IMG/VR virus record: IMGVR_UViG_3300025466_001309
Location: 6,520-70,519 of that record
DNA: 64,000 nucleotides
Strand: one strand, 5' to 3'
Source of the DNA: a virus
Shown: one piece after another, positions 1 through 64,000 of the stretch
Layout: each line of letters starts with the position of its first letter
Position numbering within the stretch: position 1 is the first letter of the stretch
Translations under genes and position numbers: made by a program
The notes under the pieces: generated by a model
Told to the model about the DNA's origin: nothing
Databases searched by the model: none
What the model saw: the letters and a program-made list of their open reading frames with translations, nothing else

Positions 1-82
1 CCCCACCTTCATCTTCGGTAAATTCACAACTGCATACATTACACTTGTGATCTTCACCTATGTGTTTGAACCCTTGAATCAT
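1..82 (-). CDS. partial hypothetical protein (MIQGFKHIGEDHKCNVCSCEFTEDEGG..., runs off window)
   Basis: ATG overlaps TGA of upstream ORF, preceded by GGAG; CxxC motif. Confidence 0.6.
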   Translation of the reverse strand, partial: MIQGFKHIGEDHKCNVCSCEFTEDEGG

Positions 83-330
83 TCTTCAACTCCGAAATGT
101 TTCCTAATCGCTTTTGAGCAATCATGTGTGCCTCTTGCCCATTCTGAACTTATTTTATGATCCAACAATAAATCACATTGATTGGCACATTCCCGCACAA
201 TCAACTCGGCGAACTTTTCTTTGTCAAAATATTCTACTTGTTCTATGTAACCTTTACCTCTGTAACCTTCATGATTCATGGAGAGAGTTGAAGTAGCCTC
301 ATCAGCAAGTTGTCTAATTCGTTCGTTCAT
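79..330 (-). CDS. MNERI...KFAELIVREC...HFGVEE family small protein, copy 1
   Basis: three conserved blocks shared with five other ORFs in 79-2153. Confidence 0.85.
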   Translation of the reverse strand: MNERIRQLADEATSTLSMNHEGYRGKGYIEQVEYFDKEKFAELIVRECANQCDLLLDHKISSEWARGTHDCSKAIRKHFGVEE

Positions 331-512
331 TCTTCAACTCCAAGTCTTTCAAAAAAACCTTGCCATCCTTTGGATATGTGCCATCCTTTGAATAACAAAT
401 TTCCATTTATTGTTTTCCTATAAGAAACTGCACTATGATATAACAGGAATCTTTTGCCATTAACGTCAAAGAACAAGTATCCTCGAACAAATGCTTCAAT
501 AGTTTTGTTCAT
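327..512 (-). CDS. hypothetical protein, unrelated body but shares GVEE end
   Basis: ATGA-coupled on both sides; ends GGAGTTGAAGAATGA. Confidence 0.7.
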   Translation of the reverse strand: MNKTIEAFVRGYLFFDVNGKRFLLYHSAVSYRKTINGNLLFKGWHISKGWQGFFERLGVEE

Positions 513-793
513 TCTTCAACTCCGAAAAATTGTTTGATACCCTTGCTGGCATCGTCCACTGCCAACGCATATCCATAGTCTCGGTCATGCCAATATTGCT
601 GTTCTTCGTGTAAGCATTCTTTCTGCTCGTCCACAATAGTGATACATTCCCTAACAATCAACTCGGCGAACTTTTTGTAATCTTCTAATCTTGGATACTT
701 AAAATCACCATCGTTTATATTAGATTCATTTGTCATCCAGTTGTGATAATTTAATCCAGCCTCATCAGCAAGTTGTCGAATTCGTTCGTTCAT
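509..793 (-). CDS. MNERI family small protein, copy 2
   Basis: conserved blocks, ATGA coupling. Confidence 0.85.
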   Translation of the reverse strand: MNERIRQLADEAGLNYHNWMTNESNINDGDFKYPRLEDYKKFAELIVRECITIVDEQKECLHEEQQYWHDRDYGYALAVDDASKGIKQFFGVEE

Positions 794-996
794 TCTTCAA
801 CTCCGAAATGTTTCAGCAAAAATTCTAAATCAGGATGACCTCTATGAAAGGCAGTATCAACACATTCCCGCACAACCAACTTGGCGAACTTTTCTTCATT
901 CAATACATAAATGTAATGACTTTCACCTTCTCTGGCACGGTAATCAAATTTCTTTTCTCTAGCCTGTTCAGCAAGTTGTTGAATTCGTTCGTTCAT
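790..996 (-). CDS. MNERI family small protein, copy 3
   Basis: conserved blocks, ATGA coupling. Confidence 0.85.
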   Translation of the reverse strand: MNERIQQLAEQAREKKFDYRAREGESHYIYVLNEEKFAKLVVRECVDTAFHRGHPDLEFLLKHFGVEE

Positions 997-1109
997 CTGC
1001 CCTCCTTAGCATCATTATAACCAATCAGATAACCCATCACCAATGCAAACAACATACCCGCAATAGCAATGGCTGTGCCAATGATTGATTCCCAATTAAA
1101 TTCATTCAT
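993..1109 (-). CDS. small membrane protein (MNEFNWESIIGTAIAIAGMLFALVMGYLIG...)
   Basis: single hydrophobic helix; start reassigned to ATG overlapping upstream stop. Confidence 0.6.
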   Translation of the reverse strand: MNEFNWESIIGTAIAIAGMLFALVMGYLIGYNDAKEGR

Positions 1110-1281
1110 GCCGGTCCTTTTCCCAAGGGGTAAATTCGTATCTGTAAATTGGTAACAGGCCAAACAACCATGTACCAACCTTTACTTGTTTTAATCCTCT
1201 ATGCTCAACTTCAGGCCGGTATTGGTCTGGGGTATTTCTAATTCTCGTGAAGTCATCTTGAAAATTTGTTAGATTCATCAT
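1102..1281 (-). CDS. 59-aa hypothetical protein (MMNLTNFQDDF...PWEKDRHE), not in ORF track
   Basis: manual translation; GGAG SD and ATGA coupling. Confidence 0.65.
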   Translation of the reverse strand: MMNLTNFQDDFTRIRNTPDQYRPEVEHRGLKQVKVGTWLFGLLPIYRYEFTPWEKDRHE

Positions 1282-1484
1282 TCAACTCCGAAATGTTTCT
1301 TAATCAAATCAAATGCTTGTCCACGACTAACCATATCACGCAACATAGGTGCCAATGCTACTCCACATTCCCTAACAATCAACTCGGCGAACTTTTCTTT
1401 ATTGAAATTATCATAACTTACTCCCCACTTATGTTCTTCGATAGTAGTGGCTTGCTTAACAAGTTCTCGAATTCGTTCGTTCAT
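1278..1484 (-). CDS. MNERI family small protein, copy 4
   Basis: conserved blocks. Confidence 0.85.
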   Translation of the reverse strand: MNERIRELVKQATTIEEHKWGVSYDNFNKEKFAELIVRECGVALAPMLRDMVSRGQAFDLIKKHFGVE

Positions 1485-1699
1485 TCTTCAACTCCAAAAT
1501 GTGCTCGAATATATTTGCTCACATAAGAATCCATGTCTGCTCGTTCTACTTGATCAGCAATATCACAACATTCTTTAACAATCAACTCGGCGAACTTGTC
1601 CTTTAGTATTGATAACTGAGAATGGGTCAGTGTAGTCCAAGTTTCTGGTATAGATTGATCCATAGCCTGTCCAAATAGTTTATTGATTCGTTCGTTCAT
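1481..1699 (-). CDS. MNERI family small protein, copy 5
   Basis: conserved blocks. Confidence 0.85.
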   Translation of the reverse strand: MNERINKLFGQAMDQSIPETWTTLTHSQLSILKDKFAELIVKECCDIADQVERADMDSYVSKYIRAHFGVEE

Positions 1700-1923
1700 A
1701 TAATTCTACCTAAACCTTCATAAATGAGTTGATCTAATTCATATTGATAGTCTAAACCATTTCTACGCTTATGATAAATAGTAACAAGTAATTCTGTAGT
1801 AATTGATCTATCAACAAGGCCAAGACCACGAATTTCCATTTCGTCTAAAATTTCCTCATCATCAAAGTCTGCTAAATCAACATCGATTTCGACTTCTTTA
1901 TAAACAGTTTGATATCTAGTCAT
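1696..1923 (-). CDS. acidic hypothetical protein
   Basis: ATGA-coupled ORF inside the array. Confidence 0.75.
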   Translation of the reverse strand: MTRYQTVYKEVEIDVDLADFDDEEILDEMEIRGLGLVDRSITTELLVTIYHKRRNGLDYQYELDQLIYEGLGRII

Positions 1924-2153
1924 TCTTCAACTCCGAAATGTTGTTTAATCTTTGACACTGAATCTGCTTTTGCCTCGAACCATTCATCTCTATATGAATC
2001 TTCTGGTCCACCAACTTGGATACATTCTTTTACAATCAACTCGGCGAACTTTTCAAACTGTTCAGGAGAAAAATCAATTGAATTGCCATTCAATTCATCA
2101 TTCCATCTTGTTGCACCAGTTTGTTCAGCAAGTGTATAGATTCGTTCGTTCAT
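1920..2153 (-). CDS. MNERI family small protein, copy 6
   Basis: conserved blocks. Confidence 0.85.
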   Translation of the reverse strand: MNERIYTLAEQTGATRWNDELNGNSIDFSPEQFEKFAELIVKECIQVGGPEDSYRDEWFEAKADSVSKIKQHFGVEE

Positions 2154-2278
2154 TTTGCCATCTCTGAGGTCTGTGTTTTGACACTCTCGACACCCTTGTC
2201 TAAGATGTGTGCAATACCACTGAAACCTGCTGTACTAACAACGATACCAAATATCATACCTATAATAAAATTAAACAT
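2150..2278 (-). CDS. 42-aa small membrane protein (MFNFIIGMIFGIVVSTAG...)
   Basis: manual translation, AAGGA SD, ATGA coupling. Confidence 0.6.
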   Translation of the reverse strand: MFNFIIGMIFGIVVSTAGFSGIAHILDKGVESVKTQTSEMAK

Positions 2279-2293
2279 ACTATGTGTCCTTTC

Positions 2294-3481
2294 TTACTTA
2301 AACACTTTTAATATTACAATATCTTCATTGAATCTACCATTGAGTTCTGTCTCAGTGGTTTTGACACTCTTGGTAAACCAAGTTTCAAATCGTTTTTGCG
2401 TATTTTGCTCTTTGAACTCTTTTAATTGTTCTGCAGGTTTACGCAGGGTCTTTTGCAGGCTTTTGGCAGTAAAGTTAGTTAGGCTTGTGCCTTTAACTCC
2501 AAAGCCTTCACTGGTTGTACTGACATAGTATCCAATCTTGCGATTCTTAGTATTGTAGACTACAACACCCTGTGCACGGATCATCTGTGCAGGTGGCACA
2601 CTGGTGATAGCCAACTTGTCATCGCTGACACGGAATTTAAGTTTCTTAACCAAATCCTCTGCAGGTTTGATTTTCTTGGCTCGTACTTTCTTAAGTACTT
2701 TGGCTTCTGCGGCAATCTGCTCACAGGCTGTGGCAATACTTTCATAAAATGCAATCAATTTGTTGACATTCTTACGAGTGTTATGCTTGTAACCTTCACG
2801 CAACTGTTCATCTGCTTGACCACTGGCCAGTTCCAACAACTCATCATAACCTTTCTGGAAAAAGGATTTGATATAGCGAGCCTGTGCGGCCTTGGCACCC
2901 TTGCCACGCAGGAGATTAACAACTTTGAATTCTTTGGGATCAAATGCTTCTGGATTCATGATCCAGCTGTCAATTGCCGCATCTAACTCATCACTCATAG
3001 TCACAGCCTGTTCACGGATACGATCTTGAATAGTAACAATTTGTTCTGGTTGTTTGATCTTTACGGCTTCTGTGACTTCTTCTAGATCGTTAGCACCTGC
3101 AGCCAACACATTGGCAATTTCTGTGCGTAGCCACTCTACGGCACTACGGTCTTTGTTAAAACCTGGACGCACATCTGGCATACCCTTTAACAAACAACTA
3201 GCAATAGCACCCATGGTCAATCCAGCACGAGAATCTTTGGTTTTCTTAAATGCCGCAATGTCTTCTTTGGAATAGTCGTTAAGAGCCATCCAATCAATAA
3301 CTTTGGGTTTGAGTTCTTTGCCACTGCTTTCCAAATTGTAATACTTCATAGCCTCACGGAATTTGGCCGCATACTGCTCATCATTCAGTAAATCTAAGTT
3401 ATCCCACTTTGGACTGTGATCTCGTTTGGCATAGGCTCTTGCGGCCTGTGCTTTAGAAACTTTGGTTGCTACTGCTGTCAT
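2294..3481 (-). CDS. large-phage hypothetical protein (early expressed)
   Basis: long ORF, AGGAG SD, consensus promoter upstream. Confidence 0.8.
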   Translation of the reverse strand: MTAVATKVSKAQAARAYAKRDHSPKWDNLDLLNDEQYAAKFREAMKYYNLESSGKELKPKVIDWMALNDYSKEDIAAFKKTKDSRAGLTMGAIASCLLKGMPDVRPGFNKDRSAVEWLRTEIANVLAAGANDLEEVTEAVKIKQPEQIVTIQDRIREQAVTMSDELDAAIDSWIMNPEAFDPKEFKVVNLLRGKGAKAAQARYIKSFFQKGYDELLELASGQADEQLREGYKHNTRKNVNKLIAFYESIATACEQIAAEAKVLKKVRAKKIKPAEDLVKKLKFRVSDDKLAITSVPPAQMIRAQGVVVYNTKNRKIGYYVSTTSEGFGVKGTSLTNFTAKSLQKTLRKPAEQLKEFKEQNTQKRFETWFTKSVKTTETELNGRFNEDIVILKVFK

Positions 3482-3512
3482 TTTTGCTCCTATTGTGTTG
3501 TACAATAGTTAT

Positions 3513-3541
3513 ATTATACAGAGATTTGACCACCCTGTCAA
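3513..3541 (-). promoter_or_regulatory. sigma70 promoter TTGACA-17-TATAAT
   Basis: perfect consensus. Confidence 0.9.
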
Positions 3542-4095
3542 CAGTCGGTTTTACCAAAAAATCTCATTAATTCTGTGGGAACCCATCCAGATTCTAACCG
3601 TTCTGGATGCCAGACTACTCCGGCTATGTTGTGATCTAGCCACGCTTCGCAATGCCCGTCTTCGTCAGTGGCTAGTATTTGGGCACTTTTGGGCAGTGTT
3701 TCAATATGAAAACGATGATAACTGTTGACTGGATAGTCGTGCCCGTGATATTGGACTTTGTGTTCGTTGTCTCTGTGCCCTTCTTTACGGCCCAAAGTTC
3801 CGCCTAAGAATTTGGTTAGCAGAAAACAGCCATGGCAAACACCTACAATTGGTTTATTCCGTTTCATCATAGCAATGGTCATTCGGCGTTCAGTCTTACG
3901 CCTTATAAGCCTGTTGTCGCCACCTGTAATGATATATCCATCGACAGAATCAGCAAGTGCATCAAAGTCTTGGTCCAATCTATTTGGAACAAACACAAGT
4001 TCATGTCCTTTGAGATACTCGTACCAAGCGGTTTCAATAGCATCATAGATGCCACCGTTTTTAGAAATAGTACGCTTGCTGAGTGCAATCTTCAT
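3538..4095 (-). CDS. class I glutamine amidotransferase / peptidase C26 (gamma-glutamyl hydrolase-like)
   Basis: GVCHG nucleophile, VNSYH, WHPE. Confidence 0.85.
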   Translation of the reverse strand: MKIALSKRTISKNGGIYDAIETAWYEYLKGHELVFVPNRLDQDFDALADSVDGYIITGGDNRLIRRKTERRMTIAMMKRNKPIVGVCHGCFLLTKFLGGTLGRKEGHRDNEHKVQYHGHDYPVNSYHRFHIETLPKSAQILATDEDGHCEAWLDHNIAGVVWHPERLESGWVPTELMRFFGKTDC

Positions 4096-4658
4096 CTATC
4101 ATCTTTCCATTCTATGGGAACCCAACCTAGTGCTTTAAGGTCTTCACGGATCTCTTCTGTGACTGCACCTTCTGGTACATAAGTACGCCCGTCTTCTTCC
4201 TTTTTTGGGACAGTTCCGTCTAAACCATATCCGGTATCTTGACCACCAATACCCGAACAGTACCAATCAATGTAATCACCCTTTTCACGCATATTGGCAA
4301 CAATACCACCAGCACTACGCCAAGAGCACGACCAACGCTGGTCCTTTAGTATAGGCACGACATCCAATTTTTGAAACTGCATATTACACATGGCCGCATA
4401 CAAGTTTTGAGCATAGTTCTCATTGGCCTTGACTTTGTCGCAGATCCATTTAGTGCTACGGAGATCGTATTCCATATTGTCTTTTTGCCATTCTGGATCT
4501 ACAATTTCTTCTGCTTCTTGTTCACGCCAAGTCTCATACATCTTGATGTACGCTGGATTGGGCAACTTGCCGTCTTTCTCACAGCGTTTTACGTACCCTT
4601 CTTTTTGAAAGGTATAACGATCGGGGCTTGAAGAAACTTTTTTAGAATCATCTGTCAT
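4092..4658 (-). CDS. hypothetical protein
   Basis: coupled ORF. Confidence 0.75.
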   Translation of the reverse strand: MTDDSKKVSSSPDRYTFQKEGYVKRCEKDGKLPNPAYIKMYETWREQEAEEIVDPEWQKDNMEYDLRSTKWICDKVKANENYAQNLYAAMCNMQFQKLDVVPILKDQRWSCSWRSAGGIVANMREKGDYIDWYCSGIGGQDTGYGLDGTVPKKEEDGRTYVPEGAVTEEIREDLKALGWVPIEWKDDR

Positions 4659-4840
4659 TGCAAATAACCTCTATCCTTTTTTTCTAAGACGACATCTGTG
4701 GACATAGATAGAACTTTTTCAGGGTCACTGAACATCTCTTTGATGCTTTCTACAAGCTCGTCAAGTTCTTCTTGAGTGCCTTCAAAATCTTCAAAGCATC
4801 CAGGAGCAAATGTAACTTTAATTTTAGGAGTATTGGTCAT
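4655..4840 (-). CDS. hypothetical protein
   Basis: coupled ORF. Confidence 0.65.
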   Translation of the reverse strand: MTNTPKIKVTFAPGCFEDFEGTQEELDELVESIKEMFSDPEKVLSMSTDVVLEKKDRGYLQ

Positions 4841-5664
4841 GTCCACAGTGACTCACGAATTTTAATTAAACGAATCATCATTTGTTCTTCTTCTTTAGCA
4901 TGTGCCGCTTCAATTTTACGAAGTTCTTTATGGGCTAGGTCGCTGGCTTTACGAAGAGCTTTACTATCCTTAGTACCATCCCAACTTAACTTGCCACCAT
5001 TTTGTAGTCGATTAAGTTCGCAATAAGCAGTCCAACCGCTGGCATCATATGGATCTGGACGATTAGGATAAATCTCTGTCCACCAGTAATACAATGCTAT
5101 GATCTCTTTGGCAGCCTTGGCTTGATGAGTAGGCTCTTCTATCTCACCTTCTTCAATAAAATCTTTGTTTGTAAGTGTACTAGCCCAGTCTAGATGTGCA
5201 AGACCAGCTTCACGACACCGCCAAGTTCTTAATCGTAACCATCCACTACGCCACCATGGCACTGCATATTTTTTACGAGCTTCACTATCCCACATTACAT
5301 GATGCCATGCTGTTTCTACTTCTACAAAATCCACCAACTCATTAAAAAGGCAAGGAAGGAAACGATTGCCAACATCAGCCCAAGATCCTGGTTTAATGTC
5401 CTTAGGGTGAGCAGTGAGACTGTGAGAGCGAGATATCCAACGATTATTAATATAATATCTAATGTCATTTAGACAATCCACAGGGTAATATAAAAAACCT
5501 TGAATAGCATCCAATGCTTCTTCAGCTAACCAATAACGGAAACTGTGACGCATCTTAGCTGAGGTATGCCATTCATTCCATTCTTCACTAGTAGCCGCAC
5601 TGAGTTTTTCTGTGCCTCTCAGCCAGTCTGCAAATTTTGTACAACTCCAGTATGTTGATCTCAT
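4837..5664 (-). CDS. Trp-rich hypothetical protein
   Basis: long ORF. Confidence 0.8.
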   Translation of the reverse strand: MRSTYWSCTKFADWLRGTEKLSAATSEEWNEWHTSAKMRHSFRYWLAEEALDAIQGFLYYPVDCLNDIRYYINNRWISRSHSLTAHPKDIKPGSWADVGNRFLPCLFNELVDFVEVETAWHHVMWDSEARKKYAVPWWRSGWLRLRTWRCREAGLAHLDWASTLTNKDFIEEGEIEEPTHQAKAAKEIIALYYWWTEIYPNRPDPYDASGWTAYCELNRLQNGGKLSWDGTKDSKALRKASDLAHKELRKIEAAHAKEEEQMMIRLIKIRESLWT

Positions 5665-5665
5665 T

Positions 5666-6028
5666 TTATTTTCCAATAAACGGTGTTAGATTGGGTGGTA
5701 CCCACCCCAACGGTTTTAAAACTTTCCCATCTTCACGCTTGCGAACCTTGCCAGTTTCCTTATCAATCTTAGCAAAGTTAGTCTGCATAACTTCTTTCCA
5801 AGCACCTTCTGCATCGTAACCTGCTGAATGGATAGCACCAATAGTAACAACTAGTATATCAATTAGGGCATCTAACTGTTCAACAGAATCCTCAGCCAAT
5901 GTAGCTTCGAGCAACTCTTGATGCTCTTCGTTGATGAGTTTGATATACATAGCATATTGTTTTTCATCGCCGTCGACGCTTTGGTCACAAGCCCGCATAA
6001 ATTTTTCCATATCTCTAAACACATTCAT
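5666..6028 (-). CDS. all-alpha NTP pyrophosphohydrolase (MazG/PRA-PH-like)
   Basis: EEHQEL...DALIDILVV, N..K, REDGKVLKP motifs. Confidence 0.8.
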   Translation of the reverse strand: MNVFRDMEKFMRACDQSVDGDEKQYAMYIKLINEEHQELLEATLAEDSVEQLDALIDILVVTIGAIHSAGYDAEGAWKEVMQTNFAKIDKETGKVRKREDGKVLKPLGWVPPNLTPFIGK

Positions 6029-6029
6029 A

Positions 6030-6209
6030 TTAGTCTACCAATGTTAATTGTTTCTCGTTGTAGATATGTAGTGCACCTGCAATTTCTGGTACTGTACATT
6101 CTACAACAAGTCTACGCTCACCTGATAAGGTGTCAAATACTGCTACAACAATACCCGGCCATTTGTAGCCACTAGTCTTTTCTACTTTGTCACCAATTTT
6201 AAATTCCAT
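6030..6209 (-). CDS. DfrB/R67 type II dihydrofolate reductase-like SH3 protein (59 aa, not in ORF track)
   Basis: FKIGDKVEKTSGYKWPGIVV...GALHIY aligns by eye to R67 [20 protein letters not shown]...GSVQIY. Confidence 0.7.
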   Translation of the reverse strand: MEFKIGDKVEKTSGYKWPGIVVAVFDTLSGERRLVVECTVPEIAGALHIYNEKQLTLVD

Positions 6210-6210
6210 A

Positions 6211-6444
6211 TTATCCTCTTCCTGTTTTTGTTTTACTTATGGTAGGTCCGTCGCTGATAAAATCAATACCGGCCATTTTGCCTTCGTACATTTTGCCATT
6301 CCATATCATGGGAAGTTTAACACTTTTATTTAATACCACTGTAAGGCTACGACCTTCATTAAAATCAAATACTTCGGCTTCTACGGTCTTAGAAGTCTTT
6401 TCTTGTTTTACTATACACTTATCGCTATGTCGTGTCACTTCCAT
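6211..6444 (-). CDS. hypothetical protein
   Basis: ORF track. Confidence 0.7.
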   Translation of the reverse strand: MEVTRHSDKCIVKQEKTSKTVEAEVFDFNEGRSLTVVLNKSVKLPMIWNGKMYEGKMAGIDFISDGPTISKTKTGRG

Positions 6445-6733
6445 TTGGATTACCCCATCTTAAATAAAATTCTGCAAGTTTTTTACTGTCTAATTCTGCC
6501 ATTATCACGTAGGTCAAACCAAAGTCAAACATGGAATTATAGCGATGCCATTCGGGTTGGCTAACCGCATTTTCCATAACAAACTTACCTTGATCACTAT
6601 TTTGCCACTGCCATATTGGTTCCGCTACATACAGATCTGGATCTTCTACATCACCCATTCTAATCCTATGCACAACAACTTTGTGAATTGTTTTCACGGA
6701 ATCATCTTCAACTGTATATCTTACTGCGGCCAT
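6425..6733 (-). CDS. hypothetical protein, FxLRW C-terminal family
   Basis: AEFYLRWG near C terminus. Confidence 0.7.
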   Translation of the reverse strand: MAAVRYTVEDDSVKTIHKVVVHRIRMGDVEDPDLYVAEPIWQWQNSDQGKFVMENAVSQPEWHRYNSMFDFGLTYVIMAELDSKKLAEFYLRWGNPNGSDTT

Positions 6734-7065
6734 ACTATATTATACAACGTAATAAACTTTTCAGCATCTCGTTTGGAGGAAAATTGCCACATGTCCCAAG
6801 CCATTCTTTTAACTTTAGGCCAGGATTCTAATTGCTCAGTGGCCCAAATTACATGTGTATCTAATTGGGAGCTCCTAAAGATCATAGGAGGATTATTATC
6901 TACGTTCCAAACTTCTACCAATTGTATTTGCCAACCTCGTCCCTTGCGAGTTAATTCTGGCATGACTTTTGAACCAGCTGCCATAATTCCAGTTAGTTGA
7001 TCAATGTCGGGATGTATTGTTTCTATTGCTGAACGCCAAATATTAAATTCAGGATTGTGGCTCAC
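6721..7065 (-). CDS. hypothetical protein
   Basis: ORF track. Confidence 0.7.
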   Translation of the reverse strand: MSHNPEFNIWRSAIETIHPDIDQLTGIMAAGSKVMPELTRKGRGWQIQLVEVWNVDNNPPMIFRSSQLDTHVIWATEQLESWPKVKRMAWDMWQFSSKRDAEKFITLYNIVWPQ

Positions 7066-7522
7066 GTTTTTTCTTTCTGGAAAAGTTTCTACGCCTGGTA
7101 GGTTTATTTTCCTTGATGATCAACGGACCATGTACGCCTGCTTTTTTACTATTTTCCAGTGCGGCATGAATTTGTTCTGGAGTAGGATCTGGTTCATCGT
7201 CATAGTGATTATCGTCATCAAGATTCAGGCCTAGTTGACTTAATTTTTTATCTACGGCATCCATGTTCTCTTTTGAGATCTCATTTCTAAATGAACCAAC
7301 TGGCCCTCTACTATCTTGACTGATATTGTGCCATGTGCGTATCTCTAATAGAGGTTCAATTTCGTTTGGAATAGCAATAACATAGTGAGGTTCATCGTTA
7401 TATCCAGCATGTTCTAGAGTAAAACTATGTATAACTTCACCGCGAATTAATTTATTATTTAATCTTGCAATTCCGTATACCCAAACGGCATCCCCAATGT
7501 TGTATTCTTTTTTAACTTTCAT
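7049..7522 (-). CDS. hypothetical protein
   Basis: ORF track. Confidence 0.7.
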   Translation of the reverse strand: MKVKKEYNIGDAVWVYGIARLNNKLIRGEVIHSFTLEHAGYNDEPHYVIAIPNEIEPLLEIRTWHNISQDSRGPVGSFRNEISKENMDAVDKKLSQLGLNLDDDNHYDDEPDPTPEQIHAALENSKKAGVHGPLIIKENKPTRRRNFSRKKKREPQS

Positions 7523-7530
7523 AATTTATA

Positions 7531-7698
7531 TCAAGCCTGAGCTTGCTCTTTAGTTTGGGTTTCCAATAAGTCTTTGACAAACTTAATTGCTTTACGATCA
7601 GAGTCATAAACATACTCTTGGTCTTCATCTTCGTCGGTACGCAGGGTTACTATAACACCATTACGTACTTTACGAATTTCTATGCTTTCAAACAACAT
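7531..7698 (-). CDS. hypothetical protein (MLFESIEIRKV...)
   Basis: AAGG SD before internal ATG. Confidence 0.65.
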   Translation of the reverse strand: MLFESIEIRKVRNGVIVTLRTDEDEDQEYVYDSDRKAIKFVKDLLETQTKEQAQA

Positions 7699-7714
7699 GG
7701 GGAACCTTTCAGGG

Positions 7715-8440
7715 TTATTTTGGCACTGATAGATTGTAGTTAAAGTGGAAAATTCCAATATGCGCTACTTCTCTGCTCAGTTCTTGATCACACCAAATCT
7801 CATATCCAGCTTTTTGAGCTTGCTGACAGAAGAAAATATCTTCACCAATTTCGAGATTGAGTTCCGGAACATACTCTTGAAGATAGTGAGGGTGTGGAAT
7901 TTTTTCATATACTTCACGTTTGCACAAGACCAGGCCATGTGGTAGGACATCAATCAATTCCATTGCTGGTGAATTATCTGTGGTATGGAATTCTACAAAT
8001 GTTCCTGGCTTACCACTCATACCAGTAAAGTTAGGATTTGGAAAACGGCGTCTACGATAATTAGCACCGACAATATCTTTATTGCGAGCCAACAATCTTA
8101 CTGGAGCATCAATAGGAAATTTCATATCACTGTCGACCCAGAAGATGTAATCAAAGTCACTCTTAAGGAAAATGTCAACTAAATTACGTCTTGCAATAGT
8201 GATCACTGATCCGATATTGAATGCACAATTGATCTTGATACCATTGGCTACCATGTTAGCGGCAGCCATGGCCAAATGCTGTGCAAATTCTGCATTGACC
8301 ATTTCCATTGCTGGGACAGCAATCATAATGCTAGGGCGTTTGCCTCCTGCTTGTGGTTGGGAAGGAGTAGTGGCTGCTCGTTGAGTAGCGGCTGCTACAG
8401 CCTGGCGATTTGGAATATTAAGTTTACCTTTGTTTTTCAT
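7715..8440 (-). CDS. GT-A fold glycosyltransferase-like protein
   Basis: ARRNLV, WVDSD (DxD), GEDIFFC. Confidence 0.75.
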   Translation of the reverse strand: MKNKGKLNIPNRQAVAAATQRAATTPSQPQAGGKRPSIMIAVPAMEMVNAEFAQHLAMAAANMVANGIKINCAFNIGSVITIARRNLVDIFLKSDFDYIFWVDSDMKFPIDAPVRLLARNKDIVGANYRRRRFPNPNFTGMSGKPGTFVEFHTTDNSPAMELIDVLPHGLVLCKREVYEKIPHPHYLQEYVPELNLEIGEDIFFCQQAQKAGYEIWCDQELSREVAHIGIFHFNYNLSVPK

Positions 8441-8459
8441 TTTTATCCTTAGATGTTTT

Positions 8460-8488
8460 ATTATAGCAGAACACTTGATTCAAGTCAA
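8460..8488 (-). promoter_or_regulatory. sigma70 promoter TTGACT-17-TATAAT
   Basis: near consensus. Confidence 0.8.
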
Positions 8489-8511
8489 TGGTCAATATGC
8501 TCAATTCTTCT

Positions 8512-9333
8512 TTACCTTGGTGCAAACTCTTGTTGCAATTTAATATTATCAAAAAACTCTTTCTTCGTATTGCCATCTGTATTGAAGGCTCCTTTAAGTA
8601 CGGTAGTTTGCGTTAGACTAGAGTGTGCCATAATTCCCCTATTCTCACAACATCCGTGAGTCATTTGAATATAAACTCCTAGATCTGTTGCCCCTGTGGC
8701 CTTGCCTATTTCTTTAGCAATGTCATTACAAAGTTCCTCCTGGAGAGTACCTCGTCTGGCACACCATTGGGCAATTCTGGAATACTTTGAGAGTCCGATG
8801 AGTTTCTGTGCGGCAATAATACCAATATAAGCAACACCAGATACGGGTTGGTGATGATGGCTACACATACTGCGAAGCTCACTGCGAACAACCAACATAC
8901 CTTCGTAGCGGTCCTCCGAGTCATTTGGAAACGCTGTTGCGTCTGGGGCTGGGTCATATCTTCCACTCATTACCTCATTAATGTACATTTTTGCTAATCT
9001 ACGAGCAGTACCTTTACTACTAGGATCAGTTTCTCTATCAATCAATAGTGCATCTAATACTTTTTCAAATGCTTCTGTTGCATTATTAATCAATTCTTCT
9101 TTATTATTTTCGCTTAGATATTCGCTAACATTATCGTTAGCCCAGAATCTTTTACCATCACGCTTCATTTTAAAACGAATTACGTTTGCTAGACTTGATT
9201 CTTCATAGCCTTTGTCTGACATATCAGCACCAGCTTTTAGGTAAACAGTTTTTGTAATAGGAACATATTCGTCCTTGACAAATTCCGCAGGTTCAGCTTT
9301 TTCATCTTCAATAAATTTTTCAGTTGTTTTCAA
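8512..9333 (-). CDS. folE: GTP cyclohydrolase I
   Basis: SMCSHH, IGLSK, LQE, HGCCENRG. Confidence 0.95.
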   Translation of the reverse strand: MKTTEKFIEDEKAEPAEFVKDEYVPITKTVYLKAGADMSDKGYEESSLANVIRFKMKRDGKRFWANDNVSEYLSENNKEELINNATEAFEKVLDALLIDRETDPSSKGTARRLAKMYINEVMSGRYDPAPDATAFPNDSEDRYEGMLVVRSELRSMCSHHHQPVSGVAYIGIIAAQKLIGLSKYSRIAQWCARRGTLQEELCNDIAKEIGKATGATDLGVYIQMTHGCCENRGIMAHSSLTQTTVLKGAFNTDGNTKKEFFDNIKLQQEFAPR

Positions 9334-9374
9334 TTTTTTATTCTCCGAGTTTATGACGTGGATGTCATTTGTTT

Positions 9375-9403
9375 ATAATACACATTTATTTAGGTTAGGT
9401 CAA
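9375..9403 (-). promoter_or_regulatory. sigma70-like promoter TTGACC-17-TATTAT
   Basis: spacing and position upstream of folE. Confidence 0.6.
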
Positions 9404-10198
9404 CCTTAATAGTGTGTTTTTTCTTACCGCGGCATTTAATACCGACATATCAATACTTTGTTGTTCTGCAATCTTTAGTAATGCTGAAGTGTCTTTAGGA
9501 AAACACGCTCCACCAAAACCAAATGATCCATCTGGTCCTGGAACTAGCATGTGACTTGTGCCAAATCTTTTATCCATTTTTACCATATCGGCAATGGTAT
9601 CGTAGTCAAATCCCATCTTTATTGCAAGATTATATATTTCGTTCATAAAAATAACCTTGGTACTCATAAAACAATTGATGGTATATTTGGACAATGCGGC
9701 TTCACCTATACTACAATATTTTACATTGTTCCCTAAATTCTGTTGGCCTAGCCGAATGATGCGTTCTGCTTCATAAACATAGGCACGAACCTTGCCACCT
9801 ATAATGGCAAAGGTACCATTAGCGTAATCTGAATTTGCTTTTGCGGCAGTTAAGAATTCTGGTGCATGAATAAGATTAGGATATTGATCATTTAACTGCT
9901 CATAGACATCGGGAGGTGCAGTACACTTACTGATAATAACTCCAGTATAACCTATAGACTGTAAATTCTGTAATACACTTTCGAGGATACTTGTATCACA
10001 ACTTCCATCATCTCCTTGTGGACTTGGAACACAGACAAATACTCCATCGCAGTCGGCTAGGTCTTGGTAGGTGTTTGTGTAGCCTTTGGCAGGATCTACA
10101 ATTACAAGTTCATGATCAGAAAATGTCATAGATTCTTTTATAGCACCGCCGACGAATCCTAGACCGACGATTCCAATTTTAGGAAGATTTAATTTCAT
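9395..10198 (-). CDS. ugd: UDP-glucose/GDP-mannose 6-dehydrogenase family (lacks C-terminal domain)
   Basis: GLGFVG, CVPSP, PEFL, GFGGACFPKD. Confidence 0.85.
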   Translation of the reverse strand: MKLNLPKIGIVGLGFVGGAIKESMTFSDHELVIVDPAKGYTNTYQDLADCDGVFVCVPSPQGDDGSCDTSILESVLQNLQSIGYTGVIISKCTAPPDVYEQLNDQYPNLIHAPEFLTAAKANSDYANGTFAIIGGKVRAYVYEAERIIRLGQQNLGNNVKYCSIGEAALSKYTINCFMSTKVIFMNEIYNLAIKMGFDYDTIADMVKMDKRFGTSHMLVPGPDGSFGFGGACFPKDTSALLKIAEQQSIDMSVLNAAVRKNTLLRLT

Positions 10199-10262
10199 AG
10201 ATTGACTAAAGATTATTTTGGCACCACCTAAGGTACCGGGCATAGGTAATTTCATATACACT

Positions 10263-10291
10263 ATGATAACATAGTGTTATTTAAAGGTCAA
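10263..10291 (-). promoter_or_regulatory. sigma70-like promoter TTGACC-17-TATCAT
   Basis: spacing. Confidence 0.55.
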
Positions 10292-11004
10292 TGACAGATC
10301 CAGTCACGACTTTTGAAAGGTTTGCCATCTTCTGCTCTTGGCAAATATCTAATAACTTTCTTTTTTAATTTTCTTATTATTTCATGGTTGTGATCATGTT
10401 TAAACGCTTTGAGATACATTTTCCAACAACCGCCGCGAATTTGACTGCCCTTAAGATCTCGTCCCATGAATTTAATCGATTGATTCCAATCACCTCTAAA
10501 TTTTTCCAATAGCTCACAGGCTATATTAAATCCATAGGCATCAATTTCATCGGTACACCCTAGATAACTTTGTTCTTCTCTGAGCTTGCTACTCGATGCC
10601 GAACTTGCATACTCTGGCAACTGTTTAAAATCTCTACGGCGATATTGACGCATATGTATGATCTCATGCAATAAAGTATCAGCAATAACCCCACAAATAG
10701 TGCGGAATTTTCTCAAACCCACTTTGATTTTTTTTACGTTTGGATTATAGACAAATGTTAATTCGATACATTTTTTATTGTCTTCGTCTTTGTCGCTGTA
10801 ATACACTCCACCAACAAATACTATATGAGTTTTGACTTTTGGATCCCATTCTTGTACGGTAATCACCGGCCACAGTTTTCTAATATAACGAGTTAAAGTA
10901 TCATGGAAAGTAGTTGGGGAGATAGGTTTATTGCAGATTGATGAAGACATTTCCATCAACATATTGATTATACTGTTTCGCTCTAAATTAGACCAATCAA
11001 ACAT
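10288..11004 (-). CDS. hypothetical protein with HEXXH zincin motif
   Basis: LLHEIIHMRQ...EIDAY. Confidence 0.7.
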   Translation of the reverse strand: MFDWSNLERNSIINMLMEMSSSICNKPISPTTFHDTLTRYIRKLWPVITVQEWDPKVKTHIVFVGGVYYSDKDEDNKKCIELTFVYNPNVKKIKVGLRKFRTICGVIADTLLHEIIHMRQYRRRDFKQLPEYASSASSSKLREEQSYLGCTDEIDAYGFNIACELLEKFRGDWNQSIKFMGRDLKGSQIRGGCWKMYLKAFKHDHNHEIIRKLKKKVIRYLPRAEDGKPFKSRDWICH

Positions 11005-11101
11005 ATAAACCCTTTATGTACAAATATTTATAATATTGTACATTACAGTTTGATTAACTCAACTTTTACGGTGTATTTGTCCAATTAACTACGCACTTAA
11101 C

Positions 11102-12124
11102 TCATTTTCTATAAAAATCATGTGCTTCTAACTTTCGAAACCATCGATCGAATTGTGGATGAACTATGGTATCGTCACAATTGGAAAATGCCCAACTTCT
11201 GCAACTCAGCGGATCGATGTTATCAATATTTTCTATGGCACGGACTACATCTTGGAATTCTCTACAACGAAATCCTGTTATACCTTCTTGTACAGTTTCA
11301 GTAAACCCGCCCCAATCTGTTGTAATTGCCGGAGTGCCACTCATTAGGCCTTCCACAACCATATTGCCAAATGGTTCAACATAATAGGTTAATCCCATAA
11401 TAGCTCGGGCTCGACTCATTAGTTGACGCCTCTGTTCCGCATTTTGTATACCTAACACTTCTACGTGTTTGGGAGTAGTGGTATATCCTAGGTCCTTTAA
11501 GGATCCTGATCCTGCAATAATCAATCGAGATCCTGTAGCTTCTGTGGCCTGTATGGCTAGATCTATTCCTTTGGTTGAAATAATTCTACCGAAACAAAGA
11601 AAGTAATCATCTTTGTTTTGATTAAAATCAAATTCTGTACTGTCGATGGCATTATAAATTACTGTATCAAACCAACTAGGCGTCATTAACATACCTCGAG
11701 TTCCGTAGTACATATGCATCTGTGCATAACTAACAAACGCTCGATATGGAGCAAATACAGCAGTAGAATCATACCCTATGCTTGGCTCGACTGCTCTTAG
11801 ATCAGGATTAAGATCACATGCACCTCGATTTTCTATGCCATGAAAACATACTATCATATCGCCGGAAGATTTTCTTCTATGAATTGCTTGTCCAGCTGTT
11901 AGATTATAGCTTGATACATTTAAGTCTTTATCATCGGTTATTACATCTAAACATTGGATAGTTTCGCAAGGTACATCTGCACCTACTACACTGTAATGCA
12001 CACAGTCCCAACCGTATGAGGTCATGTATTTTATAAATTTAACTGCGGCAACACTAAAAGGATCTGATCTGTTATTAAGGTTAACCGGACCATAAGGGTT
12101 AGATAAAATATGTAATGTAGTCAT
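11102..12124 (-). CDS. GT4 glycosyltransferase
   Basis: GRIISTKG, EPFGNMVVEGLMSGTP. Confidence 0.9.
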   Translation of the reverse strand: MTTLHILSNPYGPVNLNNRSDPFSVAAVKFIKYMTSYGWDCVHYSVVGADVPCETIQCLDVITDDKDLNVSSYNLTAGQAIHRRKSSGDMIVCFHGIENRGACDLNPDLRAVEPSIGYDSTAVFAPYRAFVSYAQMHMYYGTRGMLMTPSWFDTVIYNAIDSTEFDFNQNKDDYFLCFGRIISTKGIDLAIQATEATGSRLIIAGSGSLKDLGYTTTPKHVEVLGIQNAEQRRQLMSRARAIMGLTYYVEPFGNMVVEGLMSGTPAITTDWGGFTETVQEGITGFRCREFQDVVRAIENIDNIDPLSCRSWAFSNCDDTIVHPQFDRWFRKLEAHDFYRK

Positions 12125-12138
12125 AATAATAATTAGTC

Positions 12139-12167
12139 AAAAAAATAGGACCCGTAGGTCCTATTTT
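12139..12167 (-). terminator. intrinsic terminator
   Basis: aaaataggac/gtcctatttt stem with flanking A/T tracts. Confidence 0.8.
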
Positions 12168-12768
12168 ACATTGTAGGTCCGTTACCGTTCCTAAATCCTA
12201 CCTGTCCTCCTTGCTCTTTGATTTTTTTCAAAACATCCTCAAAAAGGATAGGTGCAAAGTCAGTTTGTTCAACTGATACATTATAATAACGAGGATCAAT
12301 CTCATCGCTGTATAAGATTTCACCAGTTCGAGCATCAACACCTCTCGCCTTCATAACACGATTGGCATGCAAATGCCCATGTATTGAGCAGCCAAACCTA
12401 CCAAGGCTTGCTTCATGAACAGGAATATGACTTAAAATAAGTCCATTCATCACATGGTAGGCCCGTAATTCTCTAAAGTATTGACGATAGTCCTCGTCCT
12501 TAAAGATATCGTGATTACCACGAATCAAAACTTTGTCGCCGTTTAATCTCGACATAATACTTAACGCTCGACGATTGATGACAACATCTCCCAAGTGGTA
12601 GATTTTGTCAGTGGGCTTTACCCGTTCGTTCCACGCCTTAACCATTGCTTCGTCCATTTCCTCGGCTGAGTCCCATGGACGTAATTTTGTAACACCATCG
12701 TTACGTGTGAAACGACATACACCTGTGTGACCGAAGTGTGTGTCTGATACTAAAAATACACTAGGCAT
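12166..12768 (-). CDS. calcineurin-like metallophosphoesterase
   Basis: DTHFGH, GD, GNHD, HGHLH. Confidence 0.9.
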   Translation of the reverse strand: MPSVFLVSDTHFGHTGVCRFTRNDGVTKLRPWDSAEEMDEAMVKAWNERVKPTDKIYHLGDVVINRRALSIMSRLNGDKVLIRGNHDIFKDEDYRQYFRELRAYHVMNGLILSHIPVHEASLGRFGCSIHGHLHANRVMKARGVDARTGEILYSDEIDPRYYNVSVEQTDFAPILFEDVLKKIKEQGGQVGFRNGNGPTM

Positions 12769-13222
12769 ACCATATCTCCTTAAAGCCTTCTTCCTCAGTG
12801 GGCACTTCAAAATTCTTAATCATGTCATGCAGAACATCTACAGGAATCAGTTTTCCCGGACGACTTAATAATCTACGAGGCAAATCATCTACATCCGGGC
12901 ATCGAAATACCACAGCAATATGTTCATAATTAGGAAGCATATTAAACTTTTTTGCACGACTAGCAATTGTAGTACTAGTTTGATCCCAAATAATGTCCTT
13001 GTCCTGAGTTCGAGCATCAACAACCTGGGCTGACATTATGTTTACAGCTTTAGGCATATAATCCTCAAACACTTCTGAATAAGTTTTACCCTGGCGTTCA
13101 GCTTCTAACTCTACCCAAATGTCTGTAGATATATAGGCACATTCTTTGGCCCAGTCTTGATTATTGACCCAAGTAGTTTTACCTGCTCCAGGTATTCCAA
13201 TTAACTGATAACAACGTGCCAT
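12761..13222 (-). CDS. P-loop kinase, polynucleotide kinase-like (AAA_33)
   Basis: GIPGAGKTT, WDQTS, EEGF. Confidence 0.85.
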   Translation of the reverse strand: MARCYQLIGIPGAGKTTWVNNQDWAKECAYISTDIWVELEAERQGKTYSEVFEDYMPKAVNIMSAQVVDARTQDKDIIWDQTSTTIASRAKKFNMLPNYEHIAVVFRCPDVDDLPRRLLSRPGKLIPVDVLHDMIKNFEVPTEEEGFKEIWYA

Positions 13223-13225
13223 TTT

Positions 13226-13993
13226 TTAATACCTTACAAAACGGCCATCGGCGCCGTGAAAACCATAAACAAGCCAATCTGTTTCTACAATATTATCTTT
13301 TAATGATCTAGTGTAGAAGTAAATTAACGTCTCCATATCATAGTGTAACATCTTTGGATCCAAAAGTAAATCAACAATTTTACCAATTATATCCAATATG
13401 TTGTTTAATTGCTGACTTCCAAATCCAAATAATACAGTACTGTATTGATAAAGTTTATTATTACCTTGTTGTATTCTTAGATCGACCATTTGATAGTTCC
13501 ACTGATCACTCCAGTCATAACACATCGGTTTTTTAAAAAATATATTGTCAGTATTTTGGTTATTAATATAATCTATACTAAAACTACTGTCTAAAAAGTA
13601 TCGACCACTAAACTTAAAAATAAAGTCGTGTAACATTAATTCTGGTTGATACTTTCTGATAAAGTTTTTAAGAACGGTACACTCACAGAATGTTTTATTT
13701 GGATGTTTTCTTACTATATCAAATATTTCAGGAAACTCTTTTTTGATGCTTATAAATTTTAAATTTGATTGATATGTAAGTAATGATGCATATTCATTAT
13801 AGTTTTCGCTAGCATCAACTAGATAAATTGTAACATCATCTTTGCCTAAGGCAAGATCAATTGATGCAATAGAACCCAGCGTTTGTCTCCATCGTTCATT
13901 ACTACTAAAAGCTGTTCTTTTTATACTATATGTTAATGGATAATTATTATCAACTTCTATGCAACTAGTTATAATAACTGCTTTTTTAACCAT
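13226..13993 (-). CDS. putative glycan-modifying protein
   Basis: LVDAS, FKFSGRY; context. Confidence 0.6.
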   Translation of the reverse strand: MVKKAVIITSCIEVDNNYPLTYSIKRTAFSSNERWRQTLGSIASIDLALGKDDVTIYLVDASENYNEYASLLTYQSNLKFISIKKEFPEIFDIVRKHPNKTFCECTVLKNFIRKYQPELMLHDFIFKFSGRYFLDSSFSIDYINNQNTDNIFFKKPMCYDWSDQWNYQMVDLRIQQGNNKLYQYSTVLFGFGSQQLNNILDIIGKIVDLLLDPKMLHYDMETLIYFYTRSLKDNIVETDWLVYGFHGADGRFVRY

Positions 13994-14726
13994 GTTTGAT
14001 ATTTTGTATGCTTAGAGTTGATCCTTGCGTTCTCCAAAGATCTAAAACATATCTATGAGACATTCGATGTTCAAGGTCGTTTCCTTTCTCATAGTAAGTT
14101 GTAGCAAATTTTTCGTGCTCGACCAACATAGGAAAATTATAGACTATACCATTATAATTTGAAAATAATATATTTTCAACAAGTGGTTGTAGATCACCTA
14201 TTTCTAATTTATACCCATTAGCACCTATTACTACGTTATCTAATATTTTTTTCACATAAGATCTACGCATTAACCCATGTGCTCCCCACCACCACCAGGC
14301 CCGTGGCTCTACTTTTAATTGTATAGTCTCTCCCTTGAATGGACTTTCTATACGCATCAATTGAACACACTCCCAATCAGCAGGCAAATTATCCATAAAC
14401 TCTGACCACGTAAAGTTCCAATAGGGTATACTTTCAAGGCTAATATCGTCCTCGCAGAATATTGCATAGGGTTCATTGCAGGAGTTGTACCAATTTCTCA
14501 ACATGTTTATATGAGATACAATGGTTCCAGTTTGGGCTTCAACACTATATGCATATATTCCAGAGATCTCAAAGTTATCTTTAATATCAACAAAGCGATC
14601 TGTAATATAAAAATTAGCTCTATTGATTCCATAGACCAAACACTGTGCTTCTATAAATGCTCTACGATCGTAGCTTTCTCGTAGACTTGTGCAGTTAATT
14701 GATGGGAAGTTATGTGTTTTATTCAT
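13986..14726 (-). CDS. GT25-like glycosyltransferase
   Basis: SL...DRR, SH, FCEDD, DWECVQL. Confidence 0.75.
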   Translation of the reverse strand: MNKTHNFPSINCTSLRESYDRRAFIEAQCLVYGINRANFYITDRFVDIKDNFEISGIYAYSVEAQTGTIVSHINMLRNWYNSCNEPYAIFCEDDISLESIPYWNFTWSEFMDNLPADWECVQLMRIESPFKGETIQLKVEPRAWWWWGAHGLMRRSYVKKILDNVVIGANGYKLEIGDLQPLVENILFSNYNGIVYNFPMLVEHEKFATTYYEKGNDLEHRMSHRYVLDLWRTQGSTLSIQNIKHG

Positions 14727-14738
14727 GAATAATAATTA

Positions 14739-14812
14739 TGGAGCGGGTAGCGAGAATCGAACTCGCAACCGAACCTTGGCAAGGTCCTGAGATACCATTT
14801 CACCATACCCGC
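14739..14812 (-). tRNA. tRNA-Gly(GCC)
   Basis: cloverleaf, TTCGA, CCA. Confidence 0.95.
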
Positions 14813-14826
14813 GATATTTTATTTAA

Positions 14827-15666
14827 CTATAAAAGATTGGTGATCTTATTTTTTAGGTTGTTTGAATATCTTATCCACCAAGTATAAGCAAGTACTCGCT
14901 GTATATCGAGTGATCGCATATTAGACATCAGGTGCTTAATTGTTCCAGGTGCATCATTCCAAGTTTCTACCTCTATTAAGGGATGGTCCTCACCATAAAG
15001 GTTAGCCCAATAATCACTTTTTTCTACAATAGGTAATGCCCCCATCTGTAGAGCTTCTGTAACCCGAAAACTATCTATATTATAATTTCCTGTAGGACAT
15101 GGAACAAATAAACTGTTATTGTAAAATTCAGCCATCTGTGCAGGAGTTAGCGCATGTTTATTAGGTCCTCCCCAATCTTCCCAGGGATGTCGAAACCAGT
15201 GCATTCCATTAGGAACATTAATCATAGAGTTTACCATGTCTACTCTTTTAGGACTAGCAATTGTCCCACTAAAACTCCACGTGTATTCTCGATCCCATGT
15301 AGATTTGATAGGAAGTGTGCTTGGAAAAGTCATTGACCATCCTAATGGAAAAAATACAACATTATTAGCATTGATATTTCTGTAGTAATTTTTTAAAACT
15401 ACCTTGGCAAATTTATAATGATCTGTTGGATCTTTCTCCCATTCGTCACTAAGGTGTATGAGTCCAAAGTTTATATTTTGTTGAACCATCTTTTCTATAT
15501 AGGGTACAATATTTACATGATGGTTATAAATTATATAACTGTTATCGATACATTGTTCTTGATTAGGATCGATAAGAGTATTATGCGGAGTTTTTGAAAA
15601 TATATATTCTATCCACTCAGGCTCCCAACATGAAGGATAATCCGTCTGCCAAATAAGTGTTATCAT
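14827..15666 (-). CDS. exostosin/GT47-like glycosyltransferase
   Basis: SLFVPCPTG...SFRVTEAL..GALPIV. Confidence 0.75.
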   Translation of the reverse strand: MITLIWQTDYPSCWEPEWIEYIFSKTPHNTLIDPNQEQCIDNSYIIYNHHVNIVPYIEKMVQQNINFGLIHLSDEWEKDPTDHYKFAKVVLKNYYRNINANNVVFFPLGWSMTFPSTLPIKSTWDREYTWSFSGTIASPKRVDMVNSMINVPNGMHWFRHPWEDWGGPNKHALTPAQMAEFYNNSLFVPCPTGNYNIDSFRVTEALQMGALPIVEKSDYWANLYGEDHPLIEVETWNDAPGTIKHLMSNMRSLDIQRVLAYTWWIRYSNNLKNKITNLL

Positions 15667-15703
15667 ATCTATTCCTTGTATATTATTATCAGACTATTTA
15701 ATG

Positions 15704-15779
15704 TGGAGTAGGTGACAGGAATCGAACCTGCATAACACTGGTTTGCAATCAGTCCCCTAGCCTTTCGGGACACACCTAC
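15704..15779 (-). tRNA. tRNA-Cys(GCA)
   Basis: cloverleaf, U discriminator, CCA. Confidence 0.92.
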
Positions 15780-15785
15780 ATTGTT

Positions 15786-15859
15786 TGGCGGGCCATGAAG
15801 GAATCGAACCTCCGCTAATGGTGTTGGAGACCATCGCACTACCATTATACTAATGGCCC
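15786..15859 (-). tRNA. tRNA-Trp(CCA)
   Basis: cloverleaf, CCA. Confidence 0.93.
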
Positions 15860-15865
15860 TAAAAC

Positions 15866-15939
15866 TGGTACCTCGTGACAGAATCGAACTGCCGTAACCG
15901 CCGTGTAAAGACGGAGTTCTACCATTAAACTAACGAGGC
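15866..15939 (-). tRNA. tRNA-Val(TAC), 5' end overlaps last codons of glf
   Basis: cloverleaf, CCA. Confidence 0.93.
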
Positions 15940-16929
15940 TTTTATAAAATATTCAACAGTGGCCATTGCTGACGAAATTGCTTGATGCATGTCTAGATAA
16001 ACATAGTTTCCGCACCTACCAATAAACGTAACTCGGTCATTGACTATTGATTGATATTTTTTATGTAACTCTTTGTTGGCCTGTGTTAGCACAGGATAAT
16101 ATTTTTCATTATTTACTTCATAGGGATCACAGGGTTCTTCTACAGTGATCGATGTCCAATAAGGGTTGATCCCATGTTCTGCTATATTCTTCCATTCAGT
16201 AGATCTAGTGTAAGGACTGTTATTAGTAAAATTAACAGTAGGTGATGGCTGTACTTTGGGTATTGGCAAACTATAGTGATGAAACTTTATCGAACGATAT
16301 GGAAGAGGACCATAACACTGATCATAATAGTCATCTATGGCCATACTGTTGAATACATGGTCAAACTCTGCCTCCATGATTTTATCAAATGGTGTTTCTA
16401 ATTGTACCTGTATTCTAGGCGAATCAAATATATTAGCAAACATTGCTTCGTAACCGTGTGTGGGAATAACTTGATAGTCATCTCTAAAACATCGGTCCTC
16501 ACGATCTCTATTGATTTTTACTCTGTTTAGAACTTCTGGATCTAACTGATCAAAGTATTCTCCCCACATCTTTGTAGAATAAGGTTTGATAAATGTTTCA
16601 ATGTACTTGGATTCTGGTACACGATCTAGTGTGTTCAAATTAGCAGGCCAGGGCACATAAGACCCATCAGACAACAGTGCTAAAATATGATGTTCAAAAG
16701 GAGTCCACCGTGTGAATTTACTCAACCAATCATAGACTTTTTTATTGCTGGTATGAAACAGATGAGGACCATATTTGTGTATCCTTATACCGTGTTCATT
16801 GAGATAGTCATAGGCATTACCACCTATGTGATTTCTTTGGTCTATAACAATAATGTCATGTCCCCGGTCGGCCAACATTCGTGCTACAGTTGCACCGGCA
16901 AATCCTGCACCTACTACCAAATACTTCAT
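15925..16929 (-). CDS. glf: UDP-galactopyranose mutase
   Basis: VVGAGFAG, GGNAYD, YGPHLFH, LPYRS, YYPV, GR..YVYLDM. Confidence 0.95.
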   Translation of the reverse strand: MKYLVVGAGFAGATVARMLADRGHDIIVIDQRNHIGGNAYDYLNEHGIRIHKYGPHLFHTSNKKVYDWLSKFTRWTPFEHHILALLSDGSYVPWPANLNTLDRVPESKYIETFIKPYSTKMWGEYFDQLDPEVLNRVKINRDREDRCFRDDYQVIPTHGYEAMFANIFDSPRIQVQLETPFDKIMEAEFDHVFNSMAIDDYYDQCYGPLPYRSIKFHHYSLPIPKVQPSPTVNFTNNSPYTRSTEWKNIAEHGINPYWTSITVEEPCDPYEVNNEKYYPVLTQANKELHKKYQSIVNDRVTFIGRCGNYVYLDMHQAISSAMATVEYFIKASLV

Positions 16930-17720
16930 ACTCGGTTATCTTCCCATAGTTGTTCCCAGTCTGTGACAAAGAAACTGATATCTTTTTTGCTGCCTAGATG
17001 TATCGCATGAGTACCAATCGGCATCATCATAGCAACATCAGGACTTGTCCAAACACTGGATAGACTACTACCTTCCCATGCACCCTCGACAGTACCTATA
17101 TTCATCAATCGATTAAAATCTTTTTTGTACTGATTTAAAAGGTTTGTGGTTATCATAAATGACTCATGCGTAAACCAAGTAGTACGATAATAACGATCTG
17201 GTCCCGGAATAACAATACACGGCTTAACATATGTAGAATTAAACGGATTATCTTTGTGCGGATACAACTGATTAAAGTCCTGCGGAAATATTCCTATACT
17301 GATACTAGGATCGAGTTCACTGAAAGATTTCCAGGCTTTGATCATTTTTGATATAGCATCAGGATAATGCAGGTAATCATCCTCAACGGTATAAACTAAT
17401 TCATCCTGTGGTAGCGCATACATATATTTGTAAGCAACACCCACTGAATACCTAGACCGTTGTTTAGGATTAAGATGCTCTTGATCTCTTGCAGGTAAAA
17501 AATCAAATGTAGTCCCCGCAGGTGCAATAGTCTGTATTTTATCTACAGTTTCTTGACTAGAATTATCATCTACAATATGTAACTGAAACTCTTGTCCACT
17601 AAGTTCTAATGAGTTAGACAATGACTTTAAACACCGCCATACACACTGATTTTTAGGTACTATACGATCACTTTGCAGACTTGCACGATCGCAGGTACGT
17701 AGGACAACATTGAGTTTCAT
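16926..17720 (-). CDS. GT2-like glycosyltransferase
   Basis: VDDNSS, VEDDYLH; paralog of 25398..26183. Confidence 0.75.
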   Translation of the reverse strand: MKLNVVLRTCDRASLQSDRIVPKNQCVWRCLKSLSNSLELSGQEFQLHIVDDNSSQETVDKIQTIAPAGTTFDFLPARDQEHLNPKQRSRYSVGVAYKYMYALPQDELVYTVEDDYLHYPDAISKMIKAWKSFSELDPSISIGIFPQDFNQLYPHKDNPFNSTYVKPCIVIPGPDRYYRTTWFTHESFMITTNLLNQYKKDFNRLMNIGTVEGAWEGSSLSSVWTSPDVAMMMPIGTHAIHLGSKKDISFFVTDWEQLWEDNRV

Positions 17721-17734
17721 TTTTTTTATTATAT

Positions 17735-17809
17735 TGGATGCAGAGGGTGGAATCGCACCACCGATCTTCAGGTTATGAGCCTAACGAGATACTACTTCTC
17801 CACTCTGCG
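17735..17809 (-). tRNA. initiator-type tRNA-Met(CAT)
   Basis: C1:A72 mismatch, CAT anticodon, TGCGA T-loop. Confidence 0.88.
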
Positions 17810-17815
17810 ATAAAT

Positions 17816-18085
17816 TTACGCTGTACGCTTGACTAAGTGATAGCCAAATTGTGTTTGTACTGGGCCAACCACTGTACCAACATCGGAACCAAATGCCGCA
17901 TCTTCAAAAGGCTTGACCATCATGCCACGACCAAATGGTCCAAGGTCTCCACCATTCTGGCCACTAGGGCACTTGCTGTGTGTTTTTGCCAGGGCACCAA
18001 AATCAGCACCCGCTGTGATCTGTTCTTGCAGATTTACTGCTTCTGCCAATGTTGGCACTAAAATATGACTTGCTCTTACTTGCAT
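17816..18085 (-). CDS. ppiC: parvulin peptidyl-prolyl isomerase
   Basis: ASHILV, HSKCPSG..GGDLG.F, TQFGYH. Confidence 0.95.
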   Translation of the reverse strand: MQVRASHILVPTLAEAVNLQEQITAGADFGALAKTHSKCPSGQNGGDLGPFGRGMMVKPFEDAAFGSDVGTVVGPVQTQFGYHLVKRTA

Positions 18086-18104
18086 TTACATTTTCCTTTA
18101 ATAT

Positions 18105-18183
18105 TGGTCTCCAGTGTGGGATTTGAACTCACATTATTCTTGGTCCCAAACCAAGTGCCATAACCAGATTAGGCGAACCGGAG
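18105..18183 (-). tRNA. tRNA-Pro(TGG)
   Basis: cloverleaf, CCA. Confidence 0.93.
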
Positions 18184-18184
18184 A

Positions 18185-18616
18185 TTAAACTTGTTCAACG
18201 ATTATACCTGACTTCTTTAAGAATGTCAAGCCTGAATCGTCTCTGTACTGTTCACCAAACCAAACTCGTTTGATGCCAGCACCTAAAATACTTTTTGCAC
18301 ATTCCAGGCAAGGTGAATGAGTGATAAACATATCAGCACCATCACCACCTTCTGAGCCACGGGCCAGTTTATCCAATGCATTTCTTTCTGCATGAAGTAC
18401 CTCTGGTTTGGTTGTTAAGGTAATGTGAAATCCGTCATCTGCATAAATCTGGTCTTCACAGTCGTTATCCCAACCTGCGGGCATACCGTTATATCCGATA
18501 CTGATGATCCTATCATTCTTAACAACAATGGCACCAACATGGAGCCTGCGAGCATGACTTAGTTCAGCAAATCTCTTTGCTGTATCCATATATGCTTTGA
18601 TGAATTTTTCTTTCAT
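18185..18616 (-). CDS. dCMP deaminase
   Basis: GYNG, HAERNA, PCLEC. Confidence 0.92.
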   Translation of the reverse strand: MKEKFIKAYMDTAKRFAELSHARRLHVGAIVVKNDRIISIGYNGMPAGWDNDCEDQIYADDGFHITLTTKPEVLHAERNALDKLARGSEGGDGADMFITHSPCLECAKSILGAGIKRVWFGEQYRDDSGLTFLKKSGIIVEQV

Positions 18617-18627
18617 AATGATTTTCT

Positions 18628-18698
18628 AGCGGGATGGGAGAATCGAACTCCCGCCAGGAGATTGGAAATCTGCTGTTCTACCATTAAACTAATCCCGC
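18628..18698 (-). tRNA. tRNA-Gly(TCC), no encoded CCA, one anticodon-stem mismatch
   Basis: cloverleaf. Confidence 0.85.
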
Positions 18699-18703
18699 AA
18701 ACT

Positions 18704-18958
18704 TTATACTGCTTTACCAGTTTTATCTTGTTGATTGGTTAGGTATTTTTCCAATGCTTGTTCGTAGGCTTCTTCTGACAAACCGTGCCAGCCACAGCAT
18801 TTACCATCTGGGCTACGGCCACAACCGCATGATCCGATTTTACTTGTATCTTCTTGTACTCTTACCTGCATTTTATTCTTTCCAAATATTGAATCGTAGT
18901 TTTGACTAAATTGATCTAGACTAACACTATATGGTCTTGGACGACTTCCTTTACTCAT
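18704..18958 (-). CDS. CDGSH-type iron-sulfur/zinc-finger-like small protein
   Basis: CGCGRSPDGKCCGWH. Confidence 0.65.
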   Translation of the reverse strand: MSKGSRPRPYSVSLDQFSQNYDSIFGKNKMQVRVQEDTSKIGSCGCGRSPDGKCCGWHGLSEEAYEQALEKYLTNQQDKTGKAV

Positions 18959-19173
18959 ATTTTCCTCAAATAATCTCTGCCTACTAGGCCTGCTTCAATT
19001 TCTGCCAGCGCAGTAATAGTAGTGCCGTTCTTTGTAGCAGTATTTAATAGTGAACGATGTCCACGCTTTAATTCTCGAACACGCAATGCGGCCACTAGCA
19101 CTAGATCAAATCTACTGCCAATATTTTCTACGCATTTATCTGTATTCACATTGTGTCGGGTAATTGATTTCAT
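18955..19173 (-). CDS. rpoZ: RNA polymerase omega subunit homolog
   Basis: VENIGSRFDLVLVAALRVREL...TALAEIEAG matches RpoZ. Confidence 0.88.
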   Translation of the reverse strand: MKSITRHNVNTDKCVENIGSRFDLVLVAALRVRELKRGHRSLLNTATKNGTTITALAEIEAGLVGRDYLRKI

Positions 19174-19208
19174 TGTTTTCCTTGGGTTATTAAAATGCTC
19201 TGCGGTAT

Positions 19209-19334
19209 CTATAAAGTTGCTATTATTTTGTTGACCTGCTGTAAGTCTAAACGCAATCGATGAGCAATTTCACTAGAATCTAAATTTCTCTCTAACAGTT
19301 CTTTAATTTGAGCGATAACATCTTGATATGACAT
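19209..19334 (-). CDS. 41-aa HTH-like protein (MSYQDVIAQIKELL...)
   Basis: AGGAG SD; SSEIAHRLRLDLQQV. Confidence 0.6.
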   Translation of the reverse strand: MSYQDVIAQIKELLERNLDSSEIAHRLRLDLQQVNKIIATL

Positions 19335-19398
19335 GCGATTCTCCTGAAGTATGCATATACATATATAACGCCTTGACCTCTCATTTCGTTTACAAATT

Positions 19399-19483
19399 TG
19401 GTGCGGGCGGTGAGACTCGAACTCACACACCTTACGGCAATGGCTTCTAAAACCATCTCGGCTACCAGTTACGACACACCCGC
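19399..19483 (-). tRNA. tRNA-Leu(TAG)
   Basis: class II cloverleaf, CCA. Confidence 0.95.
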
Positions 19484-19490
19484 ATTTTCC

Positions 19491-19656
19491 ATTAGTTGAT
19501 AGTACTCAAAACTTTACAAGTTTAGCAAATTTCTGAGTGGAGTTCGATTCTCCTCATAAGCCATTGCCCGAGTTATTTCAGGACTGGAAGATGGCCCTAC
19601 CAGCCCGCCTAGAGTATGCGTCCATACACGATACCTCTCGAATACTATCAACTAAT
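19491..19656 (-). ncRNA. unclassified ~166-nt structured RNA closed by a 21-bp stem
   Basis: terminal inverted repeat with G-U pairs on minus strand, three internal hairpins, own promoter. Confidence 0.7.
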
Positions 19657-19667
19657 AATATTATATT

Positions 19668-19695
19668 AGTATAACAAATTTTTATAATCTGTCAA
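19668..19695 (-). promoter_or_regulatory. sigma70 promoter TTGACA-16-TATACT
   Basis: immediately upstream of ncRNA. Confidence 0.7.
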
Positions 19696-19705
19696 TGCCT
19701 TTTTA

Positions 19706-19780
19706 TGGTAACGCTACGGGGAATCGAACCCCGATTGCCAGGATGAAAACCTGGTGACCTAACCGTTAGTCGATAGCGTC
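19706..19780 (-). tRNA. tRNA-Glu(TTC)
   Basis: cloverleaf, CCA. Confidence 0.95.
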
Positions 19781-19799
19781 ATTATTATATTTCTGTAAT

Positions 19800-20057
19800 T
19801 TATCTCAAAGTTGTAGTCTTATTGTTCAATGGTTGAATTTTCCAATTGGCTTCTCTATTAATATCTCGGACTTCTTTTATACAAGTTGTTTTTAGATCTA
19901 GATTTTGAATCTTATCACAGTCATTGGCATTGGATGTGGCAACTGCTATACACAATTTTTTCTTTTCAGTATTATGCTCTTTGACACATTCATCTAAACC
20001 ATAGGAGGCCCAGCATTGCGAGGCCCTGATAATCAATAATATGACTAGGAATCTCAT
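19800..20057 (-). CDS. secreted Cys-rich hypothetical protein
   Basis: signal-like N terminus, spaced Cys. Confidence 0.65.
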   Translation of the reverse strand: MRFLVILLIIRASQCWASYGLDECVKEHNTEKKKLCIAVATSNANDCDKIQNLDLKTTCIKEVRDINREANWKIQPLNNKTTTLR

Positions 20058-20145
20058 AACACTATATTTATTACAATACTGTAATATTTATAAATTATTT
20101 TGTAGGAACTGTCAATCTATAAATATCTTATAAACTACATACATT

Positions 20146-20925
20146 ATGAATAAATTAGAAAATTTTCCTACAGTAACATACATTAATTTACACGAGTCAT
20201 TAGATCGTAGGACGTTCATGGAAGATCAATGTAAAAAATATGGTTTACAAAGTACTCCATATTTTACCGATAGGTATGATGTTTTTAAAGATCAAATCGA
20301 AATTCGATGTCAGGTATACTGCGATTATCATCAAGGCAACAATATCAGTTATATAAATGCCATGCGGAGATGGTATGATACCACTGATGAAGAATATGGT
20401 TTTTTCTGTGATGATGACATTAGTTTTGAAACAGTTGATCTATGGAACTTCACCTGGCAGGAATTTATAGATAATCTTCCAAAAGATTGGCAATGTGTTC
20501 AAATGGTTAGAATCAACATCTGGGAAGACGGAATGAAAAATTATGGAATTCTTGAGATACCATCAATACAGATTCGTGAACGTGCTTGGAATGACTACGG
20601 ATGTGCCGCAGTATTTAAAAGAGAATATGTAAAAAAATTATTAGATCGCCATTGGATTTCTAATAATGTCTATAGTTTTAATATACCTTCAAGATCTAAT
20701 TCAGAATATTTTTATTATCCCATAGTTGAAAGTCTACTCTATAGAGAAATCAGCGATGGAGTTTATAACTGTCCATTACTGTTAGAAAATCAATCATTTG
20801 ATTCAACAGTGCATTTTGGAGAAGAAGGCCGAATTCCTCATAGGCGTTCATTCAAGATTTATTCAACATTGTGGAACTTATATGGTAATGAACTTCCACT
20901 GTCTTATATATTAAACAAATCTTAA
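20146..20925 (+). CDS. GT25-like glycosyltransferase (paralog of 13986..14726)
   Basis: YINL..SLDRR, FCDDD, DWQCVQM; TATAAATA upstream. Confidence 0.75.
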   Translation: MNKLENFPTVTYINLHESLDRRTFMEDQCKKYGLQSTPYFTDRYDVFKDQIEIRCQVYCDYHQGNNISYINAMRRWYDTTDEEYGFFCDDDISFETVDLWNFTWQEFIDNLPKDWQCVQMVRINIWEDGMKNYGILEIPSIQIRERAWNDYGCAAVFKREYVKKLLDRHWISNNVYSFNIPSRSNSEYFYYPIVESLLYREISDGVYNCPLLLENQSFDSTVHFGEEGRIPHRRSFKIYSTLWNLYGNELPLSYILNKS

Positions 20926-20930
20926 TGTCT

Positions 20931-21020
20931 TGGCGGAGAGTGTGGGAGTCGAACCCACTCGACGGCTCATCACCATCGTCGGATTAGCAATCCGATGCCT
21001 TACCATCCGGCCCACTCTCC
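20931..21020 (-). tRNA. tRNA-Ser(GCT)
   Basis: class II cloverleaf, CCA. Confidence 0.95.
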
Positions 21021-21022
21021 TT

Positions 21023-21119
21023 TGGTACGACCGGTAGGTTTCGAACCTACAAAGGCGTTGTCTAAGACTTTGCCCCATCCTGCCGAAACAGAGGTCTGCC
21101 ATATTCCACTCACGGTCGT
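21023..21119 (-). ncRNA. tRNA-like RNA with intact acceptor/T arm and CCA but no canonical anticodon arm
   Basis: ACGACCG/CGGTCGT, GTAGG-TTCGAAA-CCTAC; middle TCTGT-TTCG-GCAGG hairpin plus extra arm. Confidence 0.75.
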
Positions 21120-21125
21120 ATATAC

Positions 21126-21154
21126 AGTATATACTTATTGTGAATGGTTGTCAA
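21126..21154 (-). promoter_or_regulatory. sigma70 promoter TTGACA-17-TATACT
   Basis: predicted start coincides with 5' end of tRNA-like RNA. Confidence 0.85.
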
Positions 21155-21159
21155 CTCTA

Positions 21160-21248
21160 TGGAGGAGGGATGGTAGAATCGAACTCCAACCGCTTCCGCA
21201 GTCCATCCGCTTTCAAGGCGGTGCCAGACCCAGTCTGGATAACCCTCC
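21160..21248 (-). tRNA. atypical tRNA-Ser(TGA), tRNA-Sec/allo-tRNA-like fold
   Basis: long D stem CCAGAC/GTCTGG with tiny loop, long V arm, bulged T stem, U discriminator. Confidence 0.8.
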
Positions 21249-21259
21249 GATGTTGTTGT

Positions 21260-21335
21260 TGGTGGTAATAGTAGGACTCGAACCTACGATAGGTTGCGTA
21301 TGAAGCAACTGCATTTGCCGCTATGCTATATTACC
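21260..21335 (-). tRNA. tRNA-Met/Ile2(CAT), elongator type
   Basis: cloverleaf, G1-C72, CCA. Confidence 0.9.
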
Positions 21336-21393
21336 ATATAGAAACACACTATGCCACGCTCTGAACCTGGACTCTTAGTAATGTGTTTTTATA

Positions 21394-21469
21394 TGGTGCG
21401 GGCAGGGGGACTCGAACCCTCCAACTTATCGGTTAAAAGCCGATTACTCTACCATTGAGTTATACCCGC
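21394..21469 (-). tRNA. tRNA-Lys(TTT)
   Basis: cloverleaf, CCA. Confidence 0.95.
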
Positions 21470-21515
21470 ATTATCTTCTTGTCACAGTCCATAGGACTCT
21501 CCTTTATTAAAAAAA

Positions 21516-21595
21516 TGGTACCCCGGGCGGGAGTTGAACCCACAGAAAACTTCTCCTTTTGAGAGAGACGACTTTGCCAATTTGTCCACCGGGGC
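21516..21595 (-). tRNA. tRNA-Leu(CAA), short variable arm
   Basis: cloverleaf, CCA. Confidence 0.9.
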
Positions 21596-21649
21596 ATTAA
21601 AAGAACTTCATCGTAGAACTATATTACCAGAGGATGAAGCCGTGTTATC

Positions 21650-21725
21650 TGGTGCCGCCCCCAGGGATCGAACCTAGTTCCTCGGTGCTTCAAACCGGTG
21701 CTATGACCACATCAGCTAAAGCGGC
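21650..21725 (-). tRNA. tRNA-Phe(GAA)
   Basis: cloverleaf, CCA. Confidence 0.92.
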
Positions 21726-21731
21726 ATTGTT

Positions 21732-21806
21732 TGGGCAGGAGAACGGGATTCGAACCCTGGATAACTGATCCACAATCAGTTGTGTTACCACTACACTATT
21801 CCCTGC
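21732..21806 (-). tRNA. tRNA-His(GTG) with G-1, bulges in acceptor and T stems
   Basis: ACTGA-TTGTGGA-TCAGT, C73, CCA. Confidence 0.85.
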
Positions 21807-21815
21807 GCATATGTT

Positions 21816-21889
21816 TGGTATCCAGTAGAGGTAACGCTCCTCTGTCTTTCGATTATCAGTCGAATGCTCTACTATTGAGCTAACCGGAT
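21816..21889 (-). tRNA. tRNA-Ile(GAT), non-canonical T-loop AGCGTTA
   Basis: all stems pair, CCA. Confidence 0.88.
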
Positions 21890-21899
21890 ATGTTATTTC

Positions 21900-21974
21900 T
21901 GGTCCGGCTAGGAAGAATCGAACTTCCATTACAAGATTAGAAGTCTCGTGTATTATCCATTATACGATAGCCAG
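21900..21974 (-). tRNA. tRNA-Arg(TCT)
   Basis: cloverleaf, CCA. Confidence 0.95.
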
Positions 21975-21979
21975 TGCAT

Positions 21980-22066
21980 TGGTGCAAGTACCCGGAGTCG
22001 AACCGGGACACCTATAAAGATATCAGATTTTAAGTCTGAGGCGTCTACCTATTCCGCCATACTTGC
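21980..22066 (-). tRNA. tRNA-Leu(TAA)
   Basis: class II cloverleaf, CCA. Confidence 0.95.
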
Positions 22067-22071
22067 ATGTT

Positions 22072-22147
22072 TGGTGCCCCCACTACGATTCGAACGCAGG
22101 ACCTACTGATTACAAATCAGTTGCTCTACCAACTGAGCTATAAGGGC
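22072..22147 (-). tRNA. tRNA-Thr(TGT)
   Basis: cloverleaf, CCA. Confidence 0.95.
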
Positions 22148-22148
22148 A

Positions 22149-22222
22149 TGGCAGGGGATATAAGAATCGAACTTATGACGATGGAATCAAAATCCATTGT
22201 TATACCATTTAACTAATCCCCA
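22149..22222 (-). tRNA. tRNA-Gln(TTG)
   Basis: cloverleaf, CCA. Confidence 0.93.
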
Positions 22223-22232
22223 ACAAAAAACT

Positions 22233-22308
22233 TGGCTCCCCAGGGTGGGCACGATCCACCGACATTTTGATTAACAGTCAAACGCTCTACCAACTGAGCT
22301 ACTGGAGA
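22233..22308 (-). tRNA. tRNA-Asn(GTT), T-loop ATCGTGC
   Basis: cloverleaf, CCA. Confidence 0.92.
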
Positions 22309-22315
22309 ATAAACT

Positions 22316-22390
22316 TGGCGGTCCCAAGGGGTAACGATCCCCTTCTTCGAGCGTGACAGGCTCGTGTGCGTCCATGAACACTTTGAGACC
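22316..22390 (-). tRNA. tRNA-Asp(GTC), T-loop ATCGTTA
   Basis: cloverleaf, CCA. Confidence 0.9.
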
Positions 22391-22396
22391 TAATCT

Positions 22397-22482
22397 TGGT
22401 GGAGGAAGTAAGATTCGAACCTACTCATCCTTAGGAAACAGATTTACAGTCTGCCGCGCCTCTCCAACTGCGCCGTTCCTCC
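22397..22482 (-). tRNA. tRNA-Tyr(GTA)
   Basis: class II cloverleaf, CCA. Confidence 0.95.
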
Positions 22483-22488
22483 AAAATT

Positions 22489-23076
22489 TTAGATTAAATG
22501 TAATTCTTTTAACACCTGTTTATCCCATAATTCGATTTTAATGTCACTATACATTTTTCTAAACATATCGTATTTTTCTTTGTTTTCTTTACGGAAATAC
22601 CCTTTAACTTCAATAAGTTTTACTAACTCGTCATTTTGATATATAAAGAAATCCGGCCTATATGACTTGTTTCCCTCTAACATATAAAAATTTTCTTCAT
22701 ATTTCCATTCAATTCTATGTTTGTCAAGATATTTTGCCACTTTTGCTTCCCAACTTGACCGAAATACTATTCCATTGTATTCAGTGCGAATGCCTCTGCC
22801 TAATCCATTTCGATTCCCTACCATACCACTAGAAATTTTCATTTTAGTGTTTACTGTATGTGTTTTACCAGCAAAGCCCGACGGCGGACACAATTGCCCT
22901 AGTTGATGTTTTTCTTTAGTTAATTGACTAAGATAATTTCTAACTTTGAGCGTATGAGTTTTGCCTGTAAACCCACTTTTGCAAACAATTTTGCTAGGGT
23001 TATCGTTACACCGAATGCTATGTTGAGCCAGACTCACATTAGTTTTACATTCTTTCCCACAATAAACACAGTTCAT
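22489..23076 (-). CDS. free-standing homing endonuclease (Zn finger + NUMOD3-like repeats + PD-(D/E)XK nuclease)
   Basis: CVYC..H..C, two GF.GKTHT repeats, FRSSWE...YRPDF...IEVKG; TATAAATA at 23104-23111. Confidence 0.8.
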   Translation of the reverse strand: MNCVYCGKECKTNVSLAQHSIRCNDNPSKIVCKSGFTGKTHTLKVRNYLSQLTKEKHQLGQLCPPSGFAGKTHTVNTKMKISSGMVGNRNGLGRGIRTEYNGIVFRSSWEAKVAKYLDKHRIEWKYEENFYMLEGNKSYRPDFFIYQNDELVKLIEVKGYFRKENKEKYDMFRKMYSDIKIELWDKQVLKELHLI

Positions 23077-23126
23077 AATATGACCTTTTCATCTTATATA
23101 CTGTATTTATACTTTTTGTTGTTAAT

Positions 23127-23160
23127 AGTCTTCTGGGGTTACCAATTTTCCTACACATCC
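23127..23160 (-). pseudogene. 5' half of a tRNA truncated after U33
   Basis: GGATGTG TA GGAAAATTGGTAACCCC AGAAGA CT then AT-rich endonuclease leader; no matching 3' half. Confidence 0.7.
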
Positions 23161-23168
23161 AATCGTAA

Positions 23169-23198
23169 ATTATAACACTCTCCAGCTATGCAAGTCAA
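23169..23198 (-). promoter_or_regulatory. sigma70 promoter TTGACT-18-(TGn)TATAAT at head of tRNA array
   Basis: extended -10 just upstream of first (truncated) tRNA. Confidence 0.65.
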
Positions 23199-23395
23199 CC
23201 CCTGTCAATGGGGTAAGGAGAGTGTGTATTAAAGCATACAGTCTGCGGCATCTCAGCCCATGTCAGCTCTATACGCTTTAATACGACGAATTTTTTTATC
23301 TACAAGAAGATAAGCCATCCTCGCCGCCGCCCGTTTGGAACTTTGTTTATAGATGCGTTCTCAGGACCTCGTTTCCTAACCTACATCTTGCTGTA

Positions 23396-23557
23396 CTAGG
23401 CCGTTTTTTCAAGCGACTTTTCTTGCTTTTCTAAAGCCTTACAGTATTGTAAAGCACGTTCAAACTTTTCCTTAAACAGTTTTTCACGCTGTTCTGGGGT
23501 TAAAACATGTTTCCTATACCACTCGGCCTGTTGTAATTTGTTACTGTCTATTTTCAT
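23396..23557 (-). CDS. 53-aa hypothetical protein (MKIDSNKLQQ...)
   Basis: AAGGA SD directly after attenuator terminator. Confidence 0.6.
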   Translation of the reverse strand: MKIDSNKLQQAEWYRKHVLTPEQREKLFKEKFERALQYCKALEKQEKSLEKTA

Positions 23558-23571
23558 TTTTCCTTTCCTAC

Positions 23572-23607
23572 AAAACAAAAAACCCTAGTTATTTCTAACT
23601 AGGGTCC
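23572..23607 (-). terminator. intrinsic terminator of candidate attenuator
   Basis: ACCCTAGTTA-GAAA-TAACTAGGGT then TTTTGTTTT. Confidence 0.9.
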
Positions 23608-23658
23608 TTGGAGTGTTTGTTTGTAAACTTACATTTACATCAAGTCCTCCCGGACCCC
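23601..23658 (-). promoter_or_regulatory. antiterminator hairpin overlapping leader-peptide end and terminator 5' arm
   Basis: GGGGUCC-G-GGAG pairs with CUCC-AA-GGACCCU; inner UGUAAA/UUUACA stem contains the stop codon. Confidence 0.75.
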
Positions 23659-23790
23659 GGTTTCTGGTGTACGATCGTTCAGTGATAACAAACTGTTAAT
23701 CGTAGCCCAATAGGAGGGCATAAAGCCTGCCTGTTTGGCTGTACAATTATGTTGTTGATATCTTGCGAACGATTGCATTTTTATTTCCAT
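23635..23790 (-). CDS. candidate leader peptide (MEIK)MQSFARYQQHNCTAKQAGFMPSYWATINSLLSLNDRTPETGVREDLM
   Basis: manual translation; lies between promoter and terminator; second in-frame ATG at 23778. Confidence 0.7.
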   Translation of the reverse strand: MEIKMQSFARYQQHNCTAKQAGFMPSYWATINSLLSLNDRTPETGVREDLM

Positions 23791-23834
23791 TTTTCCTTGA
23801 AATTTATAAGTTACTTTTTATAACCTATGTATCT

Positions 23835-23863
23835 ATTGTATAGATTATTTAGTCTTTTGTCAA
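23835..23863 (-). promoter_or_regulatory. sigma70 promoter TTGACA-17-TACAAT (TAAATA in spacer)
   Basis: near consensus. Confidence 0.85.
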
Positions 23864-23889
23864 CCCGTGTTGTAAAAATACAACAAAAA

Positions 23890-24645
23890 TTAAATCCAAT
23901 TTCCAAAGTCTGGAACCCAAGTATCTCCATCTTCTGAACGGTCACTACCCGTGCCCTGTGTACGTAGGAAAATCTCAACATTGGTATCCGGCCAGGCCAA
24001 TCCCTGTGCATTTAATATTGTACCAATCATAAGCTCTGTGTGGAATTTAACATTGAGGTTCAGATTAAAGTGATCAACATGGTTAACTAGTTCACAGTAG
24101 GTTTTAATTGTATCTGGTAGTCCAATAGCAAAGATGGTGTTTATTCCACAAGATCTACGATTTTTAGGAGTCACTATAACATTGGGTTGGCGTAATAGAT
24201 ACTGACGAATTTGACTCAAATCCAACATTGGATCGATACCAACATCGGGTCTGGAACGTACAACTAGGTCATAGTCTATGCCGGATTCTTGTCTACGCTG
24301 ATCACAGAGTTTTAAAATTCCGTATTCAGCAAAAAAGTTTTCCGGAGTACAATCAATGTTTTTATACTGGGTAGTGATCTTTGGCATATGGCTAGGATCT
24401 ACTAATTCCACATGCACTAGTCTATGTCCTGCAGGCAATCTGGGTTCGATAAAAGTTCGTGCTTCTTCTTCAGTAGTAGCAGTCCAACTAGGGGACAGGT
24501 AATTACTACGTTGAAAGTTGTCAGACCTTTTTAAATTCCACAGCACTACATACCAGTCTATTTCACTGTTGACTAGATTTTTTAGTTGCATATCAAACTC
24601 TGCACAGAAACGTGCATGTCCGGACAGCAGTAGGGCGGTTCTCAT
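23890..24645 (-). CDS. putative glycosyltransferase, SG(Q/H)xR...YDxxxRxRxD family
   Basis: paralogous with 29257, 29984, 30778, 35284. Confidence 0.7.
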   Translation of the reverse strand: MRTALLLSGHARFCAEFDMQLKNLVNSEIDWYVVLWNLKRSDNFQRSNYLSPSWTATTEEEARTFIEPRLPAGHRLVHVELVDPSHMPKITTQYKNIDCTPENFFAEYGILKLCDQRRQESGIDYDLVVRSRPDVGIDPMLDLSQIRQYLLRQPNVIVTPKNRRSCGINTIFAIGLPDTIKTYCELVNHVDHFNLNLNVKFHTELMIGTILNAQGLAWPDTNVEIFLRTQGTGSDRSEDGDTWVPDFGNWI

Positions 24646-24646
24646 G

Positions 24647-25309
24647 CTATTTCCTTATACAAAGTATATCACTCTCACCATATGGATGTTCTTGTTGAGC
24701 GTTCAAATCTAAAAATTCTGTAGTAAATCCTTGCTGATTTAACCAAGGTTCTAATTCATCTTTTACTACATGCCCTTTATAATAAGGACGTAATGCCGCT
24801 TCAGTATGTATTACTTTAACATCATCAATATATTTGCCTAGACCATTTAGTGCTCGAAATTCATTTCCCTGCACGTCCATCCAAATAAGATCAACACGAT
24901 CTATACCTAATTCTTCTAGTATAACATCTAACCTACGGGCCTGAATACCCGGAACTTCTTTCCATGTTCGATCTTGATAATTATTATCCCAACCACCGGC
25001 CATGTGAATGGGTTCTAGGATCGATGATGCACCTACGTTACCTTCTACAAGATAAAATGTCACAGTTTCTTCAAGGTCACTACAGGCATATTCATAGACT
25101 GAAATATTAGGATAATTTTTACTGGCCGCTAAACAGATTTGGAATTGATCTGGGTTTGGTTCAAACGCCAGTATTTTTGCATCAGGCCAGGCCTGACTCA
25201 TTTGAATACTTTCTTCAAGGTCTCTTGACCCAACATCTAAAATTACTCGGGGAGACCAATCTCCAAATTCTTTTTTTACTCTTTCTATAAAGTTTCCTGC
25301 TACTGGCAT
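24647..25309 (-). CDS. FkbM family methyltransferase
   Basis: LDVGS, FEPNP, WMDVQGNE. Confidence 0.88.
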   Translation of the reverse strand: MPVAGNFIERVKKEFGDWSPRVILDVGSRDLEESIQMSQAWPDAKILAFEPNPDQFQICLAASKNYPNISVYEYACSDLEETVTFYLVEGNVGASSILEPIHMAGGWDNNYQDRTWKEVPGIQARRLDVILEELGIDRVDLIWMDVQGNEFRALNGLGKYIDDVKVIHTEAALRPYYKGHVVKDELEPWLNQQGFTTEFLDLNAQQEHPYGESDILCIRK

Positions 25310-25397
25310 AAAATCCCTTTCTATGAATTACTTATATTCAGATCTCTTGACAAGACAAATTACTGATGCTTAAATAAGTGCTACTATAACTAACCCT

Positions 25398-26183
25398 ATG
25401 AAAAGACACCTACTAATTATACTACGTACTTGTACTATTATCAACTCTGCCAGTGGCACCAATAGATACATACCTGTATCAAAACACGAACTAGTTCGAA
25501 CCTGCATCAGCAGTCTTGTGGACAGTATCAATCAAGTCAAAGATTATGATATAAATTTCGTTGTACTCGATGATCACAGCAGTACAGAAGCTGTTGATGA
25601 CATTCGACAAATCATCAGCCATTGCAAGTTCCCCACAGAGTTTATTGCCGTTGAGGATGGATCCGGTAATGGGCATACAATGAAACGAGTCTATGAGCAG
25701 GTTGAGGCCAAATGTCGAGATCTTTGGTATCATATCGAAGATGATTATTTACATGTGCCTGAAGCTATCAATGATATGATTGCCAGTGTTGATCAGTTTG
25801 AAGCCAACACAGGTAAATTGGTTGCCATCAATCCACACGATGATGTTTGGAGGTATACAAGAGAGATATATCATAGTATACTGTTATTAGGACCTTACAG
25901 ACATTATAGAACAGTACAACATACTACCTATACTTGTTTAGCCAGCCTTAAATTGTATCAACGATATCGAAGTGTGTTTCAAGATTTGGTTAAGTTTACT
26001 ATCAACAAAGAAGATTGGGTAGAAAATCGTTCTATCAATCAAATATGGCAACAACCTGATGTGATGCTGTTTAGTCCTATTCCGGGACTAGGGTTTCACA
26101 TTATGGATGAAAGCGGCAAGGATCCTTACTTTGATATTGACGCACTATGGAACAGTGTTCCTAAACTATGGATAAAAGAATGA
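25398..26183 (+). CDS. GT2-like glycosyltransferase
   Basis: LDDHSS, IEDDYLH. Confidence 0.75.
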   Translation: MKRHLLIILRTCTIINSASGTNRYIPVSKHELVRTCISSLVDSINQVKDYDINFVVLDDHSSTEAVDDIRQIISHCKFPTEFIAVEDGSGNGHTMKRVYEQVEAKCRDLWYHIEDDYLHVPEAINDMIASVDQFEANTGKLVAINPHDDVWRYTREIYHSILLLGPYRHYRTVQHTTYTCLASLKLYQRYRSVFQDLVKFTINKEDWVENRSINQIWQQPDVMLFSPIPGLGFHIMDESGKDPYFDIDALWNSVPKLWIKE

Positions 26184-27028
26184 AAGTATACGACTGTTTT
26201 ACATTTTTCAATGAATTAGATCTACTAGAAGTACGACTCGAAGAGTTATATGATGTTGTAGATTATTTTGTTATTGCTGAGGCTAATATGAGTCACAGCG
26301 GCAAGCCCAAAGACTGGATATTAGGGCCTAACATGGATCGGTTTGCTAAGTTTGCCGACAAGATTCGTTATTTACAAATTGAAGATTTTCCTGTGACTGA
26401 AAATAGTTGGGTACGTGAGAAATTCCAACGTGATGCATTACGTAGAGGATTGACAGATATGACCAATGATGATCTAGTTATCATCAGTGACCTGGATGAG
26501 ATACCACGTGCCGACATCATTGAACTTATCAAAGAAGACGAAAACATGTATGAACGTTATGTTCTACGTGTTCCATTATTCCGTTATAAATTTAATTTCC
26601 TTAAATGGTATCAACCTGTGATCAATCAACAAATGATTGTAACTCGAGGACATGTATTCACTAATCCAGAACGTGAGCGTGACTATACACATGCTTGGTT
26701 GCCCCCAGCACCGGACGTTGTTTATCTTGACCACGCAGGTTGGCATTTTAGTTATCTAGGTGATGATCGTAATGCTGTACACAAACTACAGAACTTTGCA
26801 CACACTGAACAAAACATCCCTGAGATTGTTGATGTATTCAGTATTGATCGCATGATTGCAGAAAAATGCGGACCCAATTCCAAAGACATTGAAAAGTTTG
26901 AGCACATTTTATTAGATGACTACTTTCCAAAGTGTGTTGTAGAAAATCAAGAAAAATACAAAGATCTGATTATTCCTAATGCTACTGTTTCAATCTATGA
27001 ATTCTATCCAGAAGAGGTTTCACAATAA
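26180..27028 (+). CDS. GT17 (MGAT3-like) glycosyltransferase
   Basis: YDCFTFFNELDLL, SDLDEIP, GWHFSY. Confidence 0.88.
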   Translation: MKVYDCFTFFNELDLLEVRLEELYDVVDYFVIAEANMSHSGKPKDWILGPNMDRFAKFADKIRYLQIEDFPVTENSWVREKFQRDALRRGLTDMTNDDLVIISDLDEIPRADIIELIKEDENMYERYVLRVPLFRYKFNFLKWYQPVINQQMIVTRGHVFTNPERERDYTHAWLPPAPDVVYLDHAGWHFSYLGDDRNAVHKLQNFAHTEQNIPEIVDVFSIDRMIAEKCGPNSKDIEKFEHILLDDYFPKCVVENQEKYKDLIIPNATVSIYEFYPEEVSQ

Positions 27029-27912
27029 TGAAAGTCTACGATTGTTTTAGTTTTTATAATGAATTTGAAATTTTAGAAATTAGACTGCAAGAACTTTGGG
27101 ATGTCGTTGATTACTTTGTATTAGTCGAAGCCAACACAACATTTGTAGGAAGTTCTAAAGAATATTTCTTTGAAAACAACAAAGAACGCTTTGCACCTTA
27201 TATGTCGAAGATACGTCATATTAAACTAGATGACAGCATTGAAACCCAACGTGAAGTATTCCCTAATCAGATAGATGATACCTGGGTACGTGAAAAGTAT
27301 CAGCGTTATGCCGCATACAAACAATTAGATGATATTCAACCAGAGGACCTAGTGATCATCAGTGACTGTGATGAAATTCCTCGTGCTGATATGATTGAAA
27401 TGATTAGAGATGATGAGAATGACTATGATAGATACATTATCTACATTGCACAGTTTAATTATAAAATCAATTACATGAAGATACAGCACCCTAGTAGTCA
27501 TCCTGCTATTATTGCTACTAGAGGTCGTGTGTGGACTAATCCTCAGCAGGAGCGTGAATACTCTTTCTATTGGAATCCTAAACCAGCAAATACAGTATCT
27601 GTACATCACGGCGGTTGGCACTTCACTTACTTTGGTAATGAAGATCATTGTGTTAACAAGATCAAGAGTTTTGCTCACACAGAACAAAATGTTCCAAAGA
27701 TTGTTGACGAGTACAATATTGCGTGGATGATTAGAAACAAGTATGGGCATGAGGGCATTGACAGCAAACACAACGAACGGTTTGAATATGTTGTAGTCGA
27801 TGAATATTTTCCTAAATGCATCTATGAAAATCTAGACAAATGGAGTCATATGATCATTCCAGACGCGGTATTCCATGTAGAAAATCTCTATAGAGAAAAT
27901 GAACAATATTAA
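27028..27912 (+). CDS. GT17 glycosyltransferase, tandem paralog
   Basis: YDCFSFYNE, SDCDEIP, GWHFTY. Confidence 0.88.
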   Translation: MKVYDCFSFYNEFEILEIRLQELWDVVDYFVLVEANTTFVGSSKEYFFENNKERFAPYMSKIRHIKLDDSIETQREVFPNQIDDTWVREKYQRYAAYKQLDDIQPEDLVIISDCDEIPRADMIEMIRDDENDYDRYIIYIAQFNYKINYMKIQHPSSHPAIIATRGRVWTNPQQEREYSFYWNPKPANTVSVHHGGWHFTYFGNEDHCVNKIKSFAHTEQNVPKIVDEYNIAWMIRNKYGHEGIDSKHNERFEYVVVDEYFPKCIYENLDKWSHMIIPDAVFHVENLYRENEQY

Positions 27913-27922
27913 AGGCAAATAA

Positions 27923-28702
27923 ATGACAACATTTTCACATTCGGGAACAACTGGAGATACATTTTGTTCTCTGGTAATTCCTAAGATAGTAGGCCAAGGT
28001 GAATTTTATCTTAAGTTAAACAATCTAGAGCATGTAATAAACAGTAAACTAGGATGGAGTAATAAAGGTAATCGTCATGAAGGTCGTATGACCGAGGAAG
28101 ATTATGAGGTGATGCGTGAGCTAATTCTACATCAAAAATACATCACCGATTTCAAAATATGGAACGGTGAAGACATTGACATTGAATTAGAAGATGCTTA
28201 TGATCATTTAGAAACAGGATTTTTTCCAAGGAACTTTAGCAATCAATATGCACTAGCCGCTGGAATAGATCCACAAAAACATTCTAAAGAATTACAGATG
28301 TTACCCTGGATGGAATGTCGAGAAGAACGCAGATTTCCCGGGCGTCCTATTGTAATTCATCGTAGTCCTAATTATCAGGAAGGTAATCCTGTAAAAAGCC
28401 CAACCTGGCAAAATTTTATAGATCGAGGACTAGTTGAACAGGCCGTGTTTGTCGGTAGTGAAAGTGATCATGACTATTTTGAAAATACATTTAAGGTCCG
28501 AGTACCTTACTATCATACACCAGACTGGATGGAATTAGCCCGCGTAATTCAAGGAAGCGAGCTAATGATTACCAGTATGGGTGGTCCTAGTGCTCTGTGT
28601 CTATGTTTAGGTAAAACAATGATGCTAGAGCCACGCAAAAACGAATCACATGAGCGTTTAGAAATAAACTATCCCATGAGAATTAACATACAATATTTTT
28701 AA
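27923..28702 (+). CDS. GT-B/GT9-like putative glycosyltransferase
   Basis: HSGTTGD N terminus, ELARVIQGSELMI; context. Confidence 0.55.
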   Translation: MTTFSHSGTTGDTFCSLVIPKIVGQGEFYLKLNNLEHVINSKLGWSNKGNRHEGRMTEEDYEVMRELILHQKYITDFKIWNGEDIDIELEDAYDHLETGFFPRNFSNQYALAAGIDPQKHSKELQMLPWMECREERRFPGRPIVIHRSPNYQEGNPVKSPTWQNFIDRGLVEQAVFVGSESDHDYFENTFKVRVPYYHTPDWMELARVIQGSELMITSMGGPSALCLCLGKTMMLEPRKNESHERLEINYPMRINIQYF

Positions 28703-28711
28703 GGAATTACA

Positions 28712-29260
28712 ATGGAACACTTTTATCGAGATATACCCGGCTGGTTTAGCTATGAGTACGTATACAGAGACATGGTCAAACAAGCCGATGACGATAGTTT
28801 ATTTGTTGAGATAGGATCTTATAAAGGGATGTCTACAGCATTTATGGCAGTAGAAATTATCAACAGCGGTAAAAACATTCGTTTCGAATGTATAGATCCG
28901 ATGGAGATGGGTGTGGGAAGTTGGACCTGTAATGAAGATGAACAGCAAGGATATACTGAAGCAGATTTTAACGAGCGACTTGCGTCAGTCAAAGGTTATT
29001 ATAAGCTACACAAAATGTCCAGCAATGATGCTGTAAATTCTTTTGAAGATGGTAGTATAGACTTCCTAATGATCGATGGCGATCATAGTTATGAAGCCGT
29101 TAAACAAGATATTGAAAATTATCTACCTAAAATGAGGTCAGGCGGATTAATGGTGGGCGATGATGCCTATGAACCCGATATTCAGCGAGCATTGGAAGAC
29201 GCTGCCGGACATCTAAACCCTACAAATAATGGGGTACAGTTTTTTATCAGCATTCCTTAA
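28712..29260 (+). CDS. class I SAM methyltransferase (Methyltransf_24)
   Basis: VEIGSYKGMS, IDGDHSYE, GDD. Confidence 0.88.
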   Translation: MEHFYRDIPGWFSYEYVYRDMVKQADDDSLFVEIGSYKGMSTAFMAVEIINSGKNIRFECIDPMEMGVGSWTCNEDEQQGYTEADFNERLASVKGYYKLHKMSSNDAVNSFEDGSIDFLMIDGDHSYEAVKQDIENYLPKMRSGGLMVGDDAYEPDIQRALEDAAGHLNPTNNGVQFFISIP

Positions 29261-29979
29261 CCTGCATCACCGCGTATAGATATTCTAAAGTTGCCCGGTG
29301 TTATAAAGACATTGTTTTGTCTTAAATGTAACGCTAGGGCACTTTCTGTATGCCAAGATTGAACTGTCTGAGTAAAAAAGTTTGTAGTAGCATGGTTGAA
29401 CATATCACAATAAATGCTCATATGTTCTGAACATGCTATTGCAAACATATCGCACATTTGCGGACTATCTGGGCTTAGATGTAGGTGCCCTGCAATCTTA
29501 TTTCTAGGAGTAATTATTGCTATTTTTAAATCCTCTAAATTAATAGTGGAAAGATCTAACTCATCCACCAATCCAATATCTGGGCGTATCCTTACAATCA
29601 TATCATACTTGACAGTATTTTCTATTTCAAAATTAAGTCTTAACTGATTAACTTTATAAAGGTTATACCATAATTTGTATGCAGGAGTAGGAATACCTTG
29701 TGGCTCTTTAGGTAACTCTACATAATCACTATCCGATAGTTCAAATGATCTAACAAAATTATTTAGGGGCAACATGGCTTGTAGATTAGCAGATGCTTGA
29801 TTAACATCAGTAATCTTCCTCCAGGCATCTGACGGTAATTTATTATGAGGTATATGTTGATTATCTCCGGTGAAATAGCAGAACCAGTCTGCTTGATCAT
29901 ATCCTTTGATGTTGTTTAATAATAAATTAAAATCATCAGTAAATCTCGGTTGTCCACAAATTAGTATAGCAATTTTCAT
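29257..29979 (-). CDS. putative glycosyltransferase, GQPR family
   Basis: CGQPRF, YDMIVRIRPD. Confidence 0.7.
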   Translation of the reverse strand: MKIAILICGQPRFTDDFNLLLNNIKGYDQADWFCYFTGDNQHIPHNKLPSDAWRKITDVNQASANLQAMLPLNNFVRSFELSDSDYVELPKEPQGIPTPAYKLWYNLYKVNQLRLNFEIENTVKYDMIVRIRPDIGLVDELDLSTINLEDLKIAIITPRNKIAGHLHLSPDSPQMCDMFAIACSEHMSIYCDMFNHATTNFFTQTVQSWHTESALALHLRQNNVFITPGNFRISIRGDAG

Positions 29980-29983
29980 AAAA

Positions 29984-30733
29984 TTAATTCCATCTTCTAT
30001 CAATAGGAAATTGTCTAATATTCGAATTAAAATCTCCTTTGATTGTTTTAATTTTATTTTTAGACAAATGATAAGCCAACAAAGTTTCTGGATGAAACCA
30101 AACACCTGCATCATTGTATTTTTTCATAGAATGAATTGTAGTGGAATAGACATTCATAGCTGGTTCTTTGCCAATAGCTAATAAATCATTAGACCAATAA
30201 TCTCCCACTATACTACTCCACCCATTTGGCACACCATTCCAATCATTTTTAGGCATTATAATTTCATCATCATGTATATTAAGAGTAGATACATCCAAAT
30301 ATGAATTGATACTAACATCAGATCTTACACGTATGATAAGGTCATATACCACTCCATTAGTTTCCTGATAATGTTTTCTTAATTCATTGACCTGAAATAT
30401 ATTATAATGCATCATAAAGACTCTTTCAGGAACGTCAACCCAAAAAAGGTCTTTAACCTGTGGCCATTGCTGAAGATGACTGTTAGATATTTCAAACCTT
30501 TTAATAAAATTATTTTTTGGAAGTTTTGATGATATTTTACCTATTGCCCAGTCTGCATCAAAATTTTCCCAAGAGTCTGAAAATTGTACTCCTTCTTTAG
30601 AAAGAGTTGTATGATTGGTATTAGACAAATAAATGAACCAATCTGCAGATTCATATCCTATTAAATTTTCTAAAAATAAATTAAAATCTTGAGTAAATCT
30701 TGGTTGTCCCGAAAGTTGTATAGCAATGTTCAT
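29984..30733 (-). CDS. putative glycosyltransferase, GQPR family
   Basis: SGQPRF, YDLIIRVRSD, FHPETLL. Confidence 0.7.
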   Translation of the reverse strand: MNIAIQLSGQPRFTQDFNLFLENLIGYESADWFIYLSNTNHTTLSKEGVQFSDSWENFDADWAIGKISSKLPKNNFIKRFEISNSHLQQWPQVKDLFWVDVPERVFMMHYNIFQVNELRKHYQETNGVVYDLIIRVRSDVSINSYLDVSTLNIHDDEIIMPKNDWNGVPNGWSSIVGDYWSNDLLAIGKEPAMNVYSTTIHSMKKYNDAGVWFHPETLLAYHLSKNKIKTIKGDFNSNIRQFPIDRRWN

Positions 30734-30777
30734 ATCAATATTTAAACAAGAGAATTAAATGCGTAGTAAATACTGAT

Positions 30778-31542
30778 ATGAAAATAGCATTGATAACCAG
30801 TGGCCTGCCTAGATTTACACAAGACTTCATTGACTTGATGCATAAGGTAACAGGTTTCTCTGATACAGCAGATTTCTATATCTGCATGTGGAAAACCGAA
30901 TGGGCTACTATTGATGACCAAGCAAGACAAAAAATAGAAAGAATATTGCTACCTAACTATAGATTAGCTAAAATCAAAATAGTCGATGAACCGCCCTATG
31001 AATTGCCACCTCATACATTTAATCTAGCACCCCCTCATCCTGAAAATACAACATGGTGGTATAAACGTATATTTGCACAATTTACAGGTCTTGCAATGGC
31101 CTACGATTTAATTGATCAAGATTATGATGCCGTGATTAAATTTAGAGTTGATGGATCTATAATGAATCCATTAGATGTTCGAAGTTTGAATATTGATCAA
31201 CATCCGTTGATATTTCCATCTAACAATGGTGCCGGATTTGATTTTTGTCCGTTAAGTGATTTATTTTTTGTAGGAACCCCAGACGCTATGAAATTCTATT
31301 GTGATCTCAGCAAAGAGTTTAAAGAATTAGTTCCTGCGGCGGATCCTACTTGGGGAGATTCTGATATTGTCGACGGAACCTGGACATGGGGTACTGAACA
31401 CTTAATAGGTTATTATATGAGGAAATATAATTTTCCAATAGCATATGGAGATTTCCAGGTAACTTTAAACACTCAAGGAAGGTCGAAATATACAGATAGA
31501 CATCCTCATCATAGAATAGTTGTTGATCCAACCGAAATATAA
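30778..31542 (+). CDS. putative glycosyltransferase, GxPR family
   Basis: SGLPRF, YDAVIKFRVD. Confidence 0.7.
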   Translation: MKIALITSGLPRFTQDFIDLMHKVTGFSDTADFYICMWKTEWATIDDQARQKIERILLPNYRLAKIKIVDEPPYELPPHTFNLAPPHPENTTWWYKRIFAQFTGLAMAYDLIDQDYDAVIKFRVDGSIMNPLDVRSLNIDQHPLIFPSNNGAGFDFCPLSDLFFVGTPDAMKFYCDLSKEFKELVPAADPTWGDSDIVDGTWTWGTEHLIGYYMRKYNFPIAYGDFQVTLNTQGRSKYTDRHPHHRIVVDPTEI

Positions 31543-31545
31543 ATT

Positions 31546-32397
31546 ATGACTATTTTATTATTAGGCGACTCACATTCTGATATATTCTTGAGTATACCCA
31601 ATACTTCAAGATTTGACCTAGGTGCTTGCGAATTAAAAGTATTTACAGCACATAGATTTGTAAATCCCAATGACACAGACCTTTGGTCAAAATTAACACC
31701 TTGGTTTGAACAACAAACAGAAAATAATAAAACATTGATCATAACTTCAGGCGAAATAGATATTCGTGCTCACTATTGGAAACACATGTTGCCTTACGGT
31801 AATCTACTACAATATATTACAGATAATGCTACAAAATTTTATCACGCATTACAGCAGTTAGTTGAAAAATATAAATTAGAACATATAGTAGTTTGGGGTC
31901 CTCCTGTAGCCGAAGAACGTGCTCGATATGTTAGTGAATATCCGTTTGGTGGCTCATCTTATACACGAAATCTAATTGTTCACTGTTGGAATAGAGAATT
32001 TAATAGATTAAGTTTTAATAACTCTACCATTACACTAGCCACAGCATATTATAATTTTATTGATTTTGATACTTATCGAAGTATAGAACCTTCTGGATCA
32101 CACGATGGAGTGCACTGGCATCCTAGTAGCGGTCCTACGTTTTGGGAACATTTTATAACACCTGCTATGTCGGGTAATAAAATTGTTATTGACAATGAAG
32201 ATCAAATAGCACTTGTAGAAAAAACATCTACGGGCGAACATCAATATGATACATGGGCACGTACTGACCAAATTATTAGTCTTGACAATATCAGTAAAAG
32301 TGTTATAATTAAAGATAATTCCTATTCCTGGGTTAGGGCAGAACAACGAAATCAATTACCCCAACAATATAGAGAATTAGGACTACAAAAAATATGA
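31546..32397 (+). CDS. SGNH-like hydrolase/acyltransferase
   Basis: GDSH, GEID, DGVH. Confidence 0.7.
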   Translation: MTILLLGDSHSDIFLSIPNTSRFDLGACELKVFTAHRFVNPNDTDLWSKLTPWFEQQTENNKTLIITSGEIDIRAHYWKHMLPYGNLLQYITDNATKFYHALQQLVEKYKLEHIVVWGPPVAEERARYVSEYPFGGSSYTRNLIVHCWNREFNRLSFNNSTITLATAYYNFIDFDTYRSIEPSGSHDGVHWHPSSGPTFWEHFITPAMSGNKIVIDNEDQIALVEKTSTGEHQYDTWARTDQIISLDNISKSVIIKDNSYSWVRAEQRNQLPQQYRELGLQKI

Positions 32398-33107
32398 ATA
32401 TCGTAATACCGATGGCTGGCCTAGGCAGCCGCTTTCCCCGAGATAAGTTTTATCTTCCAAAGCCCTTAATTGATGTTAATGGCAAACCAATGATACAACG
32501 TGCAATTGAAAGTCTAGATATAGATGGACAATATTATTTTACTCTAAGAAATGATGAGTTCCTTGGCATACAGAAAGATGTCATCCGTAAAATTGTCAAA
32601 GATCCTGTGTTTATCACAGTTGATAAAACCACAGAAGGGCCTGCTTGTTCGGTCCTGCTATTTAAAGACTATATCAATACAGATGACGAGTTGGTCACTG
32701 CTAATTGCGATCAGGTCATGGATTGGTCAAGTAAGTTATTTTTCCATAATGTTAGACTTTATGACGGTGCGGTAGTAACATATTATAGTGATACTGATAA
32801 AAACAGTTACGTTAAGTTAGATCGTACAGGTCGTGCTATACAATTTGCCGAAAAAGAAGTTATCAGCAATATTAGCCTAAATGGTATTCATTATTGGAAA
32901 CAAGGCAAATATTTTGTTGATAGTGCAGAGGCAATGATCGCTGCCAATGACCGTGCACCTAATGGCGAATTTTATATTTCAATGACCTATAATTACATGA
33001 TCGCCGCAGGACTAGAGTGCGGTATATTTCACATACCTAATGAGTGTCATCATGCAGTTGGAGTTCCTGTAGATTTAGAAAGATTCCTAAAACATGATAA
33101 AACATAG
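32394..33107 (+). CDS. sugar nucleotidyltransferase-like protein
   Basis: IPMAGLGSRF..PKPLI, NCDQ, EK, NGEFY. Confidence 0.88.
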   Translation: MNIVIPMAGLGSRFPRDKFYLPKPLIDVNGKPMIQRAIESLDIDGQYYFTLRNDEFLGIQKDVIRKIVKDPVFITVDKTTEGPACSVLLFKDYINTDDELVTANCDQVMDWSSKLFFHNVRLYDGAVVTYYSDTDKNSYVKLDRTGRAIQFAEKEVISNISLNGIHYWKQGKYFVDSAEAMIAANDRAPNGEFYISMTYNYMIAAGLECGIFHIPNECHHAVGVPVDLERFLKHDKT

Positions 33108-33417
33108 AATAGAAGATTTTACAAGAGGATGGCTCATTGGTAACTTTGAACCGTCTTTATTAAAAACCCCAGATTTTGAAGTAGGCTTACTAACACATAA
33201 AAAAGGTGAAGTATGGCCTAAACATTATCACAAGATAGGCACAGAATACAATGTATTAATCAGTGGCAGTATGACAGTAGACGGCACGTTGATGGAACCG
33301 GGAGATGTATTTGTATTCCATCCAGACGATATAGCCGATCCTGTTTTTCACGAAGACTGCAAAATATTATGTGTAAAAACCCCAAGTATACCAGGAGATA
33401 AGTATGAAGTTTTATAG
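33094..33417 (+). CDS. cupin-fold protein
   Basis: GWLIGNF, HYHK..TEYN. Confidence 0.8.
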   Translation: MIKHRIEDFTRGWLIGNFEPSLLKTPDFEVGLLTHKKGEVWPKHYHKIGTEYNVLISGSMTVDGTLMEPGDVFVFHPDDIADPVFHEDCKILCVKTPSIPGDKYEVL

Positions 33418-34594
33418 AGAAAGACTAGAGATTGATTTAGAAAAATATTATATTGCTACCTATGAAATGGCAAGTTCAACCTCATTAAAAGATGCGGCTT
33501 GGAATTTAGCTATTGGACAGAGTGTAGGTAATCCCAATGTGCGGAACGAATGGGAAACAGATGATCTGTTTGAAAATAACAGTTGCATCATTGTCGGCAA
33601 TGAAAAGAAACTAGAAAAATCTACAGAAGGTATTGTAGAGATCGCTTTCCCTGTTATCAACACAGATTGGAAAACTGATGGTATTAGTCATATGCTTTGT
33701 CAATTAATGGGCGGACATGTTGATATTGATATTATTACAAAGTGCCGTTTAGTTAAATTAGAGTTACCAGAGACGGTAACAAAACATTTTAAAGGTCCAA
33801 AGTTTGGCATTACTGGTATTCGTAAGTTTACCAAACAATACGACAAGCCTATTTTTGGTAGCATCGTAAAACCTAAAATTGGTATTACTCCTAAAGTATT
33901 ATTAGAAATGGTCAAGCAAATGGTTGACGGTGGAGTTGACTTCATCAAAGAAGATGAGATTATGAGTAATCCTGCTTTCTGCAAATTAGAAAAACGTGTT
34001 GATTTAATTGCCAACTATCTAGCCAAACAAAGTCGTAAAGTTATTTTCTGCCATACTATTAACTGTGATCCACACGTATTGGTTGACAGAGTTAATATGG
34101 TACACCAATTAGGCGGCAACGGTGTCCACATTAATGTGTTCAGCGGCTATGGTGCTTATAACAGTATCCGTAAACAAAATTTGCCATTGTTCCTGCACTA
34201 TCAAAGTTCTGGTGCTAAAGTTACTACTGATGTAAATCACAGATTCAGTATCAGCTGGCCTGTTATGTGTCAGTTGGCTACATTGATGGGTGCTGATACA
34301 ATCCAAACAGGTATGGTTGGAGGATACAGCAATGATGATCCAGAAGAGATTAAACAGTGTTTAGATATCCTACGTGCTGGTAATACACTACCAACACTGA
34401 GCTGTGGTTTCCATCCTGGACTGTTAAATAAAGTATCTAGTATTGCTGGTAATGATTATTTGGCAAATGTAGGTGGTGCTGTACATGGACATCCAGGCGG
34501 TACTCGTGCAGGTGCAACAGCTATGCGTCAAGCCATTGATAAAACCTATGGTCCCGAATATGATGAGGCTATTGCCAAGTGGGGTCTAGCATAA
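33404..34594 (+). CDS. RuBisCO-like protein (non-carboxylating)
   Basis: IVKPKIG, GGVDFIKEDE, GGAVHGHPGG; H294/R295/H327/K334 equivalents replaced. Confidence 0.92.
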   Translation: MKFYRERLEIDLEKYYIATYEMASSTSLKDAAWNLAIGQSVGNPNVRNEWETDDLFENNSCIIVGNEKKLEKSTEGIVEIAFPVINTDWKTDGISHMLCQLMGGHVDIDIITKCRLVKLELPETVTKHFKGPKFGITGIRKFTKQYDKPIFGSIVKPKIGITPKVLLEMVKQMVDGGVDFIKEDEIMSNPAFCKLEKRVDLIANYLAKQSRKVIFCHTINCDPHVLVDRVNMVHQLGGNGVHINVFSGYGAYNSIRKQNLPLFLHYQSSGAKVTTDVNHRFSISWPVMCQLATLMGADTIQTGMVGGYSNDDPEEIKQCLDILRAGNTLPTLSCGFHPGLLNKVSSIAGNDYLANVGGAVHGHPGGTRAGATAMRQAIDKTYGPEYDEAIAKWGLA

Positions 34595-34621
34595 ACAATT
34601 TTTAATAAAGGAATTTAAATT

Positions 34622-35236
34622 ATGAAATGGCAACAAGATCTAATAAAAGATATAAGAACAAACAGCGGATATGATGATGCAGACGGAAATGCCGGTGGTC
34701 GTATCATTAGAGATATTAAGGGAGATTACACATGGAGAGAATTTTCAGAAGGTAACCGAGAAGCTCTAACTGAATATTTCCTTAAAACTAAAGATACATG
34801 TAGAGCTATCTTAGAAATAGGTGTAGCTAGAAATGCCAGCGAAAGCTCTTGCCATGTGTTTTTAGGTAACAAAAAAGATGAAACTATCTATGTAGGTATT
34901 GATATAGATGATAAAAGTTTTCTCAACGATGCCAATAAGAATATTTTTACTATTCAAAATACCAGCAGTGATGTTGAAAACAATATAGAAAAAATTAAAT
35001 CATTCGGAGTAACGGAATTAGATTTTATTTTCATCGATGGATGGCATAGTATCAATCAAGTCTTAACAGATTGGGAATACACTCAGATATTGTCTTCTAA
35101 CGGAATTGTAGCATTTCACGATATATCCGAGCATCCCGGTCCTTATCACTTTATAAGAAATCTAGATACAAATGTATGGAATGTTGATCTACGATGCCTC
35201 AATGATTGGGGTATAGGATTTGCCTGGAAAAAATAA
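34622..35236 (+). CDS. class I SAM methyltransferase
   Basis: LEIGV, FIDGWHS, FHD. Confidence 0.85.
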   Translation: MKWQQDLIKDIRTNSGYDDADGNAGGRIIRDIKGDYTWREFSEGNREALTEYFLKTKDTCRAILEIGVARNASESSCHVFLGNKKDETIYVGIDIDDKSFLNDANKNIFTIQNTSSDVENNIEKIKSFGVTELDFIFIDGWHSINQVLTDWEYTQILSSNGIVAFHDISEHPGPYHFIRNLDTNVWNVDLRCLNDWGIGFAWKK

Positions 35237-35283
35237 ACTATATAGCACACAAAGGACTCGCAGAAAGTCCTAACTCAGCATAA

Positions 35284-36009
35284 TTAATTCCATTTCGAAT
35301 CAAGAGGAAATTGTCGAATAGTTGATTCAAAGTTTCCTTTGATTGTTTTAATATTGTTGGCTAGTAGATGATGTCCTAATAGTGTTTCCGGATGGAAAGC
35401 AATACCCGAATCGTTATATTTTTTTATTGAATTCACAATATCACAGTAGGTAGTAACTGATTGATCTTTGCCAATGGCAAATTGATCATTGGCCATTAAT
35501 CCAGGAAATCCAAACCAGCCGTTGCTAGGCATATATATTTCATTGTCATTAATAGTTAGTTGAGACATGTCTATAGGACTGTTAAGGTTAGAGTCAGATC
35601 TTACACGAAGTATAAAATCATATTCAACATTTTGTTGTCTTTGAAAATCTATCCTCAGTTGATTTGATTTTAACAGATTATAGTACATCATCCATACTCC
35701 CTCTACACTAAATGTACAGTGTACGTTGGATACTGGGGGCCATTGTTGGAGATGACTATCAGAGATTTTAAATCTCTGTATAAAATTATTTCTTGGAAGA
35801 TTTGATGAAATTTTATTTATTGCCCAATCAGCATCAAAATCTTTCCAAGATTGAGAAATCTCTACTCCATCTTTAGTACGATGAGTATGAAATTTATTCG
35901 ACAAATAAATGAACCAATCGGCTTGATCGTATCCTATTAAGTTTTCTAAAAGTAAATTGAAATCTTGAGTAAACCTTGGTTGTCCGGAAAGTTGTATAGC
36001 TATTTTCAT
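35284..36009 (-). CDS. putative glycosyltransferase, recent duplicate of 29984..30733
   Basis: near-identical N terminus and upstream DNA. Confidence 0.75.
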   Translation of the reverse strand: MKIAIQLSGQPRFTQDFNLLLENLIGYDQADWFIYLSNKFHTHRTKDGVEISQSWKDFDADWAINKISSNLPRNNFIQRFKISDSHLQQWPPVSNVHCTFSVEGVWMMYYNLLKSNQLRIDFQRQQNVEYDFILRVRSDSNLNSPIDMSQLTINDNEIYMPSNGWFGFPGLMANDQFAIGKDQSVTTYCDIVNSIKKYNDSGIAFHPETLLGHHLLANNIKTIKGNFESTIRQFPLDSKWN

Positions 36010-36052
36010 ATCAATATTTATTGTTAGAGAATTGGTTAACTATAAATATTTT

Positions 36053-36140
36053 GTGAATAAACTTATTATATTTGACCTCAACGGGGGTTCTTATAGAAAA
36101 CAACCCGGACAATTTTTTAAAAAATTATATGAAAGAATAA
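36053..36140 (+). pseudogene. deletion scar of a HAD-phosphatase / nucleotidyltransferase gene
   Basis: GTG NKLIIFDLNG, frameshift, GVLIE...NFLKNYMKE stop; TATAAATA upstream. Confidence 0.5.
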
Positions 36141-36141
36141 G

Positions 36142-36612
36142 ATGATTTTGATAGCACATAGAGGACTTACAGAAGGTCCTGACTCAGAATTAGAAAATCG
36201 TCCAGACCAGATACTTAACAGCCTAGCCAAAGGATATCACTGTGAGATTGATGTTAGATTTATCAATAAAAAATGGATGCTAGGCCACGATAATCCAGAC
36301 TACGAAGTTTCATTTGAATTTTTAGAACAACCAAATTTATGGATCCATGCTAAAAATCTAGATGCATTGTATATACTAGGTGCTAGTAGAAAATTAAACT
36401 TCTTCTGGCATCAAGAAGATGATTTTACTTTAACTAGTCAAGGATATATTTGGACATATCCGGGACATGAATTAACTGAAGACAGCGTTATGGTCATGCC
36501 GGAGTATGTTGACTCAACATTAGAAAATGCTTATACAGCAGAATGCTATGCGATCTGTTCTGACTACATTACCAAAATTGAATTAGAACGCAACAAATTA
36601 AACAAGGAATAA
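36142..36612 (+). CDS. glycerophosphodiester phosphodiesterase-like protein
   Basis: IAHRG, EN, EIDV, ICSDY. Confidence 0.85.
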   Translation: MILIAHRGLTEGPDSELENRPDQILNSLAKGYHCEIDVRFINKKWMLGHDNPDYEVSFEFLEQPNLWIHAKNLDALYILGASRKLNFFWHQEDDFTLTSQGYIWTYPGHELTEDSVMVMPEYVDSTLENAYTAECYAICSDYITKIELERNKLNKE

Positions 36613-36616
36613 AAAA

Positions 36617-37243
36617 ATGAAATGGCAACAAGACTTAAATTATGATATTAGATTTCATAATGAAAAAGATGATTATGATGGAGGAAGTTGGCAAGGATTC
36701 CCCCATCCCCAAGGATATGAGAGTGGCCATTCGGGTGAATTCACTGTAGAAAATAAAAAATACATTGAAAAGTATTTTGACTATGTAAAAAGAAATTGTC
36801 GTGCTATTTTAGAAATAGGTGTTTGTCGTAACTCATCTTATAGTTCTACACATTCATTTTTAAAATATAAAAATCCAGAAACAATTTATGTTGGTATTGA
36901 TTTAGACGATAAAAGTTTTCTAAATGATCCTGCCAATAATGTTTATACAATTAAAAATACCAGCAGTAACATTAATCAGAACATGGAAATGATGCAATCA
37001 TTTGGTGTTACAAAGTTCGATTTTATCTTCATCGATGGATTACACAGTGTTAATCAGGTATTAATTGATTGGGAATATACAAAATGGTTAGGTCAAGGTG
37101 GTATGGTAGGATTTCATGATGTTACTTGTCACCCCGGACCTCAAAGATTTGTAGAAGCACTAAACACTGATAAATGGAATGTAGAGAAAAATCTATGCCC
37201 TGAAGATTGGGGTATTGGTTTTGCATGGCCCAGACATTATTAA
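36617..37243 (+). CDS. class I SAM methyltransferase, paralog of 34622..35236
   Basis: MKWQQDL, LEIGV, FIDGLHS. Confidence 0.85.
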   Translation: MKWQQDLNYDIRFHNEKDDYDGGSWQGFPHPQGYESGHSGEFTVENKKYIEKYFDYVKRNCRAILEIGVCRNSSYSSTHSFLKYKNPETIYVGIDLDDKSFLNDPANNVYTIKNTSSNINQNMEMMQSFGVTKFDFIFIDGLHSVNQVLIDWEYTKWLGQGGMVGFHDVTCHPGPQRFVEALNTDKWNVEKNLCPEDWGIGFAWPRHY

Positions 37244-37304
37244 TTCATGTTAATCTTAGTGTAATCATTGAAATATTAAATAGTATTATACCATAAGGTT
37301 TCCC

Positions 37305-38363
37305 ATGACTTCCCCTAATAAAGTTTTATTCATTCTCAAACGCAGAGAAGACTATAATGATATCTTGCATTCAAATGTTGGACTGAGTACAGGCCTATAT
37401 AACTCTGCTAATTTCATGAATGAAATGTTGATTGATCAAGGCATCGAATCTAAATTATTTGTAGCCATTGACAACAACTGTATCGATCGTCAAATTAATC
37501 TATATAAACCCACACATGTCATCATAGAAGCATTGTGGGTTGTTCCTAGTAAGTTTGAAGTACTGTGTAAATTACATCCCACTGTAACCTGGATCATACG
37601 ATTGCACAGTGAGATGCCATTTATGGCTGGTGAAGGCATGGCCATGGACTGGGTAGGTGAGTATAGTAAATTTCCAAATATTATCGTATCCTGTAATGCT
37701 CCTAGAATGTTAAATGAAATTAGAATGTATATTAAAACCATGCACGGCTTAACTGACAATCAGGTAGCGGAAAGAGTTATATATTTGCCTAACTATTATC
37801 CACAGGATTATAAATCAAAGAAATTGAATAAGGATAAAGATACTATAGACATATGTTGCTTTGGTGCTATACGTCCGTTAAAGAATCATTTATTACAGGC
37901 TCATGCTGCCGTGGGATTTGCAGAAAAGATAGGTAAGAAGTTAAATTTTCATGTTAATGCAGGCCGTATTGAAATGAATGGTAGCCCTGTAATTAATAAT
38001 CTAACTGGGCTTTTTGATCATTTGGCAGATAGTGGACATCAATTGATTAACCATCAATGGCGTCCAAGAACTGAATTTCTCGAACTATGTGCTATTATGG
38101 ATATAGGATTACAGGTAAGTTTTTCAGAAACTTTTAATATTGTTGGTGCTGATTTAATTAGTCAAGGTGTTCCACTTGTGGGCAGTGTAGAAATTCCCTG
38201 GATAATGCCAAACTGTTCCGCAGATCCTACAGATACCAATGATATAATTAAAAAATTAACATCTGCATACAATTGGTCTAAAATGAATGTCTGGACCAAT
38301 CAAAAGTGCCTGACAAAATATACCAATAATACAGTAAAAGTTTGGACGAAATACTTTAATTAA
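37305..38363 (+). CDS. GT4-like glycosyltransferase
   Basis: GAIRPLKN, SETFNIVGAD..GVP. Confidence 0.75.
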   Translation: MTSPNKVLFILKRREDYNDILHSNVGLSTGLYNSANFMNEMLIDQGIESKLFVAIDNNCIDRQINLYKPTHVIIEALWVVPSKFEVLCKLHPTVTWIIRLHSEMPFMAGEGMAMDWVGEYSKFPNIIVSCNAPRMLNEIRMYIKTMHGLTDNQVAERVIYLPNYYPQDYKSKKLNKDKDTIDICCFGAIRPLKNHLLQAHAAVGFAEKIGKKLNFHVNAGRIEMNGSPVINNLTGLFDHLADSGHQLINHQWRPRTEFLELCAIMDIGLQVSFSETFNIVGADLISQGVPLVGSVEIPWIMPNCSADPTDTNDIIKKLTSAYNWSKMNVWTNQKCLTKYTNNTVKVWTKYFN

Positions 38364-38656
38364 GACTTTGAGGCGATATCGTTAGCGATATCTGCTTTAA
38401 TACTGGCTAGTGTATCTGGACCTATTACATCTTGAGTCCACCCAATAATAGTATCTTGTGATAAATCTGCAAAAGGTATATAGGAATCTGATATTTCTGC
38501 TACATCAAATCTAGCCAATCCTTGCTTACTGCTAGAATTAACTCCGTCTGTTCCAGTCATTTGCCACATTACACCGCCGAGATAATCATCACTAGGAAAA
38601 CTGCCTGCAGGATATAGTAGGGTTTGGATTATCGATAATGTGTAAGAAATAGCCAT
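38360..38656 (-). CDS. hypothetical protein (tail-fibre-associated-like)
   Basis: W..TGTDG, YIPFADLSQDTIIGW; GGAG SD. Confidence 0.6.
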   Translation of the reverse strand: MAISYTLSIIQTLLYPAGSFPSDDYLGGVMWQMTGTDGVNSSSKQGLARFDVAEISDSYIPFADLSQDTIIGWTQDVIGPDTLASIKADIANDIASKS

Positions 38657-38682
38657 TTGTTGTAAACTCCTAATATGTGCAT

Positions 38683-39678
38683 TTATTTAGTTGGAATTAA
38701 GTTATTTTTAAATATTTCCCATGCCCTATCCCATGCCCAACGTTGGCTAGAACGTTCTACATCTTCTTTTTTTAACTTTAAACAAGCATCTATAGCATCT
38801 TTGAGATTAGTTCGCATACATCCTGTCATTCCTTCATCTATAACATCCTCCGGACCTTGACATGGATAAGCAGCCACCGGAGTTCCGCAGGCCATTGCTT
38901 CTATCATAACAATGCCAAATGTTTCCCAGCGACTAGGGAATACAAATACTTCTGCATTAGCGTAATATCTAGCTAATGGTAATCCTGTTTTGAATCCTGT
39001 GAAATGTACATCTGGATATTTCTTTTTGTAAGTTTCTAGCATGGGTCCACCACCCACCATAATTTTTTGATATCCTGGATAGTCCAATTCAAAAAAATCT
39101 TCTAAATTCTTTTCTTTACTTACACGGCTAACACATAGTAGGTATTTTCCAGGAATATCTTGTCTTAATTTAGGAGTGAATATACTACGATCAACACCTC
39201 GAGTCCACGGAATAACCTCACCATCAAATCCGTGTGCCTGTAATTCTTGGACCATACTATCAGTTGTGGTCAGCACTCGACCACTATGCTTGTGAAACCA
39301 TTTAACAAAACGCCAAGTAAACTTTTCTGGAATACCAAATAGTTTCTTTAAGCCTTCAGGAAACTTAGTATGATAAGCGGTATTGTACCTATAATTATGT
39401 AGTGAAAGATACTTTCTAGCCCGCAGACCAAGAGGACCTTCTGTCGAGATGTGGATATAATCCGGATTGATCTCCTCAATCTTCTTGCCCACCTTCCGGG
39501 GATAGGTAATCTTGACTTCGTTGTAGCCAGGGCAATCAATATAGCGGAACCACCCGGGATGAAGCACCACAACGTTATAACCGTCCAAAATCGCAAGTTT
39601 CTCAATGTTTTTGTAAGTTGTGACAACGCCATTGATCTGATCCGGTAAGTTATCGGTTATTATCAGTATTGTTTTCAT
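38683..39678 (-). CDS. GT4 glycosyltransferase, Agt-like glycolipid synthase
   Basis: ITD...QINGVV, TEGPLG, YHTKFPE, RGVD, ETFGIVMIEAMACGTP. Confidence 0.85.
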   Translation of the reverse strand: MKTILIITDNLPDQINGVVTTYKNIEKLAILDGYNVVVLHPGWFRYIDCPGYNEVKITYPRKVGKKIEEINPDYIHISTEGPLGLRARKYLSLHNYRYNTAYHTKFPEGLKKLFGIPEKFTWRFVKWFHKHSGRVLTTTDSMVQELQAHGFDGEVIPWTRGVDRSIFTPKLRQDIPGKYLLCVSRVSKEKNLEDFFELDYPGYQKIMVGGGPMLETYKKKYPDVHFTGFKTGLPLARYYANAEVFVFPSRWETFGIVMIEAMACGTPVAAYPCQGPEDVIDEGMTGCMRTNLKDAIDACLKLKKEDVERSSQRWAWDRAWEIFKNNLIPTK

Positions 39679-39760
39679 AATATGTTTCTTTAATGGCTAG
39701 AATTAAAGTAAGACTTACCCAAAGGATATACATTGTGATTATAAAGTATTTCATTATATT

Positions 39761-40537
39761 TTAATTTGTTAAAGTATCAGACTGGTCATTTTCTCGTATC
39801 CAGGTAATTATTTCCCACTTGCCATCATGATGTTCTACTAGTGCTGTACACGATTCAACCCAATCACCGGCGTTCATGTAAATGATACCATTTATTTCTT
39901 TTATTTCGGCCGAGTGAATATGGCCGCAAATTACTCCATCAAACCCACGCTTTTTACAGTAGTTAGTAATAGTATACTCAAACTTGAACATAAAGTCAAC
40001 TGCCTTCTTGACCCTATGCTTAAGAAACTTGCTAAGGCTCCAGTAACCAAATCCTAAACGATGGCGTATCCAATTGAATCTACTATTTACACCGAGAATA
40101 AAATCATAGGCCTTGTCTCCGAGAAAACTTATCCATGGTGCTAGTCTAGTGATGCCGTCAAATAAATCACCGTGTGTGACTAGATAGTGTTTACCATCAG
40201 CACCTATATGTTCTATTTGATTACAGATTTCAACTTGTCCAAAGCTAACACCATAGGGTATCATGGGCCGCAAAAATTCATCGTGGTTCCCTGCAACATA
40301 TACAACACGAGTCCCACGTTTAGCATGACCAAGCACACGGCGTACAACATTTGTGTGACTTTGTTTCCATCGTAATTTGTTTTGTTGGATTTTCCAAGCA
40401 TCTATGATATCTCCTACTAGGTAAAGAGTCTCACAAGAGTTGTGTTTGAGAAAGTTGTTGAGAGCCTCGGCTTTACAATCTTTCGTCCCAAGATGCACAT
40501 CACTCACAAAAATAGAGCGGTAAGTTTTGGCTTTCAT
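39761..40537 (-). CDS. LpxH-family metallophosphoesterase, PlcP-like phospholipase C
   Basis: SDVHLG, GDIID, GNHDE, HGDLFD, CGHIH, GDWVES. Confidence 0.85.
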   Translation of the reverse strand: MKAKTYRSIFVSDVHLGTKDCKAEALNNFLKHNSCETLYLVGDIIDAWKIQQNKLRWKQSHTNVVRRVLGHAKRGTRVVYVAGNHDEFLRPMIPYGVSFGQVEICNQIEHIGADGKHYLVTHGDLFDGITRLAPWISFLGDKAYDFILGVNSRFNWIRHRLGFGYWSLSKFLKHRVKKAVDFMFKFEYTITNYCKKRGFDGVICGHIHSAEIKEINGIIYMNAGDWVESCTALVEHHDGKWEIITWIRENDQSDTLTN

Positions 40538-40853
40538 AACCATATTTACCGCTCTATCCCTAGTACTTATATTACAATTGTATTACAGAACTATTCTGCT
40601 TTATCTTTGCGATTTGTTATAATGTCTTCTAATAATAGAAATGCTATTATAGAGAGTAATCCTAATCCAATAATTGATCCAATCATACTATGTTCCTTTA
40701 TCTCACTGCCGCTGTGTGTTTATGTTTGATGCTTTTCTTAAGAATTTTAAACCAAAGTTCTTTGGCTTTTTTAAGATTATGTTCAAACTCAGCCTTATTG
40801 AGCTTCATGATTAATTTTTTAACTTTCATGTTATAGCCCTCCTTGATAGATAT

Positions 40854-41117
40854 TTATCGATTATTTTTTAATGAACTCATAGTTTCATCACAGGTACTGT
40901 CTAAACTCTTAACTGATATAGTTTTAAGATGACAACGATATTCACAGGTCCTATTGCCCTTGTCATCTACAAGTGTTGAAATAATTTTACATGACTCAAC
41001 TTCTGCCATCATGGCCACTGGTTCATTAATTGTTATATTCACCGTCTTAGGCACTATAGGAGCGGCTATGGCTATAGCTGTAGATACTCCTAATAATAGC
41101 TTGTGTGGTGTTTTCAT
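40854..41117 (-). CDS. secreted hypothetical protein
   Basis: signal-like N terminus, Cys pairs. Confidence 0.6.
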   Translation of the reverse strand: MKTPHKLLLGVSTAIAIAAPIVPKTVNITINEPVAMMAEVESCKIISTLVDDKGNRTCEYRCHLKTISVKSLDSTCDETMSSLKNNR

Positions 41118-41158
41118 ACAAGTATTTACATACCAGTATCGCAAATTTAAGTAGCCAT

Positions 41159-41182
41159 AAAAAAAGAGCCTTTCGGCCCTTT
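41159..41182 (-). terminator. intrinsic terminator
   Basis: GGGCC-GAAA-GGCTC then T run. Confidence 0.8.
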
Positions 41183-41248
41183 AGTGTTGGTTACGAGTTC
41201 CAACATCCACTCTATCGTTGTGGCCGGTTTTATTAATTTTATTTATCA

Positions 41249-42130
41249 CTATACTTTATATCTAATATATTCTGTAATAAGGTCAGCTACATCTATACCG
41301 CAGTATTTTTCAAATCCACTGAATCCTGGATTGCTGTTGGCTTCACAAACACGAAACCCTCGGCTATCAAATAATAGATCAATACCACCTATGGTTAGTC
41401 CCAGTACACGAGCAGTTTCTCGGGCAATATAATCAATCTCCGGAGTAACTTCAAAACCAGATCCGGTACCACCATTGGTTATGTTAGCACGGAAGTCGCC
41501 TTCTGGTGCGGTACGCTTCATTGCACCTGCTACCTTACCACCTATGACTAACACACGTAGATCTTCACCAGGTGCATCTCCAAGATATTCTTGAACTAAA
41601 AGAGTCTTTTTATTGCCTAAACTCTCCACAAATTCAACAAGTTTCTTATAATCTTTCTTCTTTTCGCATAGATAAACACCAGCACCATAACTACCTGTGA
41701 CTACTTTAACAACGCATGGATAGCCAATATTTTCATTGATTAATTTTTCATTGAATGGAAAGCGTACCATCATAGTGTTGGGTATAGCAATACCAGACCT
41801 GCTGAGTATCTGACTTGTACGCATTTTGTCCTTGACAGTAGATATGCTTTCACTGCCATTGATAACCAACACCCCCGCTTGTTCAAAATGTCTTAATACT
41901 GCTAGCTGGAATGGAAGTATACCTGCACCTAGTCTAACCAATACAAGTTTAGGAAGTTCGATCTCTTCACCCTTATATTTGATACCTTTTTTAATATCAC
42001 GATCAACAATAATATCAAAATCGTCGGGATGGCAGACTCTAACAGAAATATCTTTTTGTGTAAAACTGTCAACAAGCCTGCTGGTCTCGTAGTCAGTAAC
42101 AGCCTGTTTGGTTATAATAATTACGCTCAT
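41249..42130 (-). CDS. rimK: RimK-family ATP-grasp ligase
   Basis: DK, VVK..GSYGAGV, QEY, DLRV, FRAN...GG, EANSNPG. Confidence 0.88.
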   Translation of the reverse strand: MSVIIITKQAVTDYETSRLVDSFTQKDISVRVCHPDDFDIIVDRDIKKGIKYKGEEIELPKLVLVRLGAGILPFQLAVLRHFEQAGVLVINGSESISTVKDKMRTSQILSRSGIAIPNTMMVRFPFNEKLINENIGYPCVVKVVTGSYGAGVYLCEKKKDYKKLVEFVESLGNKKTLLVQEYLGDAPGEDLRVLVIGGKVAGAMKRTAPEGDFRANITNGGTGSGFEVTPEIDYIARETARVLGLTIGGIDLLFDSRGFRVCEANSNPGFSGFEKYCGIDVADLITEYIRYKV

Positions 42131-42191
42131 GGTATTCTTTATAGTACGATATATTTATTATATTGTACTATAATAATATTACACGATCATT

Positions 42192-42213
42192 AAAAAAGGC
42201 CCCGAAGAGCCTT
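42192..42213 (-). terminator. intrinsic terminator
   Basis: GGCTC-TTCG-GGGCC then T6. Confidence 0.85.
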
Positions 42214-42234
42214 GATATTTGTGTAAAGTTTTTA

Positions 42235-43152
42235 TTAAGCTGGAATAAAGTCAATTCCACTTGTAGACAATACACCAGTTGTTGCCGGAGCAACGCCAAC
42301 TAATCCAATTGTTTGTTGGAATGTTGTTAGATGTGCTGCCGCGTTCAACAATGCCGCTTCTGTTGTAGAACCAGTTGCCAATGCGGCAACATAAGGTAAC
42401 GCCTGTACAGGCGTAGGTGCTGTACCCATAACATAAGTATAAACATTATTAACAAATGTAGCGTAGTCTGGATTGGCTGTTACAAACACTGGAGCAGTAA
42501 CAATTGCCTGAGCAATCTGTGCACTGGTTGTTCCAGCATCTTCTAGTTTGATACCTAGACCTTCGTATGTGGTATTAACTGTTCCGCCAAACCCTGCTTT
42601 CAATAAAGCATAAACATCACCAGCATGACCAGTAATATCAAATGCTGTTGATTTGTCTGTATAGGTAATGCGTTGATAATTGTTTAAACTATAACTTACC
42701 ACTGTATCTAATACACTGGTAACTTTGAGAATATTATTTGTATAGTCATTGACTACTGTAAAATTTGCAGACTTGTCGCCTACACTATATGTATTAACTG
42801 CGGCGGCTGTATCTGGAGTAACACTGATTACTGTGCTAATAGTTCCATTGCCAATTGCACCTACACCTGCTGTAGCGAATGTAGAAATTTTACCACCTGT
42901 ACCAATACCTGTAACGATAATAACATCGTTGTTGGCAGGGGCGGCTCCACCTAGGCTTGTACCTGGAACTGTAATAGTATCGCCCAATGCATAGCCTGTG
43001 CCAAGATTTGCAGATTCGATAACTGTGGTGTAAACACCGTTAGTTTTAGTTACATCAAATTTTGCACCTGTACCAGCACCACCAGTGGAACCAGTTACTG
43101 CTGTATATGTTGTATTAATTGGTGTTTGTCCAATTGTTACGATTGTTGTCAT
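42235..43152 (-). CDS. Thr/Gly-rich surface protein with C-terminal DUF4214/S-layer-like domain
   Basis: AGDVYALLKAGFG...FVNNVYTYVMGTAP; strong AAGGAG SD. Confidence 0.65.
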   Translation of the reverse strand: MTTIVTIGQTPINTTYTAVTGSTGGAGTGAKFDVTKTNGVYTTVIESANLGTGYALGDTITVPGTSLGGAAPANNDVIIVTGIGTGGKISTFATAGVGAIGNGTISTVISVTPDTAAAVNTYSVGDKSANFTVVNDYTNNILKVTSVLDTVVSYSLNNYQRITYTDKSTAFDITGHAGDVYALLKAGFGGTVNTTYEGLGIKLEDAGTTSAQIAQAIVTAPVFVTANPDYATFVNNVYTYVMGTAPTPVQALPYVAALATGSTTEAALLNAAAHLTTFQQTIGLVGVAPATTGVLSTSGIDFIPA

Positions 43153-43182
43153 GAAATCTCCTTAATTGATTTTGATATAATG

Positions 43183-43211
43183 ATTGTATAGTATTTCTAC
43201 TTACAAGTCAA
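43183..43211 (-). promoter_or_regulatory. sigma70 promoter TTGACT-17-TACAAT
   Basis: near consensus. Confidence 0.75.
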
Positions 43212-43600
43212 CAGAATATTTACTCAAATTTATGCTATTCGCTGTAATTCCAAGTAAACCAAGCATATTTTTGTAGAGAACGAATAACAGTGTCTTCTGT
43301 AGTGCCCAGTTCCTTAGATACTAATTCAACAAACTCAACCCACTCGTCGGCTATATCTTCTTTGCCCTGTTGCCACTGTTGATACATTTCATAAAGCAAT
43401 CTTTCATTCATGATTTTTTATCTGGTTGTTTAGGGGGTCTTACTGCTTCTTTGGTTTCTTTAAGCAGTCTTTCAGTAGTGGGGCTTGAGCGATGCACCGG
43501 AATGGGCGGAGGATTTTTAACTGTGGGTTTATGTTTGAACCAACTCAAATATTTTCTCCTTGCTGTATTTAACAAGGAAATAAAATTTCTAGTTGATTTC

Positions 43601-44938
43601 CTAACGAATAAAGAAAGTTAAACTGCCAGCAGTACTTTGCCTAAAATCAAGAGCAGAAGTTGGAAGTATTTTTTTATCTTGAACTAACTTTCCGAACGCT
43701 TTTGATGATTTACTCGGTTGGTATTCATAAGAAAGAGTTGCAATGTTTAACATTAGCAATCCGTCATGATTTTCGAGAGACTGATAATAATCAAAATTTA
43801 ATTTAGATGTTGCCAGAGATAACTTAAAGTAATCTACAGTACCATCTGGATTAATTGATGACATAATTTCTGGTTCGTATTTCTTTGTTATTTTGGGATT
43901 TGCATAATATATTTTATTAATAATTTCTACAAACAATTTTTGAACATAGGATTGACCCATTTTAGCAAAATAGTCGTTAATTCCACCTTCTGTTTTAGTT
44001 CCATTAAGACGTCTCCATCCTAGCTGAGCTATCCCACCATTTTTAACTTCATTGGAATTATTAAAGATAGGAAAATTATATTTTTTTGCAACTTTATTCA
44101 GTGCAGTAATTAAAATTTCTACTGCTTCTTTTTGTGCTCCAAACCCCTTGGTTCCTTTTAGCATAAAGTCGATCTTGGCCCCGCCAGCTTTAACTTCTAT
44201 ATGTGTATCGCCAACTGAAATATCTGATTTTTCTTTGTGTGCATTGATACCACAAAAAGCTAATCCCACTTCTCCCTTACCCCATTTAGCATTACCTACT
44301 TTAACTTCGTCGATCATTAAAAATTGTTTGACAAGATTTTCATATGCGGAGTTTGTCAACGGAATAGTACCCGATGATCCTTTCTCAGAAATCATTGATG
44401 AAGTTTGAATCACTCCGCCATTGAGACAATCTTTTAAGAATGCTATTACATTATCAAAAGAATCTTCTTTGTTTCTAATAATACTTTCAATCTTTGAAAC
44501 AATAACAGGTAAGGATTCTTTTTGTGCTGTTAAGAATTTCTTTTCGACTATTTGATTTGTTAGTGTATAAACAAGTCTTTCGCCTTCTTCTCTTTCCTGG
44601 CCGGCTTTTTCGTAACTAGATTTTTCTGCATTAATAACATCATTTTTTAATTTTGAAATCTGTGCCTGTATTTCTTTAATTACTGCAGGTTGCCCTTTTA
44701 ATTGCCCTATTAAATTTTCTAATTCTCTAATAGTTGTTTCAGTAGCAAGATCTTCTTGTACAGATCGGTCATTTTGAGAAAGTCCTAATGCTTTTTTTGC
44801 AAATGCTAAAATTAAAGCAAGTCCAGTTTTAACCTGCAATGCAATAGTGGGGTCGTTGTCGGCCGCTTGGGAAATAACATCTAGATCGGATTCAATCTGA
44901 CGATCTGTAGATTCAGGTAGAAATTCTTTTGCTCTCAT
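43601..44938 (-). CDS. hypothetical protein with possible PD-(D/E)XK nuclease motif
   Basis: GKGE...DISVGDTHIEVK; coiled N half. Confidence 0.6.
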   Translation of the reverse strand: MRAKEFLPESTDRQIESDLDVISQAADNDPTIALQVKTGLALILAFAKKALGLSQNDRSVQEDLATETTIRELENLIGQLKGQPAVIKEIQAQISKLKNDVINAEKSSYEKAGQEREEGERLVYTLTNQIVEKKFLTAQKESLPVIVSKIESIIRNKEDSFDNVIAFLKDCLNGGVIQTSSMISEKGSSGTIPLTNSAYENLVKQFLMIDEVKVGNAKWGKGEVGLAFCGINAHKEKSDISVGDTHIEVKAGGAKIDFMLKGTKGFGAQKEAVEILITALNKVAKKYNFPIFNNSNEVKNGGIAQLGWRRLNGTKTEGGINDYFAKMGQSYVQKLFVEIINKIYYANPKITKKYEPEIMSSINPDGTVDYFKLSLATSKLNFDYYQSLENHDGLLMLNIATLSYEYQPSKSSKAFGKLVQDKKILPTSALDFRQSTAGSLTFFIR

Positions 44939-44947
44939 AATGAGTAT

Positions 44948-45616
44948 TTAGCGAGATTCTGGATATTGAATTTCATCAATAAATCTGCGAATAACAGGTT
45001 CTTCTACACCCATACTAACCATACTACGCACTACGTGAGGATTTTGCTTTTGATAGTGGCAATAGCGATTTTGTGCCATGTGATAATCAGCCCCGCTTTC
45101 CTGTGTATTTCCTACGTTTGATAGGTAATACTTTAGACTTTTAATTGTAAGAGCATATAAATCATCTAGCTCATCACCTTCTTGTACATTACCTGCGGCA
45201 ACCATATTTTTGCTGAATATATGTCGAGCCCACTCCGGTAGCTCCCTAGGCTTACTCCAACCGTATTTTACTGCTTCGTCAGCAAACCAATCCATCATAG
45301 GATGGTCAGGATCTCCGGCATTACTAAAATCATGGAAAGCACCTGTGATTTTATTGGGACCGCATACTGCATCAAATCCCCAAATAGGGCTAGGATCGTT
45401 GTAGTGCGGGAATATAGTAGCGTGTAGAATGTAGAGTTTATGTGATTCTCTGCGATCTATCGTGTGAATATGTGCCCTACGAACCCTAGGACCTGAATAA
45501 ACCACTGAATGCCAATCGTATACAATATCAGGAGTAGTAAGCAAAGAGCCAGATAATTTAACCAGTCCCTCAATTTCTCCAGCCAGCGTTTGAACTTTAT
45601 TCCAGACATTAGACAT
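44948..45616 (-). CDS. ferredoxin-dependent bilin reductase (PcyA/PcyX-like)
   Basis: HATIFP..PIWGFD, HDFS, RELPEWA.IFS, QNRYC..QKQNPH. Confidence 0.88.
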   Translation of the reverse strand: MSNVWNKVQTLAGEIEGLVKLSGSLLTTPDIVYDWHSVVYSGPRVRRAHIHTIDRRESHKLYILHATIFPHYNDPSPIWGFDAVCGPNKITGAFHDFSNAGDPDHPMMDWFADEAVKYGWSKPRELPEWARHIFSKNMVAAGNVQEGDELDDLYALTIKSLKYYLSNVGNTQESGADYHMAQNRYCHYQKQNPHVVRSMVSMGVEEPVIRRFIDEIQYPESR

Positions 45617-46130
45617 CGTAACTACTCATGATTTTTATTGCCCAGTCAAATGCTATATTAGCTTCTGGTCCTAAATCATCGGTTAGTTTACTGCGTAAAT
45701 TGGTCATTAATAATTTAGGATCTTCAAACTCTAAACTAGCATGTGGTGCATCGACGATTTGTTTAATTGACTGTCCACCAAACATATCTCCCATATGCCA
45801 AGTATACAAATGTGCTAGAACATCTTTACTTTCTAGTCCTAGGATGTATTTGTAGTATCCTATAGTAGGAGATTTAAACGAATTATGAACTTCGCCTCCG
45901 GTCATTTCACGATAATCTTTCATCAATAGATGTGTACGTTCGATTCCAGGTAAATCGTCAAGATAGCCAGCAACTTTACACTGTGCTTCGATAACATTAT
46001 AGAACAGGGCTTTTTGATAAGTCCAATCTATCCATATTTCTTTTGGTAATCTACGATCAAACACAGCCTTCATGAAAGGTGTTGATTCTGCTAACTTGTG
46101 TTTTTCTGCTGTGAGTTCTTTAAGGCTCAT
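45609..46130 (-). CDS. hemO: heme oxygenase
   Basis: LKELT..KHKLAE, AHLYTWHMGDMFGGQ, EANIAF. Confidence 0.9.
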   Translation of the reverse strand: MSLKELTAEKHKLAESTPFMKAVFDRRLPKEIWIDWTYQKALFYNVIEAQCKVAGYLDDLPGIERTHLLMKDYREMTGGEVHNSFKSPTIGYYKYILGLESKDVLAHLYTWHMGDMFGGQSIKQIVDAPHASLEFEDPKLLMTNLRSKLTDDLGPEANIAFDWAIKIMSSYDV

Positions 46131-46435
46131 TCAGCCTCCGCTTTGAGTATTAATGGGTATCCATGACTGCGAGCCATATCTGATGCTTCTATAACTTTCT
46201 GCTCAGCAATTTCATGACTATAAACACCTACTACAGCACTACCTGCATTATGAATTTCTAATGTTAATTTTAATGCGTTATCTTGTGAATAGTTAAACAC
46301 AGTGATCAGCATAGCAATAACAAATTCCACGCTGGTATGATCGTCATTGAACACGATAACTTTATACTTACTAGGCTCTTTGGGTATAGAGTTTGTAGTT
46401 TTTTTCTTTTCAATTACATCAGTTTGGATAGTCAT
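46127..46435 (-). CDS. clpS: Clp protease adaptor ClpS
   Basis: YKVIVFNDDHTSVEFV, IH..GSAVVG, GYPL. Confidence 0.93.
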   Translation of the reverse strand: MTIQTDVIEKKKTTNSIPKEPSKYKVIVFNDDHTSVEFVIAMLITVFNYSQDNALKLTLEIHNAGSAVVGVYSHEIAEQKVIEASDMARSHGYPLILKAEAE

Positions 46436-46453
46436 AATATGTATATTTAATGC

Positions 46454-46469
46454 GGGGGCCGAAGCCCCC
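46454..46469 (-). terminator. GC hairpin after Hsp20 gene
   Basis: GGGGGC-TTCG-GCCCCC, weak U tract. Confidence 0.55.
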
Positions 46470-46477
46470 TAAAGTTT

Positions 46478-46912
46478 TTACTCGCCTTTGAGTTTTAGAA
46501 CACGTGGTTTCAATGCTTCTGGAACCACACGTTTTAGTTCAATGGTTAGTACACCATTTTTGACTCGTCCTTCACCTACTTCCATGTGTTCGGCCAGTGT
46601 CCAACTGCGTGTAAAATCACGAGTTGCTAGGCTACGATGTAAGTAAGTGGGTTCTTCAAGTTCAACTTCTTTACGTTGACCCCTGACGATCAATTGATTT
46701 TGATCAATCTCAACAGTGATCTCGCTCTTTTCAAATCCTGTAACAGCGACTTCGATCTCGTAAGAGTCTTCATCATGTTTTAGGATATTGTAAGGGGGAT
46801 AAGTGTTGTTGATTTGATTTGCAAAACGATTTTCAAAATCGTTAAACAATGTGTCAAATCCAAGAAGGGCTCTGTTAAGAGAGTTGGTGTCAAAACGAAC
46901 TAATTGATTCAT
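46478..46912 (-). CDS. small heat-shock protein (IbpA-like Hsp20)
   Basis: GFD, YPPYNI, YLHR.LATRDF, NGVLTI. Confidence 0.93.
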   Translation of the reverse strand: MNQLVRFDTNSLNRALLGFDTLFNDFENRFANQINNTYPPYNILKHDEDSYEIEVAVTGFEKSEITVEIDQNQLIVRGQRKEVELEEPTYLHRSLATRDFTRSWTLAEHMEVGEGRVKNGVLTIELKRVVPEALKPRVLKLKGE

Positions 46913-46992
46913 AGGTTTCTCCTTTATTAAGTAAGAATCATTGTTGGGCACTATACCCAGTATACGTAGAAGCCATTAGGTCAACTACGCAT
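46913..46992 (-). promoter_or_regulatory. ROSE-like structured 5' UTR
   Basis: two hairpins then UUCUU-A-CUU paired to AAGGAGAA SD. Confidence 0.6.
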
Positions 46993-47283
46993 TTATTTAT
47001 TATATTTGGATTCAAAATCATTGTCAACATGATCTGCTGTAGAAGTTTTGCCATTTAATGCTTGTTGATAACGTTCTCTATGCTCTTTGATATCAAATTC
47101 TACCGGTGCTTGTAATAGTTTGAATACAGGATGTAGAAGTTTTTGTGTAATTCTACGACTCATATCTTCCATGACTTTGACTTCATCTTCACCCTCGGCA
47201 ATTCTCTGCAGGGCAATACCGCGTTCATACATATCAACACGGTGGCTCCATGATTCAAAATTCTCACCCTCTCTAAGTTTCAT
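46993..47283 (-). CDS. stand-alone glutamyl-tRNA reductase dimerisation-domain-like protein
   Basis: ALQRIAEGED..KVMEDMSRRITQKLLHP resembles HemA C terminus. Confidence 0.6.
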   Translation of the reverse strand: MKLREGENFESWSHRVDMYERGIALQRIAEGEDEVKVMEDMSRRITQKLLHPVFKLLQAPVEFDIKEHRERYQQALNGKTSTADHVDNDFESKYNK

Positions 47284-48095
47284 AATGGGCCGGTTATATA
47301 ATCTACGGTACTGTTAATATGTGGTTTCGGATAAGTTGGTTCTACCTCTACTCGTAGCAATGTGTTTACTAGTCGGCTACGGTCTCGAACATTTCGTTGT
47401 CCTAGTACAACAACTCCAAACAATTCAGATTTCTTTTCTACCAGCATTAGCACACATCGTCCTGCAGGGTTAGTAAACCCAGTTTTACTAATTAGAATAT
47501 TGTCATAGACAAATATTTCTGGATTAGTATTGCGTACATTGATGGTCAATGTTTTCTTGCCGTTTGGCACTTGCAAAATAGCATTACGCTCATTGGCAAT
47601 ACTACGGATTACAGGGTTGTCTTTGATTTGATGTAAGAATTCTAATAAGTCTCGTGCTGTACTGACATCACCTTGTAATAATCCTGTGCTGTCTACAAGG
47701 TGAGTATCAAACAATGCGTGATTGGCAAGATATGAATTGGCATCGGCCACAAACCTATCAAATCCACCAGGATGATGGTTAGCCAATGTTTCAGCGGCAC
47801 GATTATCTGAACTGATGATCATTATCCTTAGTAAATCAAATCGTGACATATATACACCACGGGGTACATGTCCGTGGCTGCGACCGTCGACTTTGATTTT
47901 CTCATCAAGGCTAGCACCACTGTTTAGTACTGTGATAGCGGTAAACAATTTTGTAATGCTGGCAATAGGGCGTTGTTCCATCCTATTATTGTCAACAATA
48001 TATCCAGCCTGTGAATAGTCGTAGAGAGCATAAGCATCTGCAGATGCGTAGATAGGCGAGATTAGTAATAGTAGTGATAAAATTATTTTGTTCAT
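47280..48095 (-). CDS. peptidase S11 D-Ala-D-Ala peptidase (PBP7-like)
   Basis: signal peptide, ASITK, SDN, KTG. Confidence 0.9.
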   Translation of the reverse strand: MNKIILSLLLLISPIYASADAYALYDYSQAGYIVDNNRMEQRPIASITKLFTAITVLNSGASLDEKIKVDGRSHGHVPRGVYMSRFDLLRIMIISSDNRAAETLANHHPGGFDRFVADANSYLANHALFDTHLVDSTGLLQGDVSTARDLLEFLHQIKDNPVIRSIANERNAILQVPNGKKTLTINVRNTNPEIFVYDNILISKTGFTNPAGRCVLMLVEKKSELFGVVVLGQRNVRDRSRLVNTLLRVEVEPTYPKPHINSTVDYITGPL

Positions 48096-48216
48096 ATACT
48101 TTATTTACAGGTTTACCAATCTGTATTTAGAGTAGGGATAATGCTCCTGTAGCCACTCTAGCAAGCCCGGTTCATAAGGTAATTGAATGCTATTGGTTGA
48201 TTCCGTTATGTACATA

Positions 48217-48444
48217 TTATGAGGCCCACCGTAGTAAAAACATTATATAATCTTGTTCTTCTTTGAACTCAAACACACCTTCTCCCATAAAACGCCAACC
48301 ATCTATGGCACGATCACCTAGATTTTTTCTGCACCAATCTATACAAGGTCGCCATCCTTGGTAACGATGTCCGTTGACAGGGTCAGAGTCAACTATAGGG
48401 GCCATTACACTGGCCACATGCCACCCTGATAGATTATTCATCAT
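48217..48444 (-). CDS. FLLRW family hypothetical protein
   Basis: C-terminal FEF..EQDYIMFLLRW. Confidence 0.7.
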   Translation of the reverse strand: MMNNLSGWHVASVMAPIVDSDPVNGHRYQGWRPCIDWCRKNLGDRAIDGWRFMGEGVFEFKEEQDYIMFLLRWAS

Positions 48445-48620
48445 GATCCCCACCTTAACAAAAAGTAAGTATGATCTTTGGACTCACGGAAATATAGTTT
48501 TTTACCAATAGAAAACCATCTACCACCAGCAGGACCATAATATTCTACCATCTCAACTAACATTGAAGTTGAAATACGGTTTAGTTCTACACCATGATAT
48601 ACATAATCAATTTCTGTCAC
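48441..48620 (-). CDS. FLLRW family hypothetical protein (59 aa, not in ORF track)
   Basis: GTG start; LYFRESKDHTYFLLRWGS. Confidence 0.65.
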   Translation of the reverse strand: MTEIDYVYHGVELNRISTSMLVEMVEYYGPAGGRWFSIGKKLYFRESKDHTYFLLRWGS

Positions 48621-48942
48621 TTTGCAGGTACTCCGAATATTTCAACAAAAACATTGTGCGTTTGGGTTCGTCATAAAAGTCAAGGCAAATAACATACTCG
48701 TTAATATTCTCTCTATAGAACTTGCGATCCTTTTCTGTTTCATACCAAATGTTATCGCTATGATCATAATCATCTAACTCTTGGGCTGTTCTAGGTCTAT
48801 AACCCAAATGCTCGCGTACAGTGAATCCTAAAACTTCTTTCATCTTCCATCGAACCATTGTAACACTTTTCGGATGATCTTGATCCAGCTTTTTTCTGAG
48901 TTTATCCCAGTTTTTCGAAAATAACTTAACAGGCTTGCTCAT
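48607..48942 (-). CDS. FLLKY family hypothetical protein
   Basis: LDFYDEPKRTMFLLKY. Confidence 0.7.
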   Translation of the reverse strand: MSKPVKLFSKNWDKLRKKLDQDHPKSVTMVRWKMKEVLGFTVREHLGYRPRTAQELDDYDHSDNIWYETEKDRKFYRENINEYVICLDFYDEPKRTMFLLKYSEYLQSDRN

Positions 48943-49150
48943 CTTGTACTATCCGTCCATTGTGCTCTAAACTAAACAATATTGCATCCTTTTCACTGTT
49001 AAAGATAAACTCCATGTAATTTACATTGACATGTGTGTTAAATCTATCTCCAGGCAAACCAAACATTTCAATAGCACGAGCACATACTTCATTCCAATAT
49101 GGTTCGTTGGCAGTTTCACGCACCCAATTTATTCTAACTGTGGTTGTCAT
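48926..49150 (-). CDS. hypothetical protein, same C-terminal family
   Basis: FIFNSEKDAILFSL. Confidence 0.65.
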   Translation of the reverse strand: MTTTVRINWVRETANEPYWNEVCARAIEMFGLPGDRFNTHVNVNYMEFIFNSEKDAILFSLEHNGRIVQDEQAC

Positions 49151-49298
49151 TTGTTTTCTCATCAACTGTTGCCATAACAATTTCAGCTCTTTCAAATGCT
49201 TGCTTTTTGTTTCCTACGTTTAATGGATATTCTTTACCCTTATAGGTCAGCACATATGTCATTAATTTCATATCAAATTCTAATCTATAATTGTTCAT
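49134..49298 (-). CDS. hypothetical protein
   Basis: AAGGA SD. Confidence 0.6.
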   Translation of the reverse strand: MNNYRLEFDMKLMTYVLTYKGKEYPLNVGNKKQAFERAEIVMATVDEKTNDNHS

Positions 49299-49299
49299 T

Positions 49300-50148
49300 T
49301 TAGTATCCTTCTTCATGCCAACATTCATTATAATCTCTATGTTGAATCTCATATGGGTAAGTATCCCATCCTTTCTTAGGCCATTTAAAATCAATTCCGG
49401 TTCGAGGAAAAGATTTAAACAATTTTGGTGTTATTTCTTGACTGATATTATATGCATCATTCCAAAGTGGTGCATAATCATACAAATATTTTTCAGGTTG
49501 TACTAACATAAACTTAATTCTTTCATCAAATTCTGAACAATAGTGTGCACCTAGGTATGTTTCAACTCTAGTAAAGTATGGATAAAATTTAGCAAGGCTC
49601 CATTTATCAATTTTAACTCTATCTGTAATACCGTTATATTCTAAGGGAATATCAAACAATTTAATAAGGTCTGCGGTTTCTCCCCAAAAGAGATGGTCTC
49701 TAGGGTGAAACAAAAAAGATGGAAACATACCTGGTACAAATAATAAATTTTCTCGTTTGTTATTACTATAAAACTCATGCATCTTCATCATACTATCATA
49801 TGAGTACAATTGATCAGCCCTCATTTTTGCCGAATGTTTAGTAGTAACTTTTTTAATACCGCCTAATGAAGATACAATTTGTAGGTTACGATTATCTGTA
49901 CCAGGTTGAAATGGATATTTGTTAAAGACAGTTTTAACTCTAGGATTTTCAAATATATTTTTTGAAACGACATTGTCCCCCCAGCATGATAATATAATGT
50001 TATTAACAAAAGGCAGTTTTAAATATGACTCAATAATTGTATCAGTAACATCGTTGTAATTACCCTGAATAACTATATCCATGATAACTTCATCTTTTTT
50101 AATCAACAATTCGCCTTTATTACCTATTCCGAAATTAAAATTATTCAT
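49300..50148 (-). CDS. WavE-like lipopolysaccharide synthesis protein
   Basis: IVIQG, NRNLQIVSS..G, KMRAD, FHPRDHLFWG. Confidence 0.75.
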   Translation of the reverse strand: MNNFNFGIGNKGELLIKKDEVIMDIVIQGNYNDVTDTIIESYLKLPFVNNIILSCWGDNVVSKNIFENPRVKTVFNKYPFQPGTDNRNLQIVSSLGGIKKVTTKHSAKMRADQLYSYDSMMKMHEFYSNNKRENLLFVPGMFPSFLFHPRDHLFWGETADLIKLFDIPLEYNGITDRVKIDKWSLAKFYPYFTRVETYLGAHYCSEFDERIKFMLVQPEKYLYDYAPLWNDAYNISQEITPKLFKSFPRTGIDFKWPKKGWDTYPYEIQHRDYNECWHEEGY

Positions 50149-50150
50149 TT

Positions 50151-50912
50151 TTATACCTCAAATGTAAAGTTAGGATCAAATCCATTATCTTCTTCCCAAG
50201 GAAGATATCCTCTAGGGTTAGAAAGTATACGAGTATCTCCTATCATGTAATCCACAGGATCGTGCATATGTCCATGTACCCATGCTTTGATAGTTGGATT
50301 ATCTAATATGAGCTCGCTTAACTCACTGGCATAGCCACCGTTTGTAGTAGTTTCATTCTTGTATTTTTCGTTCACACTCATAAAACTAGGTGCGTGGTGA
50401 GTTATGACTACAACTGGCTTGTCTTTATTAGCCTGCAATACAGTCTTAAAATATTCAAGACTTTGACGATGCAAATCTAATACAGCCTCTGGAGTGAGTT
50501 TATGATACAGATTCTTTTCAGGGTAGAAGTTTTGAATTACTCGAAAGTCATTCATGAAATTTTTAATCGTAAACATAGTCACTGGATCGCCTCGGTTAAG
50601 GTCAGTCCAAAGAGTAGCACCTAAAAATAACACTCCATTGTACTCAACTACTTCATTTTCCAATAAGGTTGTATTACTAGGAAGCAATGCCCGGATGTCA
50701 TTATGAGTCTTATGTAACCTATGATGATAATGTTCGTGATTGCCTGCTACATAAAACACACGGTCATATTTGGCAAGTTCATTTAAGAATGTAGGATCAT
50801 TCTTCAATGTTCTATACTCTGCAATATCGCCAGCAAGAATCAACACTTCACCACCAGGCAATGTCTGTGGTGCCATTTCTAAGTGTAAATCGCTGACTAA
50901 ATTAATTCTCAT
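50151..50912 (-). CDS. metallophosphoesterase
   Basis: SDLHLE, AGD, GNHE, THHAP, HGHMH. Confidence 0.9.
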   Translation of the reverse strand: MRINLVSDLHLEMAPQTLPGGEVLILAGDIAEYRTLKNDPTFLNELAKYDRVFYVAGNHEHYHHRLHKTHNDIRALLPSNTTLLENEVVEYNGVLFLGATLWTDLNRGDPVTMFTIKNFMNDFRVIQNFYPEKNLYHKLTPEAVLDLHRQSLEYFKTVLQANKDKPVVVITHHAPSFMSVNEKYKNETTTNGGYASELSELILDNPTIKAWVHGHMHDPVDYMIGDTRILSNPRGYLPWEEDNGFDPNFTFEV

Positions 50913-51178
50913 TCTGTGCCCCATTTTAATAAAAACCATGAATACTCTGCATCTGTGGCAAAGTATATTCTTGTATACCACTGTGTAGAAGCCCAACACC
51001 AAGCAGGATTTGGAATATCTAATTTTGTGTATTTTTCTAATTCACAACTTGGGCCCCAAGTTTCCCAGCACCAAATTCTAATGTCTTGAAACTTTTGGAT
51101 TTCGACTCTGGCAAATTCACTGCAATACTTAAAAGCATTGTAACCTGCAAATCTGCGATCTAATTTATGTGACTTCAT
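50909..51178 (-). CDS. FLLKW family hypothetical protein
   Basis: RIYFATDAEYSWFLLKW. Confidence 0.7.
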   Translation of the reverse strand: MKSHKLDRRFAGYNAFKYCSEFARVEIQKFQDIRIWCWETWGPSCELEKYTKLDIPNPAWCWASTQWYTRIYFATDAEYSWFLLKWGTE

Positions 51179-51186
51179 ATACTTAT

Positions 51187-51215
51187 ATTATACAGTCTGT
51201 TGGTAAATTTGTCAA
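51187..51215 (-). promoter_or_regulatory. sigma70 promoter TTGACA-17-TATAAT
   Basis: perfect consensus. Confidence 0.9.
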
Positions 51216-51246
51216 GGGGAATTCTTTACCATTAAATAACATTACT

Positions 51247-51666
51247 ATGAATAAAATTAAAAAAGCACTTTGGTTTACAGCAGGTATTATATTTTTGGGC
51301 ATTGCTTATTTGGGCACATTTGTCCCTGGATTACCTTGGTCAACTCCGGCACTTTTGGCTACATGGTGTTTCAGCAAGAGTTCGGAAAAATTCCATAACT
51401 ATATGCTCAATCATAAGTTATTTGGTCCAGTTATCCGTAACTGGGGTGAAGGTCGAGTGTTTCCGAAATATGCCAAGATAGCCATGTTCCTAAGCATGGA
51501 CGGCAGCCTTGTCATCATGTGGTTTACTACACACAATGTCAAGGCTATTATTGGAATGAGCATATTCTTTGCTCTGATTCTAATTTGGGCTAGTCGCTAT
51601 CCTGGTAGTAAAGAAGAATCAGATCGCCGTAAAGAAGCTGGTGAAAAACTAGGTTGGTTCAAATAA
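51247..51666 (+). CDS. YbaN/DUF454 family membrane protein
   Basis: G..VPGLP.TP.LLA.WCFSKSS..H...FGP.IRNW. Confidence 0.82.
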   Translation: MNKIKKALWFTAGIIFLGIAYLGTFVPGLPWSTPALLATWCFSKSSEKFHNYMLNHKLFGPVIRNWGEGRVFPKYAKIAMFLSMDGSLVIMWFTTHNVKAIIGMSIFFALILIWASRYPGSKEESDRRKEAGEKLGWFK

Positions 51667-52197
51667 TTACTTAGGCCTAATTTTCATTTTACTGTAAATG
51701 TTTTGAACACCAACTGCCTGTCGGATAGCATCCTGTAAGGCATCATGCTTCCCACCTTTGGGCATATCTGGATCAAATCCCAAATCAAACAATGTACGAG
51801 TGTCACGCAACTGCCAATAATTCCAAGGAACTGGTCGTCCAAGCTGGCGATAGAGATTTTCAATGATTACTAAATCAAATGTGGCTCCATGTGACCAGTA
51901 AGCATCACATCCCCAGGCAAACTTATGAAATGTATCAATAGCTTCGGTTAATGGAATACGATCATTGGGACTAAAAGCTTCTTCCATAATCTCTGGATCT
52001 TGTTTTGACCACCAATCGATAGTATTTGGATCTACTTCACGACCTAGAGCATCCTGATCGTCGATATTGATACGGAAATAAATTTTATCTCCATAACCAT
52101 TCCCCCAAGGATTAAAATGCACTGCGCCTAAACTCAGTACCACAGCATTAGGAGAGACGGCCATGGTCTCCATGTCTACCATTAAATGTTTTGGCAT
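51667..52197 (-). CDS. DEDDh 3'-5' exonuclease (Rv2179c-like)
   Basis: VDMET, GATFD, RDTRT, HDALQDA. Confidence 0.88.
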   Translation of the reverse strand: MPKHLMVDMETMAVSPNAVVLSLGAVHFNPWGNGYGDKIYFRINIDDQDALGREVDPNTIDWWSKQDPEIMEEAFSPNDRIPLTEAIDTFHKFAWGCDAYWSHGATFDLVIIENLYRQLGRPVPWNYWQLRDTRTLFDLGFDPDMPKGGKHDALQDAIRQAVGVQNIYSKMKIRPK

Positions 52198-52207
52198 TGG
52201 ATTCTTT

Positions 52208-52723
52208 CTAGTAAAATAATTTATCTGCAATATCGCCAATCACAGTTGGCTTAAAGCGTACTGGATTCAATGCACCTTTGTCTAATCTTTTTTGTTCAAT
52301 TTTGTTACCAACTGGTGCTCGATTATATTGATTGATATGTCTTAGAATTAACTCTTGTTCTACATCTCTAGTTTCCTTGTGTGGATCGTATATATTTTGA
52401 CAAGGTGCATTTCTCATATCCCATACTCTTACTGCAATGTCGTCTTTAGTTAGACGTGGACGTTGCCGGGATATGTCTAAAAAATCCCTACCTGCTGAAG
52501 TACTACTAGGCAAAGTAGGCCAACCTGGCACTTGCCAAATTTGTCTATATATACGTTCACCGTCTGCTTCATCAGCAGATTCTCCGTATTTCAAAGTTTC
52601 ATGTAAAGTAAAAATTTCATATGCAATTCTATCATAGCCTTTTAAGCGATGTTTAATGTCAATTGCTTCATACAAATCTTTACCTAAGATTGTAACAACT
52701 GGGAAGTCTTCTGGTTTTACCAT
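52208..52723 (-). CDS. hypothetical protein
   Basis: third gene of 54.9-52.2 kb operon. Confidence 0.7.
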   Translation of the reverse strand: MVKPEDFPVVTILGKDLYEAIDIKHRLKGYDRIAYEIFTLHETLKYGESADEADGERIYRQIWQVPGWPTLPSSTSAGRDFLDISRQRPRLTKDDIAVRVWDMRNAPCQNIYDPHKETRDVEQELILRHINQYNRAPVGNKIEQKRLDKGALNPVRFKPTVIGDIADKLFY

Positions 52724-52776
52724 AATATTCTTTCTGTTAAAATTATATTTTATATTCTTTCTCAAAGTCTGTCAAT

Positions 52777-53394
52777 TTATTTTAAGACAGACCAAATCTT
52801 TTGTTTATAAAATAACGACTCTGCTTTTCCTATGCGCTCTTTGTAAGAGTTTGAAGTTAATACTCTAATCATTTCAAAACGTTCTTCGGGCATCATATCT
52901 CTCAACAAGATATTGTAACGCAATGGAATAATCATTAAGTTATTAATGTTATCAATGGGTCCGCCCATTGCACTAGGCACAATATGTTGCACACTAGGTT
53001 TATACCATTGTTTCTTTGCAACTTTCATTGCATCCTTTTCAAAGATATTAATAACAAAGTCGTTAAACCCTTGACGATAATCTAATGGACGATTGAAGTA
53101 AGGACAAATCCAAGGACAGATACTGTACAACTCTTTCCAATCTAAGTTTCCGTAACTGCTAGATCTGTTATATGCCCAGGGCATACGTACATCTTTAAAG
53201 GTAGGCAATTTTGAATCAGCTAGACTTTCAAAGATTTCAATAGTACCATATGCACTCTGCTCTTCTCGACTCCAGCTTTTCTTTTTAGACTTCTTTAGAT
53301 TTGTAGAATGAAGACGGTCAAATACCGCCTTCGATTCTTCGTCTAAGAGATTATAAAGAGACTGTGTCTCTTGATCAAATTTAGACAGATTCAT
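52777..53394 (-). CDS. HNH-like protein
   Basis: CPYF...PSVQHIVP..MGG..NINNL..I...N. Confidence 0.6.
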   Translation of the reverse strand: MNLSKFDQETQSLYNLLDEESKAVFDRLHSTNLKKSKKKSWSREEQSAYGTIEIFESLADSKLPTFKDVRMPWAYNRSSSYGNLDWKELYSICPWICPYFNRPLDYRQGFNDFVINIFEKDAMKVAKKQWYKPSVQHIVPSAMGGPIDNINNLMIIPLRYNILLRDMMPEERFEMIRVLTSNSYKERIGKAESLFYKQKIWSVLK

Positions 53395-54886
53395 CTTCTT
53401 CTACATCCTCAAAGCCTTCGATGTCATCATCTTTAGGATCTGTTAAGAAAGTAGTATAGCTAAACAAATCGCCGTTACTATCTCGAATTTCAGTACCTGC
53501 ATTGGTCCAGTAGGCTAACGGCACTGCAAATATTGATTTGTCTGTTGATTTGATCAAATCACTTTCTTGGATCATGCTGTACAAAGCAGTAGTTAAGAAG
53601 TACTCGACAAAGTTGTTACTAGAGATGTAACCTGCAAACGGCTCATTGTAGTCAACTTTGCTACGGACTTTGCCAAACTCTTTGTAGAAGGCTTCTGCCT
53701 GCTTGTGTCCGTCAGCATACTTGCTGATATGATAGCGTTCGTTCAATACTGTAGTAATAACCTTACGCATCTTGCTACGCTTGTTAGCAGTCAGTGTACC
53801 ACTTGCTTCTGCTTTTGCGGTCTGTTTGAACAGTTCACAAATAGCCCAGGCTGGCTCATGCGGCATATATCCATCGTAGAAGGCATCACGCAAAATCGTA
53901 TATGCATCTGATAAGTATGTGTTAATAACAAGTCCGTCCTCTTTTGTAGAGTATCGACCGTCTTCGAAAAACGCATAGAACTTGTCAATACGGAAGGCAT
54001 CACCTTTCTTAAGCAGAGTTTTCTTGCCGCCTTTCTTCTTTGCACTAGGCACAAACCGCACATCGTGATTATGATTGAGCTCACTCAAATCATAAGCATG
54101 TTGGTCTTCAATGCGTCCGCCAACTTCTTGTTTAATTTCATCTCCTGCTTCTTTGTACATTTTAGCACGGCCAGATTTGATACGAAACTCGTCGTAGATT
54201 TCAGTTGGCTTAGGAATAATATTCAGTAACTCAAAGATATCAAAGTTACGACCTCGATTGTTAGTAGCAATAGCACGACCCCAACAGTATGGAGCACCTG
54301 TTAGTGCAATAAGGATAGCACCGTGACGTCCTTCGTTAACATCAATGTGTTTCCCATCTACAGTAATCCTAGCAGTGATACCCATAGCCATCTGGCCGTC
54401 ATACTTCATTAGGATTTTTGCAATGTGTGGAATGTCTGTCCAACGCTGTGCGTCATAGTCAATACGCATCAAGTTCCAAGGCATGGCAAGTACACCTAGA
54501 ACACCGAAGAAGCCTTGTGGAGGACGAACTCCATATTCATTACCCTGTGCATCTTTAAAGATCCAGCAACGAGATTTAATAAATTCTGCAAGCACTTTGG
54601 CAACTTCATCACCAAAGTCTTTCACGCCTTCGCCGGGCATGACAGCGTCTGGATAACGACTAAACTTTTTAAGTTTATCAATTACCTGTGCGGATTCAGC
54701 TTTTGTAAGCTGCCACATCTCACGTGGAGGTTTAGTAAGATTCAATCCAAACGCAGTATCAATATCATCCTGACAGTCGGGGTAGATACTATTATAGTCT
54801 GATGTATATGCACCCTTTTTAGGGTCAACAAATGCTTCGGGTAGAACGAGACGGCCCTGTATAGGGTCATAGAAGTTTTGCAACAT
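53381..54886 (-). CDS. large hypothetical protein with possible ParB/Srx-like domain
   Basis: IDYDAQR...VNEGRHG resembles QR...DGQH pattern. Confidence 0.55.
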   Translation of the reverse strand: MLQNFYDPIQGRLVLPEAFVDPKKGAYTSDYNSIYPDCQDDIDTAFGLNLTKPPREMWQLTKAESAQVIDKLKKFSRYPDAVMPGEGVKDFGDEVAKVLAEFIKSRCWIFKDAQGNEYGVRPPQGFFGVLGVLAMPWNLMRIDYDAQRWTDIPHIAKILMKYDGQMAMGITARITVDGKHIDVNEGRHGAILIALTGAPYCWGRAIATNNRGRNFDIFELLNIIPKPTEIYDEFRIKSGRAKMYKEAGDEIKQEVGGRIEDQHAYDLSELNHNHDVRFVPSAKKKGGKKTLLKKGDAFRIDKFYAFFEDGRYSTKEDGLVINTYLSDAYTILRDAFYDGYMPHEPAWAICELFKQTAKAEASGTLTANKRSKMRKVITTVLNERYHISKYADGHKQAEAFYKEFGKVRSKVDYNEPFAGYISSNNFVEYFLTTALYSMIQESDLIKSTDKSIFAVPLAYWTNAGTEIRDSNGDLFSYTTFLTDPKDDDIEGFEDVEEDESV

Positions 54887-54940
54887 AAAATACCTTTCTT
54901 TAGTTAAAAGTTGCGTGCCTAAACATTTAGCACAGTAATT

Positions 54941-54969
54941 ATTATAGCGAAACTTCTATATCAAGTCAA
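54941..54969 (-). promoter_or_regulatory. sigma70 promoter TTGACT-17-TATAAT
   Basis: near consensus. Confidence 0.85.
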
Positions 54970-54977
54970 TGACTAAT

Positions 54978-56024
54978 TTAACCAAAATCAAATAATCGTT
55001 CAAATTCGTTATCAGCTTGTTCCATGGCTCCGTAGTCTGTTGCCAAATGTACTTCACGTGGTACGAACAGTCTATCCATATATTTTGGAATTTGTTTATG
55101 CGTCATACCCAAGTCTTTTCCAAAGAACAAACCAAACTGTGCATTGTTTAATGGTTTCCTAACGGCACATACACATACATAATCTCTTTGGGCAAAGAAA
55201 TCATACAAGTCTTGCGGTTTGTACCCGTATTGTCCGCATTGTTTTGGAACAATCTCAACCTGTACACTTGGACGATATTTGTCAATAGTATTTAGAGCAC
55301 CTTCAATAACAAATAACTCACTACCTTCGACATCAATTTTGATAGCATCAACATCTTCAAAATTGTAACTGTCAATGGTTCTGGCAGGAACATCTACTAC
55401 ATACTGTGATTTTTTTACCTGGGTAGCGTTATAGACAGCAAAGTTGTGACCACCATGTTCTGGATGATCCTGTATACCAATAGTTCCTATATTTCGATTA
55501 GTCAACGCAACTTTATGCACATTAATATTAGCCACAATATTCATAGGTTGAGGAATTCCTTTCCAAGTAAACCAACCAACATCTACAGAGGAATCTCTAT
55601 GAAGTTTACCCCCATGAACATCACCTTCCCAGTATATACCTTTTAAAGTAGACTGTTGAGCAATAGCAATATTAGCTTCCAACATGGTTAGTGTTGTAGG
55701 TGTAGGTTCAAATGATTCTACGTTTTGTGCCCATTCGGCATACGCTATGGTATTATTTCCTACATTTGATCCAACATCAATAATTCGTCTTGCATTTGGA
55801 TATATAGTTCTAATCAATCTACTATTGTTTCCTTGATAGTATACATTGACTCCACTAAATCTTGGGCCTTGTAGATTGTCAATGGCCAGTAGCCAATAGC
55901 ATCTACCAAACTTATTCATTACTAATCGGAATTTAGGATTGTTGTATAATCCACTAGGTTCAGGGAACCCAAATTGATTTTCAAATTCTTGAGGGGTGAG
56001 GGTAACTGTAATTAACTGCGGCAT
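54978..56024 (-). CDS. FkbM family methyltransferase
   Basis: IDVGSNVG, FEP, KIDVEGSE. Confidence 0.88.
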   Translation of the reverse strand: MPQLITVTLTPQEFENQFGFPEPSGLYNNPKFRLVMNKFGRCYWLLAIDNLQGPRFSGVNVYYQGNNSRLIRTIYPNARRIIDVGSNVGNNTIAYAEWAQNVESFEPTPTTLTMLEANIAIAQQSTLKGIYWEGDVHGGKLHRDSSVDVGWFTWKGIPQPMNIVANINVHKVALTNRNIGTIGIQDHPEHGGHNFAVYNATQVKKSQYVVDVPARTIDSYNFEDVDAIKIDVEGSELFVIEGALNTIDKYRPSVQVEIVPKQCGQYGYKPQDLYDFFAQRDYVCVCAVRKPLNNAQFGLFFGKDLGMTHKQIPKYMDRLFVPREVHLATDYGAMEQADNEFERLFDFG

Positions 56025-56107
56025 AATACTTCTCCTTATTATTAATATTTGCAGAGCGTCATGTTAGTTCAAACCTAACCATTGTTCGCAAAAGTATTTA
56101 TAGTATG

Positions 56108-56136
56108 ATTATACAGGAGGTATAGATCTAGAGCAA
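56108..56136 (-). promoter_or_regulatory. sigma70 promoter TTGCTC-17-TATAAT
   Basis: spacing. Confidence 0.65.
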
Positions 56137-56137
56137 G

Positions 56138-56371
56138 TTAAAACAGTTTTTTAGGTAAACTTTGATCGCGCAATTTCTTCAACCAACGAGCCCTTGCGGC
56201 TCCTTTTTTACGCTTACGTTCAGTAGTGGGTTTTTCAAAAAACATATTGTCTTTGACTGTCTCTAAAAGTCCAGCATCATCGACTCGCTGTTTAAACTTA
56301 CGCATAGCCGTATTGAGCGGCATGTCTCCAACAATTATTTTTACTCCACGACCACGATTATTTCTGCTCAT
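56138..56371 (-). CDS. rpsU: ribosomal protein bS21
   Basis: [13 protein letters not shown]...[19 protein letters not shown]. Confidence 0.92.
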
Positions 56372-57587
56372 TCTTTGCTTTTTTATCAAAAATTAGTATA
56401 GCTGGTTTTCCATCTACTGTGTCTTTATTTACAACAATTTTAGATAAACCCCTATCTACAAGATTAATAGCATCAAATTGATAGGGTAATAGAGTCTTTT
56501 CTATAATATTTTTAAGTCCACGAGCATTGGTTTTAAGTTCTTTAGCTTTTTCAGCAATATGTGTTAACGCATCGTCGTCAAATTCTAATTCAATTCTATC
56601 TAATTCAAAAATATATTGATATTGTTTGATTATACTATTTTTTGGTTCTAATAGTACACGAACTAGGTTTTCCACACTTAGTTCATCAACGTTGGTAATT
56701 AATCCAAATCTTCCAATAAACTCTGGAATAAATCCAAATTGTATAATATCTTTAGGTATTACATGCTGATAAAACTCAGTAGTTTCTTTTTTATCTATTA
56801 ATTTAGCACTGAATCCAATACTATTGCTGATTGTTCGTTTTTGGACAATCTTGTCTAATCCTACAAATGCACCACCACAGATAAAAAGTATTCCACTGGT
56901 ATCAATTTCCTGCATTTCACTTCCAGGATGTTTGCGTTTACCTGTATACGGAACTCTCATAACACTACCTTCAATCATTTTAAGTAGAGCCTGTTGTACA
57001 CCTTCTCCGCTGACATCTCGACTAATACTGGCACTTTCACCTTTACGTGCTATTTTGTCTATTTCGTCAATATAAACGATTCCCTTAGATGCTTTTTCTA
57101 TATCCCCTTCAGACTCATTGATCAATCGTAGTAGAATACTTTCTACATCATCTCCAACATATCCAGCTTCTGTGATACTGGTTGCATCACAAATAACAAA
57201 TGGAAGATCTAAATATTCTGCTATTTTACGGGCTATCATGGTCTTGCCCGAACCTGTAGGTCCCAATAATAGTACATTGGTTTTTTCAAGTTTGATATCT
57301 TTGTTGGGATTATAGATACGTTTAAAGTGTTGACTAACTGCTACACTTAGTACTATTTTTGCATCTTCCTGACCAATTACATATTCATCTAGATAATCTT
57401 TGATGACCGCAGGATTAAGAGTTTGTCTATCAGTGGGGAAATTTTTAACTTTCTCATCTACTAATATTCCCACACATAAATCGATACAATCATTGCATAT
57501 TGCGGCATGATCTCCGACTATTAGCTTTTCTACATCTTCTTTGCTTTTTCCGCAAAAGTCACAACTGTGGCTGGCTTGTTTTGGCAC
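56358..57587 (-). CDS. clpX: ATP-dependent Clp protease ATPase ClpX
   Basis: [31 protein letters not shown] loop. Confidence 0.97.
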
Positions 57588-57969
57588 CTAGTATACTCTC
57601 TAAAAAGTCTTCTACTCGGTCAACTCTGTTTCCATTAATATGACTATAAACTGCTGATAAGTTTGTATCTGTAGTCTTATAGTATGTATCACTTTTTCCT
57701 AGAGCATAACCGCTTAGAGCCTGTGTAATAAAATTTACACAATCTATATTAATATACTTATACTCGCAACGGTTCAAGGCATATAAAAACCAAGATACAT
57801 TTACTTCTCCACTATAAACATAAAAGTTTATGTTATTGGCAAAATCAGATTTAGCTAACCAGCGACTGATTACTTCTTGTTCATCATCTGATATATGTGC
57901 AAATAGGACACTGGTATTTGAATTTTCGTAAAAATCCGGAGGAGTAATAAGCGTTATTTTACCCGACAT
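57559..57969 (-). CDS. hypothetical protein
   Basis: ORF track. Confidence 0.7.
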
Positions 57970-57970
57970 C

Positions 57971-59263
57971 TTATTCTTTCTTATCTCGAATAGATTGCAA
58001 ATATTCCGTAGGAGTTATTGGCGCAGAACCTGTAGTAGCAGTTGACCAAAGGTTACTTTGTGATTGTTCCTCATTTTGTACGTAGTCATCTGGAAGTGGA
58101 ATGATAACACTTTTATTTGGAAATATTTTAACCTTGTTTCTAGCTTCGATATTTTTCGGAATGGGCATCGGGGGTTTAACAACGGCAGGTTCTTCAGGAG
58201 ACAACTGCACATCAGATGGATGATGATGATAATCATCTTCTTCATGAATCTCTTCTCCAAAAGTATACTCTGGGAATATTGTACTCGATGTTGTAACAGC
58301 ACCTGTGGGTTTCTGTGCCTCTTCTTGTAAATGCTCAAGATATTCTTTGGATATAGGCCCATTGTCCTGTGGATATGCCGCAGTTAATGATTCCGCTACT
58401 TCATCAAAATGGTCTTCAATACTACTCTTACCTAAATCATGATGCTCACTGGTCGAATGGATTGGATCTAATTCTGTTTCACGTTCACGAAACTTTTGAA
58501 AACTGACCTGACTAGCCAATAGCAGTATGACCGCAAGTGGATCAAAGACAATAACAATGAGGATAATAATCCAAGTGACCGCTCGTTCAAGAATCGACGA
58601 GTCTGGATTGGCGCCGTATATAAAGGCCGCTATATATTTGACAGGTCCTACCTCTGCCTCGACCTTACGTACCTCTGCCGCAATAGGCGCTCTCTCATCG
58701 TTAAGAGTAGCAATGGTTTTTTGGGATTGAGTAATCTCTTGGCTAATGCGACCGCGATCTTTCTGTTGGGCTTTACGGATAGCAACTGCCTTGTCCGCAC
58801 CTTTTTCATCTTGTGAGCGTGCCATAACTTGATCCACGGCCTCATCAAGTTGTTTGAGGATCTTGCGATTTTCATCTATATTTTCCTTTTCTACTTTTAT
58901 CTTTTCATCATATACAGCTATCTTAGCCGAGACATCTCCACTGACAAGATTTTGATCATTGTGAGCTTTACTTAAAAAGCCAAAGATACCCATGCTGGTA
59001 ATAAACATCAATAACGCAACAGCGATTAACAAATATGTTTTAATTGTCCAATGAGCAATTTTCCAATTTTGTTTCAACCAAACAGTGGCAATGAGTTTAC
59101 TGATCTCAAGGCTAACACCCATAATTATAATAGGAATAACTGCGGCAGAAAATATTGCAGTAAGACCTGCTACCGAATAATATACTGCTACGGCTGAAAC
59201 TGATAAGCCGCTGAATAACGCCAGATAGGCAATTATTTTTTCACTTAATGGTGTCTTCGTCAT
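57971..59263 (-). CDS. multi-TM coiled-coil membrane protein
   Basis: 3 N-terminal TMs, TSMGIFGFLSKAH, coiled coil, VFDPLAV. Confidence 0.8.
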   Translation of the reverse strand: MTKTPLSEKIIAYLALFSGLSVSAVAVYYSVAGLTAIFSAAVIPIIIMGVSLEISKLIATVWLKQNWKIAHWTIKTYLLIAVALLMFITSMGIFGFLSKAHNDQNLVSGDVSAKIAVYDEKIKVEKENIDENRKILKQLDEAVDQVMARSQDEKGADKAVAIRKAQQKDRGRISQEITQSQKTIATLNDERAPIAAEVRKVEAEVGPVKYIAAFIYGANPDSSILERAVTWIIILIVIVFDPLAVILLLASQVSFQKFRERETELDPIHSTSEHHDLGKSSIEDHFDEVAESLTAAYPQDNGPISKEYLEHLQEEAQKPTGAVTTSSTIFPEYTFGEEIHEEDDYHHHPSDVQLSPEEPAVVKPPMPIPKNIEARNKVKIFPNKSVIIPLPDDYVQNEEQSQSNLWSTATTGSAPITPTEYLQSIRDKKE

Positions 59264-59265
59264 GC

Positions 59266-60036
59266 TTAACCTTTTCTTTCAATATCTTCTTCAACGCAAT
59301 TCTCACCATACTGTATCTCGATAATTTTTAAACTTGATGTAGTTTCATTACAGAGCTGATGCCATGTTTTACGATGTATATGTGTATTATCAAATTTATT
59401 ATAAATGCCGGCTAGTTCATAATCGGTACTAGAATCTTCTATAGTCAACACCGTTGCAGTACCTTCGGCCACAAACCAATGTTCAGCACGATCACCATGC
59501 CGTTGCATACTGAGACGTTTTCCAGGTTCAACAGTTAGTTCTTTGACCTTAACCTCATGGGCCTGTTCATGTAACACTCTATAGTAACCCCACGGACGTT
59601 GAGTTTTAGGTGCCTTCCATTCTTCTAGAATCCATCGACTGGAATTCTTTTTATCCTCACCACCTACACCGAAAATAAAACTCAATCTAGGATCTGTTAT
59701 CTGCATTTCTGGAATATTAGTAGCAGTCCTATCTCCCCCGTTGGCAAAGACAATTTCATCGTTAGGGAATAAATCTAATATTTCTCGGATAAATGGTGTG
59801 CAACTACCGTCTTTATCCTCTGTGACTGAGACAGTCATATCTACCATTTTCAACTCTCGAATGACTGCATCACGCTCCCAGATGGGCATAAACGCACGGC
59901 CCTTTTTCTTAGTAAGCCAAGCATCACTGTTGAGCCCGACTATAAGTTTGTCGCCTAATGCTCGGGCTTCTTTGAAGTAAGCGATATGTCCGCTGTGTAT
60001 GGGGTCAAACCCTCCTGAAACTAAAATTATTCTCAT
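59266..60036 (-). CDS. cytidylyltransferase fused to mannose-6-phosphate isomerase-type cupin
   Basis: SGGFDPIHSGH, ANGGDR, RPWG, LSMQRH..RAEHW, EEDIER. Confidence 0.9.
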   Translation of the reverse strand: MRIILVSGGFDPIHSGHIAYFKEARALGDKLIVGLNSDAWLTKKKGRAFMPIWERDAVIRELKMVDMTVSVTEDKDGSCTPFIREILDLFPNDEIVFANGGDRTATNIPEMQITDPRLSFIFGVGGEDKKNSSRWILEEWKAPKTQRPWGYYRVLHEQAHEVKVKELTVEPGKRLSMQRHGDRAEHWFVAEGTATVLTIEDSSTDYELAGIYNKFDNTHIHRKTWHQLCNETTSSLKIIEIQYGENCVEEDIERKG

Positions 60037-60431
60037 CAACGCCTCATTGTAGAAATTGCAACGGCTTCTTCGTCGCTGAATATAGGAACAGCATTGGACT
60101 TATGCATCGTACCAATGCCGATAATTTTTGTGCCTGAATATTTCGGAATTTGTTTGCTAGACACAGGTCCCAAGTGCCCTGTATTTAAACTCTTGATATG
60201 GCCAGTGTTGCCTCTTCCGGGCGGAGCCGATAAAGTATAAGACAAAGTTTCACTGGTCATGGCACGTTGACGCTTTTTGGTTTCAGCATCTACTCCCCAC
60301 TTCTTTTGTATTTCACGCCACTCTCGATCTAATTGTTCAGCTTTGCGTTTGGCTTCAGCAGATGCAAATTTTACTTTGCCTTTCTTTTTGCCTGTAGTAG
60401 AATACATTGGAGGTAATAGATGCATTGTCAT
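60036..60431 (-). CDS. phage hypothetical protein
   Basis: GIGTMHKSNAVPIF. Confidence 0.7.
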   Translation of the reverse strand: MTMHLLPPMYSTTGKKKGKVKFASAEAKRKAEQLDREWREIQKKWGVDAETKKRQRAMTSETLSYTLSAPPGRGNTGHIKSLNTGHLGPVSSKQIPKYSGTKIIGIGTMHKSNAVPIFSDEEAVAISTMRR

Positions 60432-60527
60432 AATTGTTAATCCCAAAAAAGAATAATAAGAGAAAAGACCAAAGCCCAACCGAGGTGGCCTAACATCAAT
60501 AATATTAACACGCCTACCCAAGGCATG

Positions 60528-60833
60528 TCAAACCTTTACCAATGCAGGAGTATGTGCAACAATCAGTAACTGTGTTTTCTTTGGCATTCCTGTAAAACGC
60601 AAAATAGTACCATCAGGCGCAATTTTGAAACTACCTGCCACTACCCAGATTTGATTACCTGTAGGGTCAATAACTGCTAGTTTACGAACAACACCGTTAA
60701 GAGTACCATCTACTGAATACTTGCCTGTATTCCAAGAGTAGGTAGCTTTATTACCTTGCCAGGTTTGAGAGTCACCTGTGGTTTGTTTGCAATAGTTAGA
60801 TAATGATTGGATAGTATTTTCAATAGTTGACAT
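60528..60833 (-). CDS. hypothetical protein
   Basis: AGGAG SD, promoter upstream. Confidence 0.75.
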   Translation of the reverse strand: MSTIENTIQSLSNYCKQTTGDSQTWQGNKATYSWNTGKYSVDGTLNGVVRKLAVIDPTGNQIWVVAGSFKIAPDGTILRFTGMPKKTQLLIVAHTPALVKV

Positions 60834-60865
60834 TATAGATTCTCCTGTGTGTATGTCTATACACT

Positions 60866-60894
60866 ATTATATGGTAAATCCAGGAAAAAAGCAA
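60866..60894 (-). promoter_or_regulatory. sigma70 promoter TTGCTT-17-TATAAT
   Basis: spacing. Confidence 0.7.
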
Positions 60895-60899
60895 GCTCT

Positions 60900-61622
60900 T
60901 TAATATCTTATTTTTGCCAATCGTAAAAACTCAAATATCTTCAACCACATCCAACCGATATCAAACTCAAACCAACGATGACTGAGCTTTGGATTAGACG
61001 GGTCAGCATGGTGATTATTGTGTAGCTCTTCTCCACCAATCACAATACCAAGATTACACAGGTTACGAGATCCATCCTTAACCCTGGGGGTACTATCGCT
61101 ATCATAATTTTTGTATCCTATCCAATGTGCTAAACCATTGATTACTCCTGCGGCCCAAAACGGTATCCAAATCATCTGGATGCCCCAAATTACAGCACCC
61201 CAGGGTCCAAACAATGCTAGATCAATCAATAACATTATTGATATTCCGGTAAAGTTGTGCGGAGTATACAGGTTGCGTTCAATCCAATCATCCGGAGTGC
61301 CTTTTCCAAACTGATCAATCAATGCCTTGTCTCGGGCGGCATAACTGTACAACAATGCACCACCGAATAATACACGCCAAATACCAAATACGTAGGGACT
61401 GTGTGGATCTCCTTCCTTGTCACTGTGCTTGTGATGTTTGCGATGTATAGAGACCCATTGACGGGTAATCATTCCAGTGGTTAGCCATAACCAAAAACGC
61501 ATGAAATGTTGTAGTAGAGGATGGAATTGAATTCCTCTATGTGCTTGTCCTCTGTGCAGGAATAATGTAACGCAGACGATAGTTATATGTGTAACTATTA
61601 AAGTATAAAGTATTTCAATCAT
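60900..61622 (-). CDS. membrane fatty-acid (delta-9-like) desaturase
   Basis: His boxes HRGQAH, HRKHH, HNNHH. Confidence 0.92.
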   Translation of the reverse strand: MIEILYTLIVTHITIVCVTLFLHRGQAHRGIQFHPLLQHFMRFWLWLTTGMITRQWVSIHRKHHKHSDKEGDPHSPYVFGIWRVLFGGALLYSYAARDKALIDQFGKGTPDDWIERNLYTPHNFTGISIMLLIDLALFGPWGAVIWGIQMIWIPFWAAGVINGLAHWIGYKNYDSDSTPRVKDGSRNLCNLGIVIGGEELHNNHHADPSNPKLSHRWFEFDIGWMWLKIFEFLRLAKIRY

Positions 61623-61635
61623 ACAGTACTTATAC

Positions 61636-61661
61636 AAAAAAAGGGCCTCTAGGGCCCTTTT
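61636..61661 (-). terminator. intrinsic terminator
   Basis: AAAAGGGCC stem with T7 tail on minus strand. Confidence 0.8.
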
Positions 61662-61679
61662 GTATAATAAAAATGATAT

Positions 61680-61814
61680 TTAAACCACTTCGTAATCTTC
61701 TTTGCCTACTCCGCATTCTGGGCAAGTAAAATCATCTGGAAGTTCTTCCCACACACCTTCAATTGCCTCCTCGTGGACATGGCCACAGACCACACATACA
61801 TGTTCTGGTTTCAT
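61680..61814 (-). CDS. rubredoxin (44 aa, not in ORF track)
   Basis: CVVCG...WEELPDDFTCPECGVGK. Confidence 0.92.
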   Translation of the reverse strand: MKPEHVCVVCGHVHEEAIEGVWEELPDDFTCPECGVGKEDYEVV

Positions 61815-62263
61815 TATAGAGCCTCCAATACTTGTTGATATACTTCTGCATGACGCTTCTCTACTTTGAGTAGAGCGGCAAAACGCTTCTCTGCTTTGGC
61901 TAATACTGCTTTGAATTGCTGAGCATGTAGATTAGATTCGCGACCTTGTTCGTTAAACTCTTTAACAGCTTCAATATTTTGTTCAGCTTTGGCACGCTCT
62001 TCAAACTTTGGATACATTTCTGTATACTCGTAAGTTTCACCTTCGATGGCTTTTTCTAAACATTCTTTGGTTGTTGGTCGGCCAATTAGTAATTCCAAAT
62101 GACCCCAAGCATGTTTGATTTCCTGATCGGCGGTATCTTCAAAATGTTTTGCAACATCTTCAAATCCTTCCTCACGGGCAATCTTAGCAAAGTAGCGATA
62201 CTTGATATGAGCCATTGACTCACCGGCCAATGCACTCTTAAGATTCTGTAATGTAATAGACAT
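61814..62263 (-). CDS. rubrerythrin
   Basis: AGES, EIKHA, EGETYE..MYP, ExxH. Confidence 0.92.
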   Translation of the reverse strand: MSITLQNLKSALAGESMAHIKYRYFAKIAREEGFEDVAKHFEDTADQEIKHAWGHLELLIGRPTTKECLEKAIEGETYEYTEMYPKFEERAKAEQNIEAVKEFNEQGRESNLHAQQFKAVLAKAEKRFAALLKVEKRHAEVYQQVLEAL

Positions 62264-62369
62264 AAGTTCTCCTTCTGTGTAAGTCTAGTAATAATTATAC
62301 ACTATTATTTACTGGGTAACAATAGGTTTTTTAAATAATTATTTCTATGACTGTAATAGGAATTTTTTA

Positions 62370-63110
62370 TTAACGTACAGTCTCACGTATGACTACAGCA
62401 CCAGGTTTTTGAAGAGTATCAGCACGGCGTTGATTGTATTCTGCGTTGTCAACTGCTAATAGTTGCTCAGTGACTTTAGTTTGACTGATAGGGCGGACCT
62501 CTGCCTTGGACTCAACTTCTTTGTCCAATTCTTTTTGTAGGCTGTCATCTGATGATGTATTCAGACTTTGTTTTTGTTGTATCTGTGCCTTTAACAAACG
62601 ATTAGCATCACCAATTGGATAACGTACTAGAATAAATGTACGGTAGTTACGATTCTCACTTAAGATCTTAGTGTCTTCAATCATGTAACCAGTCATTACA
62701 GTATTGGCAATAACTTTCTTAACTGTAATACTGGTCTTGTCCGAAACAACTGAACCAGTCGAGTCTGACTTCTGTTGTTTGATCATAGCATTCATTGCAC
62801 CATTGAGTGTATCTGCTAATTTCATTTGACTATCCAACAAGGCCTTTTCACGGCTCATTGCTAGATCGGAACTGTAACCAGTACCAGCAAAATAAATGTA
62901 CTCTTCAGTAGAAGCAGGAGGTTTGATATACCAATTTGGCAAATCAATGGTCATAGGACTTTCAACTTTGCCAGCGGCCGCAATAGGCTGGTCTTTAGTC
63001 ACTGCCGGTGTTGGACTAGGAACTGGTGTTTCCTTAGCCACCTGCGGTGCAACAGTTGAACAACCTACTAAAACAGTAAGAACGGCACTAGCAATAATTA
63101 GTCTTTTCAT
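62370..63110 (-). CDS. lipoprotein (LPP20-like)
   Basis: lipobox LVGC, P.WY, G.GYSSDL..S.EKA. Confidence 0.75.
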   Translation of the reverse strand: MKRLIIASAVLTVLVGCSTVAPQVAKETPVPSPTPAVTKDQPIAAAGKVESPMTIDLPNWYIKPPASTEEYIYFAGTGYSSDLAMSREKALLDSQMKLADTLNGAMNAMIKQQKSDSTGSVVSDKTSITVKKVIANTVMTGYMIEDTKILSENRNYRTFILVRYPIGDANRLLKAQIQQKQSLNTSSDDSLQKELDKEVESKAEVRPISQTKVTEQLLAVDNAEYNQRRADTLQKPGAVVIRETVR

Positions 63111-63155
63111 GATTTCTCCTTAAAGTGTGTGTGAACTAATTTAACCTAACAATTT

Positions 63156-63184
63156 ATTGTAACAGAATTTTTACCACTTGTCAA
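63156..63184 (-). promoter_or_regulatory. sigma70 promoter TTGACA-17-TACAAT
   Basis: near consensus. Confidence 0.8.
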
Positions 63185-63797
63185 CCATTAGAATTATCGA
63201 ATGCTTGATTTGGAATAATATCTACAATCAAATGAACCCTATCCTCAGTACCATTATTTTTAACTCCATGAAAGATTTTATTATTAATTTCATAACATTG
63301 TCCAACTTTCATATTGATAACTTCTTTGTTAACTACAAAATCAACTTGATCGTTGGTTATAATTGGAATATGGCACCGATGGACAGACTGCAAATAATAT
63401 CCATTATCTACATGGGGAGGGATTATACCTCCATTTGCTCTTAATTTTGTAAGAAGAGTCCTTCCATTTTTTCCATCAAAATGATTTTCTAAATAATCTA
63501 TAATAGGCCTAATAACTTTTTCCAGTTTATTTGTAGGATCTGAAATAGAATAATATTGGTATCCATGATTTGCTTGCCACATTAAAGGAAACATAGTTAT
63601 GATTAAACTATGTGTATCTACATGTTGGGCATAATAATTTTGCCTATGGTCATCAAGCATCCATTCATGTCTAAAGTCTTGAACAATATTTTTAATATTA
63701 GCAATATCAAAATCACAGATGTAATTAAAGTTAAAATTTAAATCTCTTTTAAACATTATATATTTTTCCTATATATTAATTTACCACTTGTCAACCA
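63170..63797. repeat. 18-bp direct repeat tttaccacttgtcaacca flanking the hydroxylase gene
   Basis: copies at 63170-63187 and 63780-63797. Confidence 0.85.
63181..63756 (-). CDS. aspartyl/asparaginyl beta-hydroxylase-like 2OG-Fe(II) oxygenase
   Basis: IPPHVD, RCHIPIITN, HGVKN, RVHLIVD. Confidence 0.88.
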   Translation of the reverse strand: MFKRDLNFNFNYICDFDIANIKNIVQDFRHEWMLDDHRQNYYAQHVDTHSLIITMFPLMWQANHGYQYYSISDPTNKLEKVIRPIIDYLENHFDGKNGRTLLTKLRANGGIIPPHVDNGYYLQSVHRCHIPIITNDQVDFVVNKEVINMKVGQCYEINNKIFHGVKNNGTEDRVHLIVDIIPNQAFDNSNG

Positions 63798-64000
63798 CTT
63801 GCCAATCTGTGTCTTGTATGCGACAAGCCACACCCTGACGTTGAATTAAATCTCCGACTCTACCCTCAGTTTCGATAAACCAACGGCAGTTAGCACTACG
63901 GTATTTGAATTGATTTGGAAAGTTAGGATGGGGTTGCAACTCACTTTCCAAAACATGATCTCCTATTTCTACCTTTCGTACCGTTGGAATTGGACGATCA
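63781..64000 (-). CDS. partial hypothetical protein ending ...DWQVVDKW
   Basis: open frame to TAA at 63781-63783. Confidence 0.65.
   Translation of the reverse strand, partial: DRPIPTVRKVEIGDHVLESELQPHPNFPNQFKYRSANCRWFIETEGRVGDLIQRQGVACRIQDTDWQVVDKW

Follow-up and report, generated by a model that had tools for sequence, protein, structure and literature searches.

We propose that the leader located upstream of the tRNA array on the minus strand of this phage DNA is a ribosome-dependent transcription attenuator that senses the decoding of every amino acid, a reading to which we assign a probability of roughly 0.6. Because the leader ORF spells all 20 amino acids and ends in an RNA switch that overlaps a terminator, it most likely gauges decoding and adjusts transcription downstream. 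Our computational comparison of homologous loci supports the anatomy of this unit, the conservation of its ORF and reading frame, the covariation of its helices, the upkeep of its amino-acid set and its linkage to the tRNA array. A stronger version of the proposal is that the pangram leader is itself under selection as a dedicated sensor of decoding capacity, with translation progress setting the level of read-through ahead of the phage's own tRNA array such that more tRNA is made when any codon class is slow; this we regard as tentative, at slightly less than an even chance.

In what follows, the window is the whole stretch of 64,000 nucleotides that was analysed. The parts of the leader unit and of the region downstream are listed below in the order of transcription, with the evidence for each in brackets where it is specific to that part.

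23869–23884, minus strand: hairpin GTTGTA-N4-TACAAC situated 5' of the promoter (sequence reading and pattern match)
23835–23863, minus strand: sigma-70-type promoter, TTGACA (23863–23858)-17-TACAAT (23840–23835) (11/12 in a consensus scan)
23806–23828, minus strand: predicted 5'-terminal hairpin of the transcript (RNA folds)
23790, minus strand: alternative upstream ATG of the leader ORF, giving 51 codons (sequence)
23635–23778, minus strand: leader ORF of 47 codons and a TAA stop, encoding all 20 amino acids (translation and homologs)
23670–23777, minus strand: Domain I, a long hairpin with apex GGC-UUUAU-GCC in which codons 1–12 pair with codons ~30–37 (folds)
23647–23658, minus strand: antiterminator 5' strand GGGGUCC-G-GGAG, within the last codons of the ORF (minimum-energy fold and homologs)
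23622–23639, minus strand: small hairpin UGUAAA/UUUACA containing the stop codon (23637–23635) (minimum-energy fold)
23601–23613, minus strand: antiterminator 3' strand CUCC-AA-GGACCCU, whose CCC is common to the terminator stem (minimum-energy fold and homologs)
23572–23604, minus strand: intrinsic terminator with a 9-bp stem (23604–23596 with 23591–23583; at most 14 pairs including flanks), GAAA loop and U tract (23582–23572) (sequence)
23396–23557, minus strand: ORF2, 53 aa, with the motif KLIxxKFERA and its own Shine-Dalgarno (SD) sequence, starting ~14 nt past the U tract
23165–23390, minus strand: conserved structured non-coding element with a promoter-like site (23198–23169) inside an inverted repeat
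14739–22482, minus strand: tRNA array of 23 tRNA genes for 19 amino acids, with ORFs interspersed

The promoter, ORF, terminator and antiterminator pairing are all found where an earlier note, made from the sequence of this DNA, had placed them. Related units were retrieved by an exact DNA pattern and then by alignments, and the leader family comprises 124 distinct DNA variants (71 + 53) in approximately 185 metagenomic phage loci (105 + 80). The promoter TTGACA-17-TA(C/T)AAT is found in 67 of the 69 homologous loci whose upstream sequence extends for 120 nt or more, at a median of 56 nt from the ATG, and hairpins of differing sequence occupy the place equivalent to the 5' hairpin of the transcript. 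An SD-like GGA lies 7–9 nt 5' of the leader ATG at the studied locus, and a purine-rich SD precedes the ORF in 61 of 71 variants. Leader ORFs across the family units are 44–53 codons long, and a profile search gathers 129 representative protein clusters at 50% identity, nearly all of 41–73 aa, in which the leader peptide is never a domain within a larger protein. The phages that bear the leader are uncultured and from freshwater, and many of them are very large.

A word-based protein search with the leader returned only a 98%-identical cluster; viral contigs scanned with single proteins (the leader, an upstream 251-aa ORF and a 195-aa endonuclease-like ORF) yielded no relatives, and neither blastn nor tblastn produced a match in GenBank phages, with no homolog among the cultured phages there. 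The 47-aa product matches no family in Pfam-A or PHROGs. In Rfam, tRNA alone passes its gathering score across the whole window, and within 22400–24000 the matches with E up to 10 all fall far below gathering scores; neither a leader family nor the T-box is matched. A tmRNA or tRNA-like element was rejected as ARAGORN reports none at the leader and Rfam gives no match, and a type I toxin as the leader peptide is just moderately hydrophobic by hand estimate.

Conservation of the leader ORF, on which the earlier note had staked its proposal, is evident in the first two scans, where all 105 loci keep the frame open and the ATG is invariant. Of the two starts previously offered (47 or 51 aa), ATG 23778 is the conserved one, and ATG 23790 is confined to close relatives of the window. 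The distance from the ATG to an internal ATGCC is 51, 54, 57 or 60 and that from ATGCC to GATCG is 30–48 at the true anchor (5 rows of length 20, arising from a spurious earlier GATCG match, were left out), all of these being multiples of 3, as is every indel upstream of the DRTPE motif. After DRTPE the frame drifts, and the lengths from GATCG to GGGUCC fall into two frames, split 33 vs 38. The antiterminator 5' strand is thus conserved as nucleotides across two reading frames. With the same nucleotides, amino-acid identity is 0.72 in frame 0 vs 0.60 and 0.58 in the other frames, and across 66 ORFs those two frames contain 209 and 318 stops (3–5 per ORF each). From the open frame, the indels and the frame-0 advantage, all of which point the same way, we conclude that the leader ORF is probably translated.

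Entropy by codon position is 14.1, 11.2 and 18.3 within the core, whereas periodicity is weak outside it (14.1, 12.5 and 14.0 in the N-terminal part; 10.9, 12.6 and 10.3 in the C-terminal part). Judging from these alignments, the peptide core G-G-F/V-M-P-S-Y-W ... D-R-T-P-E is under selection at the amino-acid level, and since a pure codon sensor would have no need of this, it points to a peptide function or nascent-chain effect, either besides sensing or replacing it.

The leader's set of 20 amino acids and its 38 distinct codons in 47 positions, as first described, are reproduced on recounting (39 in 51 from the upstream ATG). None of the 304 47-codon segments of the window's long ORFs reaches 38 distinct codons (mean 28.6, sd 2.6), and just 2.6% of such segments contain all 20 amino acids. 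Stop-free segments from all six frames likewise fail to reach 38 (0/722), and the leader ranks top in codon diversity among 98 ATG ORFs of 47–80 aa; random codon draws reach 38 with p = 0.022 for uniform codons and p = 0.003 for the base composition of the window. There is no run of any amino acid, the 20 being present mostly 1–3 times each.

This completeness extends to the family, with all 20 amino acids in 58/66 variants, 47/53 variants and 88/120 cluster representatives. Simulation on the tree with independent columns gives 20–25 of 66 with all 20 and a maximum of 50 in each of 3 runs of 400, this null being open to inflation by alignment shifts in the N-terminal region. The earlier note had suggested looking in related phages for retained diversity, and it is seen there in the reappearance of lost residues at other positions. 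Where the usual His column is lost, His is found elsewhere in 54 of 55 cases vs 14 of 65 where it is kept, and the corresponding figures are 56/60 vs 29/60 for Phe, 26/31 vs 20/89 for Met and 43/44 vs 32/76 for Tyr (Fisher p from 1e-19 to 3e-8), the relocated residues being found at 19–23 different columns. Phylogenetically independent pairs number just 2–4 on supported branches, with peptides of 47 aa, which leaves this test with little power (p of 0.25 to 1). Synonymous codons are also spread more widely than on resampling (36.5 distinct of 48.0 vs 32.3, sd 0.18). The pangram is not absolute, Cys being absent in 7/66 and 14/120 variants and Val in 8/120, and the His/Cys pattern can be explained in part by a small ACAU/AUGU stem with swapping arms. 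Taken together, these comparisons suggest active maintenance of the complete set of amino acids.

Turning to the RNA, the whole leader transcript folds far better than its shuffled versions (z = -5.8; 0/200 shuffles equally good), and so does a second member that is ~70% identical to it (z = -6.06). In the minimum-energy fold GGGGUCC-G-GGAG (23658–23647) pairs with CUCC-AA-GGACCCU (23613–23601), and the stop codon lies in the apical UGUAAA/UUUACA stem as had been described; in homologs an RUGUAA arm pairs with a matching UUACAY arm of this hairpin. The family form of the antiterminator joins GGGUCC + GGAG to CUYC-AA-GGACCC, of which CCC is also the base of the terminator stem. Compensatory pairing in homologs was another point on which the proposal had been made to depend, and among the 124 distinct variants 117 have GGGUCC:GGACCC, 5 are compensatory, 2 are wobble (G.U-compatible) and none is disruptive. 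The compensatory pairs are GGGUUC/GAACCC at three loci (L032, L111 and L113), GGGUUCC/GGAACCC at L057 and GGGCUU/AAGCCC at L043, and two 'GF-tail' loci that were picked as a test of the prediction both have GGGUUC with GAACCC. A terminator, with stem and U tract, is present in 124/124 distinct variants, in versions that pair differently (e.g. CCCUAGG/CCUGGGG, CCCCAGG/CCUGGGG and CCCUAGUUA/UAACUAGGG).

The arms of Domain I are also matched to one another, as cognate duplexes have a mean of -13.8 vs -10.8 kcal/mol for swapped ones, with 0/5000 permutations as good. With 71 sequences aligned by MAFFT the variable arms are misaligned, for which reason RNAalifold identified just the terminator and the apex hairpin, and covariation was judged instead by anchor-based and swapped-partner tests. 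The energy of the antiterminator minus that of the terminator averages -1.7 kcal/mol (sd 2.2), the antiterminator being lower in 58/71, these being equilibrium values that say nothing direct on kinetics. As modelled, therefore, terminator and antiterminator are mutually exclusive structures of near-equal stability.

Folding with and without a ribosome footprint, as had been recommended, predicts a switch that would depend on whether the late codons are occupied. The antiterminator is in the predicted minimum-energy fold of the ribosome-free nascent RNA in 124/124 variants, with a pair probability of ~1.0, and in a model with a 30-nt footprint it stays free for A-site codons up to ~36 and is masked for ~37–47. 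With a 15-nt 5' footprint and the ribosome exactly at the stop codon, the GGG is just uncovered in some homologs; here we argue on steric grounds, and not from computation, that the helix cannot close around the ribosome. The stop codon lies 19–30 nt 5' of RRGGACCC and the terminator stem begins 24–35 nt past the stop.

In the mechanism we propose, the strong promoter would initiate a transcript of ~250 nt, and the ribosome would decide its fate. Should GGACCC be transcribed while the 3' end of the ORF is free of ribosomes, this sequence would pair back to GGGUCC-GGAG, the resulting antiterminator would capture the CCC needed by the terminator stem, and transcription would continue through ORF2 and the conserved RNA element to the tRNA array. 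If the leading ribosome keeps pace and is on the last ~10 codons or the stop, the 5' strand would be occupied, the terminator would form and the transcript would end. Since a ribosome on the late codons would mask the antiterminator, a delay at any of the first ~36 codons is expected to raise read-through, whether the delay comes from a missing or cleaved tRNA, from amino-acid starvation or from a general block of translation, and, with no amino acid missing from the leader, its read-out would cover the whole decoding capacity.

The region behind the terminator is consistent with such an arrangement. ORF2 is present in 51/67 loci with its start 9–15 nt past the U tract, and there is no promoter between the leader U tract and ORF2, whose product has no Pfam or PHROG match; a start placed right behind the U tract implies that ORF2 needs read-through. 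Across the family, what comes immediately behind the terminator is either ORF2 or the conserved element. The GGRAACGMG block of the non-coding element is found in 56/59 loci. Where 1 kb or more of sequence is available downstream, every locus (42/42) carries a tRNA array on the same strand, at a median distance of 488 nt, and we take the array to be the putative regulated target. The site at 23198–23169, named in the earlier caveat about internal promoters, is promoter-like, and promoter-like sites lie between terminator and first tRNA in 29/59 loci; the array is therefore not driven solely from the leader promoter.

Two other explanations take the protein or the RNA as the whole product. The leader could be an ordinary gene for a 47-aa phage protein, perhaps tRNA-related, with its own promoter, a leaky terminator and an RNA structure that merely stabilises the mRNA. 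In favour of this are the good SD and start codon, the prediction of a protein by gene callers in 129 clusters, and the conservation of the core residues as amino acids with third-position and synonymous variation at Pro, Ser, Arg and Leu. However, this leaves unexplained why lost His, Phe, Met and Tyr residues turn up again at so many positions and why the last ~8 residues switch reading frame while the GGGUCC + GGAG nucleotides stay fixed, and such a gene would have no use for a covarying helix in competition with its own terminator. AlphaFold2 on the peptide (48 aligned sequences) gives a mean pLDDT of 58 and a pTM of 0.14, with no confident fold, and the want of Pfam and PHROG matches and of any larger protein containing the peptide also counts against this explanation, which we consider unlikely. 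We find it just as improbable that the leader is a structured small RNA of ~250 nt, possibly also an mRNA, that acts in trans or is processed, or that translating the ORF affects how stable the RNA is or how ORF2 is translated, and not termination. The very strong folds, the covarying helices, the weak codon periodicity outside the core and the discrete unit from promoter to terminator would all suit an RNA of this kind. It would leave unexplained an open frame everywhere when each other frame has several stops, indels in multiples of 3 and a maintained amino-acid set; no Rfam family matches, and ORF2 right behind the U tract calls for read-through.

The remaining alternative keeps the switch and changes what throws it: efficient translation might cause read-through, for example by a ribosome that hinders the terminator hairpin, or the leader might encode a ligand-specific arrest peptide. 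The invariant M-P-S-Y-W ... D-R motif is, we presume, reminiscent of arrest peptides, although in many clusters the core motif is swapped (e.g. IASNW, VPSYW) with the amino-acid set retained. A study in E. coli describes terminators near stop codons that can be repressed by ribosomes, and also the loss of this repression, with a terminating ribosome no longer blocking the terminator, at distances such as the 24–35 nt found here (PMC4824070). The footprint model moreover yields terminator-only states at late codons. We thus hold this alternative to be very improbable, and favour attenuation in which stalling would lead to read-through.

Several known systems bear comparison with the proposed attenuator. 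Classical leader-peptide attenuators (trpL, hisL, pheL, leuL, thrL and ilvL; see also PMC1183508) belong to amino-acid operons. The phage leader shares with these a short ORF, mutually exclusive helices and a decision set by ribosome position, and its Domain I could act as their 1:2 pause hairpin. Unlike them, it has all 20 amino acids in place of a run of one regulatory codon, its antiterminator 5' strand lies inside the ORF upstream of the stop, no separate anti-antiterminator competitor was found, its targets are not biosynthetic genes, and it matches no Rfam leader family. The antibiotic-responsive ribosome-mediated attenuators, e.g. Listeria lmo0919 and B. subtilis vmlR, control resistance genes, and azithromycin-dependent premature 3' ends are reported in P. 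aeruginosa (PMC8297930). In these too, a general translation block on a short uORF relieves an intrinsic terminator, and we know of no complete amino-acid set reported for such short uORFs. T-box riboswitches likewise read tRNA status and switch between terminator and antiterminator ahead of translation-related genes, but they bind uncharged tRNA directly without an ORF, whereas the phage leader has a conserved ORF and no Rfam T-box match.

The closest precedent is the mycobacterial whiB7 uORF (PMC10274678), a general translation-stress attenuator with a diverse peptide, which also has a promoter-proximal uORF followed by a Rho-independent terminator. This case had been overlooked in the earlier note, which described attenuators as using runs of a single codon type. 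In the whiB7 study, termination follows efficient translation of the uORF, and under translation stress an antiterminator forms and polymerase reads through; Cys is the sole amino acid absent from the M. smegmatis uORF, and removal of Trp or His codons abolished the response to that amino acid (PMC10274678). A long and diverse peptide thus allows many amino acids to be sensed, its content setting what is sensed. The whiB7 system belongs to cells (Actinobacteria) and regulates a transcription factor, and its uORF is variable, Ala-enriched and often without several amino acids, whereas the phage leader occurs on phage contigs upstream of tRNA arrays and has a conserved core and the full set, Ala averaging 2.3 of 47.7 residues. 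In place of the whiB7 transcription factor, the phage leader is followed by the small ORF2, the structured RNA element and the tRNA array. In the literature outside subscription journals we found nothing joining a leader peptide, all 20 amino acids and an attenuator, and nothing on phage tRNA arrays that are controlled by attenuation.

Current ideas on the purpose and control of large phage tRNA arrays are that they match codon usage and that they help the phage to evade host defences directed at tRNAs. If our reading is correct, phages would gain feedback control of tRNA supply through a cis-element that monitors how ribosomes advance through the full set of 20 amino acids, with extra phage tRNA made after, for example, host tRNA cleavage or starvation. 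Among known attenuators it would be the first with tRNA genes as its target, and it would be the first case in which containing every amino acid is itself the selected trait, and ribosome-mediated attenuation would extend to viruses and RNA genes. The leader would offer a compact natural translation sensor for all amino acids, and would exemplify three overlapping constraints, namely an RNA fold, a peptide core and a complete amino-acid alphabet. Since its consensus sigma-70 promoter, SD and intrinsic terminator are all of a generic kind, it should be assayable in laboratory bacteria.

The GTTGTA-N4-TACAAC hairpin also precedes the promoter at a second locus (L002), where hairpin-plus-promoter units are repeated in tandem.

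On the minus strand of the window, the promoter, ORF, terminator and tRNA array described in the earlier note are all present as read, and the antiterminator pairing it proposed lies in the minimum-energy fold of 23700–23572. The IMG/VR virus record that holds them is 70,519 bases long with a completeness estimate of 19%, and the phage is therefore probably very large. The locus reads as follows.

23884–23869, minus: small hairpin GTTGTA-N4-TACAAC, directly before the leader promoter
23863–23835, minus: promoter TTGACA-17-TACAAT
23828–23806, minus: 5'-terminal hairpin
Between that hairpin and the leader ORF, minus: SD-like purine run
23778 (alternative ATG 23790) to TAA 23637–23635, minus: leader ORF
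Across the ORF end, minus: small hairpin holding the leader stop codon
23613–23601, minus: CUCC-AA-GGACCCU
23604–23572, minus: terminator with GAAA loop and U tract
23557–23396, minus: ORF2, a small ORF starting about 14 nt past the U tract
After ORF2, minus: GC-richer ORF-free stretch with a promoter-like site (23198–23169)
23165–23390, minus: conserved structured element that includes this promoter-like site
22489–23076, minus: 195-aa endonuclease-like ORF (Pfam Phage_endo_I and DUF1064 matches)
22482 down to 14739, minus: tRNA array, 23 tRNA genes for 19 amino acids

Searching for exact copies of the terminator sequence led to a first relative, L002, a 299,582-base viral contig carrying the promoter-to-terminator leader unit at ~70% nucleotide identity to the window. 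Its leader ORF, which begins at the second ATG, has 47 codons and aligns gap-free at 51% identity; the architecture is that of the window, and the transcript folds with z = -6.06 (z = -5.8 for the whole leader transcript of the window). The hairpin-plus-promoter unit also occurs there in tandem repeats upstream of the leader (2190–2350, minus). Alignment-based searches returned a first set of 105 loci (30 viral, 75 from metagenomes) with 71 distinct leader variants, and later a second set of 80 additional viral loci that contributed 53 new variants. The leader frame is open in 105/105 loci of the first two scans, and the promoter, TTGACA-17-TA(C/T)AAT, is found in 67/69. Among 1.84 billion representative proteins, a profile search gave 129 clusters at E <= 0.001, with matches nearly all of 41–73 aa; apart from two long repetitive matches and one of 127 aa, the leader is never a domain inside a larger protein. 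The unit has no match in Pfam, PHROGs, Rfam or GenBank phages. The ORF, the antiterminator covariation and the kept codon diversity for which the earlier note wished related phages to be searched were all found.

The antiterminator covariation lies in the helix formed by GGGUCC, 20–29 nt before the stop codon, and GGACCC, 19–30 nt after it; GGAG pairs in addition with CUYC, and CCC doubles as the base of the terminator stem. The pairing is GGGUCC:GGACCC in 117 of 124 distinct variants, GGGUUC:GAACCC in three (L032, L111, L113), GGGUUCC:GGAACCC in one (L057) and GGGCUU:AAGCCC in one (L043); in two (L061, L108) a change leaves a G.U pair, and a change breaking the helix occurs in 0 of 124. The prediction that a peptide ending in 'GF...' would come with GGGUUC and a matching partner was true in both variants tested (L111, L113). 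An apparent mismatch in L141 and L174 was rejected, the pattern having matched an earlier CCC with GGACCC in place in the sequence.

Calculated energies barely separate the two conformers (antiterminator minus terminator, -1.7 +/- 2.2 kcal/mol; antiterminator lower in 58/71). For nascent RNA that carries no ribosome and stops 6 nt past CCC, the minimum-energy fold contains the antiterminator in 124/124. When a 30-nt mask representing a ribosome was stepped through the codons of six diverse members, the antiterminator was free for A-site codons up to ~33–40, depending on the member, and masked from there to about the last sense codon, so that, as had been anticipated, it is predicted to form without a ribosome and to be blocked by one at late codons. 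Placed exactly on the stop codon, the footprint in this simple model does not cover GGG in some members; in our view the antiterminator could not close around a ribosome for steric reasons. The terminator stem starts 24–35 nt past the stop codon. In E. coli, repression of the lambda tR2 terminator by a ribosome at the stop codon is reported to be confined to short distances, with termination near maximal past ~27–30 nt and, in one series, ~0.8 at 18 nt (PMC4824070).

Counting bears out the codon diversity attributed to the window's leader: its 47 positions use 38 different codons and cover all 20 amino acids. Stretches of 47 codons from the window's long ORFs (n = 304) hold 28.6 +/- 2.6 distinct codons, reach 38 in 0/304 and contain all 20 amino acids in 2.6%; 38 is likewise reached in 0/722 stop-free windows in all six frames; random draws get there with p = 0.022 from uniform codons and with p = 0.003 from the base composition of the window. 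Among 98 ATG ORFs of 47–80 aa the leader ranks first, and the runner-up 'ORFs' overlie tRNA genes, which shows that balanced, structured RNA alone raises codon diversity. Across the family there are 36.5 distinct codons per ORF of 48.0, against 32.3 +/- 0.18 when redrawn from family usage, and the observed synonymous-codon spread, to which fixed codons at conserved columns contribute, was reached in 0/300 redraws.

A complete set of amino acids is present in 58/66 distinct ORFs of the first set (Cys missing in 7, His in 1), in 47/53 of the second, and in 88/120 representative peptides from different 50% clusters (126 small ones minus 6 with truncated matches), with 19 present in 29. Simulation on the family tree, keeping column composition and number of changes, gave 20–25/66 complete sets and never more than 50 in any of the three runs, each of 400 replicates. 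Alignment shifts can inflate this null, which treats columns as independent. A relocation test, which relies little on fine alignment, asked whether a residue is found elsewhere when its usual column is lost or kept: His was elsewhere in 54/55 when lost against 14/65 when kept, Phe in 56/60 against 29/60, internal Met in 26/31 against 20/89, and Tyr in 43/44 against 32/76 (Fisher p 1e-19 to 3e-8). The relocated residues are spread over 19–23 different columns each, which implies many separate events. Only 2–4 phylogenetically independent pairs fall on supported branches, with low power (p 0.25 to 1); in these the second trait shifted in the same direction in 1.1–1.8 and in the opposite direction in ~0. 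A small ACAU/AUGU stem with swapping arms can account for part of the His/Cys pattern. In one large clade (many of L109–L187, e.g. L117 701–847) the core has changed order, from IAKQGGVMPSYW to MPKQAGVIASNW, and Tyr has moved beside DRTPE, the conserved late peptide motif; the alphabet is still complete. The Ile-Ala and Met-Pro codon pairs are swapped there (NTIAKQGGVMPSYW vs NTMPKQAGVIASNW), and the apex of Domain I, the long hairpin within the leader ORF RNA, must therefore be built differently.

Judged from these alignments, the leader is under three overlapping constraints: on the RNA, on the reading frame and peptide core, and on the amino-acid alphabet. The first shows in the base pairing between the 5' and 3' portions of the ORF (cognate arms -13.8 vs swapped -10.8 kcal/mol, matched by 0/5000 swapped-partner permutations) and in the many invariant third positions (entropies by codon position 39.1, 36.3 and 42.6 over the whole ORF). 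That the leader is a structured or dual-function RNA, or controls stability or ORF2 translation, we consider improbable, as the frame itself is kept. Spacing between the ATG, Met-Pro and Asp-Arg codons varies only by multiples of 3 (five rows where an earlier GATCG had matched being left out), core entropies are 14.1, 11.2 and 18.3, core amino-acid identity is 0.72 in frame 0 but 0.60 and 0.58 when these nucleotides are read in the other frames, and those frames hold 209 and 318 stops across 66 ORFs. Such conservation of the peptide core falls outside an attenuator account and leaves room for a peptide function or nascent-chain effect; that the leader is a plain small-protein gene is still unlikely, and past DRTPE the conserved GGGUCC is read in two frames (33 vs 38 variants). 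Reversed polarity or a ligand-specific arrest peptide is very doubtful.

The simplest account of all the features, to which we assign a probability of about 0.6, is an attenuator read by the ribosome, with a leader in which the complete amino-acid set is maintained. We favour it because the open frame has a fixed start and a stop just past the antiterminator 5' strand, because a covarying helix competes with the terminator, because genes past the terminator lack their own promoter and linkage to the tRNA array is constant, and because the alphabet is restored when broken. The logic is like that of the whiB7 uORF, for which one report describes efficient translation leading to a Rho-independent terminator and translation stress to antitermination, a Mycobacterium smegmatis uORF with every amino acid except Cys, and loss of the corresponding response in Trp-less and His-less variants (PMC10274678). 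Classical attenuators, whiB7 and antibiotic-responsive uORFs already represent this class of mechanism; what is new is the phage setting, the tRNA-array target, the family size and conservation and, above all, the evidence that the complete alphabet is itself maintained. The literature searched, which covers part of the journals, contained no description of such a phage tRNA-array attenuator.

At the ORF end, an SD-like GGAG(G), a 5–9 nt spacer and an AUG/GUG abutting the stop codon (23635–23650, minus, and homologs) resemble a 'start-stop' arrangement, which may merely reflect the RUGUAA/UUACAY hairpin.

Downstream, ORF2 (49–60 aa) starts 9–15 nt past the U tract in 51/67 loci. Its products are charged and probably helical, share the motif KLIxDKFERA and match neither Pfam nor PHROGs; in one source a cluster member carries the label 'Spy/CpxP family protein refolding chaperone'. 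In loci without ORF2 the structured element follows directly. This element (~200–250 nt; L002 1500–1745, minus) lies in most loci after ORF2 or the terminator and before the first tRNA, has no Rfam family match, and contains blocks including GGRAACGMG (56/59 loci) and AACGGGCGG, with a promoter-like site inside a 9-bp inverted repeat, ACACUCUCC...GGAGAGUGU. The caveat about internal promoters holds, with a promoter-like site between terminator and first tRNA in 29/59 loci. Of the 42 distinct loci whose sequence extends 1 kb or more downstream, all have a same-strand tRNA within 2 kb, the first at a median of 488 nt from the leader stop codon (Tyr in 28/59), and ARAGORN finds tRNAs in 51/60 loci scanned, the other 9 being mostly truncated contigs. 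The 195-aa ORF between the structured element and tRNA-Tyr is absent in L002 and L033, looks like a mobile endonuclease insertion, and tRNA-Tyr lies 475 nt from the leader stop in L033, a 98%-identical relative, vs 1153 nt in the window.

Elsewhere in the window, a 396-aa ORF (33404–34594, plus) matches the RuBisCO large chain catalytic domain (PF00016, E = 1e-39), which is unusual in a phage. The window also encodes a ClpX-like AAA+ ATPase carrying the C4 zinc finger and two methyltransferases of the FkbM type, and gives a weak match to family-2 glycosyltransferases that stays below threshold (20.6 bits vs a 23.3 cut-off), this set lying at 56358–57587 (minus), 24647–25309 (minus), 54978–56024 (minus) and 25398–26183 (plus).
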